In this document: in pieces, positions 1-64,000 of the stretch
Position numbering within the stretch: the stretch's first letter is position 1
Layout of the letters: each line of letters begins with the position of its first letter
Assembly: GCA_000004985.1 (NCBI GenBank)
Contig: GG738901.1
Length of the DNA stretch: 64,000 bases
DNA from: Naegleria gruberi
Taxonomy: Eukaryota
Reading direction: 5' to 3' (one strand)
The notes under the pieces: generated by a model
What the model saw: the letters and a program-made list of their open reading frames with translations, nothing else
Databases searched by the model: none
What the model was told of the DNA's origin: nothing
Program-made: the position numbers and the translations under genes

Positions 1-175
1 AGAAATAGTGGTGCTACTGGAGGAAATGGATCATATTTTGAGAGTTCTTCTAATGACAGAAATTATGGAAATCATTATTCAAATTATGAAAATCAAACCT
101 ATCACTCATACTCTCACCACGATGATGATGATGATACACGAGATCATACAGTTTATGGAATTTCTACAACTTCCA
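1..175 (+). CDS. Possible 3' part of an exon running in from upstream. It is an N/S/Y/G/D-rich low-complexity coding stretch followed by a GTAAAG donor at 176.
   Basis: Frame 1 is open from the window start to 175. A GTAAAG donor-like site follows immediately. The composition is coding-like but low complexity. No start codon is visible. Confidence 0.2.
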
Positions 176-239
176 GGTAAAGATTTTCATTTAGCATGAT
201 TATTCTTCTCAATTGTCAATAAATCCACTTTGTAAATTC

Positions 240-500
240 AAGAAAAAAATTTAAAAGTTTATTAATCGTATGAACCCGACGGGTTCGTCTTGATGATATT
301 ACGAATATTAAATAATAAATTCTTTCTTGTTGGGATTGCTTTGTTCATTTCTTGTAACTCTGTGGACACAAATACTTGGCTTGAACACCCTATGCTGGAA
401 CCCCGGGTAGTATAGGGTACGGTGACCCGACGTAAGTATTGCGGCAACACACTGTGGTCTCAGGGTCAACAGTGTAGTTACTGAGTGGTATGACATTTTT
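240..500 (+). other. GC-richer structured non-coding element. It may be a Pol III-type small RNA or a short repeat family member.
   Basis: The GC content is locally elevated against AT-rich flanks. A perfect hairpin, gaaccc-gac-gggttc, sits at 273-287, and further inverted repeats follow. The element ends in a T8 run at 493-500. No credible ORF is present. It is about 70% similar in blocks to 48260-48500. Confidence 0.3.
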
Positions 501-914
501 TTTGAGACGAAATTCAAGAAAAAAATGTAATTTAGTGAATTGTATTATTATTGAGCTTTTTCTTAATGACAGAATTTCCAAAATAAAGATCATTGCATTT
601 TCCTACCATTAAGGTTAAGTTTATTTGAATCTCCGGCCACTGGTTATATAGATTTGTGGGTGATGATCTATTCTATTGCGTTGAATAAAGTCAATGACCT
701 AAAAGGCAGCATTTCTGAGCAACATACCTCATCCTTTGGATGAAGAATATGTTGAGTGAGCTTCTACCCATTGGTTTATCAACGATTGTTTTATTGTTTC
801 TTTTGGAGAAATATGCGTTTTGAAATCTCTTTGTCATTTCAATTTTGGATTTGATTTTGCAAATTTTTTGATGATCAGTCTTTCGTAAGAGGTGAACTGA
901 CTGTTCAAGAAAAA

Positions 915-1367
915 ATGTCAGCAACACTAACAAACCTCTCACACGATGATCTGTTTAATATTCTCGATTTTATTTATCCCTTCTTTTCAGAATATGTCAA
1001 GGCAGTAGGAGGAAAACAATTCGAAGCTCAACATAAACGAGAATATTTAGCCAAGATAATTTTCGGAATTATGAAAGGAAATAATGAGAGGAAGGATTGG
1101 ATTTTGGATTTTCGTGGTAAACACTCTAAAATTATGGGAATTAAACTTGTTTCCAATTTGAATTATAATGAATACTTTTACAAATCGCTCGACGATTCGA
1201 ATGTTTATGTTCCTGCTTTATATTTGAGAAAGTTTTATGAGGATTTAGTTAAGGAAGTGAAGAATTGGTTACTCATTGCAAAGAATGGTCTTTTCTATGA
1301 AATTTTAATGCAAAGTCACATTCCAATAGTTCAACTTTTTTGGGAAAGTTTATTTCACATTATTTAG
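915..1367 (+). CDS. Hypothetical protein (150 aa). It may be the first part of a larger gene that is frame-shifted at a T6 run near 1335-1340.
   Basis: ATG at 915. The composition is globular-like. The next ORF's frame is already open from 1330, overlapping this ORF's 3' end. Confidence 0.4.
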   Translation: MSATLTNLSHDDLFNILDFIYPFFSEYVKAVGGKQFEAQHKREYLAKIIFGIMKGNNERKDWILDFRGKHSKIMGIKLVSNLNYNEYFYKSLDDSNVYVPALYLRKFYEDLVKEVKNWLLIAKNGLFYEILMQSHIPIVQLFWESLFHII

Positions 1368-1383
1368 AGATACTCCTATTATT

Positions 1384-1974
1384 ATGGGAAGTATGAAGTT
1401 TAAACAATATTACAATTTGGAATTGCCAATGATTCAGGATTATATTTTGGATAATATTATTGTGCATGTGATGAAGGCAGTGGAGGAACCAGTTTGGTTA
1501 TTCGAAACTTTTGTTTTCAATGAAATTTCATCTAAAGATGCCCATAGTTTGGGATTCAAAAGTTATCTACGACATTACCAGTTAGAAGAAGGTGAAAAAC
1601 ACGAATTGTATCAGGATGTTTTGGTGGAAAAGAAAGATTGGACGAGTTTGGCAACTGACAATCATTGGGAAGGTTTCTTGATGTTTCTTTCGGATTGTTT
1701 TAACAGATATCCAACTATTTTAAGTGATTCCAAATATGTAGACTTTATCAATTCTCAATTTGAAAAAGATCTAGGAAGGATTTCAAAATTTACTACTGAG
1801 CTTGCCAAATTCCTTTACCTTGACAGAAATATTCCGATTAATCCTATAATTTCAAACAAGTTGTTTACTCTGTTATCATTCACACCAGTTTTTAAACAAA
1901 TTCTAGAAAAGAAACTGAATGAATTAAGGATAACGACAAGGAAAGAAACTCGTTTCTTGCAAATCTCTTTTTAA
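1384..1974 (+). CDS. Hypothetical protein (196 aa). It is probably the continuation of 915..1367. The 2028 ORF's frame is open from 1923, with a shift near the T5 run at 1966-1970.
   Basis: ATG at 1384. The frame extends upstream without a stop to 1330. The downstream ORF's frame overlaps its 3' end. No GT..AG intron can join them. Confidence 0.4.
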   Translation: MGSMKFKQYYNLELPMIQDYILDNIIVHVMKAVEEPVWLFETFVFNEISSKDAHSLGFKSYLRHYQLEEGEKHELYQDVLVEKKDWTSLATDNHWEGFLMFLSDCFNRYPTILSDSKYVDFINSQFEKDLGRISKFTTELAKFLYLDRNIPINPIISNKLFTLLSFTPVFKQILEKKLNELRITTRKETRFLQISF

Positions 1975-2027
1975 GAGATTCACTACTTTCTTCCTCTATT
2001 TTAAATTTACAATTCGAAATAATTGAC

Positions 2028-2633
2028 ATGCATTTAGATTATATGGACGAATGTTTGGATAGTAAGGTGATTGATTCACACTTCTCAAAGTGCCCTGTAG
2101 TGACTTATTTCATAGAGGGTGCCCTAATGATGGAAGATTTAAGCGATCCATTGAAAAGTTCCATGATTGTTATTGAGTACATTGAGAAATTTAGGAAATT
2201 ATTCGAAAGGTTCAATAGAAAAAATTTTGGTTATTCAATTTATAGAAATATCATAACATTGTTTTCAAATTTCACCCGCAGTGGTCTTACAGAAGATTCA
2301 TATGAATGGCAGTAACGTTTTATAATCTTTACTGAACTATTCCAAAACCTGGTTTCAAATAAGATTGACGATTTACCCGAAACTGACCTATCTTTTATTT
2401 TCAGATATACCTCCAATGAAAAGATTATCACCTTCCTATTCGAACAACCACCACTATTCCATCAAATGTTAGCAAGATACATTCCAGATAGAATTAATGA
2501 AAATCTTTTGAAAATTATCGAGAAATATGTTGGCAATAACAATTCATATTATCAGAGGAATCAAATTGCAATATCCAATGATGAGAAAAATCTCAATGCT
2601 AAATCTACTACCACTTCTACTTTAAGATTATAA
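2028..2633 (+). CDS. Hypothetical protein of 170 aa encoded by two exons, join(2028..2311,2405..2633). The intron runs 2312..2404 (93 nt, GTAACG...TTTTCAG).
   Basis: The listed ORF 2028..2315 stops at a TAA that lies inside a GT..AG interval. Removing 2312-2404 keeps the frame open for 77 more codons to the TAA at 2631-2633. The last ~40 nt of this CDS are copied into the duplicated segment at 6611. Confidence 0.55.
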
Positions 2634-3450
2634 GAAACACATTCTCTTCTTAAGAATGTTGTTATAGGGTTGACTGATTAATGTTGTAATTTATACATAA
2701 GTTTGTTGACCATTTCCATTAGTAGGAGGAGTATAATAAGAAGGTTGTGGAGTAACATAGGTTGGTGGTGGTTGATTGACCATCATTGGTTGACCGTATT
2801 GTGGTTGATAAGGTTGTTGAGTCATCATTGGTTGACCATATGGTTGTTGTGGTGGATATGGTTGACCATAAGGTTGTTGTTGAGGTGGATAATAAACACC
2901 AGGTCCTGGATTTTGAATAACAACTGTAGTGACAGGTGGCATTGTTGGTTGAGCAGTGACAAGAGTAGAAGGCATTGTTGCTACTCCAATGGCAGCTGCT
3001 GCTTGTTGTTCTTGAGCTCTTCTCATCATCATAAGTCTTCTCTTTCTGGAAGCAGCACTAACAATAATGATAATTGCAATAAATATTATGAAACCTGGAA
3101 TTCCAAATCCTAAACCATATCCTAAAGCATCATAATCTCCATAACTATTCGAAACACAAACATTGGAAGAACAAGTTTGGGAAGAAGAACAACATGCATA
3201 ACTAGAAGCAATACATGTTGAATAACCAGATTTTCTACAACAAGTTTGTCCAGATAAGCAATAAACATAATTAGTGGAACCTGTTACTGAGCAACAAATA
3301 CTATCTTGAACAGCTGACACTTGGCTTTCATTGAGAGATGAGAAAGAAAGTTCCCCCTTTAATGAATTATCACCATAAGTTGTCAAACGGGCAGAGATTT
3401 TGGCACCTGACACGAGGAGTAATAACACAACTAGTGAGCTGGCAATTTGG
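2593..3450. repeat. Segmental duplication, copy 1. It is ~860 bp and ~97-98% identical to 6611..7470.
   Basis: The two copies align nearly base-for-base, with a few substitutions and one 9-nt indel (accaccact, present in copy 2 only). The span covers the 3' end of the upstream gene, an intergenic spacer and most of a membrane-protein CDS. Confidence 0.85.
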
Positions 3451-3899
3451 ACCCATATTCTAATTTGCTCTTTGATTTGAGTTCTTTTCAAAGTTGGAGC
3501 ACTCTTTTTGATGAAACTAATTACTTTTGGAAGAAGGTTGTTGTTGGTTGGATCTGGCTTTGAAGATGAAGGATGAAGTGCTTCGTTTTGATGAATATCG
3601 CACCTTGCTTGGTGGTGATGAATTACCTTCAACTTTACATTACAAAATTCATTGCATTGACATGAAATATAGTAGTAAAGTTGAGGAGTTCCTACTTCAC
3701 ACTTATTGAATTCCTTTCTTTCTGAGTAAATGTCTTTCAATTCATAAATCATATTGTCCTTCATAACTGCTCGGCATAAAGAAGCTTGCTCAGTCACTTC
3801 ATGAACAGAGTGCACCTTCCATGGACGTTGTAAGTGGTTACAAATTCTATCGAACACATCTTGGTGCTCAATATTTGAGAGTAGTGGAGTATAACTCAT
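2691..3899 (-). CDS. Chimeric copy of the Cys-rich single-pass membrane protein with a P/Q/Y-rich cytoplasmic tail. The duplicated signal peptide, Cys-rich ectodomain, TM segment and tail are fused in frame to ~150 aa of unrelated N-terminal sequence and lack their own Met.
   Basis: The C-terminal ~250 aa are almost identical to ORF 6702..7487. The duplication boundary at ~3445 replaces MKSILVLITSS with IRIWVQIASS, so the ORF can only start at the ATG at 3899. It may be a pseudogene or a new fusion. Confidence 0.5.
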   Translation of the reverse strand: MSYTPLLSNIEHQDVFDRICNHLQRPWKVHSVHEVTEQASLCRAVMKDNMIYELKDIYSERKEFNKCEVGTPQLYYYISCQCNEFCNVKLKVIHHHQARCDIHQNEALHPSSSKPDPTNNNLLPKVISFIKKSAPTLKRTQIKEQIRIWVQIASSLVVLLLLVSGAKISARLTTYGDNSLKGELSFSSLNESQVSAVQDSICCSVTGSTNYVYCLSGQTCCRKSGYSTCIASSYACCSSSQTCSSNVCVSNSYGDYDALGYGLGFGIPGFIIFIAIIIIVSAASRKRRLMMMRRAQEQQAAAAIGVATMPSTLVTAQPTMPPVTTVVIQNPGPGVYYPPQQQPYGQPYPPQQPYGQPMMTQQPYQPQYGQPMMVNQPPPTYVTPQPSYYTPPTNGNGQQTYV

Positions 3900-6610
3900 T
3901 CTATTTTTTTTGCTTGTTGTTGATGAATTGTTCCTTATTGTTGTTTTGTGGTTCTATTGCAAGATATATGTGTTGGTGTGTTGTGTGGTGTTTGTTGTAT
4001 CGTTAAGAATTTTTTTGATTGGTTGAACAATTGGCGCCATGTTTAATTTCCGTGTTTTGCCTTTTAGGAACAATAAAATTTGCTGTTTAAGAACAAAAAA
4101 TTGCAAATTAAGATGGATTTCTAAATTGTTCACAAATATGTACTTTACTGTGCTGGATGTAATGGAAAATAATGCTACTCAAATTAAGATATTAGACTTC
4201 CTTAAAAGTCAAAAAGACTAAGACACAAATTACAGTTTCAAGCGAGGAGCAGGGGTAGAAATCTTACTTTTAATTTAGGGTTCATCAAAAAATTGCGAAA
4301 TAATTGGGGTAAACAACATTATTTATTTATTTATTTCTTCTTTCGTGCTCTACTAGAGTTTCTCTTTACTGCTTCTTCAAATTGTGAATTCTTTGGTCCA
4401 CGTTTTTGTTTCTATAGCGGTTCTTCTTGTTCCAATTCCTTCTCTTGTTAAGGCTATGGAATTATCGTTGCTGAGAAAGTCTTCTTCACTTTTTCTTTGT
4501 TATGATGGGGTGAAGTACAAAATAATTGTATCGTGCTGGTTGTTGTGGATTAATCTTCCTTTCTATTTACAAAAGTGTATAACCAATTACCATCTCTACT
4601 AAGGTAATATATCCTTTAGTAATTTCTTGATGGAAATAGCTCTTGGCATTCATGAAGCGAAGGTAAGGTGTTTTATTGTAGGTGCAGTGGAAACATTTGG
4701 GAGTGCCTGCTTTTGTTTTGGTAGAGGATTTGGTTCCTTGAGGTTTTTTTAAATATTTACAACAAAGAACACAGCAGAAGAGGTTTTCGAAAAGATAAGA
4801 ACAGATTCGTGACAACAACTTACAACAGTTGGATGGAAAACGATGCATTCGGTCAACTCTGGGAGAAAGACTCACTGAATTATCTGAGATTATTGTGTGC
4901 CTCCTTTAGGTCTGATCCCCCAAGCTCTTTTCCATCTAATCGAGAGCGAACGGAACTTTTGAAGTGCTGTAGTGGCCAACTTCTCATTGGTTCTCAATAC
5001 TATTAAGGATTTCCTTAAAAGTGAGAAAGGTTCCAAGAATGCTTAGTGTGGATCCATACACCGAATTGTTCAACAAATTCGAAGTTTATGGAGCTTTCCA
5101 ATGGTTCGTAGTGATTCACAATATTCCAAGATCCAATCCTCATACAATAGAATACTTTGCAACTTACCTTTCAGAAAGGGTATGTTTTAAACAATTTGAA
5201 GCCAGCTCTTCAATCTTTTGTAGACGTTGAAGGTTGGAAACTTAATGTTCCCAATGGTTTTGCTAGACTAAAGAAAGGACTTTCATAAGGGTTACTACAT
5301 TGTTGATAGAAAGAAACTAAAAAATAAATGGAGTTTCAGCTTATGATATTAAGAATTATATTGATTCCGTGGCTTCCCATAATGAATTCACAGAATGTGG
5401 CAGGAGAATTGCAAAAGTATTTTTCATTCCATCAGAGAAAAATTCAATTGCATACAAACTTTGCTAAGCCTTTTAAGCGATTGGAAATCATCACCAGAAT
5501 TGATAAGTATGGTAGAAAAAGAATGCGGAAACCACACCATCGACAGATTTGCAACATCAGAGTAGGCAACGACAATCCAATTCAACTCTTGGTTAGAAAA
5601 CGATGCGGTTCAAGAACTTTGGGAACAAAACTCAATCAATTATTGTGTTCCTCCAATAGGTCTGATACCACAAGCTCTATTTCACTTGATCCCATCAAAG
5701 GATATAGCAACATTCGTAGTTCCTTTTTGGCTAACAGCTTACTGATCTTGCTAAAGATATCTTTTGAACAGAGAAGTGTTCCGCTCCAATGGCTTATAAC
5801 AGAGCATTACAACGAACTGCACAAACTATCAGGCAATCTTTAGTTCATGGCAGTCAAAGTGAATGGAATGCTCTCCTTTCAATGAGATTTCAGGCTTTAT
5901 CTACTGCTCTTGCAGAATCCACAGTCAAAAAGTATTCTTTAACTTATTCAGAATTTTCTTATTTCTGTCTACTCCATTATTTTAAAACATTCAGAAATTA
6001 GAGCCCCACCCTCTTGCAGTTCACAAAAAGCTCTACAGGTTGAATAATTTGAAACCTACGTTAGATTTCTATTCAAATTTGGAAGGATGGATCCGTAAAT
6101 TATTCCAATCAATTCTAGAATTCAAACAAGGTTTGAATAAGTTTTATTCACGAGCTGATATTGACACTTGATACTCCTTTTATCAGTTGGGTTTCTTTTG
6201 ATCTTTCTGGTCACAAAACAGACCAAAATTTGACAGATGAAGAAACTCCTATTGAGGAAATAAGAAATACTGTCCAGTTTATAACCTTAGAAGATACATG
6301 GATTATGCCAGATCGTGAGATGAAAATTTTAAGGATTTGGCAATTATTGAATAAAGACTTGATGTTATTTGAAAAGATTTCAAAGTTGGCTCAATCTTCA
6401 GCTAATTATCAAAAGATTGATGTTTGATTTCTTGTGTTGTTTCAAAATAAAGAACTTTAAAACACAAAAAAGTTGTTTTGAGACAGCTGGTAATTGGGTG
6501 CCTAATTCAAAAGTGAGATTGAGATATCAACGTAGAATTGGCCTTGCTACTCATGGTTTAACTACTTCTATTATGAGAACTGATTAATTGTATATATAAA
6601 TAGAAAAATG

Positions 6611-7470
6611 TCAATGCTGCTACTAGTTCAACTTTAAGATTATAAGAAACCGTTTCTCTTCTTAAGAATGTTGTTATCGGGTTGACTGATTAATGTTTAA
6701 TTTATACATAAGTTTGTTGACCATTTCCATTGGTAGGAGGAGTATAATAAGAAGGTTGTGGAGTAACATAGGTTGGTGGTGGTTGATTGGCCATCATTGG
6801 TTGACCGTATTGTGGTTGATAAGGTTGTTGAGTCATCATTGGTTGACCATATGGTTGTTGTGGTGGATATTGTTGACCATAAGGTTGTTGTTGAGGTGGA
6901 TAATAAACACCAGGTCCAGGATTTTGAATAACAACTGTAGTACCACCACTGACAGGTGGCATTGTTGGTTGAGCAGTGACAAGAGTAGAAGGCATTGTTG
7001 CTACTCCAACGGCAGCTGCTGCTTGTTGTTCTTGAGCTCTTCTCATCATCATAAGTCTTCTCTTTCTAGAAGCAGCACTAACAATAATGATAATTGCAAT
7101 AAATATTATGAAACCTGGAATTCCAAATCCTAAACCATATCCTAAAGCATCATAATCTCCATAACTATTCGAAACGCAAACATTGGAAGAACAAGTTTGT
7201 GAAGAGGAACAACATGCATAACTAGAAGCAATACATGTTGAATAACCAGATTTTCTACAACAAGTTTGTCCAGATAAGCAATAAACATAATTAGTGGAAC
7301 CTGTCACTGAGCAACAAATACTATCTTGAACAGCTGACACTTGGCTTTCATTGAGAGATGAGAAAGAAAGTTCCCCCTTTAATGAATTATCATCATAAGT
7401 TGTCAAACGGGCAGAGATTTTGGCACCTGACACGAGGAGTAATAACACAACTAGTGAGCTGGTAATTAGG
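6611..7470. repeat. Segmental duplication, copy 2, paired with 2593..3450.
   Basis: See copy 1. This copy also contains a 3' fragment of the 2028..2633 gene (6611-6650). Confidence 0.85.
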
Positions 7471-7487
7471 ACGAGAATTGATTTCAT
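6702..7487 (-). CDS. Type I membrane protein (261 aa). It has a signal peptide, a Cys-rich ectodomain, one TM helix (GIPGFIIFIAIIIIVSAA), and a Pro/Gln/Tyr-rich cytoplasmic tail with repeated PPQQ(P/G)Y units.
   Basis: The ORF is intact with the ATG at 7487 (plus-strand cat at 7485-7487). A hydrophobic N-terminal leader is present. Cys spacing follows CC..C..CC..C. The RKRR stop-transfer follows the TM. The tail is low complexity. The N-terminus is complete, unlike the paralogous copy. Confidence 0.75.
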   Translation of the reverse strand: MKSILVLITSSLVVLLLLVSGAKISARLTTYDDNSLKGELSFSSLNESQVSAVQDSICCSVTGSTNYVYCLSGQTCCRKSGYSTCIASSYACCSSSQTCSSNVCVSNSYGDYDALGYGLGFGIPGFIIFIAIIIIVSAASRKRRLMMMRRAQEQQAAAAVGVATMPSTLVTAQPTMPPVSGGTTVVIQNPGPGVYYPPQQQPYGQQYPPQQPYGQPMMTQQPYQPQYGQPMMANQPPPTYVTPQPSYYTPPTNGNGQQTYV

Positions 7488-8323
7488 TTTTTTTAATGGG
7501 GAAAAGTAAGAAGGAATTTATTTTGTTGATATTTACAACATAATGTTGATGAACCTGAGAGCTGCCTTTCAACAACATTCGAATAGCACTATGGTGGAAT
7601 AGAGATAGGAAGGTGAGGTGTCAATGTCAGCAGTATCTTTTGTTTGGTACTTTTTTAGACCCCAAGATTCGTTTAGGCTACGATACTTGCCAAAAATTAT
7701 GTTGTATTACGTTTTCTCAAGCCTGTTTGTGTTTCACAAAAAATAATTAGCGATTAATTTGAAAACTATATTTGTATTGATGTGTTTTGAATTCGTCCAA
7801 AAAGTAGTGAGGTGTTGTGACATTAATTTCTACTTGTTGTTGCATAGAATTGTTTTTCAGTGTAGTTTTACACTCTAACTCTATCGATTCAATCAATTGA
7901 TTGATCTACATACAACAGTGAAAGATTTTGACAATTCCTTACGATTATCTCTAAAATAATTATTGAACCAAAAACTTGTTTTATTGTTCTGGTATTAAAA
8001 ATTGAACAAATGCTCAATACTATTGCTCAATTTCTTAGTCTTTTTTTGAATGTCTTGTGATATTCAGGGTGAGAGGATCTGTGACAGGGCTTTTTTATGA
8101 TGACCAAACACTGTTAAGTTGACAAGCAAACATCTTTAGTAAACTATTTTTAACAGATATTCAGTTCTCAAAACCATAACATTTAAACTTTTTCAATTTT
8201 TACGAATTCAATAAGGAAAACAAATTCGAATAGAATTTCAATTCGTTCTAAAAATCTTTGTCATTAAGTTCACTATTCACATGTCCAGCACCATGAACTT
8301 GATTCCAAAAATCATTAAAAAAA

Positions 8324-9808
8324 ATGCTTAAAATCAGTTCTACTACTGCCTTCACGACTCGCTCACCAACAATCAAACAACAATTGCAAAAACAAATCTT
8401 TTCCGATGATATTTGCTTTGAAATTTTATCATTTCTTGATTTTAAATTTATTCTAACGAATTGTTGTTTAATTTCTCATCAGTGGGAGAATGTCATCAAT
8501 GTACAATCTAATTTATCAGTCATTTTCAATAATCAAAAAGTGACGAATGAATTTATTGATAAATTAATGAAAAATAGTTATTTGAAACGTTTCGTTTCGT
8601 TGAAAACTAGAGAAAGAAGCTTTTTGCATGATCGAGAAAAAGTTTTGAAACTTGTTGGAATGATGCAGAATTTGAAATCACTCTCCATTGTTGGTAATGG
8701 ATTAGTGGATGAACATTTGAAAGAAATTAGTGAAATGAAAGGTTTAACTTTACTCGATGTGAGTGAGAATAAGTTTGGAAAGGAAGGTGCGGAAAAAATT
8801 AGTGGAATGGTTGGATTGACCACATTGAATATTAATGATAATTATATACTTGATGAAGGGGCTAAATTCATTGGAACGATGAAACAATTGACCTTGTTGA
8901 AAATGAAATATTGTGAAATTAGAGAAGAAGGTGCGAGAGCAATAAGTGAATTGAAAAATTTAACATTTCTCAATCTGCATGGTAATTTTATAGGTGATAA
9001 AGGAGCCAGCTATATAAGTGAAATGGTCAATCTGACACATCTCAATGTTGGTAGCACCCAATTGACAGCTGAAGGGGCAAGACATGTTAGTGGACTCAAA
9101 AATCTGAAATCTCTATTGATTCATACCAATCAAATTGGACATCAAGGAGCAAAGTGGATTAGTACAATGAAAGATCTGGAAGGGTTGACTTCACTTGATG
9201 TTAGTGGAAACTCCATTCTTGATCAAGGAGTACAATATTTGAGTGAAATGTCAAATCTGACACATTTAGATATTGGAAGTAATCATGTTGGAGTTAAAGG
9301 AATTGAATCAATTATTGGAATGAAAGGATTAATCTCGCTAAATGTCAGTAGTAATGATTTGGGATCATCAGGAGCAAAGTTAATCAGTGGAATGTCAAAT
9401 TTAACCTCACTAAACATTTCAGCCAATCGACTATTAGGTGAAGGAGCTAAATTTATTGGAGAAATGCATAACGTAACAATATTAGTTATCAGAAACAATG
9501 ATATTGGTGATGAAGGAGCCAAATTCATTTGTAAAATGAAACAATTGAAATCTCTCAATGCTGTGTATAATAGAATATCTTCGAAAGGATTTGAATCAAT
9601 AAGTGAAATGAAACAATTAACATCACTTGATATTGGTTACAACAGTATTGACTCAAAAGGAGCTAAATCTGTTCGCAAATTGAAAAATTTGACTTCTCTC
9701 AATGTCAGAAGTAATATGATAGATGATGAAGGATTGAAAGCTATTGGTCAACTCAAAATTCCTTATCTAACCACTGGATATCAACAAGCAAAACAATCCA
9801 ATAATTAA
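8324..9808 (+). CDS. F-box-like / RNI-type leucine-rich-repeat protein (494 aa).
   Basis: The N-terminal F-box-like motif is FSDDICFEILSFLDFKFILTNCCLISHQWENV. About 14 ribonuclease-inhibitor-type LRRs follow (L.xL.LxxNxIGDEGAKxIS). It is a paralog of the gene at 61038..61916. Confidence 0.85.
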   Translation: MLKISSTTAFTTRSPTIKQQLQKQIFSDDICFEILSFLDFKFILTNCCLISHQWENVINVQSNLSVIFNNQKVTNEFIDKLMKNSYLKRFVSLKTRERSFLHDREKVLKLVGMMQNLKSLSIVGNGLVDEHLKEISEMKGLTLLDVSENKFGKEGAEKISGMVGLTTLNINDNYILDEGAKFIGTMKQLTLLKMKYCEIREEGARAISELKNLTFLNLHGNFIGDKGASYISEMVNLTHLNVGSTQLTAEGARHVSGLKNLKSLLIHTNQIGHQGAKWISTMKDLEGLTSLDVSGNSILDQGVQYLSEMSNLTHLDIGSNHVGVKGIESIIGMKGLISLNVSSNDLGSSGAKLISGMSNLTSLNISANRLLGEGAKFIGEMHNVTILVIRNNDIGDEGAKFICKMKQLKSLNAVYNRISSKGFESISEMKQLTSLDIGYNSIDSKGAKSVRKLKNLTSLNVRSNMIDDEGLKAIGQLKIPYLTTGYQQAKQSNN

Positions 9809-9883
9809 CTAAAATGTATGAATGCGAATAAACTTGGGCTTTCACATGTTGTTGTTATCAATTAGAAACCAAGAAAAATGTTT

Positions 9884-9954
9884 AAAAATATTTCTCCCCC
9901 TGGTGGGTTGAATATCGACCTGCAGATTAACAGTCTGACGCTCTACCGACTGAG
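9884..9954 (-). tRNA. tRNA-Asn(GUU)-like gene with an aberrant T arm. It may be a pseudogene or a tRNA-derived element.
   Basis: The minus strand reads TCCCCCT-TA-GCTC-AGTCGGTA-GAGC-G-TCAGA-CTGTTAA-TCTGC..., followed by ...CCACC-AGGGGGA-G. The acceptor stem, D arm and anticodon loop (GTT) are canonical, and a TTCAACC T-loop motif is present. The T stem does not pair cleanly, and there is one anticodon-stem mismatch. A T-rich tract lies downstream. Confidence 0.45.
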
Positions 9955-10514
9955 CTAAGGGGGATACATTCAGCAATAAAAAATATTTATAATATTCGAT
10001 GGAAAAAACTGTTTCTTTCCATTTTTGGAATTAACAGCCAAAGAGGTAAATATAATCAATTCGGTTTATCAATTAATAAAACAAAAAATCTGATTTCCTT
10101 CATTGCATTGTAATCATTGCCCTTCTCAGACCAATCAAAATTTGTCCAACCCATGCACAAACTCCTTGAGTATTACAACTTTCGAATAATATGACTGAAT
10201 TTCTTAGCTCATTCCCAAAATCTCATTCACCTCTTATTCATCAAAAACACATCCACAATCCATACAATAACCAAAACTCACTCATCAATATCTTCAAGTT
10301 CATTCCTTTAATCTTCTATCTGTCTTCCATTATCTAAAACCAATTACACCTTCTAATTTTCATCATCTATGTAACCCAACAAGAAGTAAACTAATCACCT
10401 TGGGTAATCAAATTGCTGGGGGAACCTGTCAAATTCTGAGTCAACTAAACTTCATTTGAACCTTTTAGAGGTTGCAGTAAATCGGTTTTTCATTGCAATT
10501 CGAAACAAAAAAAA

Positions 10515-11119
10515 ATGAGAGAAAGTGGCGTAGTAAGTATTTGCATCTTGTGAAAACAATCTCACAAACTGTCTTTCTCATTACCCAAATGGTTTCTAAT
10601 ATACTTTCGAATAATAACAATATCGTTTTGTGATGATCATTATTAATAGGCTTATCTTCTTTGGTTAGGTTGTTGTATTGGATTCTTCGGTTTGCACCGT
10701 TTCTATTTGGACTCTGTCATTTTGGGTGTCATCTGGTTCTGTACTGCTGGTTTGTTCGGCTTTGGTCAATTGATTGATCTTAGTAAGTAATCTTATTTCT
10801 AATATATGATGATTTAACCATTATCTATTACTCACACTAACACACATTCCAACTTTCTCTGTTACGAAAATCAACTTTCGAATAACAATTTAATTCTAAA
10901 GTCCTCATCCCAGGTATGGTCGATGAATGTAACCGTAAATATGGTACTCCACAAGTTACCACTGCTGTTACCAACGTAACAACTTATCAAACTCAACCAC
11001 AAGTCCAACAACCATACGTCCCACCACAACAAGCATATTATCCACCACAACAAGGTTATGTTCCTCCACAACAAGGATATGCTCAACAACCTGCTGTTAA
11101 TGTTTATGTTCAACAATAA
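10515..11119 (+). CDS. TM2-domain protein with a Gln/Pro/Tyr-rich C-terminal tail (118 aa). Predicted three exons, join(10515..10532,10650..10782,10914..11119).
   Basis: Exon 1 is ATGAGAGAAAGTGGCGTA, followed by a GTAAGT donor. Intron 1 is 117 nt and ends ...TTAATAG. Exon 2 encodes [44 protein letters not shown], which carries the TM2-domain signature (W..G..GxHRFYLG) across two hydrophobic helices. Intron 2 is 131 nt (GTAAGT...TCCCAG). Exon 3 is the PQY-rich ORF 10916..11119, which on its own lacks any upstream context. Confidence 0.55.
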
Positions 11120-11769
11120 ATATTATTAAATAATTTTAATTATGATGATGAAATATTGTTTTGTTTCGAATAGTGCTAAAGAAGACTAATGGATTGTGAA
11201 GAAAAGTTAAGAAGGGTGATGATGGATCCATCAGAATATACAATAAAAAATGATGTTAAGAAGGAGAGCAGAAGATGAGTTGCAACTCTCAGCAACCATC
11301 ATCAAGGTTGAAAATCTCCAAACAGATCCCAAGTAAGTTTATTGCTTTATTCGAAAGTTGCCAACAACCCACATCAACAGCTCTGTCTATGCCATCCTAA
11401 CTTTCAATCAGGTCCAAAAGAAAGTTTCAACAGCCGACAAAAACCTCGAAGGAAAGAATAGTTACGAATGGTCTGACAATAACAATGTGCTCTTCAAGGA
11501 AATTCCAGAATTTTGCAATGAAAGACTCAAAATTGAAGTGAGGGATAAACAATCGGATAAGTTAATGTAAGGATTTTATGGATCTCAACTTATCTAATCA
11601 AATTGATTTATTTCATTACTATATTATTAATTGATATGATTTTAATGTCGTGCAATGATCATCATCATCAGGAATTAATTTATTATTTTAATTGATGATG
11701 ATCAAATTTATTTCCGAATGATCGATCAATTGAATGTAATATTAATAATAATAATACTATGTATTGATA

Positions 11770-12480
11770 ATGATGAAAATGGATATATATTGGAAAATTA
11801 GAGGAATGACCACAACCTCACTTGAATCATTACCAAAGAATTTGGAAATTACACGTAAACTCAAACTCTACGATACCAAGAATGCAGTTGTTCACTTGAG
11901 GATGAAAGCAATTGGATTTGGAGTTGAGCAACGTTTGTTTGAGGTTCACTCTAAAATAATGCCCTTCCTCAGATCTATTCACACACCAACTGATGCCATG
12001 AGAAATGTTGTCATTATTCCAATGACAATGGAGAATTTCTTTGGATTGGAGCCAGCTATTGAGGCATTGAAGAAGATTAGAGAGAGAAGTTCTCCAGTGG
12101 CTACTCATGCTCTCTTTCCAGTCTTGTTGATTTTCCCTGGAAAGTATTTAGTGAGAGAGACCATTAAATTGACAGCTGCTTTGAATGGTTTGGTAATTTT
12201 TGGAATTACTGACAGTAAAGATAGTAGAGTTGAAATTATTCCATACAAGAAGAGTGAACCAATATTTGATTTATCAGTTGATGTGAATATTATTCACATG
12301 CATGGGTTGACTTTTGAGGCAGATAGTTTGTGTGTTAAGGCAATTAATCCAACAACTAAATTGGAAGCCTACTCGTGTGATTTATCAAAGATTTGGCCAC
12401 CTAATAGTAGTGTTGCTGATATTGTAAATTATGAATTCTTTGGAGAGGAAAATATGGACGAAGAAGAAGGTTTCTACTAG
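11770..12480 (+). CDS. Hypothetical protein (236 aa) of unrecognised family.
   Basis: The long ORF has no antisense competitor. The listed start at 11764 is TTG, and the first ATG is at 11770. The composition is globular-like. Confidence 0.55.
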   Translation: MMKMDIYWKIRGMTTTSLESLPKNLEITRKLKLYDTKNAVVHLRMKAIGFGVEQRLFEVHSKIMPFLRSIHTPTDAMRNVVIIPMTMENFFGLEPAIEALKKIRERSSPVATHALFPVLLIFPGKYLVRETIKLTAALNGLVIFGITDSKDSRVEIIPYKKSEPIFDLSVDVNIIHMHGLTFEADSLCVKAINPTTKLEAYSCDLSKIWPPNSSVADIVNYEFFGEENMDEEEGFY

Positions 12481-12656
12481 TAATATAAAAATTGTAATTG
12501 TATTACATGTCATTTCTTAACATTTTTATCTTGATCCAGTTAACTTTGTAAACCATTCAATAGAAGTCAATTAGACCTTCAAGTGTCAGAAGAAGATCAA
12601 TAGTAATCAAACTTAGTTCCAACTTCCTTAATTTACAATTTTCAAACTTTAAAAAA

Positions 12657-14180
12657 ATGCTTTCAAACAACCTTCCCTCCACAGATGTCTCCACTCAATC
12701 AGTAGCAGCAGCAACAACAACTCTTCCGAATGGTTATTCTCGGGAGTGGCCAATCATCGTTGAAAATTTACAGAAAATTGCAAATAGAGAAAAAGTGTTT
12801 GGATCGATTGCAGCTTGGATTGAATTTGTAAAGGATTTGGATCAGAAAATTGTTGATGATTGTATGAATAATAATCGTGATGATGACGATGATGGTAGTG
12901 TTCAAGAAGTTTCCAGATCAACTGATTATCACTTTAGAAATTTATCATTCCTTTATAAAAAGATGAATATTTCGGACAAGAAGGAAGCAAAAGAACATTC
13001 ATTGATGAGTGAGAAGGAATTTATGGAAAAGGTTGTTCCAAAGATTGCTCAGTGGATTTTGGATTTGGAAAGAGAGTTTCCAAGTGGAAAAATTCCAGTC
13101 TTGATGATGAATGCATCTGGTGTTGTGAGATTGACCAAGAGACAGATCAGGTCGATTATGAGTTGTGCATTTTGTTGTTTATTCAGAGAAAGAGGAGATG
13201 TATCAAAGAAAAATATGGGTGTTTTCGAGTTTGGATTATTCTGGAGTGTTGCTTCACAAAATTTCCTAATGTCATTATTTCACTATTTTGAGAGGATGTA
13301 TAAATTAGACAATGATAGCTCAACAAGCAGTTCTTTGGATGAAATAATTTTATTTGAAAGGAAGGTTTTAAAGAACAATTATAGGCGATTCATAGAAGAG
13401 GAAATTTGCAAGAGTCAACAAAAGATGTGCCCTTTATTATTCAAACAAGGAAAGATTCAAGATAATCTTAATCACTTGATGGTTGATTTTGCAAATTGTA
13501 TGATTGGTGGACATGTGCTCGGTGGTGCAGTTGCACAAGAAGAGATTTTATTTGTTGAATGTCCAGAGCTTTTTGCATCCATTTTAATTTGCCCTCAAAT
13601 GCAAGTTCATGAAACTATTAAGTTCACAGGATTTGAGAGATATTCAAATTTGAAAGGATACATTAAGAGTATGACTTATGAGACCTATCTAGACAATCAA
13701 CCAGTAATCGAGAACGTAAGAAAGAATCAACTAATTGCTATGGATGCTCTGCAAGGAGTGGGAATTTTCCAATTCCAAAAAGAATTCATTCTTAGAGAAA
13801 TATTCAAAACCACCTGTGCTTTCACATCAAAAGAGAATGATTTCCTCAAAGATTCATCATCTGATTTACCAACATTAGAAAACGAACCTATTGCAAGTGG
13901 ATTCTGGGGCTGTGGAATGTTTGGAGGTGATAAGCAATTGAAAACAATCATTCAATGGTTGAGTGCTACTTTATGTAATAGACCTTCTCTAACTATTCAT
14001 CTCTTTTCACCTGAGGATGAGAAAATTGAACAAGATTTCAACACAAAAATACTTCCATTAATTGTGGAGAAGGAGTTAAGTCTTGGTCAAGTTGCAGATG
14101 CATTACTCAACACTTACCAATCAGTTAGAAAAACAACATCTTTTTCAATTTTTGAATTTCTTCATCAAAACTTCAAATAA
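12657..14180 (+). CDS. PARG: Poly(ADP-ribose) glycohydrolase (PARG), 507 aa.
   Basis: The PARG catalytic signature is present as VDFANCMIGGHVLGGAVAQEEILFVECPEL. This matches the Gly-rich loop followed by QEE. A conserved ...GFERYSNLKGY... block follows. Confidence 0.85.
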   Translation: MLSNNLPSTDVSTQSVAAATTTLPNGYSREWPIIVENLQKIANREKVFGSIAAWIEFVKDLDQKIVDDCMNNNRDDDDDGSVQEVSRSTDYHFRNLSFLYKKMNISDKKEAKEHSLMSEKEFMEKVVPKIAQWILDLEREFPSGKIPVLMMNASGVVRLTKRQIRSIMSCAFCCLFRERGDVSKKNMGVFEFGLFWSVASQNFLMSLFHYFERMYKLDNDSSTSSSLDEIILFERKVLKNNYRRFIEEEICKSQQKMCPLLFKQGKIQDNLNHLMVDFANCMIGGHVLGGAVAQEEILFVECPELFASILICPQMQVHETIKFTGFERYSNLKGYIKSMTYETYLDNQPVIENVRKNQLIAMDALQGVGIFQFQKEFILREIFKTTCAFTSKENDFLKDSSSDLPTLENEPIASGFWGCGMFGGDKQLKTIIQWLSATLCNRPSLTIHLFSPEDEKIEQDFNTKILPLIVEKELSLGQVADALLNTYQSVRKTTSFSIFEFLHQNFK

Positions 14181-14329
14181 AATCCAGAACTTGACTAATT
14201 TCAAATAGTAATCCTGTCAACTAAATCAATAAAACTAATTTACCAAATGGTATTAACAAAACCAAAGCACTTTAAAAAAGAAAACAAGTGCAGAATGTTT
14301 CTTGATATTAAAACACAAAATTACAACCG

Positions 14330-14402
14330 CCCCACGTGGGGCTCGAACCCACGACCGTTGGATTAAAAGTCCAACGCTCTACCGACTGAGCTAGCAGGGC
14401 TG
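14330..14402 (-). tRNA. tRNA-Lys(UUU).
   Basis: The minus strand reads GCCCTGC-TA-GCTC-AGTCGGTA-GAGC-G-TTGGA-CTTTTAA-TCCAA-CGGTC-GTGGG-TTCGAGC-CCCAC-GTGGGGC-G. All four stems pair, with two G-U pairs in the acceptor stem. The anticodon is TTT. No CCA is encoded. A T-rich stretch lies downstream. Confidence 0.9.
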
Positions 14403-14479
14403 CTCATCAAAAATATCAAAGAAATTTACAAATAATACCCCATCCCTTTAGAGCTCCTAGGAGCCAAATTCCAAAGTTC

Positions 14480-15281
14480 ATGATGAAAACCAACAGTAAA
14501 AAAATGAAAACAAGGCTAGATAGATTAAATCTTATTCGTTGGTCTGATGAGGCAGAACGATTTGAGGGTTTGTTATTCTCCAAACAATGGTTTGCAAATA
14601 ATTATTAAAGATCTTATAAAATTTACAAAAAAATCAATTATTGAAATTCTTGATTCCGATTTGCCGATCCCAACCAAAGAGGAGAGAAATTGGATTGGTG
14701 GTTGTTTTAAAAGAACCATACCTGCAAAGATATGTTCCTATCGATCAATAAGAGTTCTACAACAACGAGAACAGAATGCCTCTTCTTCTCCTCATCATAG
14801 ACAATTAATTGATGATTATTTATTCAAAATTGCAAAAGAAATTATTGATGATTCAACGGAAATGATTGGATTAATAGATGAAATATTAAAGAGGGATTTA
14901 TTGGATGATGAGGATCGTTTATATTATTGCCACCTTAAAGGAGATTACTACAAAATGTTGTTTGCTATTGATGGGGAACAAGACAAGTGGAAGTTGTTGT
15001 ATTGTCAGAGTTTTGAGGATGGTAGAGATTCGTTGGAGAAGGTATCTCCTCTTAATGTTATTGGATTGAGGACGTCTCTTGCTGCCTCTGTATTCTACTA
15101 TGAAGTGATGAATGATCAGGAAAAAGCAGTTGAAATTGCAAAATCAGCATTCAACGCTGCTGTTCCTTTATTTGATGAATTGGATGAGGAAGTTACCAGT
15201 GAAATTTTGATGTTACTGCAAATGTTGAGGGATAACTTGACGCTGTGGACTTTTTCAGAAGAGCCAGATGAAGAAGATTAA
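14480..15281 (+). CDS. 14-3-3 protein (252 aa) in two exons, join(14480..14567,14611..15281). The intron runs 14568..14610 (43 nt, GTTTGT...TTAAAG).
   Basis: Exon 1 (MMKTNSKKMKTRLDRLNLIRWSDEAERFE) supplies the conserved N-terminal AEQAERY(D/E) helix in a different frame from the listed ORF. After splicing, the protein matches 14-3-3 along its length: EERN..., the RSS/R region, YYCHLKGDYYKML, and C-terminal LMLLQMLRDNLTLWT. Confidence 0.8.
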
Positions 15282-15800
15282 GGTTCTAAAGAACATTGTA
15301 TGCTGGTAAGAGTATTGTATTTACTTGAATGACAGAGTATTAATTTACATGCCATTTGGAAAAATTATGTAATGTTGTTGGAAGTATTAAGGGATGTATG
15401 CACACAACAGCAGGAATAATATTCACGATTAGATTATCTAGCATGCAGAGCTCTATTGCATTGTTAAATTGTAGATGGACGTATCGTTGTATACAGTAAG
15501 GGAGAGGATGATTCATTTCGATTAGATAAAGGATAGGTTCGTTGTTGGTGTTCCTACATTCAAAGTGACAGTCAAATTGAAATAGGATATTATCAGAATG
15601 TAATTGTTCCTATTTTGAAGTGAGAGAGTTCTCTGCTGAGTACTTCCTATTATTGGTTGCGTGGATGCAAAAACTCCAATAATTAAAGTGATGTCCACCA
15701 GTTGATAATAGTTTCTAATGTTCTTCTATTGTCATGAAGTTTGTTTGCAATTCAACTGATGTATTTTATGGTGTTACAGACAAGATAAGAGACGGCCTGA

Positions 15801-16595
15801 TTATTGTTTGGTCAATTGAATTATTTGCTGAACAACACTGGCAACATCTTTTTCTTGGTTATCTACCACTACTAATTTGGCATTCTTAATTGTTGGATTA
15901 ATTGTGAGTTCAAGAGTTTCGAATTGACTAGGAATTAAACTACTATTCATAAAGTGTGCAGAACGATTTTCTAATCTATCCTGTGCTTCGTTTTGAGAAA
16001 TGGACAAGTTGACAAATAGCCAGTTGATATCCAAATTAACATTGTGTTGAATTGGCTTATCCAGAAGTTCCTCCTCATTTTCACATAGTTGTGCGTCACC
16101 CAACACAAGTAATTCTCTATAAATATTCTTCAAAGCACTACAAGAAACCACCACAATCTTCCTATTCGAATGTTTAATCTCATTCATAATTTGTAAATGA
16201 ATGGCCAATAACCAAGGTCGTCTATCCTGATCATTCAATGGAATTCCCTTTGCCATTTTCTCCACATTACTCTTTGAATGAAATTTGTCTCCCTCCAAGA
16301 AACAACACTCTCCACCACATTCGTTTAAATATTGAGTCAAAGCCTCTCCAATCGTCGATTTGCCACAACCACAAACTCCAAACAATACAATCACCAAATA
16401 TTTATCATCATTTACTCTTTCATCAGTATTTAAAACATTTTCAGAAGAAGTAAATTGATTCAAATTTTTATCACTCATCATCATACAACCAGAATCAAAG
16501 CCTTGAAGTTGTTGTTTATCTTCCATTCCGACGCAATTTTCTTGCTGTGCTGCGGCCAAAGATTTTGTGTTTCCTTGTGTAAGCAAATTGTTCAT
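15801..16595 (-). CDS. Gluconokinase (GntK/IdnK family P-loop kinase) with an N-terminal extension.
   Basis: The P-loop is VLFGVCGCGKSTIG. The GntK hallmarks are FHSKSNVEKMAKGIPLNDQDRRPWL and VVVSCSALKNIYRELL. The listed start at 16718 is TTG. The first ATG is at 16595 (plus-strand cat at 16593-16595). Confidence 0.75.
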   Translation of the reverse strand: MNNLLTQGNTKSLAAAQQENCVGMEDKQQLQGFDSGCMMMSDKNLNQFTSSENVLNTDERVNDDKYLVIVLFGVCGCGKSTIGEALTQYLNECGGECCFLEGDKFHSKSNVEKMAKGIPLNDQDRRPWLLAIHLQIMNEIKHSNRKIVVVSCSALKNIYRELLVLGDAQLCENEEELLDKPIQHNVNLDINWLFVNLSISQNEAQDRLENRSAHFMNSSLIPSQFETLELTINPTIKNAKLVVVDNQEKDVASVVQQIIQLTKQ

Positions 16596-17494
16596 TTTTT
16601 TTAAATGGAAAAAAAGATTTGGAGGGAAAATCTGCAAATTAGCACAAACTACAAATGCAAGCAATTTCCAAACTAATGAAATTTGTTTCCATTCAAAGGT
16701 TTGGTTACAATGAAACAATATGATTTTGATACTTACAAAGAATAGTTTGTACGATGTTACACTAAAGGCAATTTGTTAATTATTTATCTTATTCGAAAGG
16801 CAAGGTGCTAGGGGAAGGAGTCCTTGACAAAAAGAAAGTTTATATCACCACTCGTTTCGTCTTAATGAACCTTAAAATTTGTTTACAATAAACTATTCGA
16901 AACTGCAGAACCCTGCTTCATACAAAGCATACTCAAATTATACTCCAACTAAATAAAGTCAGAGAATGTTTCTTGTATCATACCCAAGAATCAACACAAT
17001 AACGCACTGAAGTTACAACTGCGGCCTATTTCAGTACAAGGTCCCAACTTGCCAAGACATTAAACGAAACTATTCGAAAGGGTAGATAAGGCAACCACTG
17101 CATATTACTGCTAAAACATCCTTTTTTACAATCCTTAAAACTCGACATTGACACATTGATCCAGATTTAATGTTGACTTTTCAACAATTCCGCTAATAGA
17201 AGTGATGCATAATGCATTCGGATAGTTTCATTGAGTTGCAAACTTTAAATTATTTAAAAAAGAGCAATAGGAATCTGCAGCACTTTCTTTTATCATCATC
17301 ATTTCCTACAACATTGTAGTTTTGTCTACAACCACCAATAAACTAAACAGAACTATTGTAGACGAAACAAAAAGAACACAAAATTCCACAACAACTCCAC
17401 CAACACAATTTACCTAATTTTGAAATCATCATCAACACATTTTCCCTCCTTTCCAGAGATTTTGAAATTTACAGTCAACACTTTTTACTAAAAA

Positions 17495-20122
17495 ATGTTT
17501 GGTTTCACAAGTGAATCGAGGTCTAATAGCAATGAGGATGGTGGATTTGTTTCACCTGCCAAGATTCGTTCTCAACAACAGTCGGCTTCAGTTTCGTCTA
17601 GTCATTCGAATACAATGATTCAGAATTTACCGACCACTTCGAATACACATGCACTTGATGGAGGAGACATACAAGACATGATGCATTCACCAAGATTTGA
17701 GGAAGATGAAGTGGACTACAGAGGTAAAGCTAGAGATTCGAATAATGATGATGAAATTAATCAATACGAAATTTCAATACCTGTTAGTGCGATTGTATTG
17801 AATACTTCATTTACTCCGATTTTGGTTACTAATCAATCCAATTCCACAAATTTACTTTCGAATAATCAACAATTTATGAATGTATCAGGTTTATCAAATA
17901 ATTCTTCAAATCAGTCAGCATCTGGTTCTGGTCAACTCAATTTATTCGAAAGTTCAACTTCTCAAAAACCAAGACCACAATCAGCTAGATACTGTAACTC
18001 ATCCATTTCTTCAATTGTTCTAGCGATGAATCCACCAACACCTCCACAAGGAGAAATTCAACAAAACAAATTGTTGGCCGTTTCTAATATTGAAAATTCA
18101 TTTAATAATTCTGGAAATTCATTACTGTCAAGTCAAAACTCTGCATGCAGTGGAGCTCATACAACATCTTCAATTATTTCGAATAAGGGAAGTGGAACTG
18201 GAAGTAATGGAGAAAGTGGATGGACCATGACGAAACAGCAACGAGAAAGGTTTCAACATGTGGAAAAATTGAGAAGTAAATTATTCGAAAGTATGGAAAC
18301 AATGAATTGGTTGAATGAGAAGGCATCATCCTCCAAACATGCAGATCAGAAAAACTCAGTTGAAGTCAAGAAACAGAAATTTGTGATGGAATGTGTGAGC
18401 AAACTCAAGTTTTTGGATGAATTCTACGATGCCCTCAATGGGAGAGTGAGAACATTTGATTGTGTGAGGGATGTGGTCGAGGCTCTTGATAATTTCTGTT
18501 CAAATATTCTCAGTTTTTCACATGAAAAGTTTGGATATATTAGGAGTCAAGAATCAAATGGTTCTTCCTCCTCAAGAAAATCCATTCGAATGACAACCTC
18601 CACTGGGTTGAGTACTGTTTCAGTGGGTGAAAAGAAGAGTGGAAGTGGCAATTTACTGACCGGAGCCTTGAGTAGAGATCCCAGCTCTGAAGATATGGGC
18701 AGCGGTTCACCACTCACAACTACAGCCCTATTGAAATCATCCCTAGATAATAATATCAACGAGTTGGCCAATGCAATGGAGCAAAACAAACTCTCACCTT
18801 GTTTTCAACATGAGAGGTTGAGAGATTTTATTATTGGTATTTGGTTAGAATTGACCAAATGTGATAATAACGAGAACAAATTGAATACACTTTTGAATAC
18901 CAAGATCAAACGATCAGTTGTTGACTCTGAGAGAATCAACAATACATTTAATAACTCTAGGAGAAATTCCACTAATTTGACATCACTTTTGCAATCTACT
19001 GAAGATTCAAGTCTCTCCCTGTTCAATTCTTCATTGGTGAGGAAGGAATCAGTAAAGACCCTCGAAAAGATCCTCATCATTGAAGAAAACCTTGGAGAAA
19101 AGCTTTCTAACGATATTAGAATTTTGACCGACATGTTCCTCACTGAAATGGATGATATTCTTGCTGTATTCCACGATAAGCAGGTAAAGTTTATCAGATC
19201 GTGGTATAATGAAGCTCTAGATAAATGCTTACTCCCATTCCACTCACTGAATGCAATGAAGAAGAGAAAGGAATGCCTCAAGGGATTGAAAACAGATCAC
19301 ACACTCAGTGAGGAGGATTTCGCTCTCAAGTATGTCATTGAGAAGGATTGGAAGTTTTTAGATAGACTTTGTGAATATACTCCAGATTGGAAAATTGTAA
19401 GCAAGAATCTTCCACTTGTCTCTGCATGGACATCTAACGAAAACTATAGCAACATTTCTGATATGAGGTTGACCAAGTTTGTTGGCTATTTTGACTGTTC
19501 GATTGAGAATGCAACAAGAGCACTGAGTCACGATGTATCACTAGAAAAGATTTACAATAACAGAGTTGTGTGGCATGAGTATAGTAAGCCAAGCATGTCA
19601 AGCTCTCTCGAAAAGTTTCCAACTGCGCTCATGTCTTGTGTGAATGAAACAAGTGGTCTACACAAGAAACAATCAATGGAATTGGTAATTTCAGGAAAGA
19701 CCAAATTCATTGGTAATGAATCCACTACAGAGCTAGTCGAGTCATGCTTTTGTTTCAAGTCATGTAACATCTTGAAAGGCAATAATTCAAAGGACTCGGA
19801 TTCCTCACGTTTCATCTCAATCGGTGCCAGATATATAACCAAAGTTGACAATAACAGAATTAGAGTTATGGAAGTGAGATTTAGTAGAATTGCAGGATTT
19901 TTGAAAAAGACCTTCCTCTTTTCTATCAATATGAAAAAGGAGATGGGTTTATTCTATACATCTCTGATTGAAATTTTTACAGGAGAAGAAGAGAAAGGTT
20001 TCCCACTTGCCTCTACAAGTAATAATCTAATGAAAGTCATTTGCGACTACGCAAGAACGTATTGCCATGTGGATTTTGGTATGAAATACTCACATAGCGA
20101 GGATGAAATTCCAGTCATTTAA
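17495..20122 (+). CDS. Hypothetical protein (875 aa). The N-terminal third is Ser/Asn-rich and low complexity. The C-terminal half is globular with no recognised family.
   Basis: The ORF runs uninterrupted for 2.6 kb from the ATG at 17495. Only short antisense ORFs fall inside it. Confidence 0.6.
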   Translation: MFGFTSESRSNSNEDGGFVSPAKIRSQQQSASVSSSHSNTMIQNLPTTSNTHALDGGDIQDMMHSPRFEEDEVDYRGKARDSNNDDEINQYEISIPVSAIVLNTSFTPILVTNQSNSTNLLSNNQQFMNVSGLSNNSSNQSASGSGQLNLFESSTSQKPRPQSARYCNSSISSIVLAMNPPTPPQGEIQQNKLLAVSNIENSFNNSGNSLLSSQNSACSGAHTTSSIISNKGSGTGSNGESGWTMTKQQRERFQHVEKLRSKLFESMETMNWLNEKASSSKHADQKNSVEVKKQKFVMECVSKLKFLDEFYDALNGRVRTFDCVRDVVEALDNFCSNILSFSHEKFGYIRSQESNGSSSSRKSIRMTTSTGLSTVSVGEKKSGSGNLLTGALSRDPSSEDMGSGSPLTTTALLKSSLDNNINELANAMEQNKLSPCFQHERLRDFIIGIWLELTKCDNNENKLNTLLNTKIKRSVVDSERINNTFNNSRRNSTNLTSLLQSTEDSSLSLFNSSLVRKESVKTLEKILIIEENLGEKLSNDIRILTDMFLTEMDDILAVFHDKQVKFIRSWYNEALDKCLLPFHSLNAMKKRKECLKGLKTDHTLSEEDFALKYVIEKDWKFLDRLCEYTPDWKIVSKNLPLVSAWTSNENYSNISDMRLTKFVGYFDCSIENATRALSHDVSLEKIYNNRVVWHEYSKPSMSSSLEKFPTALMSCVNETSGLHKKQSMELVISGKTKFIGNESTTELVESCFCFKSCNILKGNNSKDSDSSRFISIGARYITKVDNNRIRVMEVRFSRIAGFLKKTFLFSINMKKEMGLFYTSLIEIFTGEEEKGFPLASTSNNLMKVICDYARTYCHVDFGMKYSHSEDEIPVI

Positions 20123-20596
20123 CTAAACTAATTTTTTATTGAACTGAATATTTACAATTTTTCCAATAAGAATAAGGATGTGTTGCGTGTGGAAAGACAA
20201 TTGTTCTGACATAGACGAATTGTGAAACTGTCTTAATTCCATTTCCAATAAACAATGAAGTGGATCTTCAGGAGCCTTTTCTTAAGAGAATGTCAGAATA
20301 TTCATGGTTTCTCAGTAGTGGCTATATATTGATAAAATTGAAATCTTCATCTAAAACACGTAAACAATGGATCATATTAGTATTGTAAAATACTTGTTCC
20401 GATATTTATTGTTTTTGCCTCATCACTCGAGTTAAGAATGGATTGTAAAGAAATCGAGAGGGAAACTGAAACAACAAAAAAAATACCTCAACTCGGTTTG
20501 TCAACACAGCTTGTAAGGAATCCAATCAAGGCTAAAGTCTTGCATTATCAACTTGTCAATTCAGTCTTTGAAATCATTTCGTCCACCTCACTACTC

Positions 20597-20740
20597 GAAA
20601 GAAGGCTAATTAACAATCACACAATCTTTCATTATTTCACTGATTCAAAGAAGGCTTCATTACTATCATCATACAATCTTCACTAATAGAAAGAAGGCTT
20701 CGTTTAACTACAATTCTCAACAAATTATCACAAGAAGCCA
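20597..20740 (+). promoter_or_regulatory. Four roughly phased copies of (G/A)AAAGAAGGCT(T/A) at ~40-50-bp spacing, just upstream of the ATG at 20778.
   Basis: AGAAGGCT starts at 20600, 20649 and 20692, and the AAGAAGCC variant at 20732. Each copy is preceded by an AAAG-like tail (cgaaag, caaag, tagaaag, tcacaag). The short ORF 20438..20686 overlaps this region and is probably not coding. Confidence 0.3.
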
Positions 20741-20777
20741 CATTACAATTTAAAATCGCCAGGTGCTATTATAGATC

Positions 20778-21362
20778 ATGGAAGACATACAGAAATTCCT
20801 ACTATCTACTCAATCAAACAATGAATTAGTAATAGAAACATTGAAAGACAGAATCAAAGAACTGGAAGCTAAACTCCCAAACAATGATCTTCTTATGGAG
20901 AATGCTCTTTTAAAGCAATCTAATGCAAACCTCAAACAACAATATGTGTTACTTTCCGATAAAATAGCAAACATGAACACCATGTTAGAACCACTTTCAA
21001 ATCCCTTATCATCTTTGGGCTCAGGTAGTAAACCTTTAAAGAAACTGACTCTTGCAGAGGCATTACTAAAAGAAAATATTGCTCCATTCAGAGGTGAATT
21101 GGCTGATGTTTTAGTCCCTCCACAAAGGAGAGAACGTCTTAGACATTGTGATTTTAATCCTGAAAATTGTTGTACATCCCTTCGTGAATACTGTAACAAG
21201 GCAACAGAAATCATGGGAGAAAGGATTTATTTTCCTGGTGAAGAATCTGAAAAGAAGAAGACTAAAAAGAAGTCTGTAAAGAGAAAGAAAGATGGTACTG
21301 AATCAGATGAAGAATCAGATAAGAAGAAGACTTCCAAAAAGAAGTCTGTAAAGAAAAAGTAA
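20778..21362 (+). CDS. Coiled-coil protein with a Lys-rich C-terminus (194 aa).
   Basis: ATG at 20778. The N-terminal half is a heptad-like coiled coil. The C-terminus carries KKKTKKKSVKRKK...KKKTSKKKSVKKK repeats, possibly for nucleic-acid binding. A repeated promoter-like motif lies upstream. Confidence 0.5.
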   Translation: MEDIQKFLLSTQSNNELVIETLKDRIKELEAKLPNNDLLMENALLKQSNANLKQQYVLLSDKIANMNTMLEPLSNPLSSLGSGSKPLKKLTLAEALLKENIAPFRGELADVLVPPQRRERLRHCDFNPENCCTSLREYCNKATEIMGERIYFPGEESEKKKTKKKSVKRKKDGTESDEESDKKKTSKKKSVKKK

Positions 21363-21466
21363 ATGGCGTTCAAGAACAAATACCTTGACTTTTTACAATA
21401 ATAAACACTGTCACTTAAAGTTTTTTCTCAATTTCCAGCATTGATTGGAAATTAAGAGTAAAAAAA

Positions 21467-24400
21467 ATGAAACGAAAACTCCCATCATCATCTTCATCAA
21501 ATTCGGGAGGAAATTTTGATCATCATCAGCAAAATTCTCTTTCATCGTCCAATTCCCGAATGATGGAAATGATTAGGAGTCAGAAGGAGAGACGGAAAAA
21601 GATTAAACAACAGGAAAATACTTCATCAGCCTTTTTTATTATGGATACATTGCATGGAATTTATTCGGAAAAGAAGAATACATCATCATCAGCTTCATCA
21701 GAAGTACAGAGTTTATTTAATCTAGTGACGATTGGTTTATTAGCCGACTTGTCGAAATGTGAGAATTCATTGGAAATATTTAGAGAGAAAATTGAAAAGT
21801 ATATTGTGCATTCTGATCAGTATCGGGATGAAGCCAATTTAATGAATCAATTTATTGTATATCATATTTATCTTTCACAGGAGATTTTCCTTTGTTTTTT
21901 GAGGAGTAAAAGTGAGGCTGTGATTAGAGACAGATTAATAGAAATTGGATTGAAGAGCATTTTGGCTTTTGTAAATTCTAATAGCAATATTATCGAGTAT
22001 TATTTTAATAGATTCTTCAAGTTTTTAAACTGTGAATTTATTAACAAGTTGGCAGATAGAAATGTGTGGATACACATGCTGTCCAGCACGGAATTTCTAC
22101 AATTTACTTCAAAGGGGATTCAAAGGTTGTTTAATGTGACAAGTGAAGATACTCTCACATTGCACATTACAACTCTGTCACTTCTACAAGAATCTCAAAC
22201 TATTTCAATACCTAATTTTATAATGACATGCTCCGACTACTTTATAGATAATTTGGCACATAGGACAATATTGGAAAATCATAACTTTGAGAGCAATCCA
22301 AATATTGTTCAACACTTTGAGAATGTTTCATATCAGTGTATTTGGTTTATAACATTCTATGATAAGAAACGAGACACATCAAAATTACTGAGATTTATTT
22401 CGAATTTCAGGAAAGTTAGACAAGGGGAGAATTCACCTCTAATGATATGGGAAAACCTCTCTAATAATTTATCCAATCCTTTACCGCTGAAATCATACAT
22501 GACACTGTTAAAATCTGGAAAGAAGATTATTGACAAGCCTCTATTTCAATCTTTTGTAATTAGCGAGTTTTATAATTTATTCCAAGTTTCAGACAAATTA
22601 TCAACAGAGGAAATATTTAAAAAGAACAAGGAGCCAATCTACTTGACTGTAGAACCAGGATCTGACAAGATCTTAGAAGAGGTATTTCAATGGAATATGG
22701 ATAATTTGGAGAATTTTAATGAGCAAATGTGTGACATTTTGCGAGAGTTATTCTCCTTTCAGAATCTTGATTTTGTAGTCATGACACATTTTGTTAACAA
22801 GTTGTTAAAACTACAAGAGAATACTATTCTTAAATTATTGGATGAATTAGTTTTGGAATATATCAATAGAGAGGACATTCCTGGATGTGTAAATTGCCTA
22901 ATTATTGGAAGGAATATCTTTCCAATCCCAAAAACAATGAAACCTAAAAATGCTGTCTCCAATGGTAACCTACATCTTTCAACCATTGATCAGTGGATGA
23001 AGGACAACTTTTTCGTATACCTTTCTTCAGGTGGAACCAATACTGGAATTGAAAGAAATACGAGGCAGGCGTCCTTTGTGACTAAATTGATAGAGTATAT
23101 TATTCCACTAGAGAATAGCCTTCTGTTGACATTGTATCAAAAGGTTTTAAATAACCTTGTAAATTCTAGGTATGAATTAGTGAGTACCTTATTGAATAAG
23201 ATTAAGAAGGCACAACAATCTGAAACTGAAACCGATCAAGACTCAACAGCTGACTCCGACTATGAGGAATTAAAAACAATATTATTGGAGTATGAAAAAT
23301 ATGGAGAGAATGCCTATAACACATCATCCAAGTCCTCAATTCTTCCCCTCTCCTACTATCCAGTCATGAAAAAGACCAAATGGTGCAATGTGATTGTTCC
23401 CCAACTTCTCTCCTTCACACTAAGGGACAGTCATGATGGAGTAATGAGAACAAAATTTGAGAAACTCAAGTCAGCTCTCATTTCATCATTGGTCAATAGA
23501 AAGCTAATTCCAAAGGATATGATACAAATTGCAGATCCAAAAGAGGATAGCCAAGGTGTGGAAAGCGCTTCTTCAACACTCCATCTCAAAGTTTCATTAG
23601 TGGAGGGATGTTTGTTACGAGTTGTTTCTGAAATTGAAAATCAAATCAAGAAACAATCAACTAACATTGATTCACTCTTGGCACTCTTTTTTGAATGCCA
23701 CACAGCTATTACAGCTGTTACTAATATTTTAAAATCAGAAACATTTGATGTGAAAGTGAGGAACTCTACTCAAAGCAAACTGGTGGAAATAGTACTTCAA
23801 TCATTTTATGAATGTTGTATGGTAATGGGATCATTTAGCCAACACGAGGGATTACTTGTTACTATTTTGAGTGATGGAAATTCTCAAATATCTGAAACCT
23901 CGTCAAGTCAAAGAAAGCAAAACCATCTCGATTGGATAGTGCTATTCAAAGTTTCAGTTCTGATGCCTTTGGCTAATGTTAGTTCTTTGATCAAAGATAG
24001 AATACTGAAACTGCTGAAAAATATCAATACCAAAGACTCTAACTCTGATTTGATATTTACAATGTCAGTGCTATTGTCATCATTAATTACTGTTTCTACT
24101 AATGAAGTTACAATTATTCAAGAATTTATAGAATTGACCAACAAAGGAAAAGATCAATCCTCCCACAAAGTATTAGCAAATGGACTTGAAGAAAGAATGG
24201 CTTTGATTAAAGCCTGCTTTTTCATTTGGGATGAAATCAAGCCAAAGAATTTTGTTGAATCAATTATATTTGCCAAGTTGATAGTCTCCTGTTTAGAATT
24301 GTGCCACCATTTTCAAAACTATAACTCTGATTTTGGTGAATCCATCAATGTAATTGATTGTATTTCACATAATATTCTTGAAGAGACCTTCCAAAGATCT

Positions 24401-26393
24401 ATAGTCGAGCACTTTACTTCCTCTCAACCTAGAGATAATGAGTTCTTTTGCTTTATTCCAGCCAAAATGCAAAGATTATACTTTTGGATTAGCTCAAGAT
24501 ACTCTTTACTATTTTCTCAGGTGGATATTTCATCAAGAAAGAGTGAGAAGGTCCAACAATTTTCAAATTTGACCAAGCAAGATGAGTCTAAATTCAAGCA
24601 AGTGAAAAATCATTTAGAAAGCATACACTCATCCTTTAATAATGAATTTATTGATAATCTATTTAATGGAATTCAATTACTTGACTTTGATGAGTGGACA
24701 TATTTCGAGTTAAATATCCAGGATGAAATGTGCCACAAGGTATTATCTTCCTACTATAAGAATCAATTCCTTCAATATAATACCCTACTCTCATCCAAAA
24801 TGTCCCAAAACTCATTACCGTTCATGCTTTCAACATTGTTTTCACAGGCATTGTCTTTTGAAAGGGAATGCGAGCATCATTCTATAATGATACAATCCCT
24901 GATTGGCTTGATTCCAAAATTCAGTACGAATGACCAATTTTCCAACCAAGACCAATTTTGGCTATTTAAATCATGGCTACAAGCTATGCAATCAAGTCAA
25001 GAACATTCGAGAAAATGCCTCTATGATTTCGTAATATTTACCGAGCATCTAGATCCAATTATTTATTATTTGGGAACATATTCACTCTCTGTATTCTCCC
25101 AAGATTTTGATTCGAATATCAAGGTTTTGAAAAATACCCTTTCTCAATTTTCAAAATCTTGCCTTATACCAATATCACATCTGCATCCTTGGCCAGTTTT
25201 GTTTACCTCAAAGATTTTGGAAGGATTATTTTCACTAGTTTCCATTTCTCTAACCTGGATACCAAAGAGAGATACTTCAACTAGGGAACTGAAACAGTTG
25301 TTCAGAAATTTCATAACAGAAAACGAAATACTCAAACTTAATATTACAAGACATCTAGGATTACATGTATCAAATTTGGAGACTTGGATTTTCAATTACT
25401 TTTCAAACTCTCAAACAAACAAGGAAGAACTTTTATATAATTCAAAGGAAACACTCAAGGAAATTGTATCAGATTTGGAAAGGGATTATAATTTTGGTTT
25501 AAAGTTTTTGGTAAAGGAAACTCCTCTTGCCTTACTGAACACAATGTTGAACAAAATTGATTGCAATTTTGGAGGTTTATTGATTTCAGACATGTTGATT
25601 TCACTATTTATTAGTCCAACAGCTTCGAAATATTTGGATCCATTCTTTGAATTGAAAGAAAAAACAATTGAACAGCTGCCATCTCAGATATCAATCCATT
25701 CCCAAACAATTCTTGATTATCTAGATGAAACCAAATTCTCAAATACCACAGACACCAATAGATTGTCCAAAATAATAGAACTTGTATTTGGGAGAATAAG
25801 TTCCTTACTGAACACTCAGGAATTGGGTAGAGAAATGGTTCGACTTTTTCCAACAATTACTTAAATCCCTTTTCATCCACTACATTTCATTCATTAAGAA
25901 AATAGAACACATCTCTACCGCAACAATTCCAAATCCTCAAATTAACACCATCCACCAAGATATTCCCAAAATTTTAAAAACTATTATCCATCAAATATTA
26001 GCAAGCAATCCGATTAATTTTATTGCCATTGCCGAACAAGCCATACATGGCAACATTTCAGGTTTGCCACACTTTGAAGAAGACTCCTACCAAAAAGCGG
26101 AATATCAATCATTAATTACCATAGCCCTAGTTCAAATAATTTTGGCAAATGATGAGTTAATAAGATGCATCCTTAATCCAGATAGTGAGTCTCCATGGCT
26201 CGCTTTAACAAACTCTGCTGAATTCCAAAATATACTTTCTCAATTATTGGAAAATATTAATTCAATGGCTCTCCATAGTGAGATTCTTGTAAATTCACAA
26301 AGAATCAAGCTCAACCGAATCACTCCAACAGCACTCAATTTGGCTAGAAAGTTAATTCAAAAGAAATTAATCTCTGAAAGCGCCATTATCTAA
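21467..26393 (+). CDS. Very large hypothetical protein of about 1640 aa. ORF 21467..25864 continues in another frame as the stop-free stretch 25812..26393, with a +1 shift at a T5 run (25845-25849).
   Basis: The main ORF is 1465 aa from the ATG at 21467. The frame-0 stretch 25812..26393 is 194 codons without a stop, which is improbable by chance in AT-rich DNA. It overlaps the last 50 nt of the main ORF. The listed ORF 26064 starts at TTG. No GT..AG intron reconciles the two frames. Deleting one T in gactttttcc does. Confidence 0.6.
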
Positions 26394-28076
26394 TCATCTG
26401 ATACAATCAAGTACATAATGTAGGAAATAATAAATATCAGCGAAGGTGTACTTGATTTGATCATTTCATAAAGAACTTTTCTATTCTTAAGATTAGAATA
26501 AATCACCATAAGGAATTGTCTAGGAGCAATTTGACCCTTGAATTTTCCCAACTTGTCATTGATCTGAATTTGCCTCACATCGCTTACACTAAATCCAAAT
26601 GCTGTCAAAATCCAATTAATCAAGGAAATGTATTTTGTTGCCTGAACTGTTTTTAACTCTGAAACTAAATCTGTTTTTGGATCATACTTCATGACAGTAT
26701 ATTGTCCATTGAAAAAGTTTGAAGGTTGTAACCAAATTGAAGGAGCATTTTGAATACTCTTTGTATGTTTTCTCTTTTGAGCTTCCATGAAAAAATAATA
26801 ACGACTATAAACTTCTGACATCATGGCTCTCTTCCAAATGAAAATGAGTCCCAAACAGAATAGACCAATCCAGAAAACATTGCTTTGTTTCCATCTATTC
26901 AATCTACTGGCAGTCAACCAAGAATAGAAAAATACAATGAGTGTAAAGTCCCAACTCGTTACAATACCAAATGAATATAATTCTGATGAAATTGGATACA
27001 AGAGTGCAGTACCAAAATTAGTCATGAAATCCAACAATAAATGAGAACTCAAGCAACATGCAGATAATGTTGTACAATGTGTAAAGCTGTTAAATCCATG
27101 CAAGCCCAACACTTTCTGAACTCCAAAACCAATGAGTGGGGATAATAATAAATTAATAGGCAGAGAATGTGAAATAGTTCGCCTAAATGTAAGACTATTC
27201 TTGTCACGTCTTTCAAGCATGGCTTTCCAATTTCTTCTTGCGTTAGTAACTGTTGGTTGAGTATCCTCAGAATCAGAATCATATTGAGATAAATTACTAG
27301 AGCTACCAGCAGGAGTCTGTGCTGCATTAAGTGAAGAACTACTGAAACTTGAAGTCATTCCACCACCAGAAGATTCCTCCTGTTTCTTATTTGTTAATGA
27401 AATAAAAAGCTCCCACAATCTATGAATTCTGTCAATCATTCTCGAAAATCCCTTGAAGAATGACAAGAAAAACGAAATGATGAATAATGCAATATCTACA
27501 TCAGGTAAATTAGCCAAAATCATTCCAACTACGTAATACTTTTGTTCAAAAGTCAAATGGGAGAAGAATCGTTTAATTCTCCTCAGAAATTTAAACATAT
27601 TCGTGCTCAACACTTTAAAGAATTGTTTGAGTGATGTTTTTCTCAATAATTGTATCTTATCCTTTCCCATCATTAATTTACTTGCTCTATAGAGTTTCAA
27701 TTATAATATTTGGATCATTATTTTCCAATCAAGGCAATACATTCCATTGTCATCATTATCCGATAACAATATTTAAATAACAATTAATAGTAAATTTAAA
27801 TAATAATATTGATGATAATAATAATAATATTATAAATTAAATTGATGATCATCAAACATACCCATTAGCAGCCATTACTCCTCCATCCACAAGTGATTTT
27901 CCAATCAAGTAGAGAAATTGTTGTTGATCGGAGGTGTGTTTCAAATGTTCACTGTGTTTGACCATTGGACTCTCAGGAATCATTCGAAATCTCTTCCCTT
28001 TATCCGATACAAAATTCCTCTCAAACAAGTATCTCGAAATGACATAACCAAATATTGAGTGAATATCTGTTAACAT
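26390..28076 (-). CDS. Multi-pass membrane protein (about 503 aa) in two exons, complement(join(26390..27686,27862..28076)). The intron is 175 nt (GTATGT...CTATAG).
   Basis: The upstream 74-aa ORF 27852..28076 has a true ATG at 28076. Splicing its GG|GTATGT donor to the acceptor at 27687/27686 joins it in frame to the 436-aa ORF. That ORF starts at TTG and has no ATG until 27673. The intervening sequence is extremely AT-rich and intron-like. Several hydrophobic helices are present. The family is not recognised. Confidence 0.5.
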
Positions 28077-28300
28077 TTTTTTATCTTAGTTTTGTTTCTG
28101 TTGTGTAAACAATTGTTGTTTGATAATTTTAATACTTTAAATAATAAAATTAAATAATAATTATTAAATATTTATATATTATTAAATTATGGTTGAATTA
28201 TCGTGCTTGGGTCATCATCGTCTTGATCTTGAGAAAATATCGCAACTGACTCTAATATCCTAGGAGGTGAATAATAAATTAGTGCTGGTTCTCTGAATAT

Positions 28301-29406
28301 TTATTCAGTCTTAGTCTTCTTCTTCTTGTTCCAATGAGGCTTACCACCACGTCCACCAAAGCCCTTTCTCTTATTCTTATTGCTTTCAGCAAACTTAGCT
28401 TCACAGGTCTTAGCAATATACTTTTCCAAATCTTCTGGAGCCATTTCCGAAGCAACAGCTTTACCTGGAAGTTCAATCTTTCCTTCATCGAATTGTTGTT
28501 TAAGAGAATCGAAAACTTCCTTTGATTCCAATCGAAGAATAGCCTTGGTCTTATCACCATCGAGTGGGAAATCAATAAACTTCAAACCATTCTTCTTGTT
28601 GTATGGCAATTTCTTGGAGAAATCAGCAAATCCGAACTTTTCGTCACCTTCAATTCCTTGAATGTGCAAGAAAAAGTTTTGCTTCAATTCAGTTTGCATA
28701 TTAGAAACATCTTCTTGCTTCTTTTCTTGATTCTTCTTTTGCTTACTTTCTTCACGTTCCTTTCTCTTTCTATCAAAATGTTGTTGCTTGGTTTCCAAGA
28801 GGAGAACAGATTCTCCAAACTTGAAGTCAGACTTTCCAGCCAATTCATTAACAGTAGATTCAGAATCGAATTCAATGAAAGCAGATCCCTTGAATGTACC
28901 ATTCTTTTCTCTTCTGGCTCTAACACAGACAACTTTACCAAAAGGTTCAAAAAGAGCCTTGATTGAATCGAGATTAGCAACACTTTCATCGAGTGGGAAT
29001 CCCTTAGCATATAAAGTACGAGCATTGCTAGTATCAACTTCTGGAAGAGCAGTGATTCTTCTAACCAACTTTCCTTCAGCATCAATTTCCAACATGGAAC
29101 TCTTCTTCAAAGCAGAAACAATAAGATCCATATCAGTAGAAATTTGTTTCATTCTATTAAAGGAAGCAATAGTCTTAAGTTCAACATCTATTCATCATCA
29201 TCATTATCAAATTATCATCATCATCAACAATAATATCAATGTATGGGATATCGGTTAATCAATATTGACAATATAAAACACTTACATCCTTCAGGATTGT
29301 TAGCAACGAGACTTCTCAAAAATTTATCCTTTGGAAGATTACTATCACTAAAGTAGAATTCAACTTGTTCACGAATCTTGTTTGAAGTAATTTCAGCGTC
29401 AGACAT
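28301..29406 (-). CDS. La protein homolog (La motif plus RRM) in two exons, complement(join(28301..29187,29286..29406)). The intron is 98 nt (GTAAGT...GAATAG).
   Basis: Exon 1 encodes MSDAEITSNKIREQVEFYFSDSNLPKDKFLRSLVANNPEG, which is the canonical La motif start (QVEFYFSDxNLxxDxFL). Splicing continues with (G)YVELKTIASFNRMKQ..., then an RRM-like region, and a Lys/Glu-rich C-terminus ending in a basic tail. The intron contains an (ATC)n microsatellite. Confidence 0.85.
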
Positions 29407-29832
29407 TTTGGTTATTGTTGTATTTTTTTAAAGACGAAAAAACGTTCAAATTTATTTCTGCAATAACATTTGTTGAAGTTGCTCAGAAATGCATAACAGA
29501 TAATAATAAAATATTTGATGATGGTGATGATGAACATGGAGATCAAGATCTGCATGATATGGTTCGGAATGATTCGTTTTTGAAATATAACGTGTTTATA
29601 AATACATTATCATAATGATGTGAGTTAGGTAATTGTTAATTGTTTAATATTAATGTGAGCATTATTAAGGATATAATTTCAATTGTCATCCTCAATGACA
29701 TTTCATGATAGGACTTCTTGGTTCACTACACTTTTGTTGGAATAACTATCTAGAGCTTGATCTCATTTTCATATCTAATCTTGGTTCCCTATAATATAGG
29801 AACAGCTAAGCAAAGCTTATTGCCTAAACAGC

Positions 29833-31136
29833 TTAGTTTTGATGTTCAGGGTGATTATGTCTCGAGTAGAGTGGTTGATCATCTATTTCGTCAGATAAAT
29901 CTTGTATATGAAGACCAGCAAAGGTACTTGAGCTCAGTGTACTCAATTTGATAACTTGCATTTTGCTGAGGGAGATTTCTAATTCTTGTTCAATTTCCTT
30001 TGAGGATTCCTCAGTGATGGCATTCTGATTTTGTAACCAATTGATAAAGTATTCTTCACTGGAGCAAGTGAGGATTGAGAAAACTATTCCTCTATAGTAG
30101 GACCAAAAGTAGTAACTGCCAACAAATATTGGTGTCATGGAGATGACAATTCTGATTGGAATTATTCTGTGAAGTGATAAGAGCCATGTCAGTAAGGCAA
30201 TAATAATACTAGCTACAATAAGAATGAGTCCACTGGTTTCAGTTGCTGCAGAACTGAACTCTTCAAGTACTCTGGAGAAAGTGAATATTGTAAATAAATT
30301 ATTAGTGAACACTTACTTTCTACTAAGAATAATCATAATAACAATCAATACCAAGTAAAAAATTGTAAATGAAAAATTGACAGCAACAGAAGTGACACTA
30401 TATCTACACTTGTCATTGCTAATATAAATTTCCTCAATTGCACTCGCAATAATACAGTAAATTATTACAGGAATCAGCAAGAGCACAATGAAAACCATGT
30501 TAATATATTTGAGTTTTCTCTTTGTTTTAAATCCAATCAAGACAATGAGTTGTCTTGTGAGCAATGTGCAAATCCAACCAAACTATTTCAATTTTTTAGA
30601 ATAATCCATTGCGAAGAAAATACTTACAAATCCAATATTGAAAAACCAAATTGAAAATGTCACACACAATCCCTTTGTTGAATTTGCGAGTAATCCATTA
30701 TTGAACTGTAAAATTCGAAAGATTAAGAATGTATCATTTCTAATACTGAAAAATATGAAATACCTACACAATATCCAATAAACATGACTGCATTGAAGAA
30801 TAAAGTTTTTGCCATTAGAAAGGGATGTTTCGAACGGACAGCAATCTTCTTGTACTTGGTAAAAACCAAAGCCATAGCAACGAAATTACACAAAATCATG
30901 AAACAACCAACAGAAAAAGCAACAATATCTGCAGGTGTTTGTGATGGTACTGGTTTAAATCCGAAAGGGTTTAGAATAGATGAATTAGAGGAATCTCCTG
31001 AATATAATGGTTGATATTGTTCCGTATCAAAATCTCCAAATAAATTAAACAGAGTTGATAGGAGTGGTGTTTGTTGTTCTTCTCCTATCGAATGAAATGT
31101 TAAATGTGTCATGTCATCCACAGTATGTTGAGACAT
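29833..31136 (-). CDS. Seven-transmembrane receptor-like protein (383 aa) in four exons, complement(join(29833..30271,30317..30582,30628..30705,30768..31136)).
   Basis: Four consecutive minus-strand ORFs in different frames join exactly through three introns. The introns are 62 nt (GTAGGT..TTTTACAG), 45 nt (GTAAGT..AAATAG) and 45 nt (GTAAGT..CTCCAG), and the phases are consistent. The spliced protein has an ~60-aa N-terminal tail, seven hydrophobic helices, and an acidic C-terminal tail. The ATG at 31136 was checked. Confidence 0.7.
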
Positions 31137-31269
31137 TTTTTATTATAATTGTTTGATGGGCTGACAAGCTTGATTACAATACTTTCGAATATTGTGATAC
31201 ATACATTTATTATGTATAGTGGAGAACTAAATACTGATTAAATATTAAATACATGCAGAATATCTTTGA

Positions 31270-32250
31270 TTACAGAACAAATCTTGGTACGTTCTCATTT
31301 TCCTGTGCTAAATAATTTATATTATCAATGTTATTCATTGATAACATGTTTCCAATATTAAATTGAGTAAGGTCTGTATTCTGAGAGAGGAGAAATGTCA
31401 GAATAGTTTCAGAATCATTTGGTCCTGTATATTCTGTGAAATAATCAGAGAAGGGATACTTTTCCAATTTTTCCTTAAAGAGATCAAGCTTGGTAAAAAC
31501 TATTGAAACATCCGCTGGTATATATTCTGAATAATTTACAAATTCACTAAAATTTTGTAAAGCCAACCAAAGACAATTAGCTCCAGAAATTGAGTCTGTT
31601 AAATTGTAATCTGCAAGGGAAATTAAATAAATTACTCGTGTCATGGTATTGTCAAAATGAGAAATCCACTTTCGTTTCTCATTTCTTTGTGGACTAGGAT
31701 CAATTAGTTTACTTGTTTCAAATGAAAATTCATAAATTGATGACTTGGAATGAGGTATTTTAGTTTGTAAAAGATCATGAATTGTAAAATCTGCATTGAT
31801 TGCTTGTAATTTGGCAATGAAATTCTCAGAAAAAAAGTATCGAATATTTTCCATATATCTGAAATGATGTGAAATGAATTCCAATTCCTCACTCTTTAGC
31901 ATTGTTAAATATTTCATAAATTCGATCATGCTTGATGTGAAAACTCCACTTTTCCTAGCTTTTTTAATTTCCTCATTTAAATTACTGAATTTAAAATCGA
32001 CTATTTTGAATGTTTGCCAACAGATGTCCAAACATCGAATGACATACTTTCGAATATGCAATTCTCTTTCTTCCGCATTCATCATGCTATTAGTTTCTTT
32101 CGATAGATGATAAATTCCATGTCGAAAGGTTGACTTTCCACTTGAACATGCTCCTAGAATTAGTATTTGTTTTTTGCATGGTGTAATTCTGCGTCTCAAA
32201 GCAGTATCAATAGCTTGACTGTGAAGTTTCTGCTGCTTTCGTTTACTCAT
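31270..32250 (-). CDS. Divergent heterotrimeric G-protein alpha-subunit-like protein (326 aa).
   Basis: The G1 P-loop is QILILGACSSGKST. A helical-domain-like insert follows. A block aligns with the G-alpha switch I to G3 region (...LIDPSPQRNEKRKWISHFDNTMTRVIYLISLADYN). DVGGQR is replaced by DPSPQR. The G4 NKxD motif is replaced by TKLD. There is no N-terminal MG(C) lipidation motif. Confidence 0.7.
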   Translation of the reverse strand: MSKRKQQKLHSQAIDTALRRRITPCKKQILILGACSSGKSTFRHGIYHLSKETNSMMNAEERELHIRKYVIRCLDICWQTFKIVDFKFSNLNEEIKKARKSGVFTSSMIEFMKYLTMLKSEELEFISHHFRYMENIRYFFSENFIAKLQAINADFTIHDLLQTKIPHSKSSIYEFSFETSKLIDPSPQRNEKRKWISHFDNTMTRVIYLISLADYNLTDSISGANCLWLALQNFSEFVNYSEYIPADVSIVFTKLDLFKEKLEKYPFSDYFTEYTGPNDSETILTFLLSQNTDLTQFNIGNMLSMNNIDNINYLAQENENVPRFVL

Positions 32251-32623
32251 TTTTTTCTTTCGTGGTTCTGCAAAAAGTTCTTGTCTTGTTCACTATAAGT
32301 AAGAGAAAGTAAGTTTGACTACAGCTCTGAAAAGTAATCTATTCGCAAATGAGGCAGTTTTACCACATTCCTAAATGAAAATTTTCTTTCCAAAAAAACA
32401 TTTGTTGAATTTTGGCTCCTTTTACCCAGGAAAAATGAAAGTCCTTTAAAGTGCATTCCGACTTACTCACATATCTGTTCGTTCATTATTATCTGATCTA
32501 TTTACCACATGCAATGAACCTCTTAAGAATCCATCAAGTGATAAAAAAACAAATAAATTGATCTCAATCATTGTAGAGGATTAAAATAATATTGTTTTTA
32601 TTCAATTACTATTTTTAAAATCA

Positions 32624-33061
32624 ATGTTGAACAATAAATCTGAGCGAAGTGGTGATGAAAAAGAGGAGGATCTTGTGATTCAGAATCCCTCTAACTGTAA
32701 ATGTAATAATCACAACAATGGTAAGCAGCATCTTGAAGGGACAAATTTAATGCAACAACCACAACCACTGTTGGATGATGATGTGAATGATATTCTTCAA
32801 TTATTAACAATAGAAAGTTGCAGTGGAGGTTGTAGCTTTGATTGTCTTAAATTCGAAGAGAAGGAAGCAGTCGAAGAGGATACCTGTAATCCAATGTCGC
32901 AACAACATCTTCCTTCCGATATCAAATCGGAACCAATTCTCCTACTGCTTACTGATAAGAAGGCAACATCAACAATGGATCACAACGTAAGTTATCATCA
33001 AACATGTAAATTAACGTGCCATTTGGGCGATTTGACTAATTCAGAAGTCGTATGCATCTAA
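32624..33061 (+). CDS. Hypothetical acidic protein (145 aa) with weak support.
   Basis: ATG at 32624. The 145-aa ORF is acidic, sits between two convergent/divergent genes, and belongs to no recognised family. Confidence 0.3.
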   Translation: MLNNKSERSGDEKEEDLVIQNPSNCKCNNHNNGKQHLEGTNLMQQPQPLLDDDVNDILQLLTIESCSGGCSFDCLKFEEKEAVEEDTCNPMSQQHLPSDIKSEPILLLLTDKKATSTMDHNVSYHQTCKLTCHLGDLTNSEVVCI

Positions 33062-33239
33062 CAAACAAGGCGACAATTTTCATCATGAAAAAAGAACAGA
33101 CAATATCATCAACAAGAAGAACAAGGCTTCCTCATCATTAGGCAGTGCTTTTAAAGAAGATTTTGTAAATTTTGTTTCAGAATCCACAAGTTCCTCTTAC
33201 ATTCCGCAACAGCCATTCACAACATTATATTCGAAAAGA

Positions 33240-36200
33240 ATGAAGGACGAAGAGATGGTGGAGAATAATCAATCTACTGTTAATGAAGATGGAATCAAGA
33301 CATCATCTGAAGCTAAACCAACACAATTTAACCACTCCTCACATCATCAAAGGCCTCATCATATTAACAAGGGTCTCGGAGAAGAACAACAATACAAATT
33401 TCCTTCATCTATTACACCACTTTCACTGGCCAATATTCATGCCAATGCATCGACTAACTTACTGCTAACTTCATCAACATTATTTAATTCTTCAAGTGAA
33501 TCACATGGTGGTGGAACCATTTCGAGAAGCTCCTCCAATACTTCAATGGATAGCTCCTCCTATTCACTCTTGAATAATCACCATCATCTAACCACATCTT
33601 CCTCACCCTCTGATGGTTTTCACTCAACTCTAAAATCCCTAGAAAATGTTCTCCCTCCATTCTTTACTCCATGCGTGCCACCTCATGCATCATTCAATTA
33701 CTATTCAGAACATTATTGGGGAGAACATCCCTTATCACTAACCTCCTTCTCTCCAATTCTTCATTATGAAAAGAAGTCATCTCTAACGATTATTTGTCGA
33801 TACACACCACAACAAACTAGGAATTCTCCAAGAAGGGAGAGACCTTCCTCTCAAAAAGAATTAATAGAGAATGAGATTTATTGTCTGAAAGTTTCACTGG
33901 ACAAACCATCCATTCCAAAGCTGGAAAGGGATGCAGAAATTTCTCGATTCTTGACCAATGAATTTTCTCAAGTGTTGGATCCAGCACAACAGGTTATTGT
34001 CAGTACTAAGGCCTATTTGTCTGATTATTTTATTCTCGTGAGGGAGTTTATTGATTGTGTTTCGTTGAGATCATTTATTGATAGATCGAAAACATATGCT
34101 AGAGCAGAACCAATTACTGATGAGAATTTTGAAACCTTAACAGATGATACTGTAACACTTCTCAATGAAGAACAACGAGTGAAAGAAAACATTACAATAT
34201 TGGAAAGTAATTTAACACTTGCTATTTCTATTTGTATGAGTGTTGCTCAACTGCATCACTCAAGAGTTTGTCATGCTGACATTAGGCCAGAAAATATAAT
34301 TGTAGAAGGACCTAAATGCAATATAAGATTGATTGATTTTGGAAAGAGTACATTCCTCCCTTTGGAGCATCCATTTTTATATACCGATAAAATTATTGGT
34401 AGTCAAATGTATTGTGCTCCAGAGGCAACAGGAAAGATTCCAAAACCAATAGGTTTCCACACTGATATATATTCACTTGGATTTGTTCTCTTTGAGTTAT
34501 TTTCCAAAGAACATCCATTTACCAAGTTTAGGACATTAGATTTCGTATTTCAACATTTGACTCAACAGCCAGAGTCCTTGTTTCAAAATCTAGCGAGAAG
34601 GTCTTTTATATCAGCCAATGAAGGAAACCTATTCACAGCTGCTACTAAAGCAATTTCAAGACTAATTACCAAAGCAATTCAAAAATCTATTGAGAAACGT
34701 TATTTGAGTATTTTTGGATTGAAACGAGATTTGGTCTACATACAGAATGCTATTCAACTAGAAGATATGGAAGCTCTTGAAAATTTTCAAGCTGGTATGA
34801 ATGATGTTCAAACAACTTTATCCATACCTTATGGTGTATATGGTAGAGAGGAAATTTTCAAAAAATTGGAACTGAAACTTGAAAATATGATGGAATCTAG
34901 TGAGCCAACGATTGTCCTTCTGGGGGGCTATAGTGGCATAGGTAAATCATGTATTGTTAAGGAGTTTAGGACAAGAAGTAAAACAGCAATACAATTCTTT
35001 GAGGCAAAATACGATCAACATATGAATGTACCTTACTATGCCATTATTTCCATATGTAAACAAATTATTGGCGACGTTCTTGGAGAATCTGAATCAGTGA
35101 TTAAGGATTTCAGATTCCAACTTGGTACACTTATCAATTCAGATCAATTAGAAATGTTGAGTGATGCAATTCCTGACATGTCATATTTATTTACAACTAA
35201 TGCAACCAAAAAGCATACCTCCCCATCAATGGGAGATCAGAATGGAGAGCGTATGAAGCTCTTTTCACAAGGAAGTAAGTAATATTTTGAATTTAACATT
35301 ATAACAATATTATATTGCTCAGTTATTCATCTCTTTAGTGTTTATACTCATTTAAAGAAAAAGAGGTTATGCATTTTCTTGGATGACTTGCAATGGACTG
35401 ATTTTGATAGCATGAAGCTATTGAAGGAAATTCTTGGAACTGGTTCTTGTGATACTGTTCCTCTTTTAATTATTGGAGCATATAGAAATAACGAAGTGGG
35501 AAAGGACCATCCTCTATTTTACTTTTTAGAAAATCTCAAACTTAAAGTGAACATTGAAGAAATTGAAGTTGTTGAGTTGACAGAAGATCAATCTAACATG
35601 ATTGTCTCAGAGTCTTTAAGGAAAAATAGAGCTGAAACAGAAGAACTAACCAAAATACTCTTCTCTAGGACGAATGGAAACCCCTTCTTTTTAAAGCAGT
35701 TATTGGCTGGTTTATTTAAGGACGGATCTATTTATTTCGATACTCAAACAGATACTATTACATGGGATAAAAAGAAAATAGAAAATGCAGAATACTCTGA
35801 AAATGTTATTGACTATCTCCTTGGACATTTGGAAAAATTACCAAAACAAACACAAGATATTCTTGCATTTGCTTCTTGCTTTGGAAATAAGTTTTCCAAT
35901 GAAGACATGCTCCACCTACTCAATCAGCAACAAGAAGAAAAGATAGACTTGATGCAACTTAAAGAAAGATTGAACTATGCGGTGAAGGAGGGATGGATTT
36001 CAAATATCAATTCTGGTAATTTACGATTTAATCATGATAGACTCCAACAAGCTGCTTATGAATCACTGCCTTTGAATGAAAGGTTGAGAATTCACTATAC
36101 CTATGGTAAGCAGCTTCTCAAAAAAGCAGAAGAAGATGATTCTTTGGAGGAACGTTTATTTGATATAGTTGTACAGTTAAATCACAAACATAATGATCCT

Positions 36201-39200
36201 GCTTTCTTGGAGAATAGAGATGAGAGAAGATTACTCATTGACCTCAATAATAGAGCTGCAAAGAAGGCTTTGGAAACATCATCTACAGATAAAGCCATTG
36301 GCTTTGTTTATATTGCAAGGCAAATTCTAGAACACGAACCAGACTGTTGGAGTGAAGAAACTTATAAGTTGGCTTTTGAGAGTTTACTAATTGTTGGTAA
36401 TTGTAACTATTCTGTAAATATAGAATTGGCAACCTCTCTATTCATGGAAGCTATTCAAAAAGCTCAAAACAAGACAGATCTTTATGAGGCATGCAACCAT
36501 GGATTGATGGCCTATCTTTCACAAGGAAAATATGAAGATGTGTTTAAAATTTTGACTGATCATGTATTTACTACATATGAAGAGTTGAATTTCCTTACTC
36601 AGGAGCATACTGTTGAATCCTTGACAACATGGATACTTAACAAGATGAAATACATGAAAGAACATGTGCTCGTTAATTTTACTCAAAAATCTGACATTCT
36701 CAATTTGCCAGATATTGATGATTTGGAAAAGTGGCATCTTATTTGTTTGCTCACTCAATCCTGTCCTGCTGTTTTTCATATGAATAACTCACTCAGCAAA
36801 CACTACTTTATGATTATGATATTAATATCGTCTGATATAGTTTTAAATAATGGCATTACTCCTCTTTCCCCATTGTTAATTTCAGTCTTTGCATGGTCTT
36901 GGTGTAATTTTGAGTTTTATCCTCAGATGAACATGTTCTTAGAGGCAGGATTAGAGATGGAAAAGACTAGATTCAGGAATGAGCATGAATTGGCAAGTTG
37001 CACATTGATGAAGTTGATGAGTTATTACTTTTCGCCAACAATTAACCCTCTTGAGGTGTGGAATATATCCGAGGAAGCCTTCTTATTGTCTGTGAAATCA
37101 AAGAACAAACACTATGGCGGTTTCTCTATTCTGTGGTATCCATTCCATCACTTATTCTATAGCCACGGAGATGTAAAGACTTCTATTGGATTGAGCTTGA
37201 ATTCAATTGAGATTTTCAAGAGAAATGGAAATGTTATGTTGATGGATGCCAGTAAAATGATACTGGAATTGAAATATGTTCTTTCAGGAGATGTAGACCA
37301 TTACCTGCCAACGTATGTAAGCCAAGTGAAGGAATATCCATTCTTTAGACAAATGCACTACTCGTTCAAGGGAATTTCACTCTATTTCCAAAATGATATT
37401 GAAAAATCTTTCAAGTGTATGGAAAAATCGTATGATTTTAGAGAAGACTCTGTTGGTATGTGTTCAAGCTGGATTGATTTAATCTTCCTAGGTTTAATCT
37501 CAGCTATCTTTTTGAGAAGTGCTCAAGAAAAGATTGAAAAAGCCCAAGAAATACTGAAATATTCTATAGAAAGATTGGAAATGATTTCCCAAGCTAATTC
37601 TTCTGTTTTTCTTGCTCCTTTGGAGTTCATAAGAGCCGAGACATTGTACTCAGAATATTGTAGAACAGGTGTCGAAAATACTAGAAAAATCATTTCTCAC
37701 TACAGAAAGAGTTATATTATGGCTGAAAAGGAAAGAAACACCTTTTTAGCTAGGCTGATTAATTTGAGAACAGGAGAGTTTTACAACAGTCTAGGTATGG
37801 ATGATGGTATTAGTGGAAACTACTTCCTTAGAGCTATGGAATCTTTTGAACAGTTTGGTGCTTCCATCGTTGTTGATTATATTTTGGAGAATTATTCAGG
37901 TCACATCGATGGCTATTCATCATTTAGTAATAGAAATCCTGAACAAGTATTCTCTAACACTTCTCTATCTGATGAAACAACAGATCACTCTCTTGCTGGA
38001 GTAACAAAGAGCAGAATTTCTGAATCAACAGAATTGGATTTTAGAGAGATTTTCATTTCAATTCTGCCAATTCTTTCAGAACAAACGTTATCACCAAGAT
38101 GTTGTTTGATTTTGAAGAGAGATTCAACAGTTTATGTAGATGCCGAATTTAATGCAGACCTGAATTCTATTGAAGCACTTTCGTCTACCAAACAATTCGA
38201 AAATAGTGATTTGGACAAATTTTCAGATTTATTCCCTCTCAAGATGATTCACAGAACTCTAAGATCCAGAACAGAGCAACAACTCGTATGGAATGACAAT
38301 GAGAAAGAGTATTACTTTGTGAAGAATGTAGTGGCCTCTGCTTTATCTATTCCTATCATGAAGAAAAAGACAGTCATAGGTATGCTTTTTATTATTATTT
38401 TATTTATATTATTTAATGTATTAAGGTTGTATATACTTGGAAAATAAGGAAACGAAGGATGTATTCACAACTGAAAAAATTAACCTTGCCAAACTTATCA
38501 TCTCGATCAGTTTGGACAATGCTGGAATTTTCACATCTATTAACAAATCCTATGCTAGGTTTTTACCTGCTGAATTCTTAAAGTTGCTTGGAAAGAGTCA
38601 CGTAACTAAGGTAAGGTTGGGCGATGCAGTTTCTAGAGAAATGACAGTGCTCTTCAGTGATATTTATGGATTTACAGAGATTATGGAGGGACTTTCTGCA
38701 AAGGATGGCTTTGCTTTTATTAATCTACTATTGAAGAGTATTGCACCTCCAATTTCAAGAAACTCTGGATTTATTGACAAGTTTGTTGGTGATGGAATAT
38801 TGGCATTGTTTATTGAACCGCAAGGAGCTGTCACTGCAGCTTTAGAAATGATTTCAGAATTGGAAGTTTTCAATAGTAGAAATAATACCAATGTAAAGTT
38901 GGGAGTTGGTTTGCATCATGGTATTGTTCAACTTGGTACGATTGGATATGAGCAACGATTGGATGCTACTGTTATTTCAGATACTGTGAACACAGCTAGC
39001 AGATGTGAATCTCTCACAAGAACTTTTCATTCACATATTCTAGTTACTAAACCAGTTATGGATGCTGTTACAGTGCCACACAGTGTGATAAGTACCGAGT
39101 TGGGTAAATTCATGCTGAAAGGAAAACACATACCTCATCAAATTTACAATATCGCTTCTAAATCATGGAAAGGAAGTGGTAGTGCTAAAGAATTCGCTTT

Positions 39201-39423
39201 ACTAAGCAAAGTTATTGATCTCTTCTCCAGGAGTGAATTTACCGAATCATTTGCCCTCGCAGAAACAATTCTCAAGAATACAAAGAACAATACCATTATA
39301 GCTGCATGCAACATGTATAAGGAAGCATCAACATTATACGGATCAGTTGTTTTACCAAGTGAATGGCAAGGTGAAATTCGGTTGACCAAGGATGGAGAAG
39401 TCAGAGAGTACTTTTCAAAATAA
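33240..39423 (+). CDS. Large multidomain signalling protein (about 2029 aa) with a Ser/Thr protein kinase domain, a STAND/AAA-type P-loop NTPase, a long helical (TPR-like) region, and a class III adenylyl cyclase catalytic domain. Three exons, join(33240..35274,35323..38379,38426..39423).
   Basis: Three consecutive plus-strand ORFs must be joined. The kinase motifs are CLKV (VAIK Lys), HADIRPEN (non-RD catalytic loop), DFG and APE. The Walker A motif (GGYSGIGKSCIVKEF) sits at the end of ORF 1. The matching Walker B motif (LCIFLDDLQWTDFD) sits at the start of ORF 2. A 48-nt GTAAGT...CTCAG intron removes the intervening TAA. ORF 2 and ORF 3 are joined by a 46-nt GTATGC...TTAAG intron. The cyclase has metal-binding Asp in FSDIYGFT and KFVGDG. 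Its purine-specificity Lys/Asp pattern points to adenylyl cyclase, and it ends in GVGLHHGIVQLGTIGYEQRLDATVISDTVNTASR. The total length is divisible by 3. Confidence 0.75.
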
Positions 39424-39582
39424 ATGAGAGATTTCAGATAAATGAAAATTAATTTTCAACAAGCAATCCATCAAACCATTCAGAATCCAATTTAAATATA
39501 AATGGAAATTATCACATTGTACAACAATTAGCATATTAGTCACCTCATCCCAATAAATCACAACAAACCAAATTGAAAAAAA

Positions 39583-42039
39583 ATGAAAAAACGACATTCA
39601 ACCTTTTCCACCACAATCAATCATCGAGATTTGATTAAATCATCTAATTTTAATTCATTATCTACTAGTAATATTCAATCATCATCATCACCAATATTGA
39701 GCACTACTTCTAGAAAAGGCTTCCGAGAACGACCACTCATCAAATTCATATTAAAACAACGTTCCAAACGATTGCAACAACAAGGCTCTAGTGAGTTTGC
39801 TGGTGCGGAAGTGGAAATTTTGAAGGCTTGTTGGAGAAAAATAGAGGAAGAGGAGATGAAGGACTATCGAGAAAATCTCTCGAATCGATTGGGGTTTTAT
39901 TTTGATGATGAGGAATTGTTGGCCATGTTCGGAAATCAATTGATGAAGGATGAAGAGGAACTACAGCAGAGGACGACAATGGATACTACCAACACTGAAC
40001 CAAGTTCGGCTGGTGGTGCTACTCTTGACAATTCTTCACTGAAGAGTGGTGACAGTGCTCGTTCATTGACAAGTTTCGGATCTGACTCGAAACTAAATTC
40101 GCCAATTAGTCCCAACCTCGACAAGAAGCATTTGCAGTCAACTTCATCGACCAAAAGCTCCACTTCATTTGCATCCTTCTCTGGTGCACCATCATCACTC
40201 ACACCAAGCCCAAACATTGAGGAGAACAAAAATCTTTCCTACCTCTACGATATTCATACTTTTCCTAGCAAGCTGAATCTGATACCAACCATGCATTATA
40301 ATGTGTTGGATGTTGTTGAGTTGTCCTCTGTACAGCAAATTGTAAATATAACAAGTCCTTCTTCGGAGATTGGGATACTTAAAGATTGTACAAATGATTC
40401 TTCTCCTACTGTAAATATTGAATCAACCACTTTTAGTCTCGAGATTTTAGATAGTTTTATTACTGTTGATTCTTTTGAAGATTTTTCAAATCCTTCATAT
40501 AATCCACTCAATATTAGACATTTATATTGTGATTATTGGTCCAACAAACTAGAATTCAAACAAAGGATCAGTAAATCTTCTCTTACTTCAAACAATAAGA
40601 AGGAAAATGAAAAATCAAAAAACTATATACCATTTGAAGAATTGGAAAAATGTAGAAATTGTACAGAACTCAAATTGAACAATAACAAGATTAGATCTCT
40701 AGATTCTAAACATTTTACCAATTTTGCACACTTGACAGAATTGAATCTATCTTCGAATAGAATGTCTAAAGCAAGACTGCCTGAGGATATTTTCTCACAT
40801 ATGCCACATTTGCAGAGGCTTTCTCTCGATTATATGGGTCTTAAGACTCTACCAAAATCAATTAACAAATTGGTAGAGCTTACCTACCTTTCACTTTCCT
40901 TTAACAAATTGAACACTTTCAACTTGCTACATGGAAAAGACAGACACTTGAATGATTTTTGGCCAAAATTGACCAATTTGGAGTACTTGAATTTGTCTGG
41001 AAATAGATTGAATAGATTTCCTTCAGAAATTTGTAATTGCAAATCATTGGAATTTTTGAGTTTGTCCAACAATAGAATAATTAACGAGATACCAAAGGAA
41101 ATTGAAAATCTCAAAAAATTAGCAATACTCTTCTTGAATGGAAACAAAGTTACTGCTCTTGATATTAATAGAAATTTGGAATTTTTAGAGAATTTGACCC
41201 ATTTGGAATTGGGTCACAATCCTAATATCCATGTGGTTCCACCTCCTGTTTACAATTTAACCAAATTAGAATCACTCTGTTTGAGCCATCTAACCATTAG
41301 TCATTTATCGGATGATATTGGAAAATTAAGAAATTTGACTCACTTGGATTTGTATGGCTCCAAACTAACTGGTCTTCCAAAGGGTATTTCACAGCTTATC
41401 AACCTTAGGAATTTGGATATGCGATATTGCAGAGGTATCAAGGAGTTCCCTATTGAATTGTTTGGTCAAAAAGTTTCAAGTAGCACTATCACTACTACCT
41501 CTCCAATGAAATCCCTTACTAGATTGAGTCTTAGCTATACAATGATAGAGAGCATTCCTGAGGATATTTCCTCTCTCCAGAGTTTACAAGCACTTTTGGT
41601 GAATGACTGTCCCTTGCTCGAAGAAATTAAGGGTATTGACAAGCTTGTCAATCTTGTAGAGTTTGACATCAGTCGTTGCATCTCCCTTGTTGAGCCTCCT
41701 TCTGATGTGTGTGAGAGAGGTCTTGCCCACATTAGAGGATATCTGAAAGAAAAGGACGATGGACCTTCTATTTTTTTAAAGTTTATTGGATCAGTATTTG
41801 GTGGAAATACCTCAAATAATTCCTCCACCAACAAGAAGAAACTACCTTCACCAATAGGCACAGAAAACAACCTCAAAGTGGAACACAATGAATTACTTGT
41901 TGCCTCACCAGTACCAAGCATTAATTCTGGAGATGATGATGGTGATAGTGATTCTGATGATGAGATTGGCGCATCTAAAAAGAAGAAACCAAGTCCAAGT
42001 GGCAGTACTGTCAAGTCATTATTTTCCTTTTGGAAATAA
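39583..42039 (+). CDS. Leucine-rich-repeat protein (818 aa) with a Ser-rich N-terminal region and about 16 SDS22/Shoc2-type LRRs.
   Basis: ATG at 39583. The LRR pattern repeats, for example LTELNLSSNRMSK, LQRLSLDYMGLKTLP, LTYLSLSFNKLNT and LEYLNLSGNRLNRFP. The C-terminus is acidic and Ser-rich. Confidence 0.8.
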   Translation: MKKRHSTFSTTINHRDLIKSSNFNSLSTSNIQSSSSPILSTTSRKGFRERPLIKFILKQRSKRLQQQGSSEFAGAEVEILKACWRKIEEEEMKDYRENLSNRLGFYFDDEELLAMFGNQLMKDEEELQQRTTMDTTNTEPSSAGGATLDNSSLKSGDSARSLTSFGSDSKLNSPISPNLDKKHLQSTSSTKSSTSFASFSGAPSSLTPSPNIEENKNLSYLYDIHTFPSKLNLIPTMHYNVLDVVELSSVQQIVNITSPSSEIGILKDCTNDSSPTVNIESTTFSLEILDSFITVDSFEDFSNPSYNPLNIRHLYCDYWSNKLEFKQRISKSSLTSNNKKENEKSKNYIPFEELEKCRNCTELKLNNNKIRSLDSKHFTNFAHLTELNLSSNRMSKARLPEDIFSHMPHLQRLSLDYMGLKTLPKSINKLVELTYLSLSFNKLNTFNLLHGKDRHLNDFWPKLTNLEYLNLSGNRLNRFPSEICNCKSLEFLSLSNNRIINEIPKEIENLKKLAILFLNGNKVTALDINRNLEFLENLTHLELGHNPNIHVVPPPVYNLTKLESLCLSHLTISHLSDDIGKLRNLTHLDLYGSKLTGLPKGISQLINLRNLDMRYCRGIKEFPIELFGQKVSSSTITTTSPMKSLTRLSLSYTMIESIPEDISSLQSLQALLVNDCPLLEEIKGIDKLVNLVEFDISRCISLVEPPSDVCERGLAHIRGYLKEKDDGPSIFLKFIGSVFGGNTSNNSSTNKKKLPSPIGTENNLKVEHNELLVASPVPSINSGDDDGDSDSDDEIGASKKKKPSPSGSTVKSLFSFWK

Positions 42040-42137
42040 AGTGTTGAGTAAATAAAAACTGATGAAACATTTAGACATCACCAAATATAATGTCGTTTTT
42101 TCCCGTAAATGAGAAATATTTGCATTAAGAACAAGAT

Positions 42138-42209
42138 TCCCGTGTAGTCCAATGGCTAGGATACCTGGCTTTCACCCAGGAGGTCCGGGTTCAATTCCCG
42201 GCATGGGAG
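42138..42209 (+). tRNA. tRNA-Glu(UUC).
   Basis: TCCCGTG-TA-GTCC-AATGGCTA-GGAT-A-CCTGG-CTTTCAC-CCAGG-AGGT-CCGGG-TTCAATT-CCCGG-CATGGGA-G forms a cloverleaf with all stems paired. The anticodon is TTC. A T6 run follows immediately (gaatcgttttttattttt). Confidence 0.9.
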
Positions 42210-42271
42210 AATCGTTTTTTATTTTTAAAAGTAATCTACAATGAAGTATTGTATTTTTTAAGCTTGATTCT

Positions 42272-43690
42272 TTATTCAGTACTTGGATTGTAAAATTCGT
42301 TAATGGAAGAGTGAGAAATAGATGCCACAAACTTTTCTTTGGTAATTTCATAGTACGACTCGACAGAATTATAATCTGCATCAGGATTTTTTGCTAGCAT
42401 GTTGGCATTGGTGATAAGATGATGCATTAGAGAGTCTTTCTCTATTAAATTGTCCTGAATCATTTTGTGAACCATTCCTGAACTGAAATAATTTGTTGAA
42501 TCCCATCTATTATGTGGTAACTGTGTTAAAATCTCTAAATAGAGAAGACCTCCAACAATATCCAATGTAAATATATTCTCCAACAATGACACATATTTCA
42601 CAGATAACCTTACCAGTTTTGGAAATCTGCTTCTAGTAATTCCTTGTAAAATATTCTTCTCTGCGGTATCATCTAAAAATTGAGGCATTTTGATTGTCAA
42701 ATCAATTACGTTTTGGAAAGAACAGTCCTCTAAAAATTTAACATTCGTCCAATCACTATCTCCACCTAAAATTAAGGATAGAAAAAGGACACTGTTTGGT
42801 ATTTGAAACTTTTCACTTTCCTCCTGTGATATTTCTATTGACATGGCAATAAATCTGTTTGAAAACAACAAATTATCTTTTGCATCTGAAGAGGAAACCA
42901 TCAATCCAATAGCATTGCTATTCAGAGTACTACTGAGAGATGTGAGTAAACCTAGGTTCATTAGTTGGCATTCCTCAAGAGTAGAAAACTCATTATAACT
43001 CGAATTTCTCTCACTATCAAAGTATGATATCATTTCCAATGATAAAATCAATGCCTTATGTAGAAACAACTCATAGCTGCCAAGGGAGAGGTTTTTCTCA
43101 ATCCTTTGCATCTTTTCATTGTCCACCATTAACTTGGCGAATCTATGATCAAATATCTCCTCAACATCCCAGTCGTAATATTCATTTTCCATTTGATTGA
43201 AATCTATTGTAAAACCATACGTGCTAAAAATGTTGTTTAATTCAACAATGTTGCGATATTCACTATTTACGCCCATTTCAGTTCTTTCAATCAACTTTTG
43301 TAAGTTAGCCATTTTCAACGTCTCTTCTTCATTAATATCACCCCTGGCGAGTTGAAGCCCACTATAAGAGTCATATCTTCTCAAATACAGAGTCATTTCA
43401 AATATGTTGGAAACTTTCAGCCAAAACTCTTGCATTTCCTCATCGTTTAATAATTGATCCCTAAGAGATTTAGAAACACAACAACAAACTGCATGAACTG
43501 CTCTTACCTGTGTCAATTTAATATACGAAAATAAGTATTGGTCGTAAAATCGAAAATAGACACACGGATACATTTTACCAAAGCGGCTGATAGGTCCTAG
43601 AAGATATTCAAAAATACTAAATTTCCACAGGTCTGTGGGAATATCCAACAAGGAAGAGTGTGGGTGATGGGGTTGTTGTGATGTGAACAT
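42272..43690 (-). CDS. F-box-like domain protein (472 aa) with an LRR-like C-terminal half.
   Basis: ATG at 43690. The N-terminal F-box-like motif is SLLDIPTDLWKFSIFEYLL. The C-terminal region has L-rich repeats. The ORF is long and uninterrupted. Confidence 0.6.
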   Translation of the reverse strand: MFTSQQPHHPHSSLLDIPTDLWKFSIFEYLLGPISRFGKMYPCVYFRFYDQYLFSYIKLTQVRAVHAVCCCVSKSLRDQLLNDEEMQEFWLKVSNIFEMTLYLRRYDSYSGLQLARGDINEEETLKMANLQKLIERTEMGVNSEYRNIVELNNIFSTYGFTIDFNQMENEYYDWDVEEIFDHRFAKLMVDNEKMQRIEKNLSLGSYELFLHKALILSLEMISYFDSERNSSYNEFSTLEECQLMNLGLLTSLSSTLNSNAIGLMVSSSDAKDNLLFSNRFIAMSIEISQEESEKFQIPNSVLFLSLILGGDSDWTNVKFLEDCSFQNVIDLTIKMPQFLDDTAEKNILQGITRSRFPKLVRLSVKYVSLLENIFTLDIVGGLLYLEILTQLPHNRWDSTNYFSSGMVHKMIQDNLIEKDSLMHHLITNANMLAKNPDADYNSVESYYEITKEKFVASISHSSINEFYNPSTE

Positions 43691-43740
43691 TTTTTTTTCA
43701 GTGTCGAACTAATCCAAAGTTCATATTTACAAAGGTGCAT

Positions 43741-46563
43741 TTAAAGGTCATCATCTGATTCAACCTCTTCGACTCCCTCCACTATTGGTTCTTCTTCTTC
43801 TACAATCATAGGGCCACTTTGATTGTCAACTCTGGCTTTGGTGAATTTGTAGAGTTTGTCCAAGAGTGAACGACCTTGATCCCACCAAGAAATATCAACC
43901 TCATGATAGGTGCCACGAAGTGGATTGATAACTCCAATATTCTTAATTTCCATTCCATCCAATCTAGCCATGGCTGCATAGCAGAGTAATTGAATAATCC
44001 ACTCAACTTCAATATCTTGGGATACCGAACATTTAATATCAATAATGGTCTCGCCATCAATGATGATATCTGCCTCTCCAGTAACATGTTTTCCATAACT
44101 GAGACTTCTATGGGTATTAACTGAGCTTTCAGTTTTTTCTACAATAAATGGAACAAAGTGCTCTTGTAAATTATTGAACAGTTCTGTATAGTTTGGAGCA
44201 ATGTCCTTAATAAAGTCAAACTTTTTCTTTAGATTGGTATTGCCAAGATAGAGCATTCTGGTTCTTCCCTCTTTAACAACTGCATCAAGTTTGGAAATTT
44301 CGAATACACTTTCTAGAATATCAATTGACTCATAATTTGGATTTGTAAAAATTCTGTAAGCTGTTTTTAAACTGTCTACATAACCGGGTGGGAAGGCATA
44401 TTCTGTCATTACTGGAATAACCTCGAATGAAAATTGTCCCTTCTCCAATATTTTCTCGAAAGATTCAATAATCTCAGTCATGACTATCTTTTCATAGCCA
44501 TCAGTAATAGATTTTAACAAAGCTTTTGGAGGTTTTCCATTTCTCATCAACTGCTTCAATTTCTTTGCATATCTATTAAAGACCTGGATACTGCCTGTAT
44601 TTAATACGATTGCCTCGTTAATGAAGAGTTCAGTGCATGTATGACTAAAACCTCCTCCATTAGGTATTTTCTCAGAAATCATTCTACAAAATAAAGTATC
44701 AATAAAGTTTCCAAAGTCTGTAAACATTTGATTTTCGTAAACCACGTCACAGTATGCAAAGTCTGTATCCACAATTTTGGTTTTCGTAAATTCGATTTGT
44801 GGCAAACATCCTTCTTCCTTGAGTATTGTCATGAGTTCTCCATCAATATTACGAACCATATTTGTTACGGTGTATGGATTAATAGATGAGTCGGATGCTG
44901 ATCTTGGCTGTTCTGAAATACGCAAGTCTGTGGGACTATGTAATCTGAATACGCTACGATCAATCTCTGTTATATAACTCAAACAAGTTGCTGTCTTGGG
45001 GAGAACAATGTGTAACTCATCCTTTGCTCTGGTAACAGCCACATATAATACACGTCTTAGTTCCGCATCATTATCACCTTTCCATTTATCATTTGATGAA
45101 TCCACCAAGAAAACAATATCCCACTCCAAACCTTTAGACTTGTGTATGGTTGATAGGCAAACTTTTCCAGTTGTTGTGTGTCTTTCCATTTCCTTTAAAG
45201 ATTTTGATTTTTCCATAATAGTAATATGTGGAATGAAGAATTTAGATAATTGTTCCTCTACCTTATAGAGACCATAATTTGTTGGAGAAAGGATTGCTAT
45301 TCTTTCTCTTGGCACTCCACGTTTCAAATATTCTGATATTTTCTTAGCAACATACAAACCCTGGTTATCATTTACAATGATTGGTTTAAGATTAGATTCT
45401 CTTGTGGTTGTCATTTCTTTTGGAATATTATCTGGATTATTTCTCAAAATTGCATTTGCCACTTGCAAAATTTCTGGCGTACTTCTATAATTTCTAGTCA
45501 GTGTTAACAGCTTAGAGTTTGGATATTTTGAGTGAAAATTCAAAATATGTTCCACACTGGATCCTCTCCATGAGTAAATGTTTTGCGAATCATCTCCTAC
45601 GGCAATTATCTTGCATCCTCTTTTGTGAAACTCTTCAAAAATCTCTGCTTGAAAATTATCAATATCTTGATACTCATCAATTATGAGATACTTTTTCTTT
45701 TTACAAATTTCATCCGCAATTTCTGGATAATTCTTCATTAAGTTCCTCAATCTATATCCATATTCAATCACACAAGCTTGAGAATCAAAATATTGCCAAT
45801 ATTTCTTCAATGTCTTGTAAGCAAATGCATCAATGGTTCCAATAGTAAATTTACTCTTAACTCCAATACTGGCAAGCTTTTCCTTCATATCATTTGCTGC
45901 CAATCTTGAAAATGTTGTCAACATGATCTGATGAGCTGGAATTTTCAAATACTTTATCATGTAAACAATTTTACAAATAATGGTTGTTGTCTTTCCACTT
46001 CCAGCGCAAGCCAACACTAACAAGTCATCATTCACATCTCCAAAAACAACTTGCTTTTGTTCTTCACTCAAATCAATCTGTACATCATCAATTGTAAATG
46101 TTTTCATAATTTCCTCTTCGGATGGAAAAACAATTTCCTTCTTCTTCCTTACTCTTTTTACAGGCTTTGAAATTTCCTCATCACCTCCAAAATTAATTTC
46201 CGGCATTAAACTAATTGCCTCATTACTCATAGCATTAATGATTTCTTCCTTTTCTTGAGGTTGGTGAGTAGAAAATAATTCCTTCACCTCATCATCTTGT
46301 TGCTTCAAAGTCTGTTTCCTTCTCGTAGCATTATTAATCAAAGATTGAGAAAAACATCTCCTCATCATTACATGATTCAATAAAGTAGAGTTATTGGTTT
46401 TCAACAAGGCTGATGAAGATCCTGTCGGGAATGATTTATTTCCACCATTAATTTTAATATGATTAATTATATTATTGTTATTACTATTTAAATGATGTAA
46501 AGTTGAAGTGGATGATAATGTATTCAAGCGATAGAGAAGTGAATTGTGCTTGATGTTGCGCAT
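43741..46563 (-). CDS. UvrD/PcrA/Rep-family SF1 DNA helicase fused to a C-terminal RecB-family PD-(D/E)xK nuclease-like domain (940 aa). The N-terminal extension resembles an organellar presequence.
   Basis: The helicase motifs are I (LVLACAGSGKTTT), Ia (TFSRLAANDMKEKL), II (LIIDEYQDID), III (GDDSQNIYSWRG), IV (NYRSTPEIL), V (LSTIHKSKGLEWDIVFL) and VI (VLYVAVTRAKDEL). The C-terminal ~250 aa carry a D...D-I-K nuclease-like triad (GEADIIIDGETIIDIKCS) followed by QLLCYAAMA, which is the RecB QxxxY motif. The N-terminal 90 aa are rich in R/S/T/N and have no acidic residues. Confidence 0.85.
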   Translation of the reverse strand: MRNIKHNSLLYRLNTLSSTSTLHHLNSNNNNIINHIKINGGNKSFPTGSSSALLKTNNSTLLNHVMMRRCFSQSLINNATRRKQTLKQQDDEVKELFSTHQPQEKEEIINAMSNEAISLMPEINFGGDEEISKPVKRVRKKKEIVFPSEEEIMKTFTIDDVQIDLSEEQKQVVFGDVNDDLLVLACAGSGKTTTIICKIVYMIKYLKIPAHQIMLTTFSRLAANDMKEKLASIGVKSKFTIGTIDAFAYKTLKKYWQYFDSQACVIEYGYRLRNLMKNYPEIADEICKKKKYLIIDEYQDIDNFQAEIFEEFHKRGCKIIAVGDDSQNIYSWRGSSVEHILNFHSKYPNSKLLTLTRNYRSTPEILQVANAILRNNPDNIPKEMTTTRESNLKPIIVNDNQGLYVAKKISEYLKRGVPRERIAILSPTNYGLYKVEEQLSKFFIPHITIMEKSKSLKEMERHTTTGKVCLSTIHKSKGLEWDIVFLVDSSNDKWKGDNDAELRRVLYVAVTRAKDELHIVLPKTATCLSYITEIDRSVFRLHSPTDLRISEQPRSASDSSINPYTVTNMVRNIDGELMTILKEEGCLPQIEFTKTKIVDTDFAYCDVVYENQMFTDFGNFIDTLFCRMISEKIPNGGGFSHTCTELFINEAIVLNTGSIQVFNRYAKKLKQLMRNGKPPKALLKSITDGYEKIVMTEIIESFEKILEKGQFSFEVIPVMTEYAFPPGYVDSLKTAYRIFTNPNYESIDILESVFEISKLDAVVKEGRTRMLYLGNTNLKKKFDFIKDIAPNYTELFNNLQEHFVPFIVEKTESSVNTHRSLSYGKHVTGEADIIIDGETIIDIKCSVSQDIEVEWIIQLLCYAAMARLDGMEIKNIGVINPLRGTYHEVDISWWDQGRSLLDKLYKFTKARVDNQSGPMIVEEEEPIVEGVEEVESDDDL

Positions 46564-46660
46564 TTTTTTTTGATTTAATTTCTATCAATTTTAATTTACA
46601 TAATTGTTAATAATGTAATACTTTTGTAAAGTATTAATGTCATATCAAGGGTTAACCAAC

Positions 46661-48030
46661 TCAGCGTCTCTTGACTCTTATTTTCTTCTTCTTTGTAGTA
46701 GGTACATTATATTCATCGTCATCCTCTTTCATTAGTAAGGGAACTTCATCTTTCAAAGATTCTGCAACAATATTACTGAAAGATTTCTCAAACTGAACAA
46801 TAGATTCAGGTTGTTTTGGTACAGAGGATGACAAAGAAGGAGCCAAACTAGCTTCTTCTTTCGGTTCTTCTTCTGGTGTGGGTTTAGCAGAGATGCATTC
46901 CTTACATATATTGAATTTAATATCTAGTGGATAATCAAATACAAGTTGAGAAACAGCTTTGCTGATAGTAGTTTCTTTAAAATCTAAATTAGAAGGATTG
47001 TGTTTCTGGGTGAAAAATATTGGACTAGTGTCAAGTTGTTTACAATTCAAATCTTGTAAGGTAGATTCAATTTGATGTTCTGCAGTGATAAGGGATGTAA
47101 TATTCCTGAAATGAATGACTTTTTCAAAAGCATTTTTGATTCCTTGCATGTTTTCAATGAGACCTGACATGGTTGAGTATTGATCTTGAACAATTGCCAT
47201 TCTCTCTTGATGTTCTGATTGGCTTTTGTCAAGAATTTCTTTTCTTTTGTCTTCCACTTGTGCCAAATAGTTGTCAATCATAGTATTAACCCTCATTTCG
47301 TAAGTTTCTTGATTACTGACTAGTTTAGTTTGGAGAGAGCCAATCTTTTCCAATGCAACATACAAGAATTCAATATCTTGATCAACTTGCTCAATCTTGT
47401 TAGACATTCCTGCCTTAGCCTCTTCCATATGTTCATCAATTGGGACACATGTATGATTACTATGATTAGTTGATAAAGAACACAAATGACAAACTTATGT
47501 CTCTTACATTTTCCAACAGTTAGAATTGTTCCAAGTGGAGCTTTTTTATGAGAAGCAAAGAACTTGGGAGCATGAATGGATGTGAAACATTCCTCACAGA
47601 ATCTACTATTACAATCCTCACATTCAACTTGAACAATGTTAGTTTCACAATTGGCACAAGTTTCTCCCTTCTCCCTCTCCATCATATAATTTTCTACAGT
47701 ACTCTTGAGATCGTAATTAATAGGAAAGACACTTGGTACATCTTCAGAATGATTGACTTTACATTCCTTGTTGCAAGAGGGACAATTGAAACAAATTCCT
47801 TCCTTCTTGTTACTTTGATCACTTGTTGTTCCATACAATTTGTTGATCTTTGTTTGATTTCCCAGCACAGGAGCTTGAAGAAATGGTTCTTTGAGTTTTA
47901 ACTTTTTAAAATTGATATTTGCCATAATGCATCGGGTGCACATTGAATGACCACAAGGTAAAACTCTTGGATCTTGAAGAAGTTCAAAGCAAAACTTGCA
48001 TGAAAGTGATTCCTCGTCAATTACTAACAT
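46661..48030 (-). CDS. RING finger, B-box and coiled-coil (TRIM-like) protein split across two overlapping ORFs (47320..48030 and 46661..47485). They are joined either by a short intron or a frameshift.
   Basis: ORF 47320..48030 has a C3HC4 RING (CKFCFELLQDPRVLPCGHSMCTRC), a second Cys cluster (CFNCPSCNKEC), and a B-box (CANCETNIVQVECEDCNSRFCEECFTSIH). ORF 46661..47485 is a long coiled coil with a basic C-terminal tail. They overlap by 165 nt in different frames. A phase-compatible 35-nt GTTTGT...CATAG intron after ...CKRH-AA would join them. This is unproven. Confidence 0.6.
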
Positions 48031-48259
48031 TTTTTTTTGTATTTTAGAAGAAGGAATTCGTCAATTTGTTCTCAATATCGAACGCACCAACCTTTTAAGT
48101 ACCATCAGAATAATAGGAACAAAAAATGCAGCAGAATTTAGTTCAGAAAAGGTCACAGTGATAGGAACTCATCAAATTTCTCAATGTACACTGTAAAACG
48201 CTATTTCTCAAATTATGTTCAACGAACATGGACGAACCAAAGTAACCCCGATGAACATC

Positions 48260-48500
48260 CCAAAAAACTTTAAAGTGCCTCGACTCGTCACGAACCCACG
48301 ACTGCCCTTGTAACCGTGGTGAACATGTTGAAATCTCTTTAGAGAATTGAAACCATCAAACATATGGTTAGAATGCTTATTTGATATGTTTGAGAACTTG
48401 CATGATTTGACCTTGCAACAATTAGAATCACGACCAATTCGAAAGGATTCGTCTAACCATCTAATTAAATAGATTTGTCAATATTTATATATGGACAAAC
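48260..48500 (+). other. Second copy of the GC-richer structured non-coding element, related to 240..500. It lies in an 880-bp ORF-free divergent-promoter region.
   Basis: Three blocks align with element 1: ctttaaagtg with tttaaaagt, cacgaacccacgactgcccttg with atgaacccgacgggttcgtcttg, and gtaaccgtggtgaac with gtaactctgtggac. The motifs GAACAT and ACGAACC recur. Hairpins such as tttgacac...atgtcaaa lie nearby. There is no ORF. Confidence 0.3.
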
Positions 48501-48914
48501 AGTGACAAATCTCGAGATGTTTAACCAACATCCTCAATTGATAGTATAGAGCTACTTAACGGGGAAAAGTTTAGTTTAGTTTCTTATTACTGACGCAACG
48601 AATCATCAAAATAACTCGTTTATCTCTTCAACAACAAGCCCTGAACAAATCATTTCGTCCAAATATCGACATTTTTCCGTGTTCTCGCCCTTTCTTTTAG
48701 AAACATTTGACACCTGAAATAGATGTCAAACATTGTGTGTGATTAGAACACTCATCATACCATGCAACCGTGATTTTTGCCTGCGAACATTATATCGTGG
48801 TTTTGTCCACCCTGTCTTGACCCATTCGCTCTAGGTATTTGTTGATTCAGCTGGATACCTATACTAAACTAACTTTCGAATTGGAATGCAAACTAATCAG
48901 AAAAAAACAGTGCC

Positions 48915-49925
48915 ATGTCTCACCTACCAAGTACACCACAACTATTCTGCAACAACATGTTTCCAACGCAACAACTTATACCCAACAATAAGACAAACAT
49001 CAACATGCCACCATTCACTTATCACTTTCCTTATTTGTCAGTCAACGAACAAGCATCAACAGTACCTTCAGCAAGTGTTGTGGGAAACACAAGCATTGAC
49101 ATGCTTCCCACCATCATGTATAATTACATGCTTTTGAATCAACAAATGTATCAAATACTAAACCTGCAACTCTTTCAAACATGCCAAGTTGACTCTTCGC
49201 CACATGCATATGTTTATGATGAAATTGCATTGGAATCACTCTTTCCTGCACCATTGTGTTTTAATAATGGTTCTGAAACCATGTTGAAAGCAATTCAACC
49301 TGAAGATTTATTGGAAAGTAGACTAAATGACAATACATGCTGCTCGGATGTATTTTTGTTGGAAGAGGAAGAAATCACCACATGCACTGCTATTGGAAGT
49401 GATGAAACAAACATGCTTCAATTATTAACAAGTGATATCAGTCCAGCATGTTCCTCTGTTAATGAGACAATGTTTAGTCGACAGAATATTGAGGCCTATC
49501 AACAAAATTCGAATGCAATAATTAGAAATAGTAATTGTGAATCGACATCTACTGATTCTAATTCATTCAATTCATCAAGCAAGCTAGCATTATCACCAAC
49601 TATCGGAAACATTTCTCCTTCATCTTCTTCTGAGACTAAACTTCAAAAAAACAGAAAATGCAAAGAAACCAAATCTCAACATTATTCTTCACAAGACATG
49701 TCCAAACTCTTCAATTCACTCATTAAAAAGAAGAGAGGAAGGCCACCAAAAGTAAATTTTAAAGTGGAATTTAGTGAACACGCCTATTCAATGATTTACA
49801 ATGGAAAAGTGGAGGAAGCAATTAAAGTAGAAAGTGCTAGTAGTAGAAGAGGAAAGAGTAGAGTATTGAAAAGTATTCCACAGCACATTCTAGAACAGAA
49901 TAATGAAACTCAGAGTAGTAAGTGA
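48915..49925 (+). CDS. AT-hook-containing protein (336 aa), likely nuclear.
   Basis: ATG at 48915. The AT-hook core is KKKRGRPPK. Long Ser/Asn-rich low-complexity stretches are present. Confidence 0.55.
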   Translation: MSHLPSTPQLFCNNMFPTQQLIPNNKTNINMPPFTYHFPYLSVNEQASTVPSASVVGNTSIDMLPTIMYNYMLLNQQMYQILNLQLFQTCQVDSSPHAYVYDEIALESLFPAPLCFNNGSETMLKAIQPEDLLESRLNDNTCCSDVFLLEEEEITTCTAIGSDETNMLQLLTSDISPACSSVNETMFSRQNIEAYQQNSNAIIRNSNCESTSTDSNSFNSSSKLALSPTIGNISPSSSSETKLQKNRKCKETKSQHYSSQDMSKLFNSLIKKKRGRPPKVNFKVEFSEHAYSMIYNGKVEEAIKVESASSRRGKSRVLKSIPQHILEQNNETQSSK

Positions 49926-50120
49926 TTGGATGAACGTGGAAATTTAATGGTGATTGGTAGCTTGAGGAGAATTAAGTTACATGTTGTGTAAATAGCAAGA
50001 TTTTTCGAATGTAAAATGAAATAGAATATCGAGATTAATGTAATAAATTGTATTGATAAAGCGAAAAATTCAGATATCTTCTTGTAGTATAGGAATAATT
50101 TCCAAATCTAGTAGATTACT

Positions 50121-51413
50121 TCAAATATTTAATATTATGGAAATATCAGAAAATGAACTATTTCGAATCAGGTCTGAATATTTGGAAAAGAATGGTAGTG
50201 AGTTTTCAATCCAGATAGTGTTTGTATCTGATAGATACCTCACTTTTCTTATCTTTCCTAATGCAACAACCATATTCCTGAACTTGATCATGCATAGCCC
50301 ACTACTTTGACATTTTTCAAAGTTTGTTACAAAGGTTGGTTGTCGCGTTGATTGGAAACTTGTTTCTTTCAAACTGGGTTTGTTTAAAAGCACATCATTG
50401 AATGGCTTGAATTCAATTAGAAGTGATTCATGGTTTGACTTGGATGGATTAGTTTGGAGTACTCGACATATTAATGCTCTCTGTCCACAATAAATTTTAA
50501 ATTCTCTTTCCTTAGAAAAATCAACGGCTGAAAGAGGGTTGTGAATTGTGAGCTCGACCCAAAAGGAGTCCACCACTACTTAAGATCCTTTGGATTTATC
50601 AAACCAATTTCCTAACAACGCTCCTCTCAACAACCTCATTTCGTTCGAACTTCGAGTTTTATACTTCAGTGATTGTAAATTAATAGGAACTAATTGACCA
50701 GCATATGCTCTTTCCCAGTCTATTGCATCATTGAATGAAGAATATCCATAAGATGGATTTCTTTCAATTTTTAAACTAGTTGGATTTTCAGAATTAATGT
50801 CAACAGTTCCCAAATGTGTTAAATATCCACTCTCGATTTTCACCAATACGTTTGTGCCATAATAATTCTTAAATGAGTTAATTGAAGAACATAAAGGTGG
50901 CTGATTTTTCAAATTTTCATAATTCAAGTTTGGACCTAAACTTCGTAGCCATTCCAATAGTTCATTTGATTCATTAGAAGTCTCCACTCTTTTCAAATAT
51001 CTGGATAAATTGTCGTCGCTTGAATAGCCAGCGAATGAAACTACTTTGAAAATCAAATTTCTTTTGATTAGTTTATCGAATTCATTCTCAAAATCATATA
51101 TTTGAATTGTTGGATGAACTAGCACAAGGACATTTCTGATCGATGTAGAATTGTTGATAATTAACAGAATATTCTGAAACATTTCAAAATTATTATTATG
51201 ACTATTAATTGCAATAATACAAGCATCTGCTATGCAACATAATCGGAAGGCACTTGGTACTGACAATCGTTCCAAAATTGCAAAATTTATTTGCAATTTG
51301 TTGATTAGAAACCGATCATATGCAAAAACAGAGCTTGTTCCTCTTCTATAATCAATTTCACCAAGCAGTCCGAACAATGCAACTGACAAACAAGGTGGAT
51401 CATCTATCGTCAT
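50121..51413 (-). CDS. Hypothetical protein of about 430 aa in a single continuous reading frame interrupted by one in-frame TAA at 50580-50582. The tracked ORFs 50580..51413 and 50121..50576 are the same frame.
   Basis: The ORF before the stop ends ...GNWFDKSKGS-TAA. The next codons, GTA GTG GTG GAC..., continue in the identical frame for 152 more codons. No GT..AG intron with compatible phase spans the stop. This is either a nonsense mutation, a base-call error, or stop-codon readthrough. Confidence 0.5.
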
Positions 51414-51644
51414 TTTTTTAAGTGAAAGTTGGTCAATTTACAGCTTGTAGACTCCAAAGTTTACAAAGTCAGTTGGGCAATTGTGAAAAGTGTTATCATG
51501 TCTGTTTGAGACAATAATGGTAATACTGTTATTATTCAATTCCAAAAAAGAAATAAACCCACTTTAGTATTTGTATTGTTCTGGCTGTTGAAAAAAGCAA
51601 TAAATTCTTCCAAATCAAACGTGGGGATTTTCCTCATTTAAAAA

Positions 51645-53587
51645 ATGGTAGAAATAAAGAAGGAAAAGAAGTCAAAACAATCTCATCAATTACATGAGAA
51701 GCACAAGAAGCAACCACTCTTGGAGAAGACTTCTCAATCATCTGTGCCAAAGTATGAAGACATTGTAAAGCACAAGATCAGACCTTCCTATCCATCACCA
51801 ATTATTGAGAAGGGAAAGGATAAGAACTTTGAGGAATTGGTAAAACATTCACTTGATGAAATTCTCAAACTCAAACACAAAGAAAAGGCTCACAGTTCAT
51901 TCTTGGGAACACCTGAGAGAATACTCAATTGTGAAGAGGATATTGTTGAACAGAGATCCAAGGTAGAAATTCCTCAATCCTGTAAAACTCCACAGGAAGT
52001 TATCTCAAAAGTTTCTTCCTACTTTAATGGTGTGTTAGATAATGCAAGTCCAATCATGTTGGAGAATGTTCATCCTCCTTCAAATATTCCAGCAATTATT
52101 TCAACTCTATTTGCTTCGCTGTACAATGTTGGTATGGTACAAGATGAATTTTCATGGAATGTTGTGCTAACAGAGATTGAAACTATTGGAATGATGGCTA
52201 AATTGATTGGTTGGGATGCCAAGAAAGCTAATGGTGTATTTACCTTTGGTGGAACAGGAAATGAGTTGGTAAGTTTTAATGACTAATCTATTTCTAACAC
52301 CATGATGATTATCTAATACAGTACGGAATCAAAGTTGCCCTAACAAGAGCCTTGGGAATGGACTACCGTTACAAGGGTATTAGAGAAAATGTAAAGATTT
52401 TCGTTTCAGAAATTGGCCACTATTGTAAATTCAATGTTACAGATTGGCTAGGCATTGGTATGGACAATGTTGTTCCAATTAGTATTACAGAAGATAACTC
52501 TATGAATTATGATGATCTCTATGATAAATTATCCAAATCTGTCAAGAATGGTGAAAAGATTGCTGCCATTGTCTCAACTTGTGGTTCCACAGACCCATTC
52601 TCTGTTGATGATGTTTCAGAAATTGTAAAGATTAGAGATAGAATTGTTGAGGAGAATAATCTAGATTACAAACCATTTGTCTATGCTGATTCAGTCATTG
52701 GTTGGCCATGGCTCTTCTTTAAGACCTATAACTTTGAAGAGAATCCACTTCAAATCGAAGCTGACTATGTCTTGCCAGCAATCAAGTCAGTTCTCTCCAA
52801 AATGGAAAAGTTAGAATTGGCAGATGCTGTAGGATTAGATTTCCACAAGACTGGTTTCTGCCACTACATTTGTAGCTGTGTAATGTTCAAGGATGGAAAA
52901 GAGTTCGAAGAAAACCTATCCAGACCGAAAGACTTTGCTCAATATCTGTACAACTTTTCAGTTTACAAACCAGGAACATACACTCTCGAATGTTCAAGAG
53001 CTGCATCTTGTCTCGCTGCATTTAGTACCATTCACTTGTTTGGTGTTGAAGGTTATCAATCACTCATAGCTCACTTGATAAGTGTTCAACATGCTCTTCG
53101 AACAAACCTCACAGAACAGATGAAGAATGTGGCCATTGTTAATGATTTGGACAATGGTTTTGTTTCCTTGTTCAGAGTCTATCCACAAGGAGTTGATGCC
53201 AAGAAGGAATTTGAAAAGGAGTTGAATGGTCAACTCTCCGATGATGAAATTAACAAGTACAATGAATATCAAAAGCACATTGCCAATGTTCTCCATCTGA
53301 AGAGAGTACAAGAAGATGGTCCAGCTCTATCCTATACACGTTGCTTTAGAAAGAACAAGAATGGCTGTCCAATTTCTGCTCTCAAGGTCTTCCCTATGAG
53401 TCCATTCTGCTCAAAGGACATGATGATTAATCATGTTGTTCCCTTCATCAAGGATACTGTTGAGCAAGTAGGCTCACAAGAAGATATGGAAGAACACAAG
53501 AAGAAGGTTGAGAGTGAAGATCATCCAAAGTGGGCCTATCCAAGACATAGACACTTTGAGAATGTTACCCTCCACAATACATGGTGA
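51645..53587 (+). CDS. Pyridoxal-phosphate-dependent decarboxylase, group II (GAD/AADC-like), 629 aa. Two exons, join(51645..52268,52322..53587). The intron is 53 nt (GTAAGT...ATACAG).
   Basis: Exon 1 ends ...FTFGGTGNEL, which matches the conserved GGT/S motif. A GTAAGT donor sits at 52269. Splicing to 52322 continues in frame as YGIKVALTRALGMDYRYKG..., straight into the second tracked ORF. That ORF otherwise starts at TTG. The PLP-binding Lys lies in DAVGLDFHKTGFCHYICSCVMFKD (the xxHK motif). Confidence 0.85.
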
Positions 53588-53723
53588 GAAGATCATATAA
53601 GATCATCATCCAACAATAATAATAAAACGCTTGAATATTTTGTGATTATTGGTAAGCCTTTGGCGCTATTTTTTATTTTTTAAAATAATTAAAATTTCTT
53701 ACCGTTAAAAAATCTTTTAGAAA

Positions 53724-56084
53724 ATGCTTGGAAAGAGAAGCAACAACTCTTCAACGTGCTGTGCCAGCAAGAAAACCAAATATGATTCTTGCTGTTCATC
53801 TTCATCCTGTTACTCTCCGTTTAATGTAGAATGGGATGGAGTGGAACGTTCCGAATTAGCCAACGTTTTACATCAAATTGGCTCCAATCCTCATCAATAT
53901 TCGTATGGCAAAAGAAATAGTGAAAAGGAAGGCTTGTTAGGCTTTCCTGGGTTGAAAATTCATTTCGATCATGATGTTTCCATCAATGTTGGATTGCCTC
54001 TCTGTTCGGAACAACTTGAATCCATACGGAATAATTTAAATTCTAATTTGCAATTAATATCGTCAAATTCTTCATCATCAACTTTATCGGAGAAGATGAT
54101 TTGTTTGAATGATGAAGATTTATTCTCCATTGAAAATCCCTATTGGATGGAACAATTAGAGGAAATACTGAAGGACGTTCTTTCACAATTACAAGTTGAA
54201 AATCACATATCTGGATTGATTAGAAAGAATTCACTCATCATTGCTAGTGAAGGGTGTTCGGATATTCCCATTACGAGTACACGAGAGAATTGTTTTGTCA
54301 AGTTGGTTGTGAGATTGCCTTCTAATTGTGAGGGTGGTCATGTAGTAGTTAATTCGGGAAAGATTTCTTACAACTTCTCTAAGGGGTCGTGCTATTCCAG
54401 TACTTTGACTGCTTGCTATTCTAACATTGATGCCACTATCAAGGGAATCACCAAAGGTTGTGCAATGTATTTGGTGTTTGATATTTGTCATCAGGATGGA
54501 TGTGAAACACCAACATTTATTAATTCTAAAGAGCTATTTAGCAAATTTATGGACAATTGGGAGAAATCACCCTACTTTGTAATAGAGTACAAGCAGAATT
54601 CTGATTATTATAAATCAATAACAAGCATATTGAATTGGTACGTACATGAAATGCCAATAGGAAGTTTAGAATTTGAATTTGGAACGCTGAATAATGATGT
54701 ATTGTACTTTCGTAGAATCAATGCAGATTTAGACATTAATTCGCAATCACTCCTCTTCTCTAAAGGAGATCGAGAAAATATTGAATGTATTATTATCATT
54801 TCAAAACATTTCACTACTGAAGTATATTTACATTTGGGCATGGAGATTGCTCTTGATTATTTGAAGAGAGTTTTCAATGGTGCCACTTCTCAACATATTA
54901 TTAACTTTTTAAAGAAAATAATTGACAAGTATTCCAAACAATTGGATGGAAAGAAGATTGTAGATTATATAATAGAATTGAACGATTTGGAGCTAGCAAA
55001 GTTACTGTTGAGAGAAATATTATGCCATAATTTCAATCATGAGGTTCTTTTCAAATTAGTACAAGCTTTCACACTCAAAGAATTGCGTACAGAAGTAATC
55101 AAGGTGTTATCAGTTTGTTTCATCGATCATTTGGATGGATGTGTGGATGTATTGGAGGCTCTTAATTGTCCTACAGTTTCTGCTTCAGTTTTACCTCAAT
55201 GTAGTCTGAGTGAACAAACATGTACATGCTCTCAGTTGGAAAAGGTTTTGGATTTGGCTTCAAAATTTGATATTGTCATTCAACAAATACCTGAAAACAT
55301 TAGCAAGCTATCAGGAAACCCAGATGATATGTACAGATTATCTAAAAAGATCAAAAATAAGAGTTGTATTAAGGAAACGTTACAAAGATCTTGGAAATCT
55401 AAAACACTCAATCCTAAAATGATTGTTGAATGTGTGGGTACTATAGGATTGACTGAATCTAGGGATTTAATGAGGGACGGAGTTGATTCATTCTGCTCAA
55501 GTCATAAAAATGTGGAAATCCTAGAAACTATTGGATCATTCTCGGAAATTCTCAACTCATCAAACGATGCTTCCTGCAATCTTGTAATGTCAATGCTAGC
55601 AAGAAACCTTATCAGCCGTACGAATTTTACAATTAGGTTTGTTCATCACCTAGTTATTCCATTCCTCAAACAATTGACCAATAAGGAAGCTCTATCTAAA
55701 AGTGCTACTCAATCAATTGCAAAACACTGCTTAAAACTTTACAATAACCAAAACAAGGTTGCTATCGAACACCTGCAACCTCTCAATAGCAAGATTTCCC
55801 ATATTATTCTATCATGTTCATGTGAAACGTGTGCTCCAGTTCAGGAATTTATAGAGTCGAATGAGAGAATTTACACTATCCCATTTGCTACAAAGGTTAA
55901 TGTTGACCATTTGGTCGAGAAAGTTTCGGGCTTCTACTCTGACATTCTCCTCAGCCAATCTTCAAATGGAAATGCAATAATTGAAAAAGTACTCCTCAAG
56001 CAAACCAAAATTGAAATCAAGGAGAACATTGCATTCTTAAACTCCTTACACGATTTGACTCTCCTTGAAGATGATGTAGAGTAG
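53724..56084 (+). CDS. Hypothetical protein (786 aa) with a Cys/Ser-rich N-terminus. Family not recognised.
   Basis: ATG at 53724. The 2.36-kb ORF is uninterrupted. Only short antisense ORFs fall inside it. Confidence 0.6.
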   Translation: MLGKRSNNSSTCCASKKTKYDSCCSSSSCYSPFNVEWDGVERSELANVLHQIGSNPHQYSYGKRNSEKEGLLGFPGLKIHFDHDVSINVGLPLCSEQLESIRNNLNSNLQLISSNSSSSTLSEKMICLNDEDLFSIENPYWMEQLEEILKDVLSQLQVENHISGLIRKNSLIIASEGCSDIPITSTRENCFVKLVVRLPSNCEGGHVVVNSGKISYNFSKGSCYSSTLTACYSNIDATIKGITKGCAMYLVFDICHQDGCETPTFINSKELFSKFMDNWEKSPYFVIEYKQNSDYYKSITSILNWYVHEMPIGSLEFEFGTLNNDVLYFRRINADLDINSQSLLFSKGDRENIECIIIISKHFTTEVYLHLGMEIALDYLKRVFNGATSQHIINFLKKIIDKYSKQLDGKKIVDYIIELNDLELAKLLLREILCHNFNHEVLFKLVQAFTLKELRTEVIKVLSVCFIDHLDGCVDVLEALNCPTVSASVLPQCSLSEQTCTCSQLEKVLDLASKFDIVIQQIPENISKLSGNPDDMYRLSKKIKNKSCIKETLQRSWKSKTLNPKMIVECVGTIGLTESRDLMRDGVDSFCSSHKNVEILETIGSFSEILNSSNDASCNLVMSMLARNLISRTNFTIRFVHHLVIPFLKQLTNKEALSKSATQSIAKHCLKLYNNQNKVAIEHLQPLNSKISHIILSCSCETCAPVQEFIESNERIYTIPFATKVNVDHLVEKVSGFYSDILLSQSSNGNAIIEKVLLKQTKIEIKENIAFLNSLHDLTLLEDDVE

Positions 56085-56151
56085 GAGTGCAATTACTGGG
56101 AGTACAAATTTACTATTGGAGCCATTTGGATGCGGAGAATATTTAAAAAAA

Positions 56152-57224
56152 ATGCTACATATTTCACCGCAATCCTTGCTACTCTTATTGCTCGTTATTT
56201 GCACTTGTTGCTGTTTGGGAGTGTCTTGTACACATTGTCCACCAGGTAGTTTCTTTGAGAAATCAGTTTGGGGAGGATGTTTTGGATGTGATCCGGGAAC
56301 ATATTGTAGGTTTATTAATTATTATGAAATAATTGTTAACTTGTAAAAGGTCCTGGTGATGATAGAGCTTATCCTTGTCAAGTTGGTACTATAGCCCCGA
56401 ATACTGGATCTGTTTCATGTAGTCCTTGTCCTAGTGGATACAACACGAATCCGGCTCATACTAATTGCTCAAAATGTTCTAGTGGAAGAATGTCTCCTGA
56501 TGAGACTTTTTGTTTGTTGCCAAATACTCCTTTTAATGCTGTTCCATTTATTGGAAATGTTTTAACAATTGGAGGAAAGCAAACATTTTCCTATGTTGAG
56601 GTTTCCTTCCTCAATACTGATGAAACTGAAAGAGGAATGACCCAACTTACATTGATGAGTAAGGATAGAACCAATCTATTGGTTTATGCATCATCAGTGA
56701 CAGGATCTCCTAGCCCTGTAAATTATGAGTATTCTGGTTTTGGGCAGAATGTCACTTTAGCTATTAAGGGAAAGGCAGATACCACTTCTCTAATTTACTT
56801 GAACATTACTATTGTTGATAATCCAGAAAAACTACCATTCACACTAACTTCCACATTTTACAATATGAAAATCGATCAAATCAAGAAGGTTGACGATGGA
56901 GACAATTTCATTACTTTGGATACCAACTTTGAAGGAGAGGTTATTTTACAATATTCCAACATTAATATTCATGCAGATATTCAGTTCACCATCTCACTAC
57001 AGGGCTACATGTTCTATCATGTGTTTTACAGTTCTAACCAATTGATTCAATATCCAAATCCAAATAATGCTGATTTTGTCTATTATGGAGGAGATGCCAG
57101 AACCAATCCTATTGTTCAAGTCAATGCCATGAATAGAGCACCAGGATTTGTCAACGTTGCCATTCAATCCAAGTACGGCAATAGTGATGTTATTAAGGTG
57201 AATGTTAAAACTCTCAAACATTAA
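56152..57224 (+). CDS. Secreted or membrane Cys-rich repeat protein (about 342 aa) with TNFR/GCC2_GCC3-like C-x2-C-P-x-G-x-Y modules. Two exons, join(56152..56305,56350..57224). The intron is 44 nt (GTAGGT...AAAAG).
   Basis: The signal peptide is MLHISPQSLLLLLLVICTCCCLG. The first ATG is at 56152, and the tracked start at 56116 is TTG. Exon 1 ends CDPGTY-T. The GTAGGT donor splices to 56350, giving ...CDPGTYCPGDDRAYPCQVGTIAPNTGSVSCSPCPSGYNTNPAHTNCSKCSSG... in frame with ORF 56490..57224. Both tracked ORFs otherwise have no sensible start or end. Confidence 0.65.
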
Positions 57225-57239
57225 TTTATTTACACTTTC

Positions 57240-58526
57240 CTAATTGCTTGTAATTTCATTAATCTTACCAACAAAGAGAACACTCTGAGTTGGAACGTGA
57301 TGCAAAATAAAAGCAAAAGGTCTGTCAGCAATGAATTCATAAACCTCCTCAGATGCAGCCCTTCTCTTTCGTTTACAAGCTACGGCAGTTGCAGCACTTG
57401 CCACTGTTCCTGACTCATCTACTTGAATGCATGCCTTGTGAATTATTTGACTGACACATACACCATCAACTTGTGGATTGGAGAGCATATTGGAAAAATC
57501 AGCATTGGTTGGACTAAACAATCTATTGATTTCGAATGGTTTCTTGGCTATAGTTGGAATGATATTGTCAAATTGCTTTTCAAATTTGAATTTTGGAATT
57601 TGAATTCTGTTCATTTTGACTGATTCACTTGGATTGAGTCGACTAATATCGGTCAACTTGGATTGAAGCCACTTGTTAAATTCTGTTTCGTTTTCTTCAT
57701 CAATCTCTAAATCATCATTTGGTTTAATAAATGTCATACAATATTCTTCATCTGTGTATGGTAATTGTAAAATTTGATAATCATCCATTTCTTCATAGAG
57801 GAATTTTGACTTGCAATCTTCCAAACTCATCATTTGACAGTTGCATTCTCCATTCAAGGTGTTAAATGATTTTTCAATAGTTCTATTCTTGTTAAATTGA
57901 TGTTTCCACTTTCCATTAAAGTAAATTGCATTTACAATGACCATAAGTGTGTCTGAATCCAATTTAGATATTAAATTCTTGATATTATTCTTAGTATTGG
58001 ATGCAACCCATGCATTGATATTCTTCACTTCTATATTGGCCATACCCTTAAAGTTTGCCAATTGAGTTTGAGAATCAAATTGGTCAACCAACTCATTAAT
58101 AAATTCATTCTTAACACCAAGAGATTTTTCCAGATAAATTCTATTGGCAATTGATAAAACGCTCTCATTTTGAACAATATTCTTAATCATACCCGAATAT
58201 TGCTTCAATTCACTTTCCTTCCATTTTTGGAATTGCTCAACTGCATTTTCCATTTTACAACTATTAAAACTTTCTCTCAAAAACAAGCCATCAATCATTT
58301 CCCTCAATGTTTCTCCACCTGTTCCCAACATGCAATTCATCATTGCAATATAAATCGAAAATGGTGAAATGATCAAATTTCCATTTCCATTTTCCTGCAC
58401 AAATTGACCAAACAATGCAGAGGAAAATTCATTCTGGGCCAACAACATGTTATTCTGTGCTTGTTTCTTATTATTGGAAGCATTGTTTCTAGTACTTGAT
58501 AATTTCTTACTGTTTACCTTGACCAT
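57240..58526 (-). CDS. Serpin (serine protease inhibitor), 428 aa.
   Basis: ATG at 58526. The serpin N-terminal region is NEFSSALFGQF...ISPFSIYIAMMNCMLGTGGETLREM. The reactive-centre-loop hinge is DESGTVASAATAV. The C-terminal signature is RPFAFILHHVPTQSVLFVGKINE. Confidence 0.9.
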   Translation of the reverse strand: MVKVNSKKLSSTRNNASNNKKQAQNNMLLAQNEFSSALFGQFVQENGNGNLIISPFSIYIAMMNCMLGTGGETLREMIDGLFLRESFNSCKMENAVEQFQKWKESELKQYSGMIKNIVQNESVLSIANRIYLEKSLGVKNEFINELVDQFDSQTQLANFKGMANIEVKNINAWVASNTKNNIKNLISKLDSDTLMVIVNAIYFNGKWKHQFNKNRTIEKSFNTLNGECNCQMMSLEDCKSKFLYEEMDDYQILQLPYTDEEYCMTFIKPNDDLEIDEENETEFNKWLQSKLTDISRLNPSESVKMNRIQIPKFKFEKQFDNIIPTIAKKPFEINRLFSPTNADFSNMLSNPQVDGVCVSQIIHKACIQVDESGTVASAATAVACKRKRRAASEEVYEFIADRPFAFILHHVPTQSVLFVGKINEITSN

Positions 58527-58823
58527 TTTTTATTCTGAATATAAGTTATTAATGTTGATGAAGATCTGATTACAGAGTGTTATTGTTTTGTTTTTTTTGA
58601 ATTGTTTTTTTTGTTGTGATCGGTTAAATATCTAAAGAAATGTTGCGATTGCGATTGGATATTTTTTGTTGTAACATGGTAAAGTTTGGAGGTCACATTC
58701 CAGTTCAAAGATACCAAAATATTTGTATGTTTGAATATTCTTCATAGATCATGCATGAAAAATGTTGAAGTTCAATAAAGTTTATTACAAATTATTGTTG
58801 AAACTAAACTAAATTCTTTAATG

Positions 58824-59372
58824 TTAATCCATTTTGATTCGTTTACTGCTGCTGGAAGAAGAAACACAATTAGATGAAGAAGAATTGTTCATTGATTCGA
58901 AACTATTCTTACGAGGTCGTCCCCTTGGTCGTTTCGGAAGAGTTTTCTTCAATTCTTCTTCTTCCTTAATAGATTCCAGAGTCGATACGATGAAGAATAC
59001 ATTATTAGGTTTGCTAATGTTGCTCGGAGTAGTATTTACATGCGGAGGATAAGAGGAGTTGATCTTTGGAGTGGTGGTGGAGTTATAATTGAGGGTTTTC
59101 ATTGAATGCTTCTTGTTGGAAGTATGATTGGATGACTTCATCTCGATTAGTTTGGATGGTTGTAATTTGCATTCTTCTACCTTCTCAAACACAATATTAT
59201 TATTAGCATAGGTATTATTCGTAGTATTATTAGTGGAAGTATTATTCACTGGACAATAATTGTTATCATCGTTTTCCAAGCACGGAAGGAATGAATCATC
59301 ATTAGAGTTCTGTAACAGCAGATGTAACAAGAATAAAAGTGTCTGTTCGTGTATTGTATTGGTTGGAAGCAT
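58824..59372 (-). CDS. AT-hook-containing Ser/Asn-rich protein (182 aa).
   Basis: ATG at 59372. The AT-hook is PKRPRGRPRKN. The C-terminus is poly-Ser. Asn/Thr-rich low complexity is present. Confidence 0.5.
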   Translation of the reverse strand: MLPTNTIHEQTLLFLLHLLLQNSNDDSFLPCLENDDNNYCPVNNTSTNNTTNNTYANNNIVFEKVEECKLQPSKLIEMKSSNHTSNKKHSMKTLNYNSTTTPKINSSYPPHVNTTPSNISKPNNVFFIVSTLESIKEEEELKKTLPKRPRGRPRKNSFESMNNSSSSNCVSSSSSSKRIKMD

Positions 59373-59816
59373 TCTTTTTGAGCTGTTTAATCTACAACAC
59401 TATGTATACGTGTATTAATAGCAAAATAATAAGATCCTCTACTATGGTAATGGTTTACGACAACTCAGGAAATATGTCTCCACCTTATTTGGAATATCTC
59501 TGTGAATAAGTCCATATTTCTCAAAACTCAGAATTATGAAAGATGCACAGTATTAAGTAATGACAGTCTCAGTTATGGTAAATGAAAATGGTTGATTGTT
59601 ATCCAAATTTTTGAGATTATATATAAGACTTTTTATGGGAACGTTGTATATTATTTTCAGCATTGATTCTCATTACATGAACTTCCACTGAAATAACCAC
59701 AGGAATATCTCCAATTCGAATGAACTGAGAGGGAGATTTGAAAGTGTAATCCTCAATCTTGTCTGCAATGAAAGTTTCACCTTAAGGTAAACTATGAGCT
59801 GAAGTGATCATGATGG

Positions 59817-60782
59817 TTACCCTCCACGCAATCTAAATATCATGGTCAATTTAGAATCGCTGTTAATCTCCAATTCTTTCAATGTTTTTTCATCATCTTC
59901 CTCTGGAATTGGTTTTGACTTGTGAACAATTCTGACACCATCCAAATTTCCCCATGCCTCTACTACCTGGAGACGAATCATTCTGAAACTATCTTCTGGA
60001 TTCACATAAACTTTCAAATCTCTTCCAGCCATTGATTTAATGTGCAATTCCATAGAGCTGGCCTTTGTGGAAAATATGGAAATTTTCTTATCATATAACA
60101 AGTCTTGTCCCACAAATCGAAATGCATTAGGATTTTGATTCAGGGCAGTTAAATTAATTTCTCTATCATTCTTGAGTGATTTTCCAATATATTCCAATGA
60201 TAAACCATACTGTTTCACAATTTCCAACATGAATTCTCTATTATTCAATAAATCTTGATTGTGAACATATCTGATAGCTCTTGGATTTCGTTTCAGAGCA
60301 GCCCTACAAATTTCCTCATCTTCCCTAATGTCCAAATCCATATCTTTTAACAAGATCCAATTTTCCTGAACTAATTCCTTGACAAATTTTCGATCTCTTC
60401 TCAATGTCTTTCCAATATATCCACTATTCATAAAATCATCCTTCGAAACGGCTTTCAAAATAATCTCCCTATCATTTCTCAACGTTTCATGAATAATTTT
60501 CAATGCATCACTTCCATGTTTACTGACCACAGCAAGGGCAACATCTCTATCCAAACCAAAATCGAATGGTTTTCTACTCGGAACAAATGGAACATTCGAG
60601 TGTCTAATCTGCTTTAAAATCATTAATTTTGAATAGAGCAAATTTGTTCGTTCTTGTGATTTCTTCATCATTTCATTCCGTAACATTTGTTGCAAATTAA
60701 ATTCAGAAGAATAATTATTTGTATTTGTCGATTCATCATGGTGATGACTTTGAAAATCGATGAGAATAATTTTTGTGGGCAT
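59817..60782 (-). CDS. Protein with DUF4116-like helical repeats and a C-terminal ubiquitin-like domain ending in RLRGG-stop (321 aa).
   Basis: ATG at 60782. Repeats include DREIILKAV, DEEICRAALKRNPRAIRYV and NREFMLEIVKQYGLSLEYIGKSLKNDREINLTALNQNPNAFRFV. The last 78 aa, MELHIKSMAGRDLKVYVNPEDSFRMIRLQVVEAWGNLDGVRIVHKSKPIPEEDDEKTLKELEINSDSKLTMIFRLRGG, align with ubiquitin across the beta-grasp fold. They end exactly in the Ub C-terminal RLRGG diglycine, followed by TGA. Confidence 0.75.
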   Translation of the reverse strand: MPTKIILIDFQSHHHDESTNTNNYSSEFNLQQMLRNEMMKKSQERTNLLYSKLMILKQIRHSNVPFVPSRKPFDFGLDRDVALAVVSKHGSDALKIIHETLRNDREIILKAVSKDDFMNSGYIGKTLRRDRKFVKELVQENWILLKDMDLDIREDEEICRAALKRNPRAIRYVHNQDLLNNREFMLEIVKQYGLSLEYIGKSLKNDREINLTALNQNPNAFRFVGQDLLYDKKISIFSTKASSMELHIKSMAGRDLKVYVNPEDSFRMIRLQVVEAWGNLDGVRIVHKSKPIPEEDDEKTLKELEINSDSKLTMIFRLRGG

Positions 60783-61037
60783 TTTGGTGGTTTTCTTATT
60801 TTTTTGATCTTTTCCAAGTTTTGATCTTAATTAAGTTGGAAATTGAGGTCTTTTGTAATGTTTTAGAGTTTTTTGAATGGAATTTCAAGAGATTTAAAGA
60901 GTTCAAACATTCGAGTGACGATTCAAAACATAAGAATGAATGTGAATCCATCTAGTTTTCCTGCTTTTGTTATAAAATTCAAGTGAATTCACAATAGTAA
61001 AAACATGATGAATAGTGAAATAGGAAAATGAATTGTT

Positions 61038-61916
61038 TTAATTTAGTTTAATAAAACTAGGTGGAACACTTGGAAAGTGTTTAATATATTCAATTCCTCC
61101 TCCATTAGCTATTTCGTCCCTATGAATATCGAGATATTTCAAATTCTTCATTTCACTAATCAATTTTGCACTATCAGCTTTCAAACGATTATCGAAAATA
61201 TTGAGAGCTGTCAGATTGTTCATTTCACAAATGTGTTTAGCTCCGTTGTGAGTTATATCACTGCAGGCAATGTCGAGTTTAGTCAACTGATTTAGTTCAC
61301 TTAAATATTTGGCTCCTTCTTTCTCAATACTATTTCTGTGAATACTGAGATCGGTCAATTGTTTCAATTTGCAAATTGATTTGACTCCCTCGACATCCAT
61401 TCTATTACAAGCAATATCAAGATATGTTAAATTTTCAAGTTGACTAATATATTCAGCTCCTTCATTTCCAATATTATTGTAAATAATATTGAGCTCTCTC
61501 AATTGTTTCAATTTACCAATCTCCTTGGCACCTTTTACTCCAAGTTTGTTCATTCCTATATCAAGCTTTGTCAATTGACTCATCTTTTGTAAAGCATCCA
61601 AAACATTGTCCAAAACTCCATCTTCCAACAATGTGTTTAATTGAAATTTCGCACCAATAACATTTTCCAAAAATTCACTTTGCATCATTAGTCTACTATT
61701 TTCTAAAGTGATACTTTGGGTAAAGTGCAAATTAATTTTGGTGAATTGTTTAATAATTTGCTTCCACTGTTTAGAAATTAAAACACCACTCCATAGTAGA
61801 AATTCATGTGGAAGATATAAAATTATTTCTGAACAAATATCATCGGGAAAGTTGAAATTATTCAGAGTTTTGATGCTTGTGGTTGTGGTGGTGGTGCTTG
61901 TTGTGTGATTAATCAT
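61038..61916 (-). CDS. F-box-like / RNI-type LRR protein, paralog of 8324..9808. The minimal CDS runs from the first ATG at 61916. The frame is open a further 56 codons upstream and may receive upstream exons.
   Basis: The F-box-like motif is FPDDICSEIILYLPHEFLLWSGVLISKQWKQ. About 9 RI-type LRRs follow (LDIGMNKLGVKGAKEIGKL..., NNIGNEGAEYIS...). The tracked start at 62084 is TTG. A 56-codon stop-free 5' extension in AT-rich DNA is unlikely by chance. Confidence 0.8.
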   Translation of the reverse strand: MINHTTSTTTTTTSIKTLNNFNFPDDICSEIILYLPHEFLLWSGVLISKQWKQIIKQFTKINLHFTQSITLENSRLMMQSEFLENVIGAKFQLNTLLEDGVLDNVLDALQKMSQLTKLDIGMNKLGVKGAKEIGKLKQLRELNIIYNNIGNEGAEYISQLENLTYLDIACNRMDVEGVKSICKLKQLTDLSIHRNSIEKEGAKYLSELNQLTKLDIACSDITHNGAKHICEMNNLTALNIFDNRLKADSAKLISEMKNLKYLDIHRDEIANGGGIEYIKHFPSVPPSFIKLN

Positions 61917-62061
61917 TTTTTTCTTGTTAAATTCATTAGAGTTTAATGAAACCTTCTTGGTTTTGGAGATTTTTTGGTGTTTCTTTTTGGTTGACTTGTT
62001 AAAAGTGGTAACACTCAATATTTCTATAAATAATTTGAGTGTGTTTGTAATTATCTCGAGA

Positions 62062-63751
62062 TTATTTGTTGTTGAATAGCTCAATAATTTCCTTTACCTG
62101 GGTTGGGTAGAACTTGGATTCAAATGTCATTCCAGTGCATTGAATAATTTGTGATCTGTGACATGGACCAAAGAGTTTGAGAATGCATTTGGCAAAATCA
62201 TTGCTAGTTGTCTTCTTTTTATCATCGTCTAGTAGTGTCCAATTAATATCCAAAATTTCCAAAATTAATTTGGAAATACTCGCATTTTCACCATCCAATT
62301 TGAGGATTACTTTCTTGGATGGATAAGAATAAGTGAACAACATTTCTAATTTGAAAGAAAGCTCAGATAAAGTACCATTTGCCATCTCAAACATGGCATT
62401 GGCAAATATCTTCTCCTCATGAATATATTCTGTAAATCCAATGCTGTAAGCTTCATGAAGTGTGAAATACTTGAGCTTGGAAGATGAATTCATTGATGGA
62501 AATGTCGTAACTTGGCGATTGAATCACTGAATCGAACGAGAACAAATTCTGAGATTTTCTTGCCGAGTGTTTAAGGATTTCCCTCCTAATGTAATGGAAA
62601 TATTCCATTCGTTGAGAGTGTCTCAAATCAGATTGAATAATTGGAGTTAGAATTTCCTCCTCTAAATATTTCAATCCTTCCTTTACAGTATCTGATTCAG
62701 ATTTCAATCTATTATCATCCTCTTCGTCCTCTTCATATGATATTTCTTCTATGGATCCCAATTCCTTAATCATACTCTCCATGACATTACTATTATTGTT
62801 AGCAAACGGTGCCAGACAGTTATATGTTTTGGAGCCAGCACAAATCATTAAAAAATTGAGGAAATCTTCCCAATTCCACATGATAGGAATATCCAACTCT
62901 TTCATTACTTCCGTAATGGCTTCAGAGTCAATTTTTCCAATAGCTTCATAAGAATGGTAATTGTTTTGATATTGAACTAGAATCTTCTCTTCATTATTCG
63001 AATCTCTCACCGTCAATTCATAAAATCTCTCCAGATTATAGGTTCTAGTATTCGGTCCATAAACAAAATGTTGAGAAAATATCATAAATTCCCTAATATC
63101 ATTCTCTTGTTGATTTGATTTTTTCAAAATCTTCAACTCTGCTCTTCCTCCCTGAGCTTGTGAAAAAATTCCACCAATAAATGAATTAAACGAAACTCTT
63201 CCACTCTTGAACAAGTCGCAATTTTCCATAATAACGAAGAACTCTGCAAAATGTTCATCATTTTCAAACAAATAATCAAAATACGAATCATCATTAGTAC
63301 AAATCATGCAATTTCTAATTTCGGCATTGATTTTCAATAGGCAACCATGAAAAAATTCACAACTTTTATCCTCTAGATCTATCTTGATTTTTGATAATCT
63401 ATTCATGAAGAATAATGGATCGGTGGATGAAGATGAAATGTGCAATTCTTCAGAAATTGCTTGATTGACCAATCGGAAAGTTAAAACCTCATGCAGTGGT
63501 AGAAAGGAATAAATATTGAACAAGACAGCACCATTTAGCCATGTTGAATGATGTGGTAATGTGATGCCAGATTTTTCTTGTTTAAATTCTTCCATTTTTT
63601 TCAAAATCAAATTGTAATTTAAATGTACTTTAATGGAAGTGCCATCTCCATATTGAAATGGTTGGTTGCTGGCATAATGACGAGCAAAGTAGGGCTGATT
63701 CCTTGGAAAATGTCTTTTCATCAATAATTTTGCTATTAGAATCTGATTCAT
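62062..63751 (-). CDS. F-box-like domain protein encoded by two adjacent ORFs in different frames (62453..63751, 432 aa, and 62062..62493, 143 aa). They may be one gene and may continue into 61038..61916.
   Basis: ATG at 63751. The F-box-like motif is LPLHEVLTFRLVNQAISEEL. The ORFs overlap by 41 nt. A 55-nt GTATTT...CATGAG intron would join ORF A to ORF B. A 43-nt GTAAAG...CTCGAG intron after ...KFYPTQ would join ORF B in frame to the 5' extension of the LRR gene. Alternatively these are frameshift artefacts. Confidence 0.5.
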
Positions 63752-63789
63752 CTCTGGTATTTAATGGTGGGTTGTTAAATGATTATAAT

Positions 63790-64000
63790 TCATTTGAATT
63801 TAATAATTCGTCCTGAACTAGCAATCAATAATTCGCCAGAACGTTCATCCAAACAAATTCCAGTAATTTTCCCATCCATTTTGTGTTCCTTTACAATTTC
63901 CAAATCGCTTCTTCTCAAAACTAAAACGCTATCAGTAAAGGTATTGGTAAGAATAATATATTGTCTTGATGAGTCATAAACTATTCCATAAAAGTCACTT
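63790..64000 (-). CDS. 3' end of a gene running off the window edge, possibly beta-propeller (NHL/WD-like).
   Basis: The minus-strand frame is open from the window end to the TGA at 63792-63790. It encodes ...SDFYGIVYDSSRQYIILTNTFTDSVLVLRRSDLEIVKEHKMDGKITGICLDERSGELLIASSGRIIKFK. Confidence 0.35.
   Translation of the reverse strand, partial: SDFYGIVYDSSRQYIILTNTFTDSVLVLRRSDLEIVKEHKMDGKITGICLDERSGELLIASSGRIIKFK

Follow-up and report, generated by a model that had tools for sequence, protein, structure and literature searches.

A 0.87-kb segment is present twice, as direct repeats about 4 kb apart, in a 64,000-nt stretch of Naegleria gruberi contig GG738901.1 (assembly GCA_000004985.1; hereafter the window). 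The right-hand copy contains an intact gene for a Cys-rich, predicted type I membrane protein. The left-hand copy lacks the first codons of this gene and is fused in frame to foreign sequence, which by homology encodes the N-terminus of a Mutator-like transposase-family protein. The arrangement of intact parent and chimera probably originated in one event, a repair or replication accident which duplicated the segment and trapped the filler DNA now lying between the copies. The locus is a clear but ordinary example of the origin of a chimeric gene and no new kind of biology.

Extent and divergence of the duplicated segments

The limits of both copies were determined using BLASTN and, for copy 1, at codon level:

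2584-3452, unstranded: duplicate copy 1 (D1), 869 nt; convergent-gene tail, 57-nt spacer and Cys-rich gene without its first 5 codons.
6602-7472, unstranded: duplicate copy 2 (D2), 871 nt.

The duplication reported in the preliminary description was borne out by these direct copies and by a single-copy layout found elsewhere (contig L001, below), and the limits given there (2593-3450 and 6611-7470) were roughly right. Identity between D1 and D2 is 95.7% over 878 columns including gaps; it reaches 98% in the core (2687-3229) and drops to 87% in the leftmost 91 nt, compared to the earlier value of ~97-98%. The 9-nt indel described before is present, but it is one of three (9, 6 and 1 nt): copy 1 was deleted by 9 nt at about 2931, in frame and with loss of SGG, it gained 6 nt at about 2600-2605, in frame within the tail of the upstream gene, and a 1-nt insertion is located at 2686 inside the spacer.

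Each copy comprises the last 13-15 codons and the stop codon of a convergent gene on the + strand, the 57-nt spacer and the Cys-rich gene, in agreement with the contents described before (3' tail of the upstream gene, spacer, most of the Cys-rich gene). The individual features are:

2584-2633, + strand: true 3' end of the upstream convergent gene (~915-2633), 15 codons plus stop (stop at 2631-2633), within D1.
6604-6645, + strand: orphan copy of the convergent-gene tail, 13 codons plus stop, immediately preceded by a stop codon made by the junction.
6702-7487, - strand: intact gene of the Cys-rich, predicted type I membrane protein (261 aa), which has kept its start codon and the sequence upstream of it (ORF, hydropathy).

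The intact ORF starts with a Met of its own, as had been claimed for copy 2 along with a signal peptide, and encodes a hydrophobic N-terminal signal and a single transmembrane segment. Hydropathy maxima of the 261-aa protein are at residues 1-26 and 114-143 and an SGA motif is present; signal and topology are predictions from hydropathy. The exact 261-aa product was not found in the protein collection, therefore the intact copy probably lacks an annotated model.

Exactly two new junctions exist, 3452/3453 and 6601/6602. The window is without N runs and the assembly is gapless here. Microhomology at the junction, if any, amounts to a few bases at most (GGAC at 3449-3452).

The chimeric ORF

The left-hand gene consists of the following parts:

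2691-3899, - strand: chimeric ORF, 402 aa, corresponding to XP_002672021.1 / EFC39277.1 / D2VVA6 (NAEGRDRAFT_52539).
2691-3452, - strand: part derived from the membrane protein (ORF, hydropathy, codon-level limits).
3453-3899, - strand: foreign 5' part, made up of a start codon plus 146 codons and 3 bp of the following one; homologue of a MULE transposase-family N-terminus.

All 402 residues are identical to XP_002672021.1 of N. gruberi NEG-M, whose product name is just 'predicted protein'. At the fusion breakpoint 3452/3453, five codons (MKSIL) were lost and 146 foreign codons substituted in frame. Loss of the start and the in-frame fusion had been recognized in the preliminary description, although with a breakpoint at ~3445 and 150 unrelated codons. 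The chimera retains the hydrophobic core of the former signal peptide and the SGA motif, both now internal (residues about 147-166). Further on are an ectodomain with 10 Cys, a transmembrane segment at residues 258-287 and a P/Q-rich tail that contains PPTY.

A homologue search with the whole 402-aa chimera, in which P/Q-rich words probably swamped the candidate list, returned P0001 as the sole entry. Pfam identified no informative domain in the chimera, in the intact copy or in the ORFs nearby, and there was no exact entry for the chimera in the gene-position index. JGI metagenome contigs were scanned with the membrane protein and with the N-terminal alignment and contained no relatives. A literature search by run accession and gene identifiers found no mention.

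Homologues of the foreign 5' part

Searched against 1.8 billion proteins, the foreign part has homologues in P0004 (E 4e-43) and P0005 (E 1.2e-7); pairwise BLASTP with P0005 gave 1e-15 across residues 7-144. The ORF following P0005 on contig L002 matched the SWIM profile with E 5.8e-4 (above the cut-off) and the MULE profile with E 3e-3 at profile positions 3-99 of 99. In P0006, the same N-terminal domain is read straight through into the MULE core. The foreign part carries a conserved C-x-C-x3-C...HHH motif and is cut before the catalytic core. It is real coding sequence, since such homologues exist and dN/dS against one of them, from another organism (L003), is 0.11; this L003 homologue is itself already frameshifted.

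No catalytic MULE (DDE) domain or SWIM zinc finger was found anywhere in the window by tblastn, whereas both occur in the L002 relative. Terminal inverted repeats of a MULE and a 9-11-bp target-site duplication were absent at and near 3453 and 6601, and the annotated N. gruberi proteins included no paralogue of the 146-codon part. An AlphaFold model of the N-terminal 150 residues, computed with a 4-sequence alignment, had a pLDDT of 33, which is too low to use. P0005 also resembles the 786-aa ORF at 53724-56084, but weakly and in a gappy alignment with 23% identity; this likeness was rejected as probably spurious.

Filler DNA between the copies

The DNA separating the copies and the two remnants in it are:

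3453-6601, unstranded: filler DNA, 3,149 bp, absent from the single-copy layout of L001.
4746-5319, + strand: DIRS-like remnant unit a; Dam-like methyltransferase and N-terminal part of a tyrosine recombinase (tblastn, Pfam Dam).
5405-6159, + strand: DIRS-like remnant unit b; RNase H end, Dam-like methyltransferase and N-terminal part of a tyrosine recombinase, frameshifted and with an in-frame stop.

The gap (3900-6600) had been called gene-poor with diverged short repeats. This was confirmed: the stretch between the copies contains no annotated protein, and the repeats at 4823-4941 and 5583-5691 are 72-81% identical. By their protein-level matches, the repeats are two degenerate DIRS-like retroelement fragments. 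Unit a matched the L004 peptides (tblastn E 2e-22 and 5e-11) in frames 3/1/2/3/1, with at least 3 frameshifts as well as stop codons. For unit b, P0007 was found with E 1.2e-34 and 60% identity (Pfam PF05869), and the L004 peptides matched with tblastn E 2e-39 and 7e-12. Pfam Dam was detected in the relative with E 2.8e-6 and, weakly, in a frame of the window with E 0.029 (six-frame scan, stops as X). The second L004 peptide, which has no Pfam match, reads by its motifs as a tyrosine recombinase; short reconstructed peptides had no Pfam match either. The domain order observed is RNase H, Dam-like methyltransferase, tyrosine recombinase. Six-frame Pfam scans of the + strand gave no match to a reverse transcriptase, and terminal repeats were absent; only remnants of DIRS-like elements are present here.

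Taken as a whole, the filler lacks terminal repeats and a short target duplication, and neither its DNA nor its translations resemble any other part of the window. Hence, an older duplication that would have comprised the entire upstream gene as well as the membrane-protein gene was rejected. Transposon sequence is interrupted at both ends of the filler, and 3452/3453 is inside transposase-family coding sequence. The filler was dead DNA on arrival, because the DIRS-like units are frameshifted, stop-ridden and 72-81% identical compared to a difference of ~2-4% between the flanking copies. A similarity of 3475-3506 to 6367-6398 (32 nt, 75%) was attributed to chance, each being a near-palindrome.

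A single-copy layout in another sample

L001 is one short de Bruijn-graph contig from another sample, ERR1078381. It matches 7703-6602 and 3452-2373 of the window on one contig and contains, in this order, the left flank of copy 1 (2373-2583, belonging to the convergent gene), one copy, and the right flank of copy 2 (7473-7703, the region upstream of the intact gene). This layout looks like the ancestral state, while a path through a collapsed repeat is formally possible for a single short contig. At coding sites, L001 agrees six times with copy 1 and six times with copy 2 in an interleaved manner and has private changes in addition; simple recombination between the copies, or a plain consensus of both, would not give this pattern.

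The dS value is 0.042 between the copies and 0.055 between either copy and L001; a duplication that took place when the L001 lineage split off, or later, would agree with these values. Copy 1, copy 2 and L001 are nearly equidistant (~9-12 events each), so that the duplication is only weakly dated with respect to the strain split. The duplication, previously called recent, is so in a relative sense, with a dS between copies (~0.04) that is close to the divergence from the other strain.

Substitutions and fate of the chimeric ORF

Between the copies, dN/dS is 0.13; 7 of the 10 substitutions are synonymous and 3 non-synonymous, with ~23% of the sites being synonymous, and all coding indels are in frame. 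These values lean towards constraint, as far as 10 substitutions can suggest it. In the lineage of copy 1, 3 synonymous and 2-3 non-synonymous changes and one in-frame deletion were counted, which is not significantly different from neutral (binomial estimate, p about 0.09).

The chimeric ORF may well be a non-functional by-product, silent or neutral, with a gene model that reflects ORF length alone. It is young, the changes specific to copy 1 are compatible with neutrality, the product carries a generic name and no paper mentioning the gene was found. The homologue of the foreign part in another organism has decayed by frameshift, and in N. gruberi DNA of transposon origin tends towards methylation and silencing (PMC12344493). 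Against a mere by-product stand the reading frame, which is still open through 402 codons, the excess of synonymous changes between the copies, the 9-nt deletion that preserves the frame, and the start codon, which has been kept.

An expressed and selected new gene is unlikely. Such a gene would either tether a transposase-derived, presumed DNA-binding domain to the membrane through the former signal peptide, or use a transposon promoter to provide a second source of the same mature membrane protein, under different regulation and after cleavage at the internal signal. If true, it would be a very young transposase-host fusion beside its intact parent in a free-living amoeba.

The predicted product would begin with a cytosolic transposase-derived N-terminal domain, followed by the former signal-peptide core as an internal signal-anchor, after whose SGA motif signal peptidase may still cut. 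The Cys-rich domain, luminal or extracellular, the transmembrane segment and the P/Q-rich tail with PPTY would follow.

Origin of the locus

The structure, the identities of its parts, the in-frame fusion and the single-copy state in the other sample were observed; we infer the one-step mechanism described here, as well as promoter, topology and expression of the fusion. The ancestral layout would have comprised the tail of the convergent gene, the spacer, the 261-aa Cys-rich membrane-protein gene and its promoter. A single accident of DNA repair or replication, possibly unequal end-joining of sister chromatids or template switching of the FoSTeS/MMBIR type, would have doubled 0.87 kb and caught 3.15 kb of old transposon debris between the copies. 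The right-hand copy, with promoter and start codon kept, would have remained the normal gene. The left-hand copy would have lost five codons and been joined in frame to the 146 codons, and presumably also to the promoter, of a truncated Mutator-like gene at the edge of the filler.

The same end structure would be left by several steps, namely a larger tandem duplication followed by transposon insertions at the junction and by deletions which trimmed copies and elements. Transposon sequence at the junction and the internal tandem repeat of units a and b, which indicates rearrangements in this DNA, fit such a course, but we regard it as improbable: at least four events are needed instead of one, and the DIRS-like units (72-81%, many frameshifts) are far more decayed than the copies have diverged (~98% identity). 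Units decayed to this degree cannot be live insertions that postdate the duplication.

An assembly artefact, in which the two alleles or haplotypes of a single locus were set in tandem, or the copies were brought together by a chimeric join in the filler, has a small probability. N. gruberi NEG-M has been reported as heterozygous, a difference of ~2-4% between the copies could be allelic, and the deposited annotation models one copy only. However, the sequence is continuous, the inner flanks of the copies are non-homologous, which simple alleles would not be, and an artefact would require a mis-join in addition to two independent structural variants.

Equally doubtful is an older duplication with secondary loss in the lineage of L001 by recombination between the copies. 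Loop-out between direct repeats would give exactly the flanks of L001, and the three sequences are nearly equidistant, but recombination should leave a single switch from copy-2-like to copy-1-like sequence, whereas in L001 at least nine such alternations occur within the coding region. Furthermore, dS between the copies is smaller than that to L001.

Capture by a Mutator-like element, through Pack-MULE-like transduplication or alternative transposition, is suggested by the gene fragment exactly at the fusion junction and by the uptake of host gene fragments that is known for MULEs, but it is highly improbable given the lack of terminal inverted repeats, target duplication and catalytic MULE or SWIM sequence in the window, a junction inside coding sequence instead of at an element end, and the continuity of the duplicated piece with host DNA on its outer side.

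Comparison with known systems

The locus shows the birth of a gene in a deep-branching eukaryote at good resolution: parent, chimeric daughter, captured transposon debris and a single-copy state for comparison are all visible. The reference annotation is corrected in that NAEGRDRAFT_52539 is the chimera and the intact parent at 6702-7487 appears to be without a model.

Tandem duplications with DNA inserted at the junction arise by errors of the FoSTeS/MMBIR type or by end-joining with filler. The locus shares with them two direct copies, only two new junctions and unrelated DNA in between; the filler here may have been copied from a template or captured as a fragment. As in Pack-MULEs, Mutator-like sequence lies beside a duplicated host gene fragment and forms a chimeric ORF with it, whereas terminal inverted repeats, a target-site duplication and a mobile unit are missing and the host fragment is still joined to its original neighbour.

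Fusions of host genes with transposases and domesticated Mutator-like genes are exemplified by SETMAR, FAR1/FHY3 and MUSTANG. As in these, a transposase-derived, presumed DNA-binding N-terminal region is fused to a host protein or serves as one. Unlike these, the partner is a membrane protein of the secretory pathway, which would hold the domain at the membrane, and the N. gruberi fusion is known from this strain alone.

Seven copies of DIRS1-like elements with too many frameshifts and indels for phylogeny have been reported from N. gruberi (Piednoel et al. 2011, PMC3266345). Units a and b resemble them in heavy frameshifting and in the order of methyltransferase and tyrosine recombinase. They are partial in comparison, no reverse transcriptase or terminal repeats having been found, and may or may not be among those copies.

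Chimeric genes formed by duplication and recruitment of a foreign 5' part include jingwei and Sdic of Drosophila. In contrast to these, the recruited part here is a truncated transposase-family N-terminus that arrived with the filler. As in chimeras of the jingwei and Sdic type, the N. gruberi copy lost its own start and gained a new 5' coding region and a putative promoter, with the intact parent adjoining.

Extent of the duplication and the fusion ORF

Repeat finding, pairwise alignment and BLASTN concordantly delimited two direct copies, 2584-3452 (copy 1) and 6602-7472 (copy 2), with 95.7% identity over 878 columns including gaps, which confirms the duplication proposed in the preliminary description. 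Within the alignment, 2687-3229 is about 98% identical and the 91 nt at the left end are 87% identical. Indels of 9, 6 and 1 nt were found, three instead of the single 9-nt indel reported earlier. There are no N runs across the window.

Features of the duplicated segments
2631-2633 (+), true end of the convergent gene, whose tail (last 13-15 codons and stop) lies in each copy
6604-6645 (+), orphan copy of this tail
each copy, spacer of 57 nt
each copy (-), gene of the Cys-rich protein
6702-7487 (-), parent ORF of 261 aa, copy 2
2691-3899 (-), chimeric ORF of 402 aa, including copy 1

Codon-level alignment places the fusion junction at 3452/3453. The fusion is in frame as described, with 146 rather than 150 foreign codons standing before V(Q/L)IASSLVV..., and the copy 1 gene loses MKSIL only. 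The 261-aa ORF of copy 2 is intact, as had been stated.

Annotation

At 100% identity, the chimera corresponds to N. gruberi NEG-M XP_002672021.1 (EFC39277.1, D2VVA6), deposited as 'predicted protein NAEGRDRAFT_52539', and it lies on the same 309,005-bp scaffold as the PARG gene (XP_002671948.1). The exact product of the parent gene has no entry among about 15 billion proteins, and the 90% cluster contains only the chimera and P0001, a protein from run ERR1078381. Since the chimera is an NCBI/UniProt entry and the parental product is absent, the reference annotation seems to model the fusion and to have missed the parent gene. A literature search on NAEGRDRAFT_52539 found no paper mentioning the gene.

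Neighbouring features
8324-9808 (+), F-box and LRR_6 (RNI-type) repeat protein
9895-9964 (-), tRNA (Rfam, 38.3 bits, gathering score 29)
12657-14180, PARG
14328-14400, tRNA-Lys (ARAGORN)
33240-35282, protein kinase fused to AAA_16/STAND NTPase
42137-42210, tRNA-Glu (ARAGORN)
43741-46563, UvrD-like helicase

ARAGORN reported only tRNA-Lys and tRNA-Glu in the window, not the tRNA at 9895-9964. The 24-residue repeats of the 8324-9808 protein correspond to a 72-nt periodic DNA repeat family, and its exact ORF product has no entry in the protein collection. The PARG, kinase-NTPase and helicase neighbours are ordinary eukaryotic genes.

Single-copy arrangement

P0001, the sole homologue found for the membrane protein, is encoded on L001, a 1,526-bp contig assembled from ERR1078381. 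Two window segments, 7703-6602 and 3452-2373, align to L001; therefore both outer flanks are joined through one copy, in the order copy 1 left flank, single copy, copy 2 right flank, and the sequence between the copies (the filler) is absent. In the coding region of L001, six sites agree with copy 1 and six with copy 2 in interleaved order, private changes occur in addition, and dS is 0.055 between L001 and each copy versus 0.042 between the copies; a recombinant of both copies was rejected on these grounds. Had there been a near-identical second copy, a contig of this kind would normally be broken, which favours the single-copy reading, as does the lack of a second related protein from this run in the protein collection (about 15 billion). 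We read the layout, which comes from one short graph-assembled contig, as ancestral-like, and the duplication as having arisen at or after the split from the L001 lineage. Positions 1511-1526 at the contig end are AGATCGGAAGAGCGTC, presumably the start of an Illumina adapter, in which case these last bases are non-genomic.

A stretch of about 415 bp in the upstream region of the parent gene (window 7704-8118) is missing from L001, which resumes at 8119-8283 (about 93% identical aside from a 30-nt indel). Short words at the two ends of this stretch are alike (AACTTA / AACGTA), so either NEG-M may have gained a small insertion or the other strain may have undergone a deletion.

Composition of the filler

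The filler (3,149 bp, 3453-6601) contains no annotated protein, in line with the gene-poor stretch noted before, and no relative of it was found elsewhere in the window. Its left end is the foreign 5' coding part of the chimera. In a complete HMMER search against 1.8 billion representatives, two relatives of this part were found, P0004 (73% identity, E 4e-43) and P0005 (27% identity over residues 7-137, E 1.2e-7; pairwise BLASTP 1e-15). On L002, the contig bearing P0005, the ORF that follows it matches SWIM (E 5.8e-4, above the Pfam cut-off) and, with E 3e-3 across profile positions 3-99 of 99, the MULE transposase domain; the cluster-mate P0006 reads continuously from the N-terminal region into the MULE core. 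At the sequence level, these matches trace the foreign part to a Mutator-like transposase-family protein, of which it is the N-terminal region, truncated ahead of the catalytic domain; no catalytic MULE sequence was found anywhere in the window. The foreign part carries a conserved C-x-C-x3-C...HHH motif, and dN/dS of 0.11 against its closest homologue, on L003 (ENA metagenome ERZ4903137), indicates that it was once genuine coding sequence. In L003 the frame is shifted by an 8-nt deletion at about 560 (about 3620 of the window in the alignment), and homology goes on in another frame, probably because this copy is a pseudogene or was misassembled. A 786-aa ORF at 53724-56084 (+) has no Pfam match, and the similarity of its residues 468-634 to P0005 (23% identity, many gaps, pairwise E 5e-6) was dismissed as probably spurious.

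The 'diverged short repeats' previously seen between the copies were mapped by tblastn as two tandem DIRS-like units, 4746-5319 and 5405-6159 (E 2e-39, 2e-22, 7e-12 and 5e-11), each spread over three frames with stops. A reconstructed filler peptide retrieved P0007 (60% identity, E 1.2e-34, Pfam Dam), whose contig L004 encodes an RNase H end (…YIPSKENSIADRLSR), then a Dam-like methyltransferase, followed by what we read as a tyrosine recombinase start. This is the domain order described for DIRS1-like elements; seven copies of these are reported for N. gruberi, so rich in frameshifts and indels that they could not be analysed (PMC3266345).

Predicted product and selection

Hydropathy gives two hydrophobic segments in the chimera: residues 145-170, the former signal-peptide core with intact SGA motif and basic residues ahead, and 258-287, the original transmembrane segment. 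The tail has a PPTY motif. Both ends are predicted to be cytosolic, with the 10-Cys domain on the outside. Cleavage by signal peptidase, should it still occur in the chimera, would yield a membrane-anchored N-terminal fragment and a mature protein nearly the same as that of the parent. A short ORF at 10916-11119 (+) has a P/Q/Y-rich stretch like the cytoplasmic tail of the duplicated protein, visible in inverted matches of 30 nt with each copy, and may belong, like the duplicated protein, to a family with such tails.

In the 243 codons that can be aligned, 7 synonymous and 3 non-synonymous changes separate the copies (dN/dS 0.13), a departure from neutrality with p about 0.002 by our own binomial estimate. 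When L001 is used for polarisation, the changes specific to copy 1 are 3 synonymous and 2 non-synonymous ones, one more (L to Q) adjacent to the junction, and a 9-nt deletion that keeps the frame; taken alone, these are not significant. In N. gruberi, transposon-derived DNA is generally methylated and silent (PMC12344493). Overall, it is rather doubtful that selection maintains the fusion as a functional gene.

Origin of the arrangement

Relative to the single-copy state, exactly two junctions are new. The simplest account would be a single repair or replication accident which duplicated 0.87 kb and captured or copied the 3.15 kb filler; GGAC at 3449-3452 is a candidate microhomology. A multi-step route to duplication and filler is considered unlikely. 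There is still less reason to regard the single-copy state of L001 as a secondary loss, or, to the same degree, the two-copy arrangement as an assembly artefact. Both filler ends cut transposon sequence, one inside a coding region, no terminal repeats or short target duplication of the filler were found, and the decay of its retroelement units far exceeds the divergence between the flanking copies; therefore, the filler came as passive, already dead DNA, its arrival by own transposition was rejected, and a transposon-driven route to the duplication is highly improbable.

The earlier interpretation, a duplication with an in-frame chimera and an intact parent, is supported as a whole, and the organism and gene model, the single-copy comparison state, the Mutator-like 5' sequence and the DIRS-like internal repeats are added to it. 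The locus is a further example of a well-known kind of event.

Follow-up and report, generated by a model that had tools for sequence, protein, structure and literature searches.

The 64,000-nt stretch of Naegleria gruberi DNA analysed here (the window) carries an uninterrupted open reading frame of 326 codons plus a TAA stop codon, with an ATG start (Table 1). Its protein is 100% identical, over the full length, to N. gruberi XP_002672027.1, a 'predicted protein' that also carries the identifiers EFC39283.1, D2VVC0 and NAEGRDRAFT_72962. Residues 10–296 matched the Pfam G-alpha family PF00503 (E = 3.9e-44; 151.6 bits, cut-off 48.8; profile positions 3–302 of 333), and a PDB search returned G-alpha matches at E of about 1e-15. 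Identity to canonical G-alphas is about 22–24%, and the protein retains 31 of the 57 alignment columns with a conservation of ≥75% across 104 other G-alphas. Canonical residue numbers are those of human G-alpha-i1, and the sequence used for it was verified to be 100% identical to PDB chains. By these comparisons, NAEGRDRAFT_72962 is a genuine member of the G-alpha family with replaced catalytic and switch residues. No further G-alpha copies were found within the window, a literature search by the accession numbers of NAEGRDRAFT_72962 returned nothing, and an exact-sequence look-up of this protein and of its relative P0003 in the assembly index gave no record and yielded no sign of expression from transcriptomes or Logan.

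The gene is flanked by a downstream 7TM gene, for which a Pfam search assigned no family, and by a divergently transcribed kinase-STAND-cyclase gene. A conserved linkage with the 7TM gene was considered and rejected, as TM proteins are absent among the neighbors of its relatives in the clade described below.

Table 1 Features of NAEGRDRAFT_72962 and their positions in the window
Feature	Residues	Coordinates	Strand	Basis
Complete single-exon CDS, divergent G-alpha NAEGRDRAFT_72962		31270..32250	-	ORF list, database match, Pfam, AF2, coding potential
N-terminal helix, polybasic, without Gly2/Cys3	1-27	32170..32250	-	Sequence; predicted helix 2-20
P-loop GACSSGKST	33-41	32128..32154	-	Alignments; motif scan G....GK[ST] at 32154
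All-helical insert domain	about 59-150	31801..32076	-	AF2 helices 59-149, Foldseek, clade columns
Degenerate switch I QTKIPHSKSSI	162-172	31735..31767	-	Alignments
G3 and switch II, DPSPQRNEKRKWISHFD	184-200	31651..31701	-	Alignments
G4 TKLD	253-256	31483..31494	-	Alignments, motif scan
Beta6, G5-equivalent and shortened polar alpha5/C-tail, FNIGNMLSMNNIDNINYLAQENENVPRFVL	297-326	31273..31362	-	Alignments, AF2

Predicted fold and altered motifs

The AF2 model is that of a complete G-alpha (pLDDT 86.5, pTM 0.83) with every canonical secondary-structure element present, and the best Foldseek matches of the model were Gi/Gt alpha (probability 1.00, TM 0.70–0.75). An all-helical insert domain is the hallmark of G-alpha. 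The helices of this domain were mostly predicted with a pLDDT of 84–97, and it includes conserved residues specific to the clade described below (F88, L91, F111, L123, N135, I136 and F139). In the model, NAEGRDRAFT_72962 thus adopts the G-alpha fold together with its helical insert.

The first-pass annotation, made from the sequence alone, had described the overall G-alpha layout and the P-loop as retained. The layout is borne out by Pfam and the AF2 model, whereas the P-loop is canonical only in part: compared with GAGESGKST, the Walker A core (G33, S37, G38, K39, S40 and T41) is kept, and C35 and S36 replace G42 and E43. In Gi-alpha-1, G42V is GTPase-deficient and G42R is unable to reach the active conformation (PMC9283941). 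Functional P-loop variation has also been described for the G-alphas of N. fowleri (PMC9283941).

Alterations extend to the switch regions. Switch I was said to read KIPHSKSSI in place of RxxTxGI and the G3 motif DPSPQR in place of DVGGQR, and both replacements are present and aligned as claimed. In the alignment of switch I (LLQTKIPHSKSSI) with VLRTRVKTTGI, the Arg finger R178 is replaced by K164, the Mg/gamma-phosphate Thr181 by H167 and G183 by S171, and there is a two-residue insertion. Within the clade, the Arg-finger position is occupied by K, K, K, Q and K, and the Thr position by H, R, S, S and N. In G3, the Asp (D184), the Gln (Q188) and the Arg are kept, and Pro187 takes the place of the DxxG glycine found in 93% of other G-alphas. 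A proline has no backbone NH, and it is the NH at this position that contacts the gamma-phosphate. The switch II helix that follows is near-canonical: of the 13 residues 188–200, nine are those of the canonical consensus, and the mean identity of this segment to the 104 other G-alphas (0.60) is the highest of all segments. The ionic pair between switch II and switch III is lost (R208 to K192, E245 to L229).

The G4 motif had been counted among the replaced motifs, with TKLD for NKxD. The replacement is real (N269 to Thr, compared with NKKD), but the motif as a whole does not appear to be lost: K254 and D256 are kept, the Thr is invariant within the clade, and TKxD also occurs in three G-alphas with an intact DVGGQR (P0022, P0066 and P0141). 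TKLD is probably no defect, since human Rac1 natively carries this G4 motif and is functional with it.

Both ends of the protein are also unusual. The N-terminus (MSKRKQQKLHSQAIDTALRRRITPCKK) was correctly described as polybasic and without a lipidation site, having nine basic residues among the first 27 and neither Gly2 nor Cys3; the protein starts MSKRKQQK and has no myristoylation/palmitoylation site of the MGC type. At the other end, the G5 motif TCAT is absent, with L303-S304-M305-N306 aligned to T-C-A-T. The bulky Met305 stands in place of A326 beside the guanine site, where other clade members have L or I, and their G5 reads VNLT, VNLC, VNIT or VDLT. Aligned without gaps, residues 297–326 are only about 0–11% identical even to other members of the clade, none of which is more diverged in G5 and alpha5. 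AF2 placed beta6 at 299–302 and alpha5 at 308–320 (pLDDT 67–80), with the final six residues below 50. By alignment, alpha5 and the C-tail are shorter than in canonical G-alphas, and the tail is polar. These changes in TCAT and alpha5 go beyond those listed in the first-pass annotation.

A clade of Naegleria and environmental relatives

The protein is no one-off. Homologs with similar substitutions were sought and found: NAEGRDRAFT_72962 groups with a paralog from N. gruberi, a protein of N. lovaniensis and sequences of environmental origin in a clade with a neighbor-joining (NJ) bootstrap of 100/100, tested as the monophyly of NAEGRDRAFT_72962 with P0003, P0004, P0005 and P0006. The named genes are NAEGRDRAFT_72962, NAEGRDRAFT_63704 and C9374_010133 of N. 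lovaniensis. Bit scores were 103–172 within the clade versus 48–89 to four canonical G-alphas, and the stem distance of the clade in the NJ tree was 2.5 versus 1.5 among other G-alphas. Among 1.84 billion representatives, only four proteins were found at E ≤ 1e-30.

The clade signature comprises DxS.., TxxD and VNLT-type motifs and a basic, non-myristoylatable N-terminus. It was worked out here, as was the presence of the clade in N. lovaniensis and environmental contigs. The closest homologs share IDPS.., TKxD/THID/TYVD and VNLT motifs, the clade relatives begin M[AK]R.. or MKR.., and Gly2 occurs in no clade member. A total of 27 columns are invariant in the clade, many of them clade-specific. 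The glycine of DxSGQ is kept in the metagenomic members P0005 and P0006 and in the relative P0155 (DISGQM, TKLD, VNLTD); nucleotide independence may therefore not extend to the entire clade.

The distribution of the clade is narrow. Word-indexed homolog searches with NAEGRDRAFT_72962, the clade profile and P0004 returned two, three and one proteins, respectively; an ortholog from N. fowleri was not among them, nor was any ortholog close enough for dN/dS. Scanning metagenomes with the clade profile yielded 80 loci, none above 34% identity and all ordinary-looking G-alphas, and hence added no close member to the clade. Five genes were called around the N. lovaniensis gene in L001, and none of them has a counterpart beside NAEGRDRAFT_72962; the only other match was to a multi-copy family far off, at 8.3–9.8 kb and 61 kb. 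P0004 is therefore only a putative ortholog. The lack of an N. fowleri member and of synteny with N. lovaniensis indicates fast turnover of the family, and this copy may have lost its function recently.

Readings of the altered motifs

The retained P-loop, D184, Q188, K254 and D256 are consistent with real GTP binding, possibly with slow cycling. This sequence evidence could be carried further, to a functional but unusual GTPase that is constitutively or long-lived GTP-bound, hydrolyses very slowly in the manner of Arg-finger or G12-type mutants and gives an 'on' signal via switch II instead of being nucleotide-insensitive. We consider this rather unlikely. Besides the residues just named, S40 (the Mg ligand) is kept, TKLD works as G4 in Rac1, and P0005, P0006 and P0155 retain DxSGQ. 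However, with the backbone contact to the gamma-phosphate removed by Pro187 and the switch I Thr missing, the 'on' conformation would be left without its canonical route. R208 and E245, the lost ionic pair, are stabilizers of active switch II/III, and the bulky Met305 (L or I in the clade) adjoins the guanine site. Slow but active Naegleria G-alphas with odd P-loops are known: N. fowleri G-alpha-1, with TAQ in its P-loop, hydrolyses GTP slowly and is no RGS substrate (PMC9283941). A change of specificity, in which the altered G4 and G5 would accommodate a nucleotide other than GTP, had also been suggested and found no support; we rate it as very improbable. The N269 to Thr change and the bulky residues that replace the TCAT loop at the base-binding site would suit it, but the guanine-reading D256 and K254 are invariant or kept, Rac1 has TKxD as its ordinary guanine-binding motif, and no change appears to be of the XTP- or ATP-switch type.

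The remaining alternatives concern the gene itself. A recently inactivated paralog, decaying but still open after birth-and-death turnover in a family of 44 members, would fit a G-alpha family that is very large and lineage-specific (PMC8584482; PMC3971589), the missing N. fowleri counterpart and N. lovaniensis synteny, a frame-specific codon signal at the low end (0.178 versus 0.19–0.29 in the neighboring genes), C-terminal 30 residues far more diverged than in the clade relatives and the split of the metagenomic P0006 by a 1-nt frameshift. We think it distinctly unlikely, as the frame of 326 codons is intact in a genome of 33% GC (P = 1.6e-11 by chance), neutral divergence from the nearest paralog should have left about 12 nonsense mutations on this lineage (P of zero about 6e-6), and the structural core positions are kept in a confident model. 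Signs of a decaying pseudogene were also looked for in the closest homologs; instead, the odd motifs are common to several species and are therefore inherited and conserved rather than products of random decay. An artefact of the gene model, with canonical motifs hidden by a missed intron, frameshift or exon, is hardly credible. N. gruberi genes can carry short introns, and both neighboring genes do, but the Pfam and PDB alignments continue in one frame across all motif positions. A better gene model that restores the canonical motifs was sought in six frames and at the C-terminus, and none emerged: a six-frame scan of 29000–34500 for D[VT..]GGQ, RxxTxG[IV] and TCA[T..] gave no match, and the sole G4-type match ([NT]KxD) in that interval was the TKLD of the ORF itself. 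No VNLTD- or TCAT-like segment is encoded in alternative frames at the 3' end, and a frameshift or missed exon behind the odd C-terminus was rejected since no alternative frame restores a canonical end. In the alignment, the C-terminus ends where those of the relatives do, and the ATG of the next gene lies just 133 bp from the stop codon.

We favor, as on balance probable, a joint reading of the ORF as a genuine gene under selective maintenance and of its product as a structurally complete G-alpha without the canonical GTP-driven switch, likely still binding G-beta-gamma. Selection is also suggested by the in-frame codon signal, which is similar to that of the neighboring genes, and by the 27 columns invariant in the clade. 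The observation made in the first-pass annotation is confirmed and its interpretation partly supported: of the roles that it proposed, a GTPase-impaired protein, pseudo-GTPase or scaffold appears to fit the sequence best. A pseudo-GTPase-like mechanism is accordingly the most likely one suggested by the motifs. As both gamma-phosphate sensors are gone, the GTP/GDP state would be uncoupled from the switch conformation, and any bound GTP would be hydrolysed very slowly. Conservation is highest in the switch II helix (QRNEKRKWISHFD) and in the beta2/beta3 residues that contact G-beta in canonical heterotrimers (structures 1GP2 and 1GOT), which makes it most likely that the protein can still bind G-beta-gamma, or a different partner of switch II, irrespective of the nucleotide. 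Membrane contact may be made via the polybasic N-terminus together with the lipid anchor of the partner. Among the 44 G-alphas of Naegleria, such a protein could serve as a competitor, a buffer or an alternative platform; functionally, it may be likened to the plant XLG proteins and to engineered dominant-negative G-alphas of the G203A type.

Relation to other atypical G-alphas

NAEGRDRAFT_72962 belongs to the same PF00503 family as canonical G-alphas (human G-alpha-i1 and N. fowleri G-alpha-1 to 13) and has the same Ras-like fold with a helical insert. It shares with them the P-loop core, the DxxG Asp, the catalytic Gln, a switch II helix with its Trp and the G4 Lys and Asp, and unlike them it has lost the Arg finger, the switch I Thr, the DxxG Gly, R208/E245, TCAT and the Gly2/Cys3 site.

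G203A and other dominant-negative G-alpha mutants remain bound to G-beta-gamma, and their GTP-driven activation fails. The glycine substituted in Gi-alpha-1 G203A, crystallized as a GDP-bound heterotrimer (1gg2), is the one replaced here, and in the PDB alignment a dominant-negative Go-alpha (7ts0; DVGAQR) is substituted at this glycine too. These engineered mutants are altered at a single site and otherwise canonical, whereas in NAEGRDRAFT_72962 a natural substitution to Pro is accompanied by the loss of switch I and G5.

The best functional analogy, in a possible mode of action, may be with plant XLG1-3, whose motifs are likewise degenerate. XLGs have weakly conserved nucleotide-binding motifs and a very low GTP affinity, bind G-beta-gamma and act nucleotide-independently (PMC8584482). 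Unlike XLGs, NAEGRDRAFT_72962 keeps an intact Walker A core, and the long N-terminal extension of XLGs (Cys-rich, with NLS/NES) is absent from this protein of 326 aa, in which the G-alpha domain begins at residue 10. As XLGs are reported to be unique to plants (PMC8584482), NAEGRDRAFT_72962 is not a member of them and the resemblance would be convergent. It remains doubtful that Heterolobosea independently evolved a dedicated class of nucleotide-insensitive G-alphas, convergent with XLGs, that engage G-beta-gamma via switch II and form a non-switching arm of the G-protein network; such an arm might in addition be wired locally to the flanking 7TM and kinase-STAND-cyclase genes.

A review counts 44 G-alphas in N. 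gruberi (PMC8584482). According to the same review, which here summarises Anantharaman et al. 2011, the catalytic motifs of certain Dictyostelium, Naegleria and plant G-alphas are deviant and some G-alphas lack the N-terminal membrane-tethering residues, suggesting a reduced or lost nucleotide-dependent activity (PMC8584482). NAEGRDRAFT_72962 fits this description of deviant Naegleria and Dictyostelium G-alphas exactly, and a deviant Dictyostelium example was among our homolog matches (P0110, DIGIQN). The gain is thus incremental, because deviant Naegleria G-alphas are already in the literature (PMC8584482); NAEGRDRAFT_72962, NAEGRDRAFT_63704 and C9374_010133 now provide a defined clade for testing. 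If our reading is true, Naegleria would be the second independent lineage, after land plants, with a nucleotide-independent heterotrimer G-alpha, which would bear on how frequently 'dead' GTPases are recruited as regulators.

Gene model and family membership

The G-alpha-like gene NAEGRDRAFT_72962 is an uninterrupted 326-codon frame that begins with ATG. The window (GC ~33%, with this as its single G-alpha gene) is N. gruberi nuclear DNA, because the product matched an N. gruberi 'predicted protein' (XP_002672027.1, EFC39283.1, UniProt D2VVC0) end to end at 100% identity.

By HMM and fold, the protein belongs to the G-alpha family. Residues 10–296 matched Pfam G-alpha (PF00503) at E = 3.9e-44, scoring 151.6 bits where the curated cut-off is 48.8, and hundreds of solved G-alpha chains matched at E ~1e-15. 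An AlphaFold2 model based on a 109-sequence alignment (pLDDT 86.5, pTM 0.83) contained the N-terminal helix, beta1, P-loop, alpha1, helical insert domain (residues 59–149, pLDDT mostly 84–97), beta2/beta3, switch II helix, beta4 to beta6 and alpha5. The alpha5 (308–320) and C-tail were short, and the last six residues were of low confidence. When a shallower model was compared with the PDB using Foldseek, Gi and Gt alpha structures were recovered (probability 1.00, TM 0.70–0.75). The overall G-alpha layout described in the first-pass annotation is thus retained, and the protein departs from classical G-alphas at four motif criteria, i.e., G2, G3, G5 and lipidation.

That a better gene model would restore canonical motifs was contradicted by five lines of evidence, and an artefact of this kind is scarcely credible as the source of the odd motifs. 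The HMM and PDB alignments were ungapped and ran in a single frame through every motif position. A six-frame scan of 29000–34500 returned zero matches to D[VT..]GGQ, RxxTxG[IV] or TCA[T..], and its only [NT]KxD (G4-type) match was the TKLD of the ORF itself. No canonical or clade-like C-terminus was encoded in alternative frames near the 3' end, the C-terminus is level in the alignment with those of the closest relatives, and the ATG of the next gene follows the stop codon after just 133 bp.

Altered motifs and the clade that carries them

Canonical residues were numbered from human G-alpha-i1, using a sequence 100% identical to PDB chains. In a comparison with 104 other G-alphas, gathered by an exhaustive search, the protein retained 31 of the 57 columns conserved at ≥75%. 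Its P-loop reads GACSSGKST (canonical, GAGESGKST), switch I QTKIPHSKSSI (RTRVKTTGI), G3 DPSPQR (DVGGQR) and G4 TKLD (NKKD), and the N-terminus (MSKRKQQKLHSQAIDTALRRRITPCKK) is polybasic, with neither Gly2 nor Cys3. The alignments agree with the first-pass annotation on G3, switch I (noted there as KIPHSKSSI) and the N-terminus. Its statement that the P-loop is retained holds for the Walker A core and Mg-binding Ser (G33, S37, G38, K39, S40 and T41), but the loop is only partly canonical (G42 to C35, E43 to S36). Also kept are D184, Q188, R189, E191, K194, W195 and F199 in G3/switch II, and N225, K254 and D256 elsewhere. Losses affect switch I (R178 to K164, the Arg finger; T181 to H167, the Mg/gamma-phosphate Thr; G183 to S171), G3 (V201/G202/G203 to P185/S186/P187), the switch II/III pair (R208 to K192, E245 to L229), R242 (to C226) and G4 (N269 to T253). 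Beyond the changes listed earlier, alpha5 and the G5 motif (TCAT; T324/A326 to L303/M305) are altered as well.

The G4 substitution is present but need not be a defect, as human Rac1 has TKLD for its own G4; TKxD also occurs in three matched G-alphas with DVGGQR intact (P0022, P0066 and P0141). Since D256 and K254 are kept, the proposed nucleotide-specificity switch is unsupported, and altered nucleotide specificity is very unlikely.

The protein is one member of a clade, not a one-off. In an HMMER scan of 1.84 billion representative proteins, only four reached E ≤ 1e-30, namely the protein itself and three relatives (34–38% identity). The fourth relative is represented by a fragment of 255 aa. 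The search for homologs with the same substitutions revealed shared unusual motif states in five relatives, including an additional environmental fragment, P0155.

Motif states of the clade members
Protein	Source	G3	G4	G5 position	Arg finger
NAEGRDRAFT_72962	N. gruberi	DPSPQR	TKLD	LSMN	K
P0003 (XP_002681248.1, NAEGRDRAFT_63704)	N. gruberi, second gene	DPSDMR	TKTD	VNLT	K
P0004 (XP_044544303.1)	N. lovaniensis	DPNEQE	TKSD	VNLC	K
P0005	environmental assembly ERZ27315067	DTSGQR	THID	VNIT	Q
P0006	ERZ27315067, another contig	DPSGQK	TYVD	VDLT	K
P0155	environmental fragment	DISGQM	TKLD	VNLT	

The five main members (all but P0155) were monophyletic in 100/100 NJ bootstraps, with a long stem, and all five have a basic N-terminus without Gly2. 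Mean distance was 2.5 from the clade to other G-alphas, 1.5 among the other G-alphas and 1.5 within the clade; BLAST scores were 103–172 bits between members and 48–89 bits to four canonical G-alphas. The DxxG glycine is replaced by three different residues (P, D and E) in the three Naegleria proteins and kept in the environmental members; therefore, the ancestral sequence was probably DxSGQ, with the glycine later lost in the Naegleria copies. The P0006 fragment (255 aa) is the 3' portion of a gene, at 792–1804 of its contig, whose P-loop-bearing 5' portion (MKRTL...LGMHGSGKTTF...) lies in an adjacent 77-aa ORF, with the reading frame shifted by one nucleotide at ~1005; either an error in the assembly or a true pseudogene could account for this.

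Constraint and predicted mode of action

Long-term pseudogene decay was rejected on the open frame, the codon signal, the missing nonsense hits and the motifs shared across species. The chance of an open 326-codon frame at the local base composition is 1.6e-11, and the frame-specific codon signal (0.178) is similar to that of neighboring genes (0.19–0.29), at the low end. Neutral evolution would have left ~12 nonsense substitutions on this lineage, as estimated from the nonsense-to-missense ratio of the ORF (0.076) and how far it has diverged from the nearest paralog (P(zero) ~6e-6). Within the clade 27 columns are invariant, many of them clade-specific (F88, L91, F111, L123, N135, I136, Y208, T253 and F267). 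That the gene is a recent pseudogene is unlikely; in its favor, a N. fowleri counterpart was not found in the homolog search, the locus has no synteny with that of N. lovaniensis, the last 30 residues have drifted further than those of the relatives, and look-ups for signs of expression returned nothing.

The universal GTPase switch relies on two groups to grip the gamma-phosphate, the Thr of switch I and the backbone NH of the Gly in DxxG. A further contact, between R208 and E245, stabilises the active switch II/III. Because the Thr (now His), the Gly NH (now Pro, which has none) and the R208/E245 contact are all lost, the protein is predicted from general GTPase mechanism to have no canonical means of turning GTP/GDP occupancy into conformational change. 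Met305 occupies the position of a small canonical Ala (A326) that packs on the guanine ring (Leu or Ile in the relatives), which suggests weakened nucleotide affinity. With Lys replacing the Arg finger and Cys at the position equivalent to Ras G12, hydrolysis of any GTP that does bind would be very slow; in Gi-alpha-1, G42V is GTPase-deficient and G42R is unable to reach the active state (PMC9283941). A constitutively GTP-loaded G-alpha that still signals is a minor possibility.

Conservation is highest in the switch II helix (QRNEKRKWISHFD against the consensus QRSERRKWIHCFD, 9/13 identical; mean identity 0.60 to the 104 G-alphas), and I172, E174 and I183 of beta2/beta3 are conserved as well. 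We take these retained residues to be the G-beta contacts of the 1GP2 and 1GOT heterotrimers. The protein may thus still dock G-beta-gamma or another switch II ligand regardless of nucleotide state, which would be the most economical model. Such docking is plausible because of engineered analogues: a 'dominant negative Go alpha' structure carries DVGAQR at G3, and 1gg2 is a crystal structure of the Gi-alpha-1 G203A heterotrimer with GDP bound. Classical receptor coupling is disfavored by the short, polar alpha5 tail and the lack of a lipid anchor, and the polybasic N-terminus could bind membranes electrostatically. Judged from sequence, a non-switching partner of this kind is somewhat favored. 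The altered residues noted in the first-pass annotation are confirmed, and its interpretation is partly supported: the sequence is best matched by a GTPase-impaired, pseudo-GTPase or scaffold reading, and the specificity switch has no support.

Genomic context and known systems

Two signalling genes flank the G-alpha-like gene.

Features in the window
Feature	Position	Strand	Description
G-alpha-like gene	31270..32250	-	
7TM-receptor-like gene	29833-31136	-	multi-exon, downstream
Kinase-STAND-cyclase gene	33240-39423, possibly from 32624	+	large, spliced, upstream and divergent
YdjM-like ORF	26390-27700	-	436 aa; YdjM inner-membrane protein family (PF04307), E 2e-14
Multi-copy family ORF	8324-9808	+	
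Multi-copy family ORF	61038-62084	-	
Superfamily 1 helicase ORF	43741-46563	-	940 aa; UvrD/REP-type domains, E 4e-40
LRR-rich protein	39583-42039	+	818 aa
RING/B-box protein	47320-48030	-	

The receptor-like gene has at least one intron (GTAAGT donor), and its product opens with a hydrophilic N-terminus (~70 aa) and closes with a C-tail of ~90 aa; it has about seven hydrophobic segments and no Pfam family at E ≤ 0.01. The cyclase gene (introns at ~35275–35355 and ~38380–38425) encodes a protein kinase, an AAA_16/STAND ATPase, ~1000 aa without a Pfam match and a catalytic domain of the adenylate/guanylate cyclase type (E 1e-16); it starts 373–989 bp from the G-alpha-like ATG, and a common promoter region is possible. 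The receptor-like/G-alpha-like/cyclase arrangement is suggestive but only a lead; it was not conserved at the three relatives' loci inspected, where no TM protein was seen beside the clade genes. The YdjM-like ORF may have been horizontally acquired, because its family is mainly prokaryotic. Both multi-copy ORFs are 31–36% identical to one 388-aa N. lovaniensis protein located near the P0004 gene, from a multi-copy family with no Pfam annotation on record.

The closest described functional case is that of the plant XLGs, which are G-alpha-derived, have very low GTP affinity, bind G-beta-gamma and do not depend on nucleotide for their action (PMC8584482). The Naegleria protein is not an XLG, since it has no N-terminal extension and XLGs are described as exclusive to plants (PMC8584482). 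N. gruberi has 44 G-alphas (PMC8584482), and their diversification is lineage-specific (PMC3971589). Deviating catalytic motifs and loss of N-terminal tethering residues were already noted in some Dictyostelium, Naegleria and plant G-alphas (PMC8584482, citing Anantharaman et al. 2011). Degenerate G3 motifs also recur among our search matches, in Dictyostelium dimigraforme (DIGIQN; P-loop GQKKSGVTT), Dermamoeba (DLENIT), Lithocolla (DISRIR with TKTD), Agaricales (Crepidotus DPSGQR with TKMD, Mycena DVGPQR with TEID, Marasmius EVGQRT), Pseudovirgaria (DINTRQL) and Gq-like paralogs of blowflies (Cochliomyia DVRIQR, Lucilia DVGYQS); degenerate-G3 proteins of unrelated lineages are P0008, P0107, P0110, P0029, P0150, P0099, P0040, P0104 and P0086. 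Because deviant motifs recur in the literature and in other lineages, this kind of G-alpha was already known. The present analysis contributes the delimitation of this particular clade, with its signature and distribution, and evidence for an intact, constrained gene.

Follow-up and report, generated by a model that had tools for sequence, protein, structure and literature searches.

Class III nucleotide cyclases form their catalytic centre at a dimer interface, and the guanylyl cyclases among them carry Glu and Cys/Ser/Gly at the specificity positions. Counterparts of the locus described here are proteins in which such a cyclase follows a kinase-like domain, a P-loop NTPase, and a GAF domain, and our literature searches returned no study of any member of this architecture and no biochemistry for the family.

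A single gene for a multidomain cyclase

Within a stretch of 64,000 nucleotides from Naegleria gruberi (contig GG738901.1; hereafter the window), we find that three same-strand ORFs at positions 33240–39423 are one nuclear gene, with 3 certain exons and probably 4, encoding one soluble signalling protein. Removing both introns leaves 6090 nt—i.e. 2029 codons plus a stop, with zero internal stops. The spliced product has 2029 aa with a start at 33240, and 2215 aa with the probable upstream exon. Its domains are, in order, a kinase-like domain, a STAND-type NTPase (an AAA_16 NOD), a long helical region, a GAF domain, a helical linker, a class IIIb cyclase, and a short helical tail.

An earlier note, made from the sequence alone, had proposed that one gene with 2 short spliceosomal introns joins a domain of Ser/Thr-kinase type to a P-loop NTPase of the STAND kind and to a class III cyclase. 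This core claim holds, as the spliced product has Pfam matches to Pkinase, AAA_16, and Guanylate_cyc and the Naegleria lovaniensis ortholog (P0001) is collinear over its whole length. The note's gene model missed the GAF domain, the helical region of ∼750 aa, the probable upstream exon, and the question of kinase activity. We regard the overall reading, which joins an intron-containing gene, this domain order, proposals for cAMP production and a STAND switch, and a heterolobosean family, as likely. Because the kinase-NTPase-GAF-cyclase architecture is already present in related amoebae and bacteria, the finding is a fairly ordinary one.

Eight ORFs flanking the gene are exact matches to N. gruberi NEG-M proteins, and an LRR gene adjoins the cyclase gene in both N. 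gruberi and N. lovaniensis. Neither the 2029-aa nor the 2215-aa model is an exact entry in the protein collection searched, and we infer that the annotated N. gruberi model for the locus is EFC39209/XP_002671953.

Distribution and origin of the family

The earlier note's view of this architecture as one of bacteria and a few protists is borne out: Acrasis kona has a collinear locus with the same architecture, most of that gene being unannotated, and the same order of domains is found in Ruegeria, Nostoc, and gammaproteobacterial MAGs. Full-length bacterial counterparts also sit on bacterial contigs. Heterolobosean sequences are monophyletic in both the cyclase-domain tree and the tree of the kinase and NOD module (84% in each). 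The family is thus vertically inherited in Heterolobosea (Naegleria and Acrasis), while its N-terminal sensor module is otherwise overwhelmingly bacterial, and a bacterial origin is plausible.

Whether the whole kinase-NTPase-GAF-cyclase cassette came from a bacterium as one unit, through horizontal transfer, is more doubtful, and we hold such an event possible but the less probable course. The best non-Naegleria match to the whole protein is a bacterial sequence of identical architecture (P0004, 442 bits), strong matches to the N-terminal module are all bacterial or metagenomic, and the architecture is shared with Ruegeria, Nostoc, and Gammaproteobacteria. However, the bacterial affinity that the earlier note put forward as a sign of transfer did not emerge from our trees, which are crude NJ trees of few taxa, built without fungal or amoebozoan homologs: heterolobosean cyclase domains group with P0004 or P0008 in 0/100 bootstraps, and the best-supported sister group in the N-module tree reaches 33%. 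In that tree the bacterial cyclase-output proteins are polyphyletic, so outputs appear to have been swapped often. The alternative to cassette transfer is assembly within heteroloboseans, in which a sensor module of bacterial type was joined to a separate GAF-cyclase.

Kinase-like and NTPase modules

The kinase-like domain (33747–34799, plus strand; approximately residues 170–520 of the 2029-aa model) matches Pfam Pkinase with 81.1 bits over profile positions 102–252, PK_Tyr_Ser-Thr spans residues 248–436, and its best solved relatives are bacterial PknB-type kinases. Key residues in our alignment A1 are K217, E233, H345-A-D347, R349, N352, D366-F-G, and A393-P-E. The domain is of the non-RD type, as the earlier note had remarked, with HAD in place of HRD at 34272–34295; it has no GxGxxG loop and carries an insert of ∼45 aa ahead of the C-lobe. 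The kinase-like domain may be inactive, because it has neither a glycine-rich loop nor the arginine of HRD nor the lysine of the catalytic loop (DIRPEN for D-x-K-x-x-N), and because the Acrasis copy has EFS for DFG.

The AAA_16 core (34836–35474, plus strand; residues 533–729) is interrupted by intron 1, and Pfam recovers it from the spliced product as a single stretch over that junction (E = 1.3e-23, profile positions 2–167 of 167). Walker A (GGYSGIGKSCIVKEF; GYSGIGKS) lies at 34923–34967 and Walker B (LCIFLDDLQWTDFD; CIFLDD) at 35367–35408. The two motifs had been placed at the 3′ end of one ORF and the 5′ end of the next ORF in the same frame; the second position is right, whereas Walker A is near the end of ORF 1 but 105 codons ahead of its stop. 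G566, K569, D699, and D700 are invariant in alignment A1. The STAND-specific HMMs NB-ARC and nSTAND6 score below their cut-offs on the spliced product. The fold was compared through N. lovaniensis, whose ortholog shares 47% identity with the N. gruberi protein over the NOD region, and the NTPase module of that ortholog folds like MalT, Apaf-1, and NLR NODs, with MalT, Apaf-1, NRC2, and NRC1 giving the best superpositions (query-normalized TM 0.51–0.53).

A helical region follows (35688–37922, plus strand; residues 801–1545), which is presumed to be the sensor or scaffold arm of the STAND module. This region of ∼750 aa has no Pfam match in the N. gruberi protein and no recognizable repeat family. 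It is collinear with the bacterial homologs, where TPR_CHK1 scores 28.2 bits in P0011 (above the cut-off of 27) and 22.6 bits in P0004 (below it).

The substitutions in the kinase-like domain raise the prospect that neither it nor the NTPase is catalytic, both serving as scaffolds (a pseudokinase and a locked NTPase), and that the cyclase is regulated through its GAF domain alone or is constitutive. Beyond the losses listed above, bacterial relatives are variable at the kinase sites (HKD/DINPxN, and IELD in P0008). Nevertheless, the Naegleria proteins keep the beta3 Lys, the alphaC Glu, the catalytic Asp, the Asn, and the DFG Asp, and no member of the whole family departs from the Walker A Lys or the acidic pair of Walker B, which argues for retained nucleotide binding or hydrolysis. 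We consider a purely scaffolding role for both modules unlikely.

GAF domain, linker, and cyclase

The GAF domain (38040–38496, plus strand; residues 1585–1721) is interrupted by intron 2 at Gly1698. Its Pfam match covers profile positions 2–124 of 133 with E = 2e-4 and falls just at threshold, with 22.3 bits where the cut-off is 22.4; the same region of bacterial homologs gives E = 6e-11 and E = 2e-17, and AF2 predicts a high-confidence alpha/beta fold there. The AF2 model of residues 1546–2029 has a pLDDT of 90.2, and in it a continuous helix runs from the GAF domain to the cyclase domain; the helical linker holds a cyclase-transducer-like motif, RFLPAEFLKLLGK, from 38557. The suggestion that the cyclase domain starts exactly at the 46-nt intron does not stand, as the junction codon, Gly1698, belongs to the last GAF strands in both Pfam and AF2, and the Pfam cyclase match begins 70 residues later, at residue 1768.

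The class III catalytic domain (38635–39129, plus strand; residues 1768–1932) scores 56.8 bits with Pfam Guanylate_cyc (cut-off 21.9). It has the metal-binding residues D1776 and D1820, the specificity pair K1816/T1879, and the transition-state residues N1886 and R1890, and in an alignment to bPAC and OaPAC all six catalytic columns (D, K, D, T, N, R) are conserved. The AF2 cyclase model superposes on CyaC and CyaB with a TM of ∼0.8 normalized to target and an rmsd of 2.1–2.7 Å, its best fold matches being class IIIb adenylyl cyclases. Judging from the Lys/Thr specificity pair, which predicts adenylyl and not guanylyl activity, the N. gruberi cyclase should make cAMP. All six catalytic residues are on one chain, so the protein is predicted to form two active sites as a homodimer (or higher oligomer).

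UniRef calls both the ortholog P0001 and P0002 "Guanylate cyclase," the Pfam family spans both activities, and specificity rules have exceptions, all of which would suit a guanylyl cyclase, or else a dual or inactive enzyme. We judge this improbable, however, given that the database name is a generic domain name, that the specificity positions, Lys (KFVGD) and Thr (DATVISD), are the same as in bPAC and OaPAC, and that the best matches in sequence as well as fold are class IIIb adenylyl cyclases.

Behind the cyclase domain, a three-helix, TPR-like extension (39181–39420, plus strand) ends in a conserved W-x-G-E-I-R-L-x-K-D-G motif. Its AF2 helices span positions 406–420, 424–437, and 441–457 of the model, with a block-mean pLDDT >90 over them, and it is conserved in N. 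lovaniensis and in Acrasis kona P0052 and P0053.

Exon-intron structure

On the plus strand, an exon at 33045–35274, in which 33240 is the start codon of the earlier model, encodes an N-terminal stretch that is disordered, then the kinase-like domain, and finally the half of the NTPase that carries Walker A. Intron 1 (35275–35322; 48 nt, GTAAGT..GCTCAG, phase 1) contains exactly one in-frame stop, the TAA at 35280–35282 that ends ORF 1, just where the earlier note had seen it, and the ORF of 33240–35282 and the next ORF share a frame. Exon 2 (35323–38379) covers the remainder of the NOD, with its helical and winged-helix parts, then the helical region and all but the last quarter of the GAF domain, and has an in-frame codon score of +0.191. 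Intron 2 (38380–38425; 46 nt, GTATGC..TTAAG, phase 1) brings about a +1 shift that leads into the third ORF, and its proposed removal indeed joins the two frames and matches the ortholog. Exon 3 (38426–39423) carries the end of the GAF domain, the linker, the cyclase domain, and the helical tail, with the stop codon at 39421–39423.

The agreement of these introns with the gene model is far beyond chance, because their GC content is low (0.19 and 0.11, respectively, vs 0.34–0.37 in exons), no other AT-rich GT..AG segment within 32500–39500 has a strong donor, and both junctions restore the ortholog P0001 residue for residue without an indel. A scan of the same interval found no further intron-like segments. 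N. lovaniensis has an intron at the intron 1 site (KVFSQS/IIHLL, GTAAGT..TTGCAG/TTATT; slashes mark junctions) and continuous coding DNA at the intron 2 site, where splicing yields KKKTVIG/CIYLENKE in N. gruberi against the uninterrupted SVLGCVYLENRE. No alternative acceptor of intron 1 preserves the frame. For intron 2, acceptors at 38448 and 38457 were rejected by an acceptor scan and direct reading of the sequence, as neither yields an open homologous frame.

To an ORF finder of the prokaryotic kind, the locus shows an in-frame TAA and a shift of frame by +1, as would a pseudogene in decay or an assembly in which a stop and a frameshift had arisen by error, but given the GT..AG bounds, the base composition, the indel-free recovery of the ortholog, and the shared intron noted above, together with the lack of any other stop in 6 kb, a codon usage that is uniform across all exons, and intact cyclase catalytic residues, real lesions are extremely unlikely. 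Equally hard to credit are 2 or 3 separate products (one with the kinase and half of the NTPase, terminating at 35282, one from the middle, and a cyclase on its own): there are three distinct ORFs and relatives' models are often fragmented (N. fowleri P0003 ends before the GAF domain, and Acrasis "cya" is the tail only), yet separate products would split Walker A from Walker B of one AAA_16 and halve the GAF domain, N. lovaniensis and bacterial homologs carry all domains in one chain, GenBank protein numbering has space for no more than one plus-strand model from 25864 to 39583, and none of the three ORFs by itself corresponds to an annotated protein.

The single spliced gene probably begins upstream of 33240, where the frame is open for 68 codons ahead of the ATG (33045–33239 scores +0.200 bits/codon). 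A candidate intron 0 (32987–33044, plus strand; 58 nt, GTAAGT...TGACTAAT..TTCAG, phase 0) has a GC content of 0.345, above that of introns 1 and 2, and would join this open frame in phase to a probable first coding exon (32624–32986, plus strand; 121 codons, ATG at 32624) that is absent from the earlier model. That exon, a low-complexity N-terminal extension, lies in an ORF of 32624–33061 preceded by an AT-rich spacer of 373 bp (GC 0.29), and it scores +0.233 bits/codon for codon usage in its own frame, the five other frames all being negative. Both this exon and the open stretch ahead of the ATG resemble the verified exons in codon usage. Our searches found no homologs of the extension.

Proposed mechanism and comparison with known systems

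By analogy, a signal picked up in the helical arm, the GAF pocket, or both would lead to nucleotide exchange and NOD oligomerization. The oligomer could then bring together or re-orient two cyclase domains through the rigid GAF-helix-transducer linker, turning cAMP synthesis on, and the non-RD kinase-like domain might add a phosphorylation output or auto-regulation, or merely bind nucleotide. This mechanism is drawn entirely from other proteins: the analogues of the switch are the STAND proteins MalT, Apaf-1, and NLRs, those of the cyclase regulation are the GAF- or BLUF-regulated cyclases CyaB1 and bPAC, and the fungal group X histidine kinases provide a further one.

Gene structure of the cyclase locus

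ORF finding splits the cyclase gene into three plus-strand ORFs: 33240..35282 (680 aa), a second one in the same frame listed from 35379 to 38447, and 38437..39423. The earlier note had read these as one gene of ~2030 aa hidden by short introns, and the spliced sequence bears this out. Excision of intron 1 (35275-35322, 48 nt; GTAAGTAATATTTTGAATTTAACATTATAACAATATTATATTGCTCAG, GTAAGT..CAG) and intron 2 (38380-38425, 46 nt; GTATGCTTTTTATTATTATTTTATTTATATTATTTAATGTATTAAG, GTATGC..AAG), both on the plus strand, leaves 6090 nt, i.e. 2029 codons and a stop with no internal stops, and the product matches its Naegleria lovaniensis ortholog at both junctions. The single TAA that had been placed inside the 48-nt interval lies at 35280-35282 and is the only in-frame stop separating the first and second ORFs; the intron 2 interval shifts the frame by +1 into the third. 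As also proposed, the Walker A (GGYSGIGKSCIVKEF, 34923-34967) and Walker B (LCIFLDDLQWTDFD, 35367-35408) motifs flank intron 1. The GC content is 0.19 in intron 1 and 0.11 in intron 2, compared with 0.34-0.37 in the exons.

We also scanned 32500-39500 for strong donors that begin AT-rich GT..AG segments; this gave 35275 and 38380, plus a weaker site at 35251. At the former two, the open homologous frame is kept by the proposed acceptor only. Donor 35251 (GTATGAAG, within the ERMKLF codons) was rejected, as its intervals either break the frame or remove residues conserved in the ortholog. The same scan found no further hidden in-frame introns, and an 18-aa N. gruberi-specific insertion (33690-33750), considered as a possible hidden intron, is not intron-like.

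Comparison with the N. lovaniensis ortholog (P0001, C9374_007874) supports both junctions. At junction 1 the spliced product KLFSQG|IIHLFSVY corresponds to KVFSQSIIHLLRVY, both pairwise and in the family alignment, and the longer stretch ERMKLFSQG|IIHLFSVYTHLKKKRLCIFLDDLQW aligns with ENMKVFSQSIIHLLRVYAQMKRKNLCIFLDDLQW with zero indels. The same holds for junction 2, where KTVIG|CIYLENKE corresponds to KSVLGCVYLENRE and IMKKKTVIG|CIYLENKETKDVFTTEK aligns with IIRDKSVLGCVYLENRETEDVFTVEK, again with zero indels. In Pfam searches, one AAA_16 stretch (aa 533-729 counted from ATG 33240, full profile) runs over junction 1 and one GAF stretch runs over junction 2. Mapping P0001 back to its genomic locus yields six introns in the N. 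lovaniensis model, one of which (GTAAGT...TTGCAG|TTATT) sits exactly at the site of intron 1. At the site of intron 2, the N. lovaniensis DNA is continuous coding sequence, so the GAF and cyclase domains belong to one chain independently of any splice prediction.

The ortholog comparison, the shared intron, and the junction-spanning Pfam stretches exclude, for practical purposes, two other readings of the locus. Specifically, two or three separate genes are ruled out by the AAA_16 and GAF matches that cross the junctions and by the continuous coding of the ortholog, and a pseudogene is ruled out by the junctions, the shared intron and the restored frame. Contamination was rejected, given eukaryotic flanking genes, the presence of introns, and uniform GC. 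We hold the gene structure with introns 1 and 2 to be correct with high confidence.

Neither the 2029-aa model, nor a longer model of 2215 aa, nor the separate ORFs match any entry of the protein collection exactly, and an N. gruberi entry is absent from the homolog search matches with the protein. The plus-strand GenBank numbering (39208 at 21467, 39210 at 39583) leaves one model, EFC39209, for an interval that holds only the cyclase gene, and the gene is very probably already annotated under that accession as one gene, with XP_002671953.1 and EukProt EP00686_P004024 as its presumed counterparts.

Eight ORFs around the gene are exact N. gruberi NEG-M proteins (EFC39204, 39205, 39206, 39208, 39210, 39211, 39213, and 39277); the cyclase gene is thus a nuclear heterolobosean gene, in which short spliceosomal introns are expected. 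The window is AT-rich throughout (GC 0.31-0.37). Annotated genes include a poly(ADP-ribose) glycohydrolase (EFC39204, 12657-14180, plus strand) and an 818-aa LRR-domain protein (EFC39210, 39583-42039, plus strand), which adjoins the cyclase gene. An LRR gene also lies beside the N. lovaniensis ortholog, there on the other strand from the cyclase gene; in the window the two genes share the plus strand, and this difference in orientation suggests a local inversion. On the other side, a G-protein alpha subunit ORF (31270-32250, minus strand; Pfam G-alpha, E=3.9e-44) stands head to head with the cyclase gene. As this exact ORF is missing from the annotated proteins, additional exons are likely for the G-alpha gene. 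The spacer between the G-alpha start and an upstream ATG at 32624 (32251-32623, 373 bp, GC 0.29) probably holds a shared divergent promoter.

A candidate upstream exon

Reading upstream from ATG 33240, its frame meets no stop for 68 codons, and just upstream of it, in another frame, lies a 145-codon ORF that starts at ATG 32624. A candidate intron 0 (32987-33044, 58 nt, plus strand), with GTAAGT at 32987, TTCAG ending at 33044, and TGACTAAT ten bases before the AG, joins this ORF in phase with the frame of ATG 33240. At a GC of 0.345, it is less AT-rich than introns 1 and 2.

Codon usage was scored as log-odds, trained on six verified genes of the window, with their out-of-frame and antisense codons as background. 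The score is +0.233 bits/codon for the candidate exon and +0.200 for 33045-33239, compared with 0.18-0.20 for the certain exons and 0.23 for the first 147 codons after ATG 33240, and all other frames of both upstream stretches score negative. The 186 residues that the exon would add are low-complexity. Pfam and a homolog search with the candidate exon found no homologs of these residues, and the case for the exon is for this reason made entirely by ORF length, splice signals and codon usage. Together, these point to a probably real exon starting at ATG 32624, in which case the protein has 2215 aa.

An out-of-frame ATG at 33085-33144, between the end of the 32624 ORF and ATG 33240, opens a 19-codon ORF. 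With ATG 33240 as the true start, this would be a uORF; with a real upstream exon, it is just part of the coding region.

Domain organization

A low-complexity N-terminal region (aa 1-~150) is followed by a kinase-like domain (aa ~170-520), which matches Pfam Pkinase with 81.1 bits (cut-off 31.7) at profile positions 102-252 only, i.e. over the C-lobe. Its best solved relatives are bacterial PknB-type kinases. In the family alignment, which is weak in the N-lobe, the beta3 Lys K217, the alphaC Glu E233, D347, N352, and the DFG Asp D366 are present, and E233, H345, and D347 are invariant. The GxGxxG glycine-rich loop is absent from the domain, both in the sequence and in the alignment. The motifs HAD and DIRPEN carry Ala in place of the HRD arginine, in agreement with the non-RD kinase described before, and Arg in place of the catalytic-loop lysine. 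Because the glycine-rich loop, the HRD arginine, and the catalytic-loop lysine are lacking, we term the domain kinase-related. It could serve as a second output or in autoregulation, or be a pseudokinase.

The AAA_16 NTPase (aa 533-729) contains Walker A (GYSGIGKS, aa 563-570) and Walker B (CIFLDD, aa 695-700), and the Walker G, K, and DD are invariant across the family alignments. Only the generic AAA_16 profile passes its threshold in the window protein, the STAND-specific profiles NB-ARC (16.8 vs 23.5 bits) and nSTAND6 (18.8 vs 27.7 bits) being sub-threshold. A single-sequence PDB search with the NTPase region gave no matches; a profile search of the PDB gave mostly P-loop-only matches, with PH0952, a STAND protein, and Apaf-1 as weak further matches (E=3.5e-4 and E=4.6e-3, respectively). 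The fold of the NTPase module with its nucleotide-binding, helical, and winged-helix parts (NOD) was tested on the N. lovaniensis ortholog, whose corresponding 441 residues were modelled with AlphaFold (pLDDT 88.3). Globally, the model fits best to MalT (8bob), Apaf-1 (3sfz), NRC2 (8xuo), and NRC1 (8bv0), with query-normalised TM of 0.51-0.53, and Cdc6/Orc1 reaches similar E-values with a TM of 0.35-0.41 only. By the modelled fold, STAND-type is a fair description of the module, the STAND-specific HMMs notwithstanding.

A helical region of 746 aa (aa ~801-1545) follows the NOD. It has no Pfam match in the window protein, TPR_CHK1 included; the corresponding region matches TPR_CHK1 in two bacterial homologs, P0011 above the cut-off of 27 (28.2 bits) and P0004 below it (22.6 bits). 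The kinase, NTPase, and cyclase assignments of the earlier note are thus recovered by Pkinase, AAA_16, and Guanylate_cyc above threshold, and of the other profiles that it proposed to search, NB-ARC falls below its cut-off and TPR has no match in the helical region of the window protein.

The cyclase domain had been thought to begin where the 46-nt intron is spliced. We find instead that intron 2 cuts a probable GAF domain (aa 1585-1721) at Gly1698, and that Guanylate_cyc covers aa 1768-1932. The GAF profile match falls just short of its cut-off (22.3 vs 22.4 bits, E=2e-4, profile positions 2-124/133), which the homologous segments of bacterial relatives pass clearly. An AlphaFold model of aa 1546-2029 (48-sequence alignment, pLDDT 90.2) has a confident alpha/beta domain with flanking helices at the GAF position, whose last helix continues into the RFLPAEFLKLLGK motif and the cyclase domain. 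The NKFDE motif, a signature of cNMP-binding GAFs, is not found in this GAF, which reads LENKETKDVFTTEKI and has no F-x3-D-E.

The cyclase domain scores 56.8 bits with Pfam (cut-off 21.9). Among solved proteins, the photoactivated adenylyl cyclases bPAC and OaPAC are nearest to it in sequence, followed by CyaB, Cya2, and CyaC, and all six catalytic residues coincide with those of bPAC and OaPAC in alignments. These are the metal-binding D1776 (FSDI) and D1820 (GDG), N1886 and R1890 (VNTASR), identical in both enzymes, and the specificity pair K1816 (KFVGD) and T1879 (DATVISD), which occupies the same columns. A fold search with the AlphaFold model retrieves the class IIIb enzymes CyaC and CyaB (TM ~0.8 target-normalised, rmsd 2.1-2.7 A). 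In class III cyclases, Lys with Thr (IIIb) or with Asp specifies ATP, and Glu with Cys or Ser specifies GTP. By these established rules, the Lys/Thr pair predicts a class IIIb adenylyl cyclase rather than a guanylyl cyclase, a choice that the earlier note had left to these residues, and we regard adenylyl cyclase activity as quite likely. Carrying all six catalytic residues in one chain is the mark of a homodimeric class III enzyme, and from these residues we infer a homodimer that would make cAMP. The database name of the orthologs, 'Guanylate cyclase', is a generic domain name.

Behind the cyclase domain, the AlphaFold model has a three-helix tail of high confidence (39181-39420), which is also present in P0001 and in two further sequences (P0052 and P0053). 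The tail ends in W-x-G-E-I-R-(L/I)-x-K-D-G, common to the heterolobosean proteins and one EukProt sequence. In the bacterial homolog P0008, the motif is reduced to PWDG.

Conservation in Heterolobosea

The best database match is P0001 (1990 aa, 49% identity, 93% coverage), which is collinear over its full length, reaches 69% identity in the cyclase domain and has the same Pfam domains. It shares with the window the intron in the Walker A/B spacer and the adjoining LRR gene, and differs in five other introns, none of them at the site of intron 2, and in an unrelated N-terminal low-complexity region. The Naegleria fowleri model FDP41_008422 differs in that it stops immediately ahead of the GAF domain. 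The sequence is carried on by another fragment (P0113, a Logan contig of 3254 bp), which has the GAF and the first part of the cyclase domain and after NKLL runs into what is intronic in N. lovaniensis; truncation of the N. fowleri gene model is thus probable. In the alignment, the N. lovaniensis paralog C9374_004727 lacks ~30 NTPase-core residues and two blocks of the helical region compared with all other family members, and these gaps are either gene-model artefacts or real deletions.

Outside Naegleria, the nearest eukaryotic relative of the cyclase domain is an annotated 458-aa 'cya' of Acrasis kona, which groups with the Naegleria sequences at 84% NJ bootstrap. The 'cya' model starts mid-GAF, and the 6.3 kb upstream has no gene call. 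This upstream DNA encodes a collinear kinase-like domain (with EFS where DFG is expected), AAA_16 domain, and long helical region, so Acrasis has the same giant gene, at about 23.5-30.7 kb of contig JAOPGA020001024.1 (positions 4141-11377 of the extracted locus, with ORFs at 4141-4647, 4695-9896, and 9863-11377). The full architecture is therefore older than the Naegleria-Acrasis split.

Bacterial relatives and origin

Bacterial proteins of the order Pkinase-AAA_16-(TPR_CHK1)-GAF-Guanylate_cyc have the same domain order and a similar size (1750-1780 aa), and can be aligned with the window protein end to end, the FxPxEFLxxLGK transducer motif included. By contrast, they are intron-less single ORFs on bacterial contigs and are 22-25% identical to it. 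Two metagenomic ones, P0004 and P0008, have exactly the same architecture, including the C-terminal helical tail, and their contig neighbours are bacterial (PemK toxin, IcmF/DotU, Toluene_X; SDH, Spore_YtfJ). P0004 differs in its complete Pkinase match, from profile position 4.

A scan of prokaryotes with P0004, using one genome per species, identified counterparts over the full length, cyclase included, in two Gammaproteobacteria MAGs, Nostoc sp. ChiSLP01, and four Ruegeria species. Far more numerous are relatives that share just the first ~1470 residues and have other outputs; those in the first homolog search carry histidine-kinase, SpoIIE-phosphatase, GGDEF, or sigma-54-activator outputs. 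One partial match in the scan comes from a MAG of Parachlamydiaceae, a lineage that includes amoeba symbionts. The architecture, which had been described as typical of bacterial multidomain cyclases and a few protists, thus occurs in Ruegeria, Nostoc, Gammaproteobacteria MAGs, N. lovaniensis, and Acrasis.

An NJ tree built from 601 columns of the kinase C-lobe and NOD unites the heterolobosean sequences in one clade (84%), and the best support for a sister group is 33%. The bacterial proteins with cyclase output (Ruegeria, Nostoc, Gammaproteobacteria MAGs) are scattered in this tree, which argues for frequent, repeated swapping of output domains. In the NJ tree of the cyclase domain, the heterolobosean sequences group with P0004 or P0008 in 0%, and the bacterial proteins of the same architecture were accordingly rejected as direct sisters of the Naegleria cyclase domain. 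Neither tree identifies a bacterial donor. The earlier note had proposed a test for bacterial affinity. As almost every relative is bacterial, it is plausible that at least the sensor module came from bacteria. Transfer in one piece from a bacterial kinase-NTPase-GAF-cyclase is not supported by the cyclase-domain tree, but both trees are crude and such a transfer may still have taken place.

Possible mechanism and significance

Within a single chain, the complete class IIIb catalytic set comes after a probable GAF domain, to which a continuous helix connects it; nearer the N-terminus are a kinase-related domain and an NTPase that has intact Walker motifs and, in the model of the ortholog, a MalT/Apaf-1-like fold. 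By analogy with known systems, a signal would be sensed by the helical arm and/or the GAF pocket and would license nucleotide exchange and oligomerisation of the NOD. Oligomerisation could then bring together or re-orient two cyclase domains via the rigid helical transducer, as in bPAC, OaPAC, and GAF-regulated CyaB1-type enzymes. We offer such a STAND switch for the cyclase as a tentative proposal, with the odds somewhat against it. A broader reading would make the protein a eukaryotic STAND signalosome, in which ligand- and nucleotide-driven NOD oligomerisation turns on the adenylyl cyclase, and possibly the non-RD kinase, by induced proximity; it would be an inflammasome-like sensor with cAMP as its output, ancient in Heterolobosea, and would correspond, with a cyclase as output, to the group X histidine kinases that sense peroxide in fungi. 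We consider this reading rather unlikely.

Naegleria is known for its large and varied set of cyclases, and the analysis provides a well-supported gene model for one of these many cyclases, with a corrected domain map (i.e. an intron-split GAF), a likely longer N-terminus and a predicted product of cAMP, not cGMP, despite the database name of its orthologs. The earlier note was essentially right in its interpretation; the corrected map, the likely longer N-terminus, the adenylyl cyclase prediction, the conservation across Heterolobosea, and the truncated Acrasis and N. fowleri models are additions to it. The sensor module (kinase-like/STAND/GAF) of fungal group X and of many bacterial multi-kinases is here joined to a cyclase across a protist lineage, Acrasis included, and a bacteria-like cAMP input would thus be present in relatives of the pathogen N. 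fowleri. Public protein databases already show the architecture for N. lovaniensis and bacteria, and what the finding adds is better annotation, not a new principle. Our literature searches found no paper on the architecture or any of its members, and the Naegleria pangenome paper merely counts cyclases (PMC9928731).

Comparison with known systems

Among known multidomain proteins, mycobacterial PknK combines a kinase with a MalT-like region, and Rv0386-type proteins have the order cyclase-ATPase-TPR-LuxR; the latter differ from the window protein in their N-terminal cyclase and in having neither kinase nor GAF. The likeness to STAND NTPases (MalT, Apaf-1, and NRC1/NRC2) lies in the NOD of the ortholog, which superposes on theirs, and in the retained Walker A and B, and the long helical region after the NOD recalls TPR-type STANDs. 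The differences are a marginal sequence similarity and the position of the effector domains, which in the window protein lie on both sides of the NOD.

In sequence and fold, the cyclase domain is best matched by the class IIIb cyclases bPAC, OaPAC, Spirulina CyaC, and Pseudomonas aeruginosa CyaB, which share its Lys/Thr pair and have a helix leading from the sensor into the catalytic domain, as in our model. Anabaena CyaB1 belongs to the same class, with an N-terminal sensor and a helical transducer. By contrast, these enzymes have BLUF or tandem GAF/PAS sensors, are 200-860 aa long, and contain no kinase-like or NTPase module.

For the sensor half, the comparison is with fungal group X hybrid histidine kinases, for which an N-terminal Ser/Thr-kinase-related domain and a GAF sensor have been described (PMC6324907). 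By family description, group X (Candida albicans Chk1, Schizosaccharomyces pombe Mak2/Mak3) and its bacterial counterparts share these two domains with the window protein, and a further link is the Pfam family TPR_CHK1, named after CHK1, which matches bacterial homologs of the window protein. Their output is HisKA/HATPase/receiver rather than a cyclase, and the window protein stands outside the group X family, resembling it in the sensor half only.
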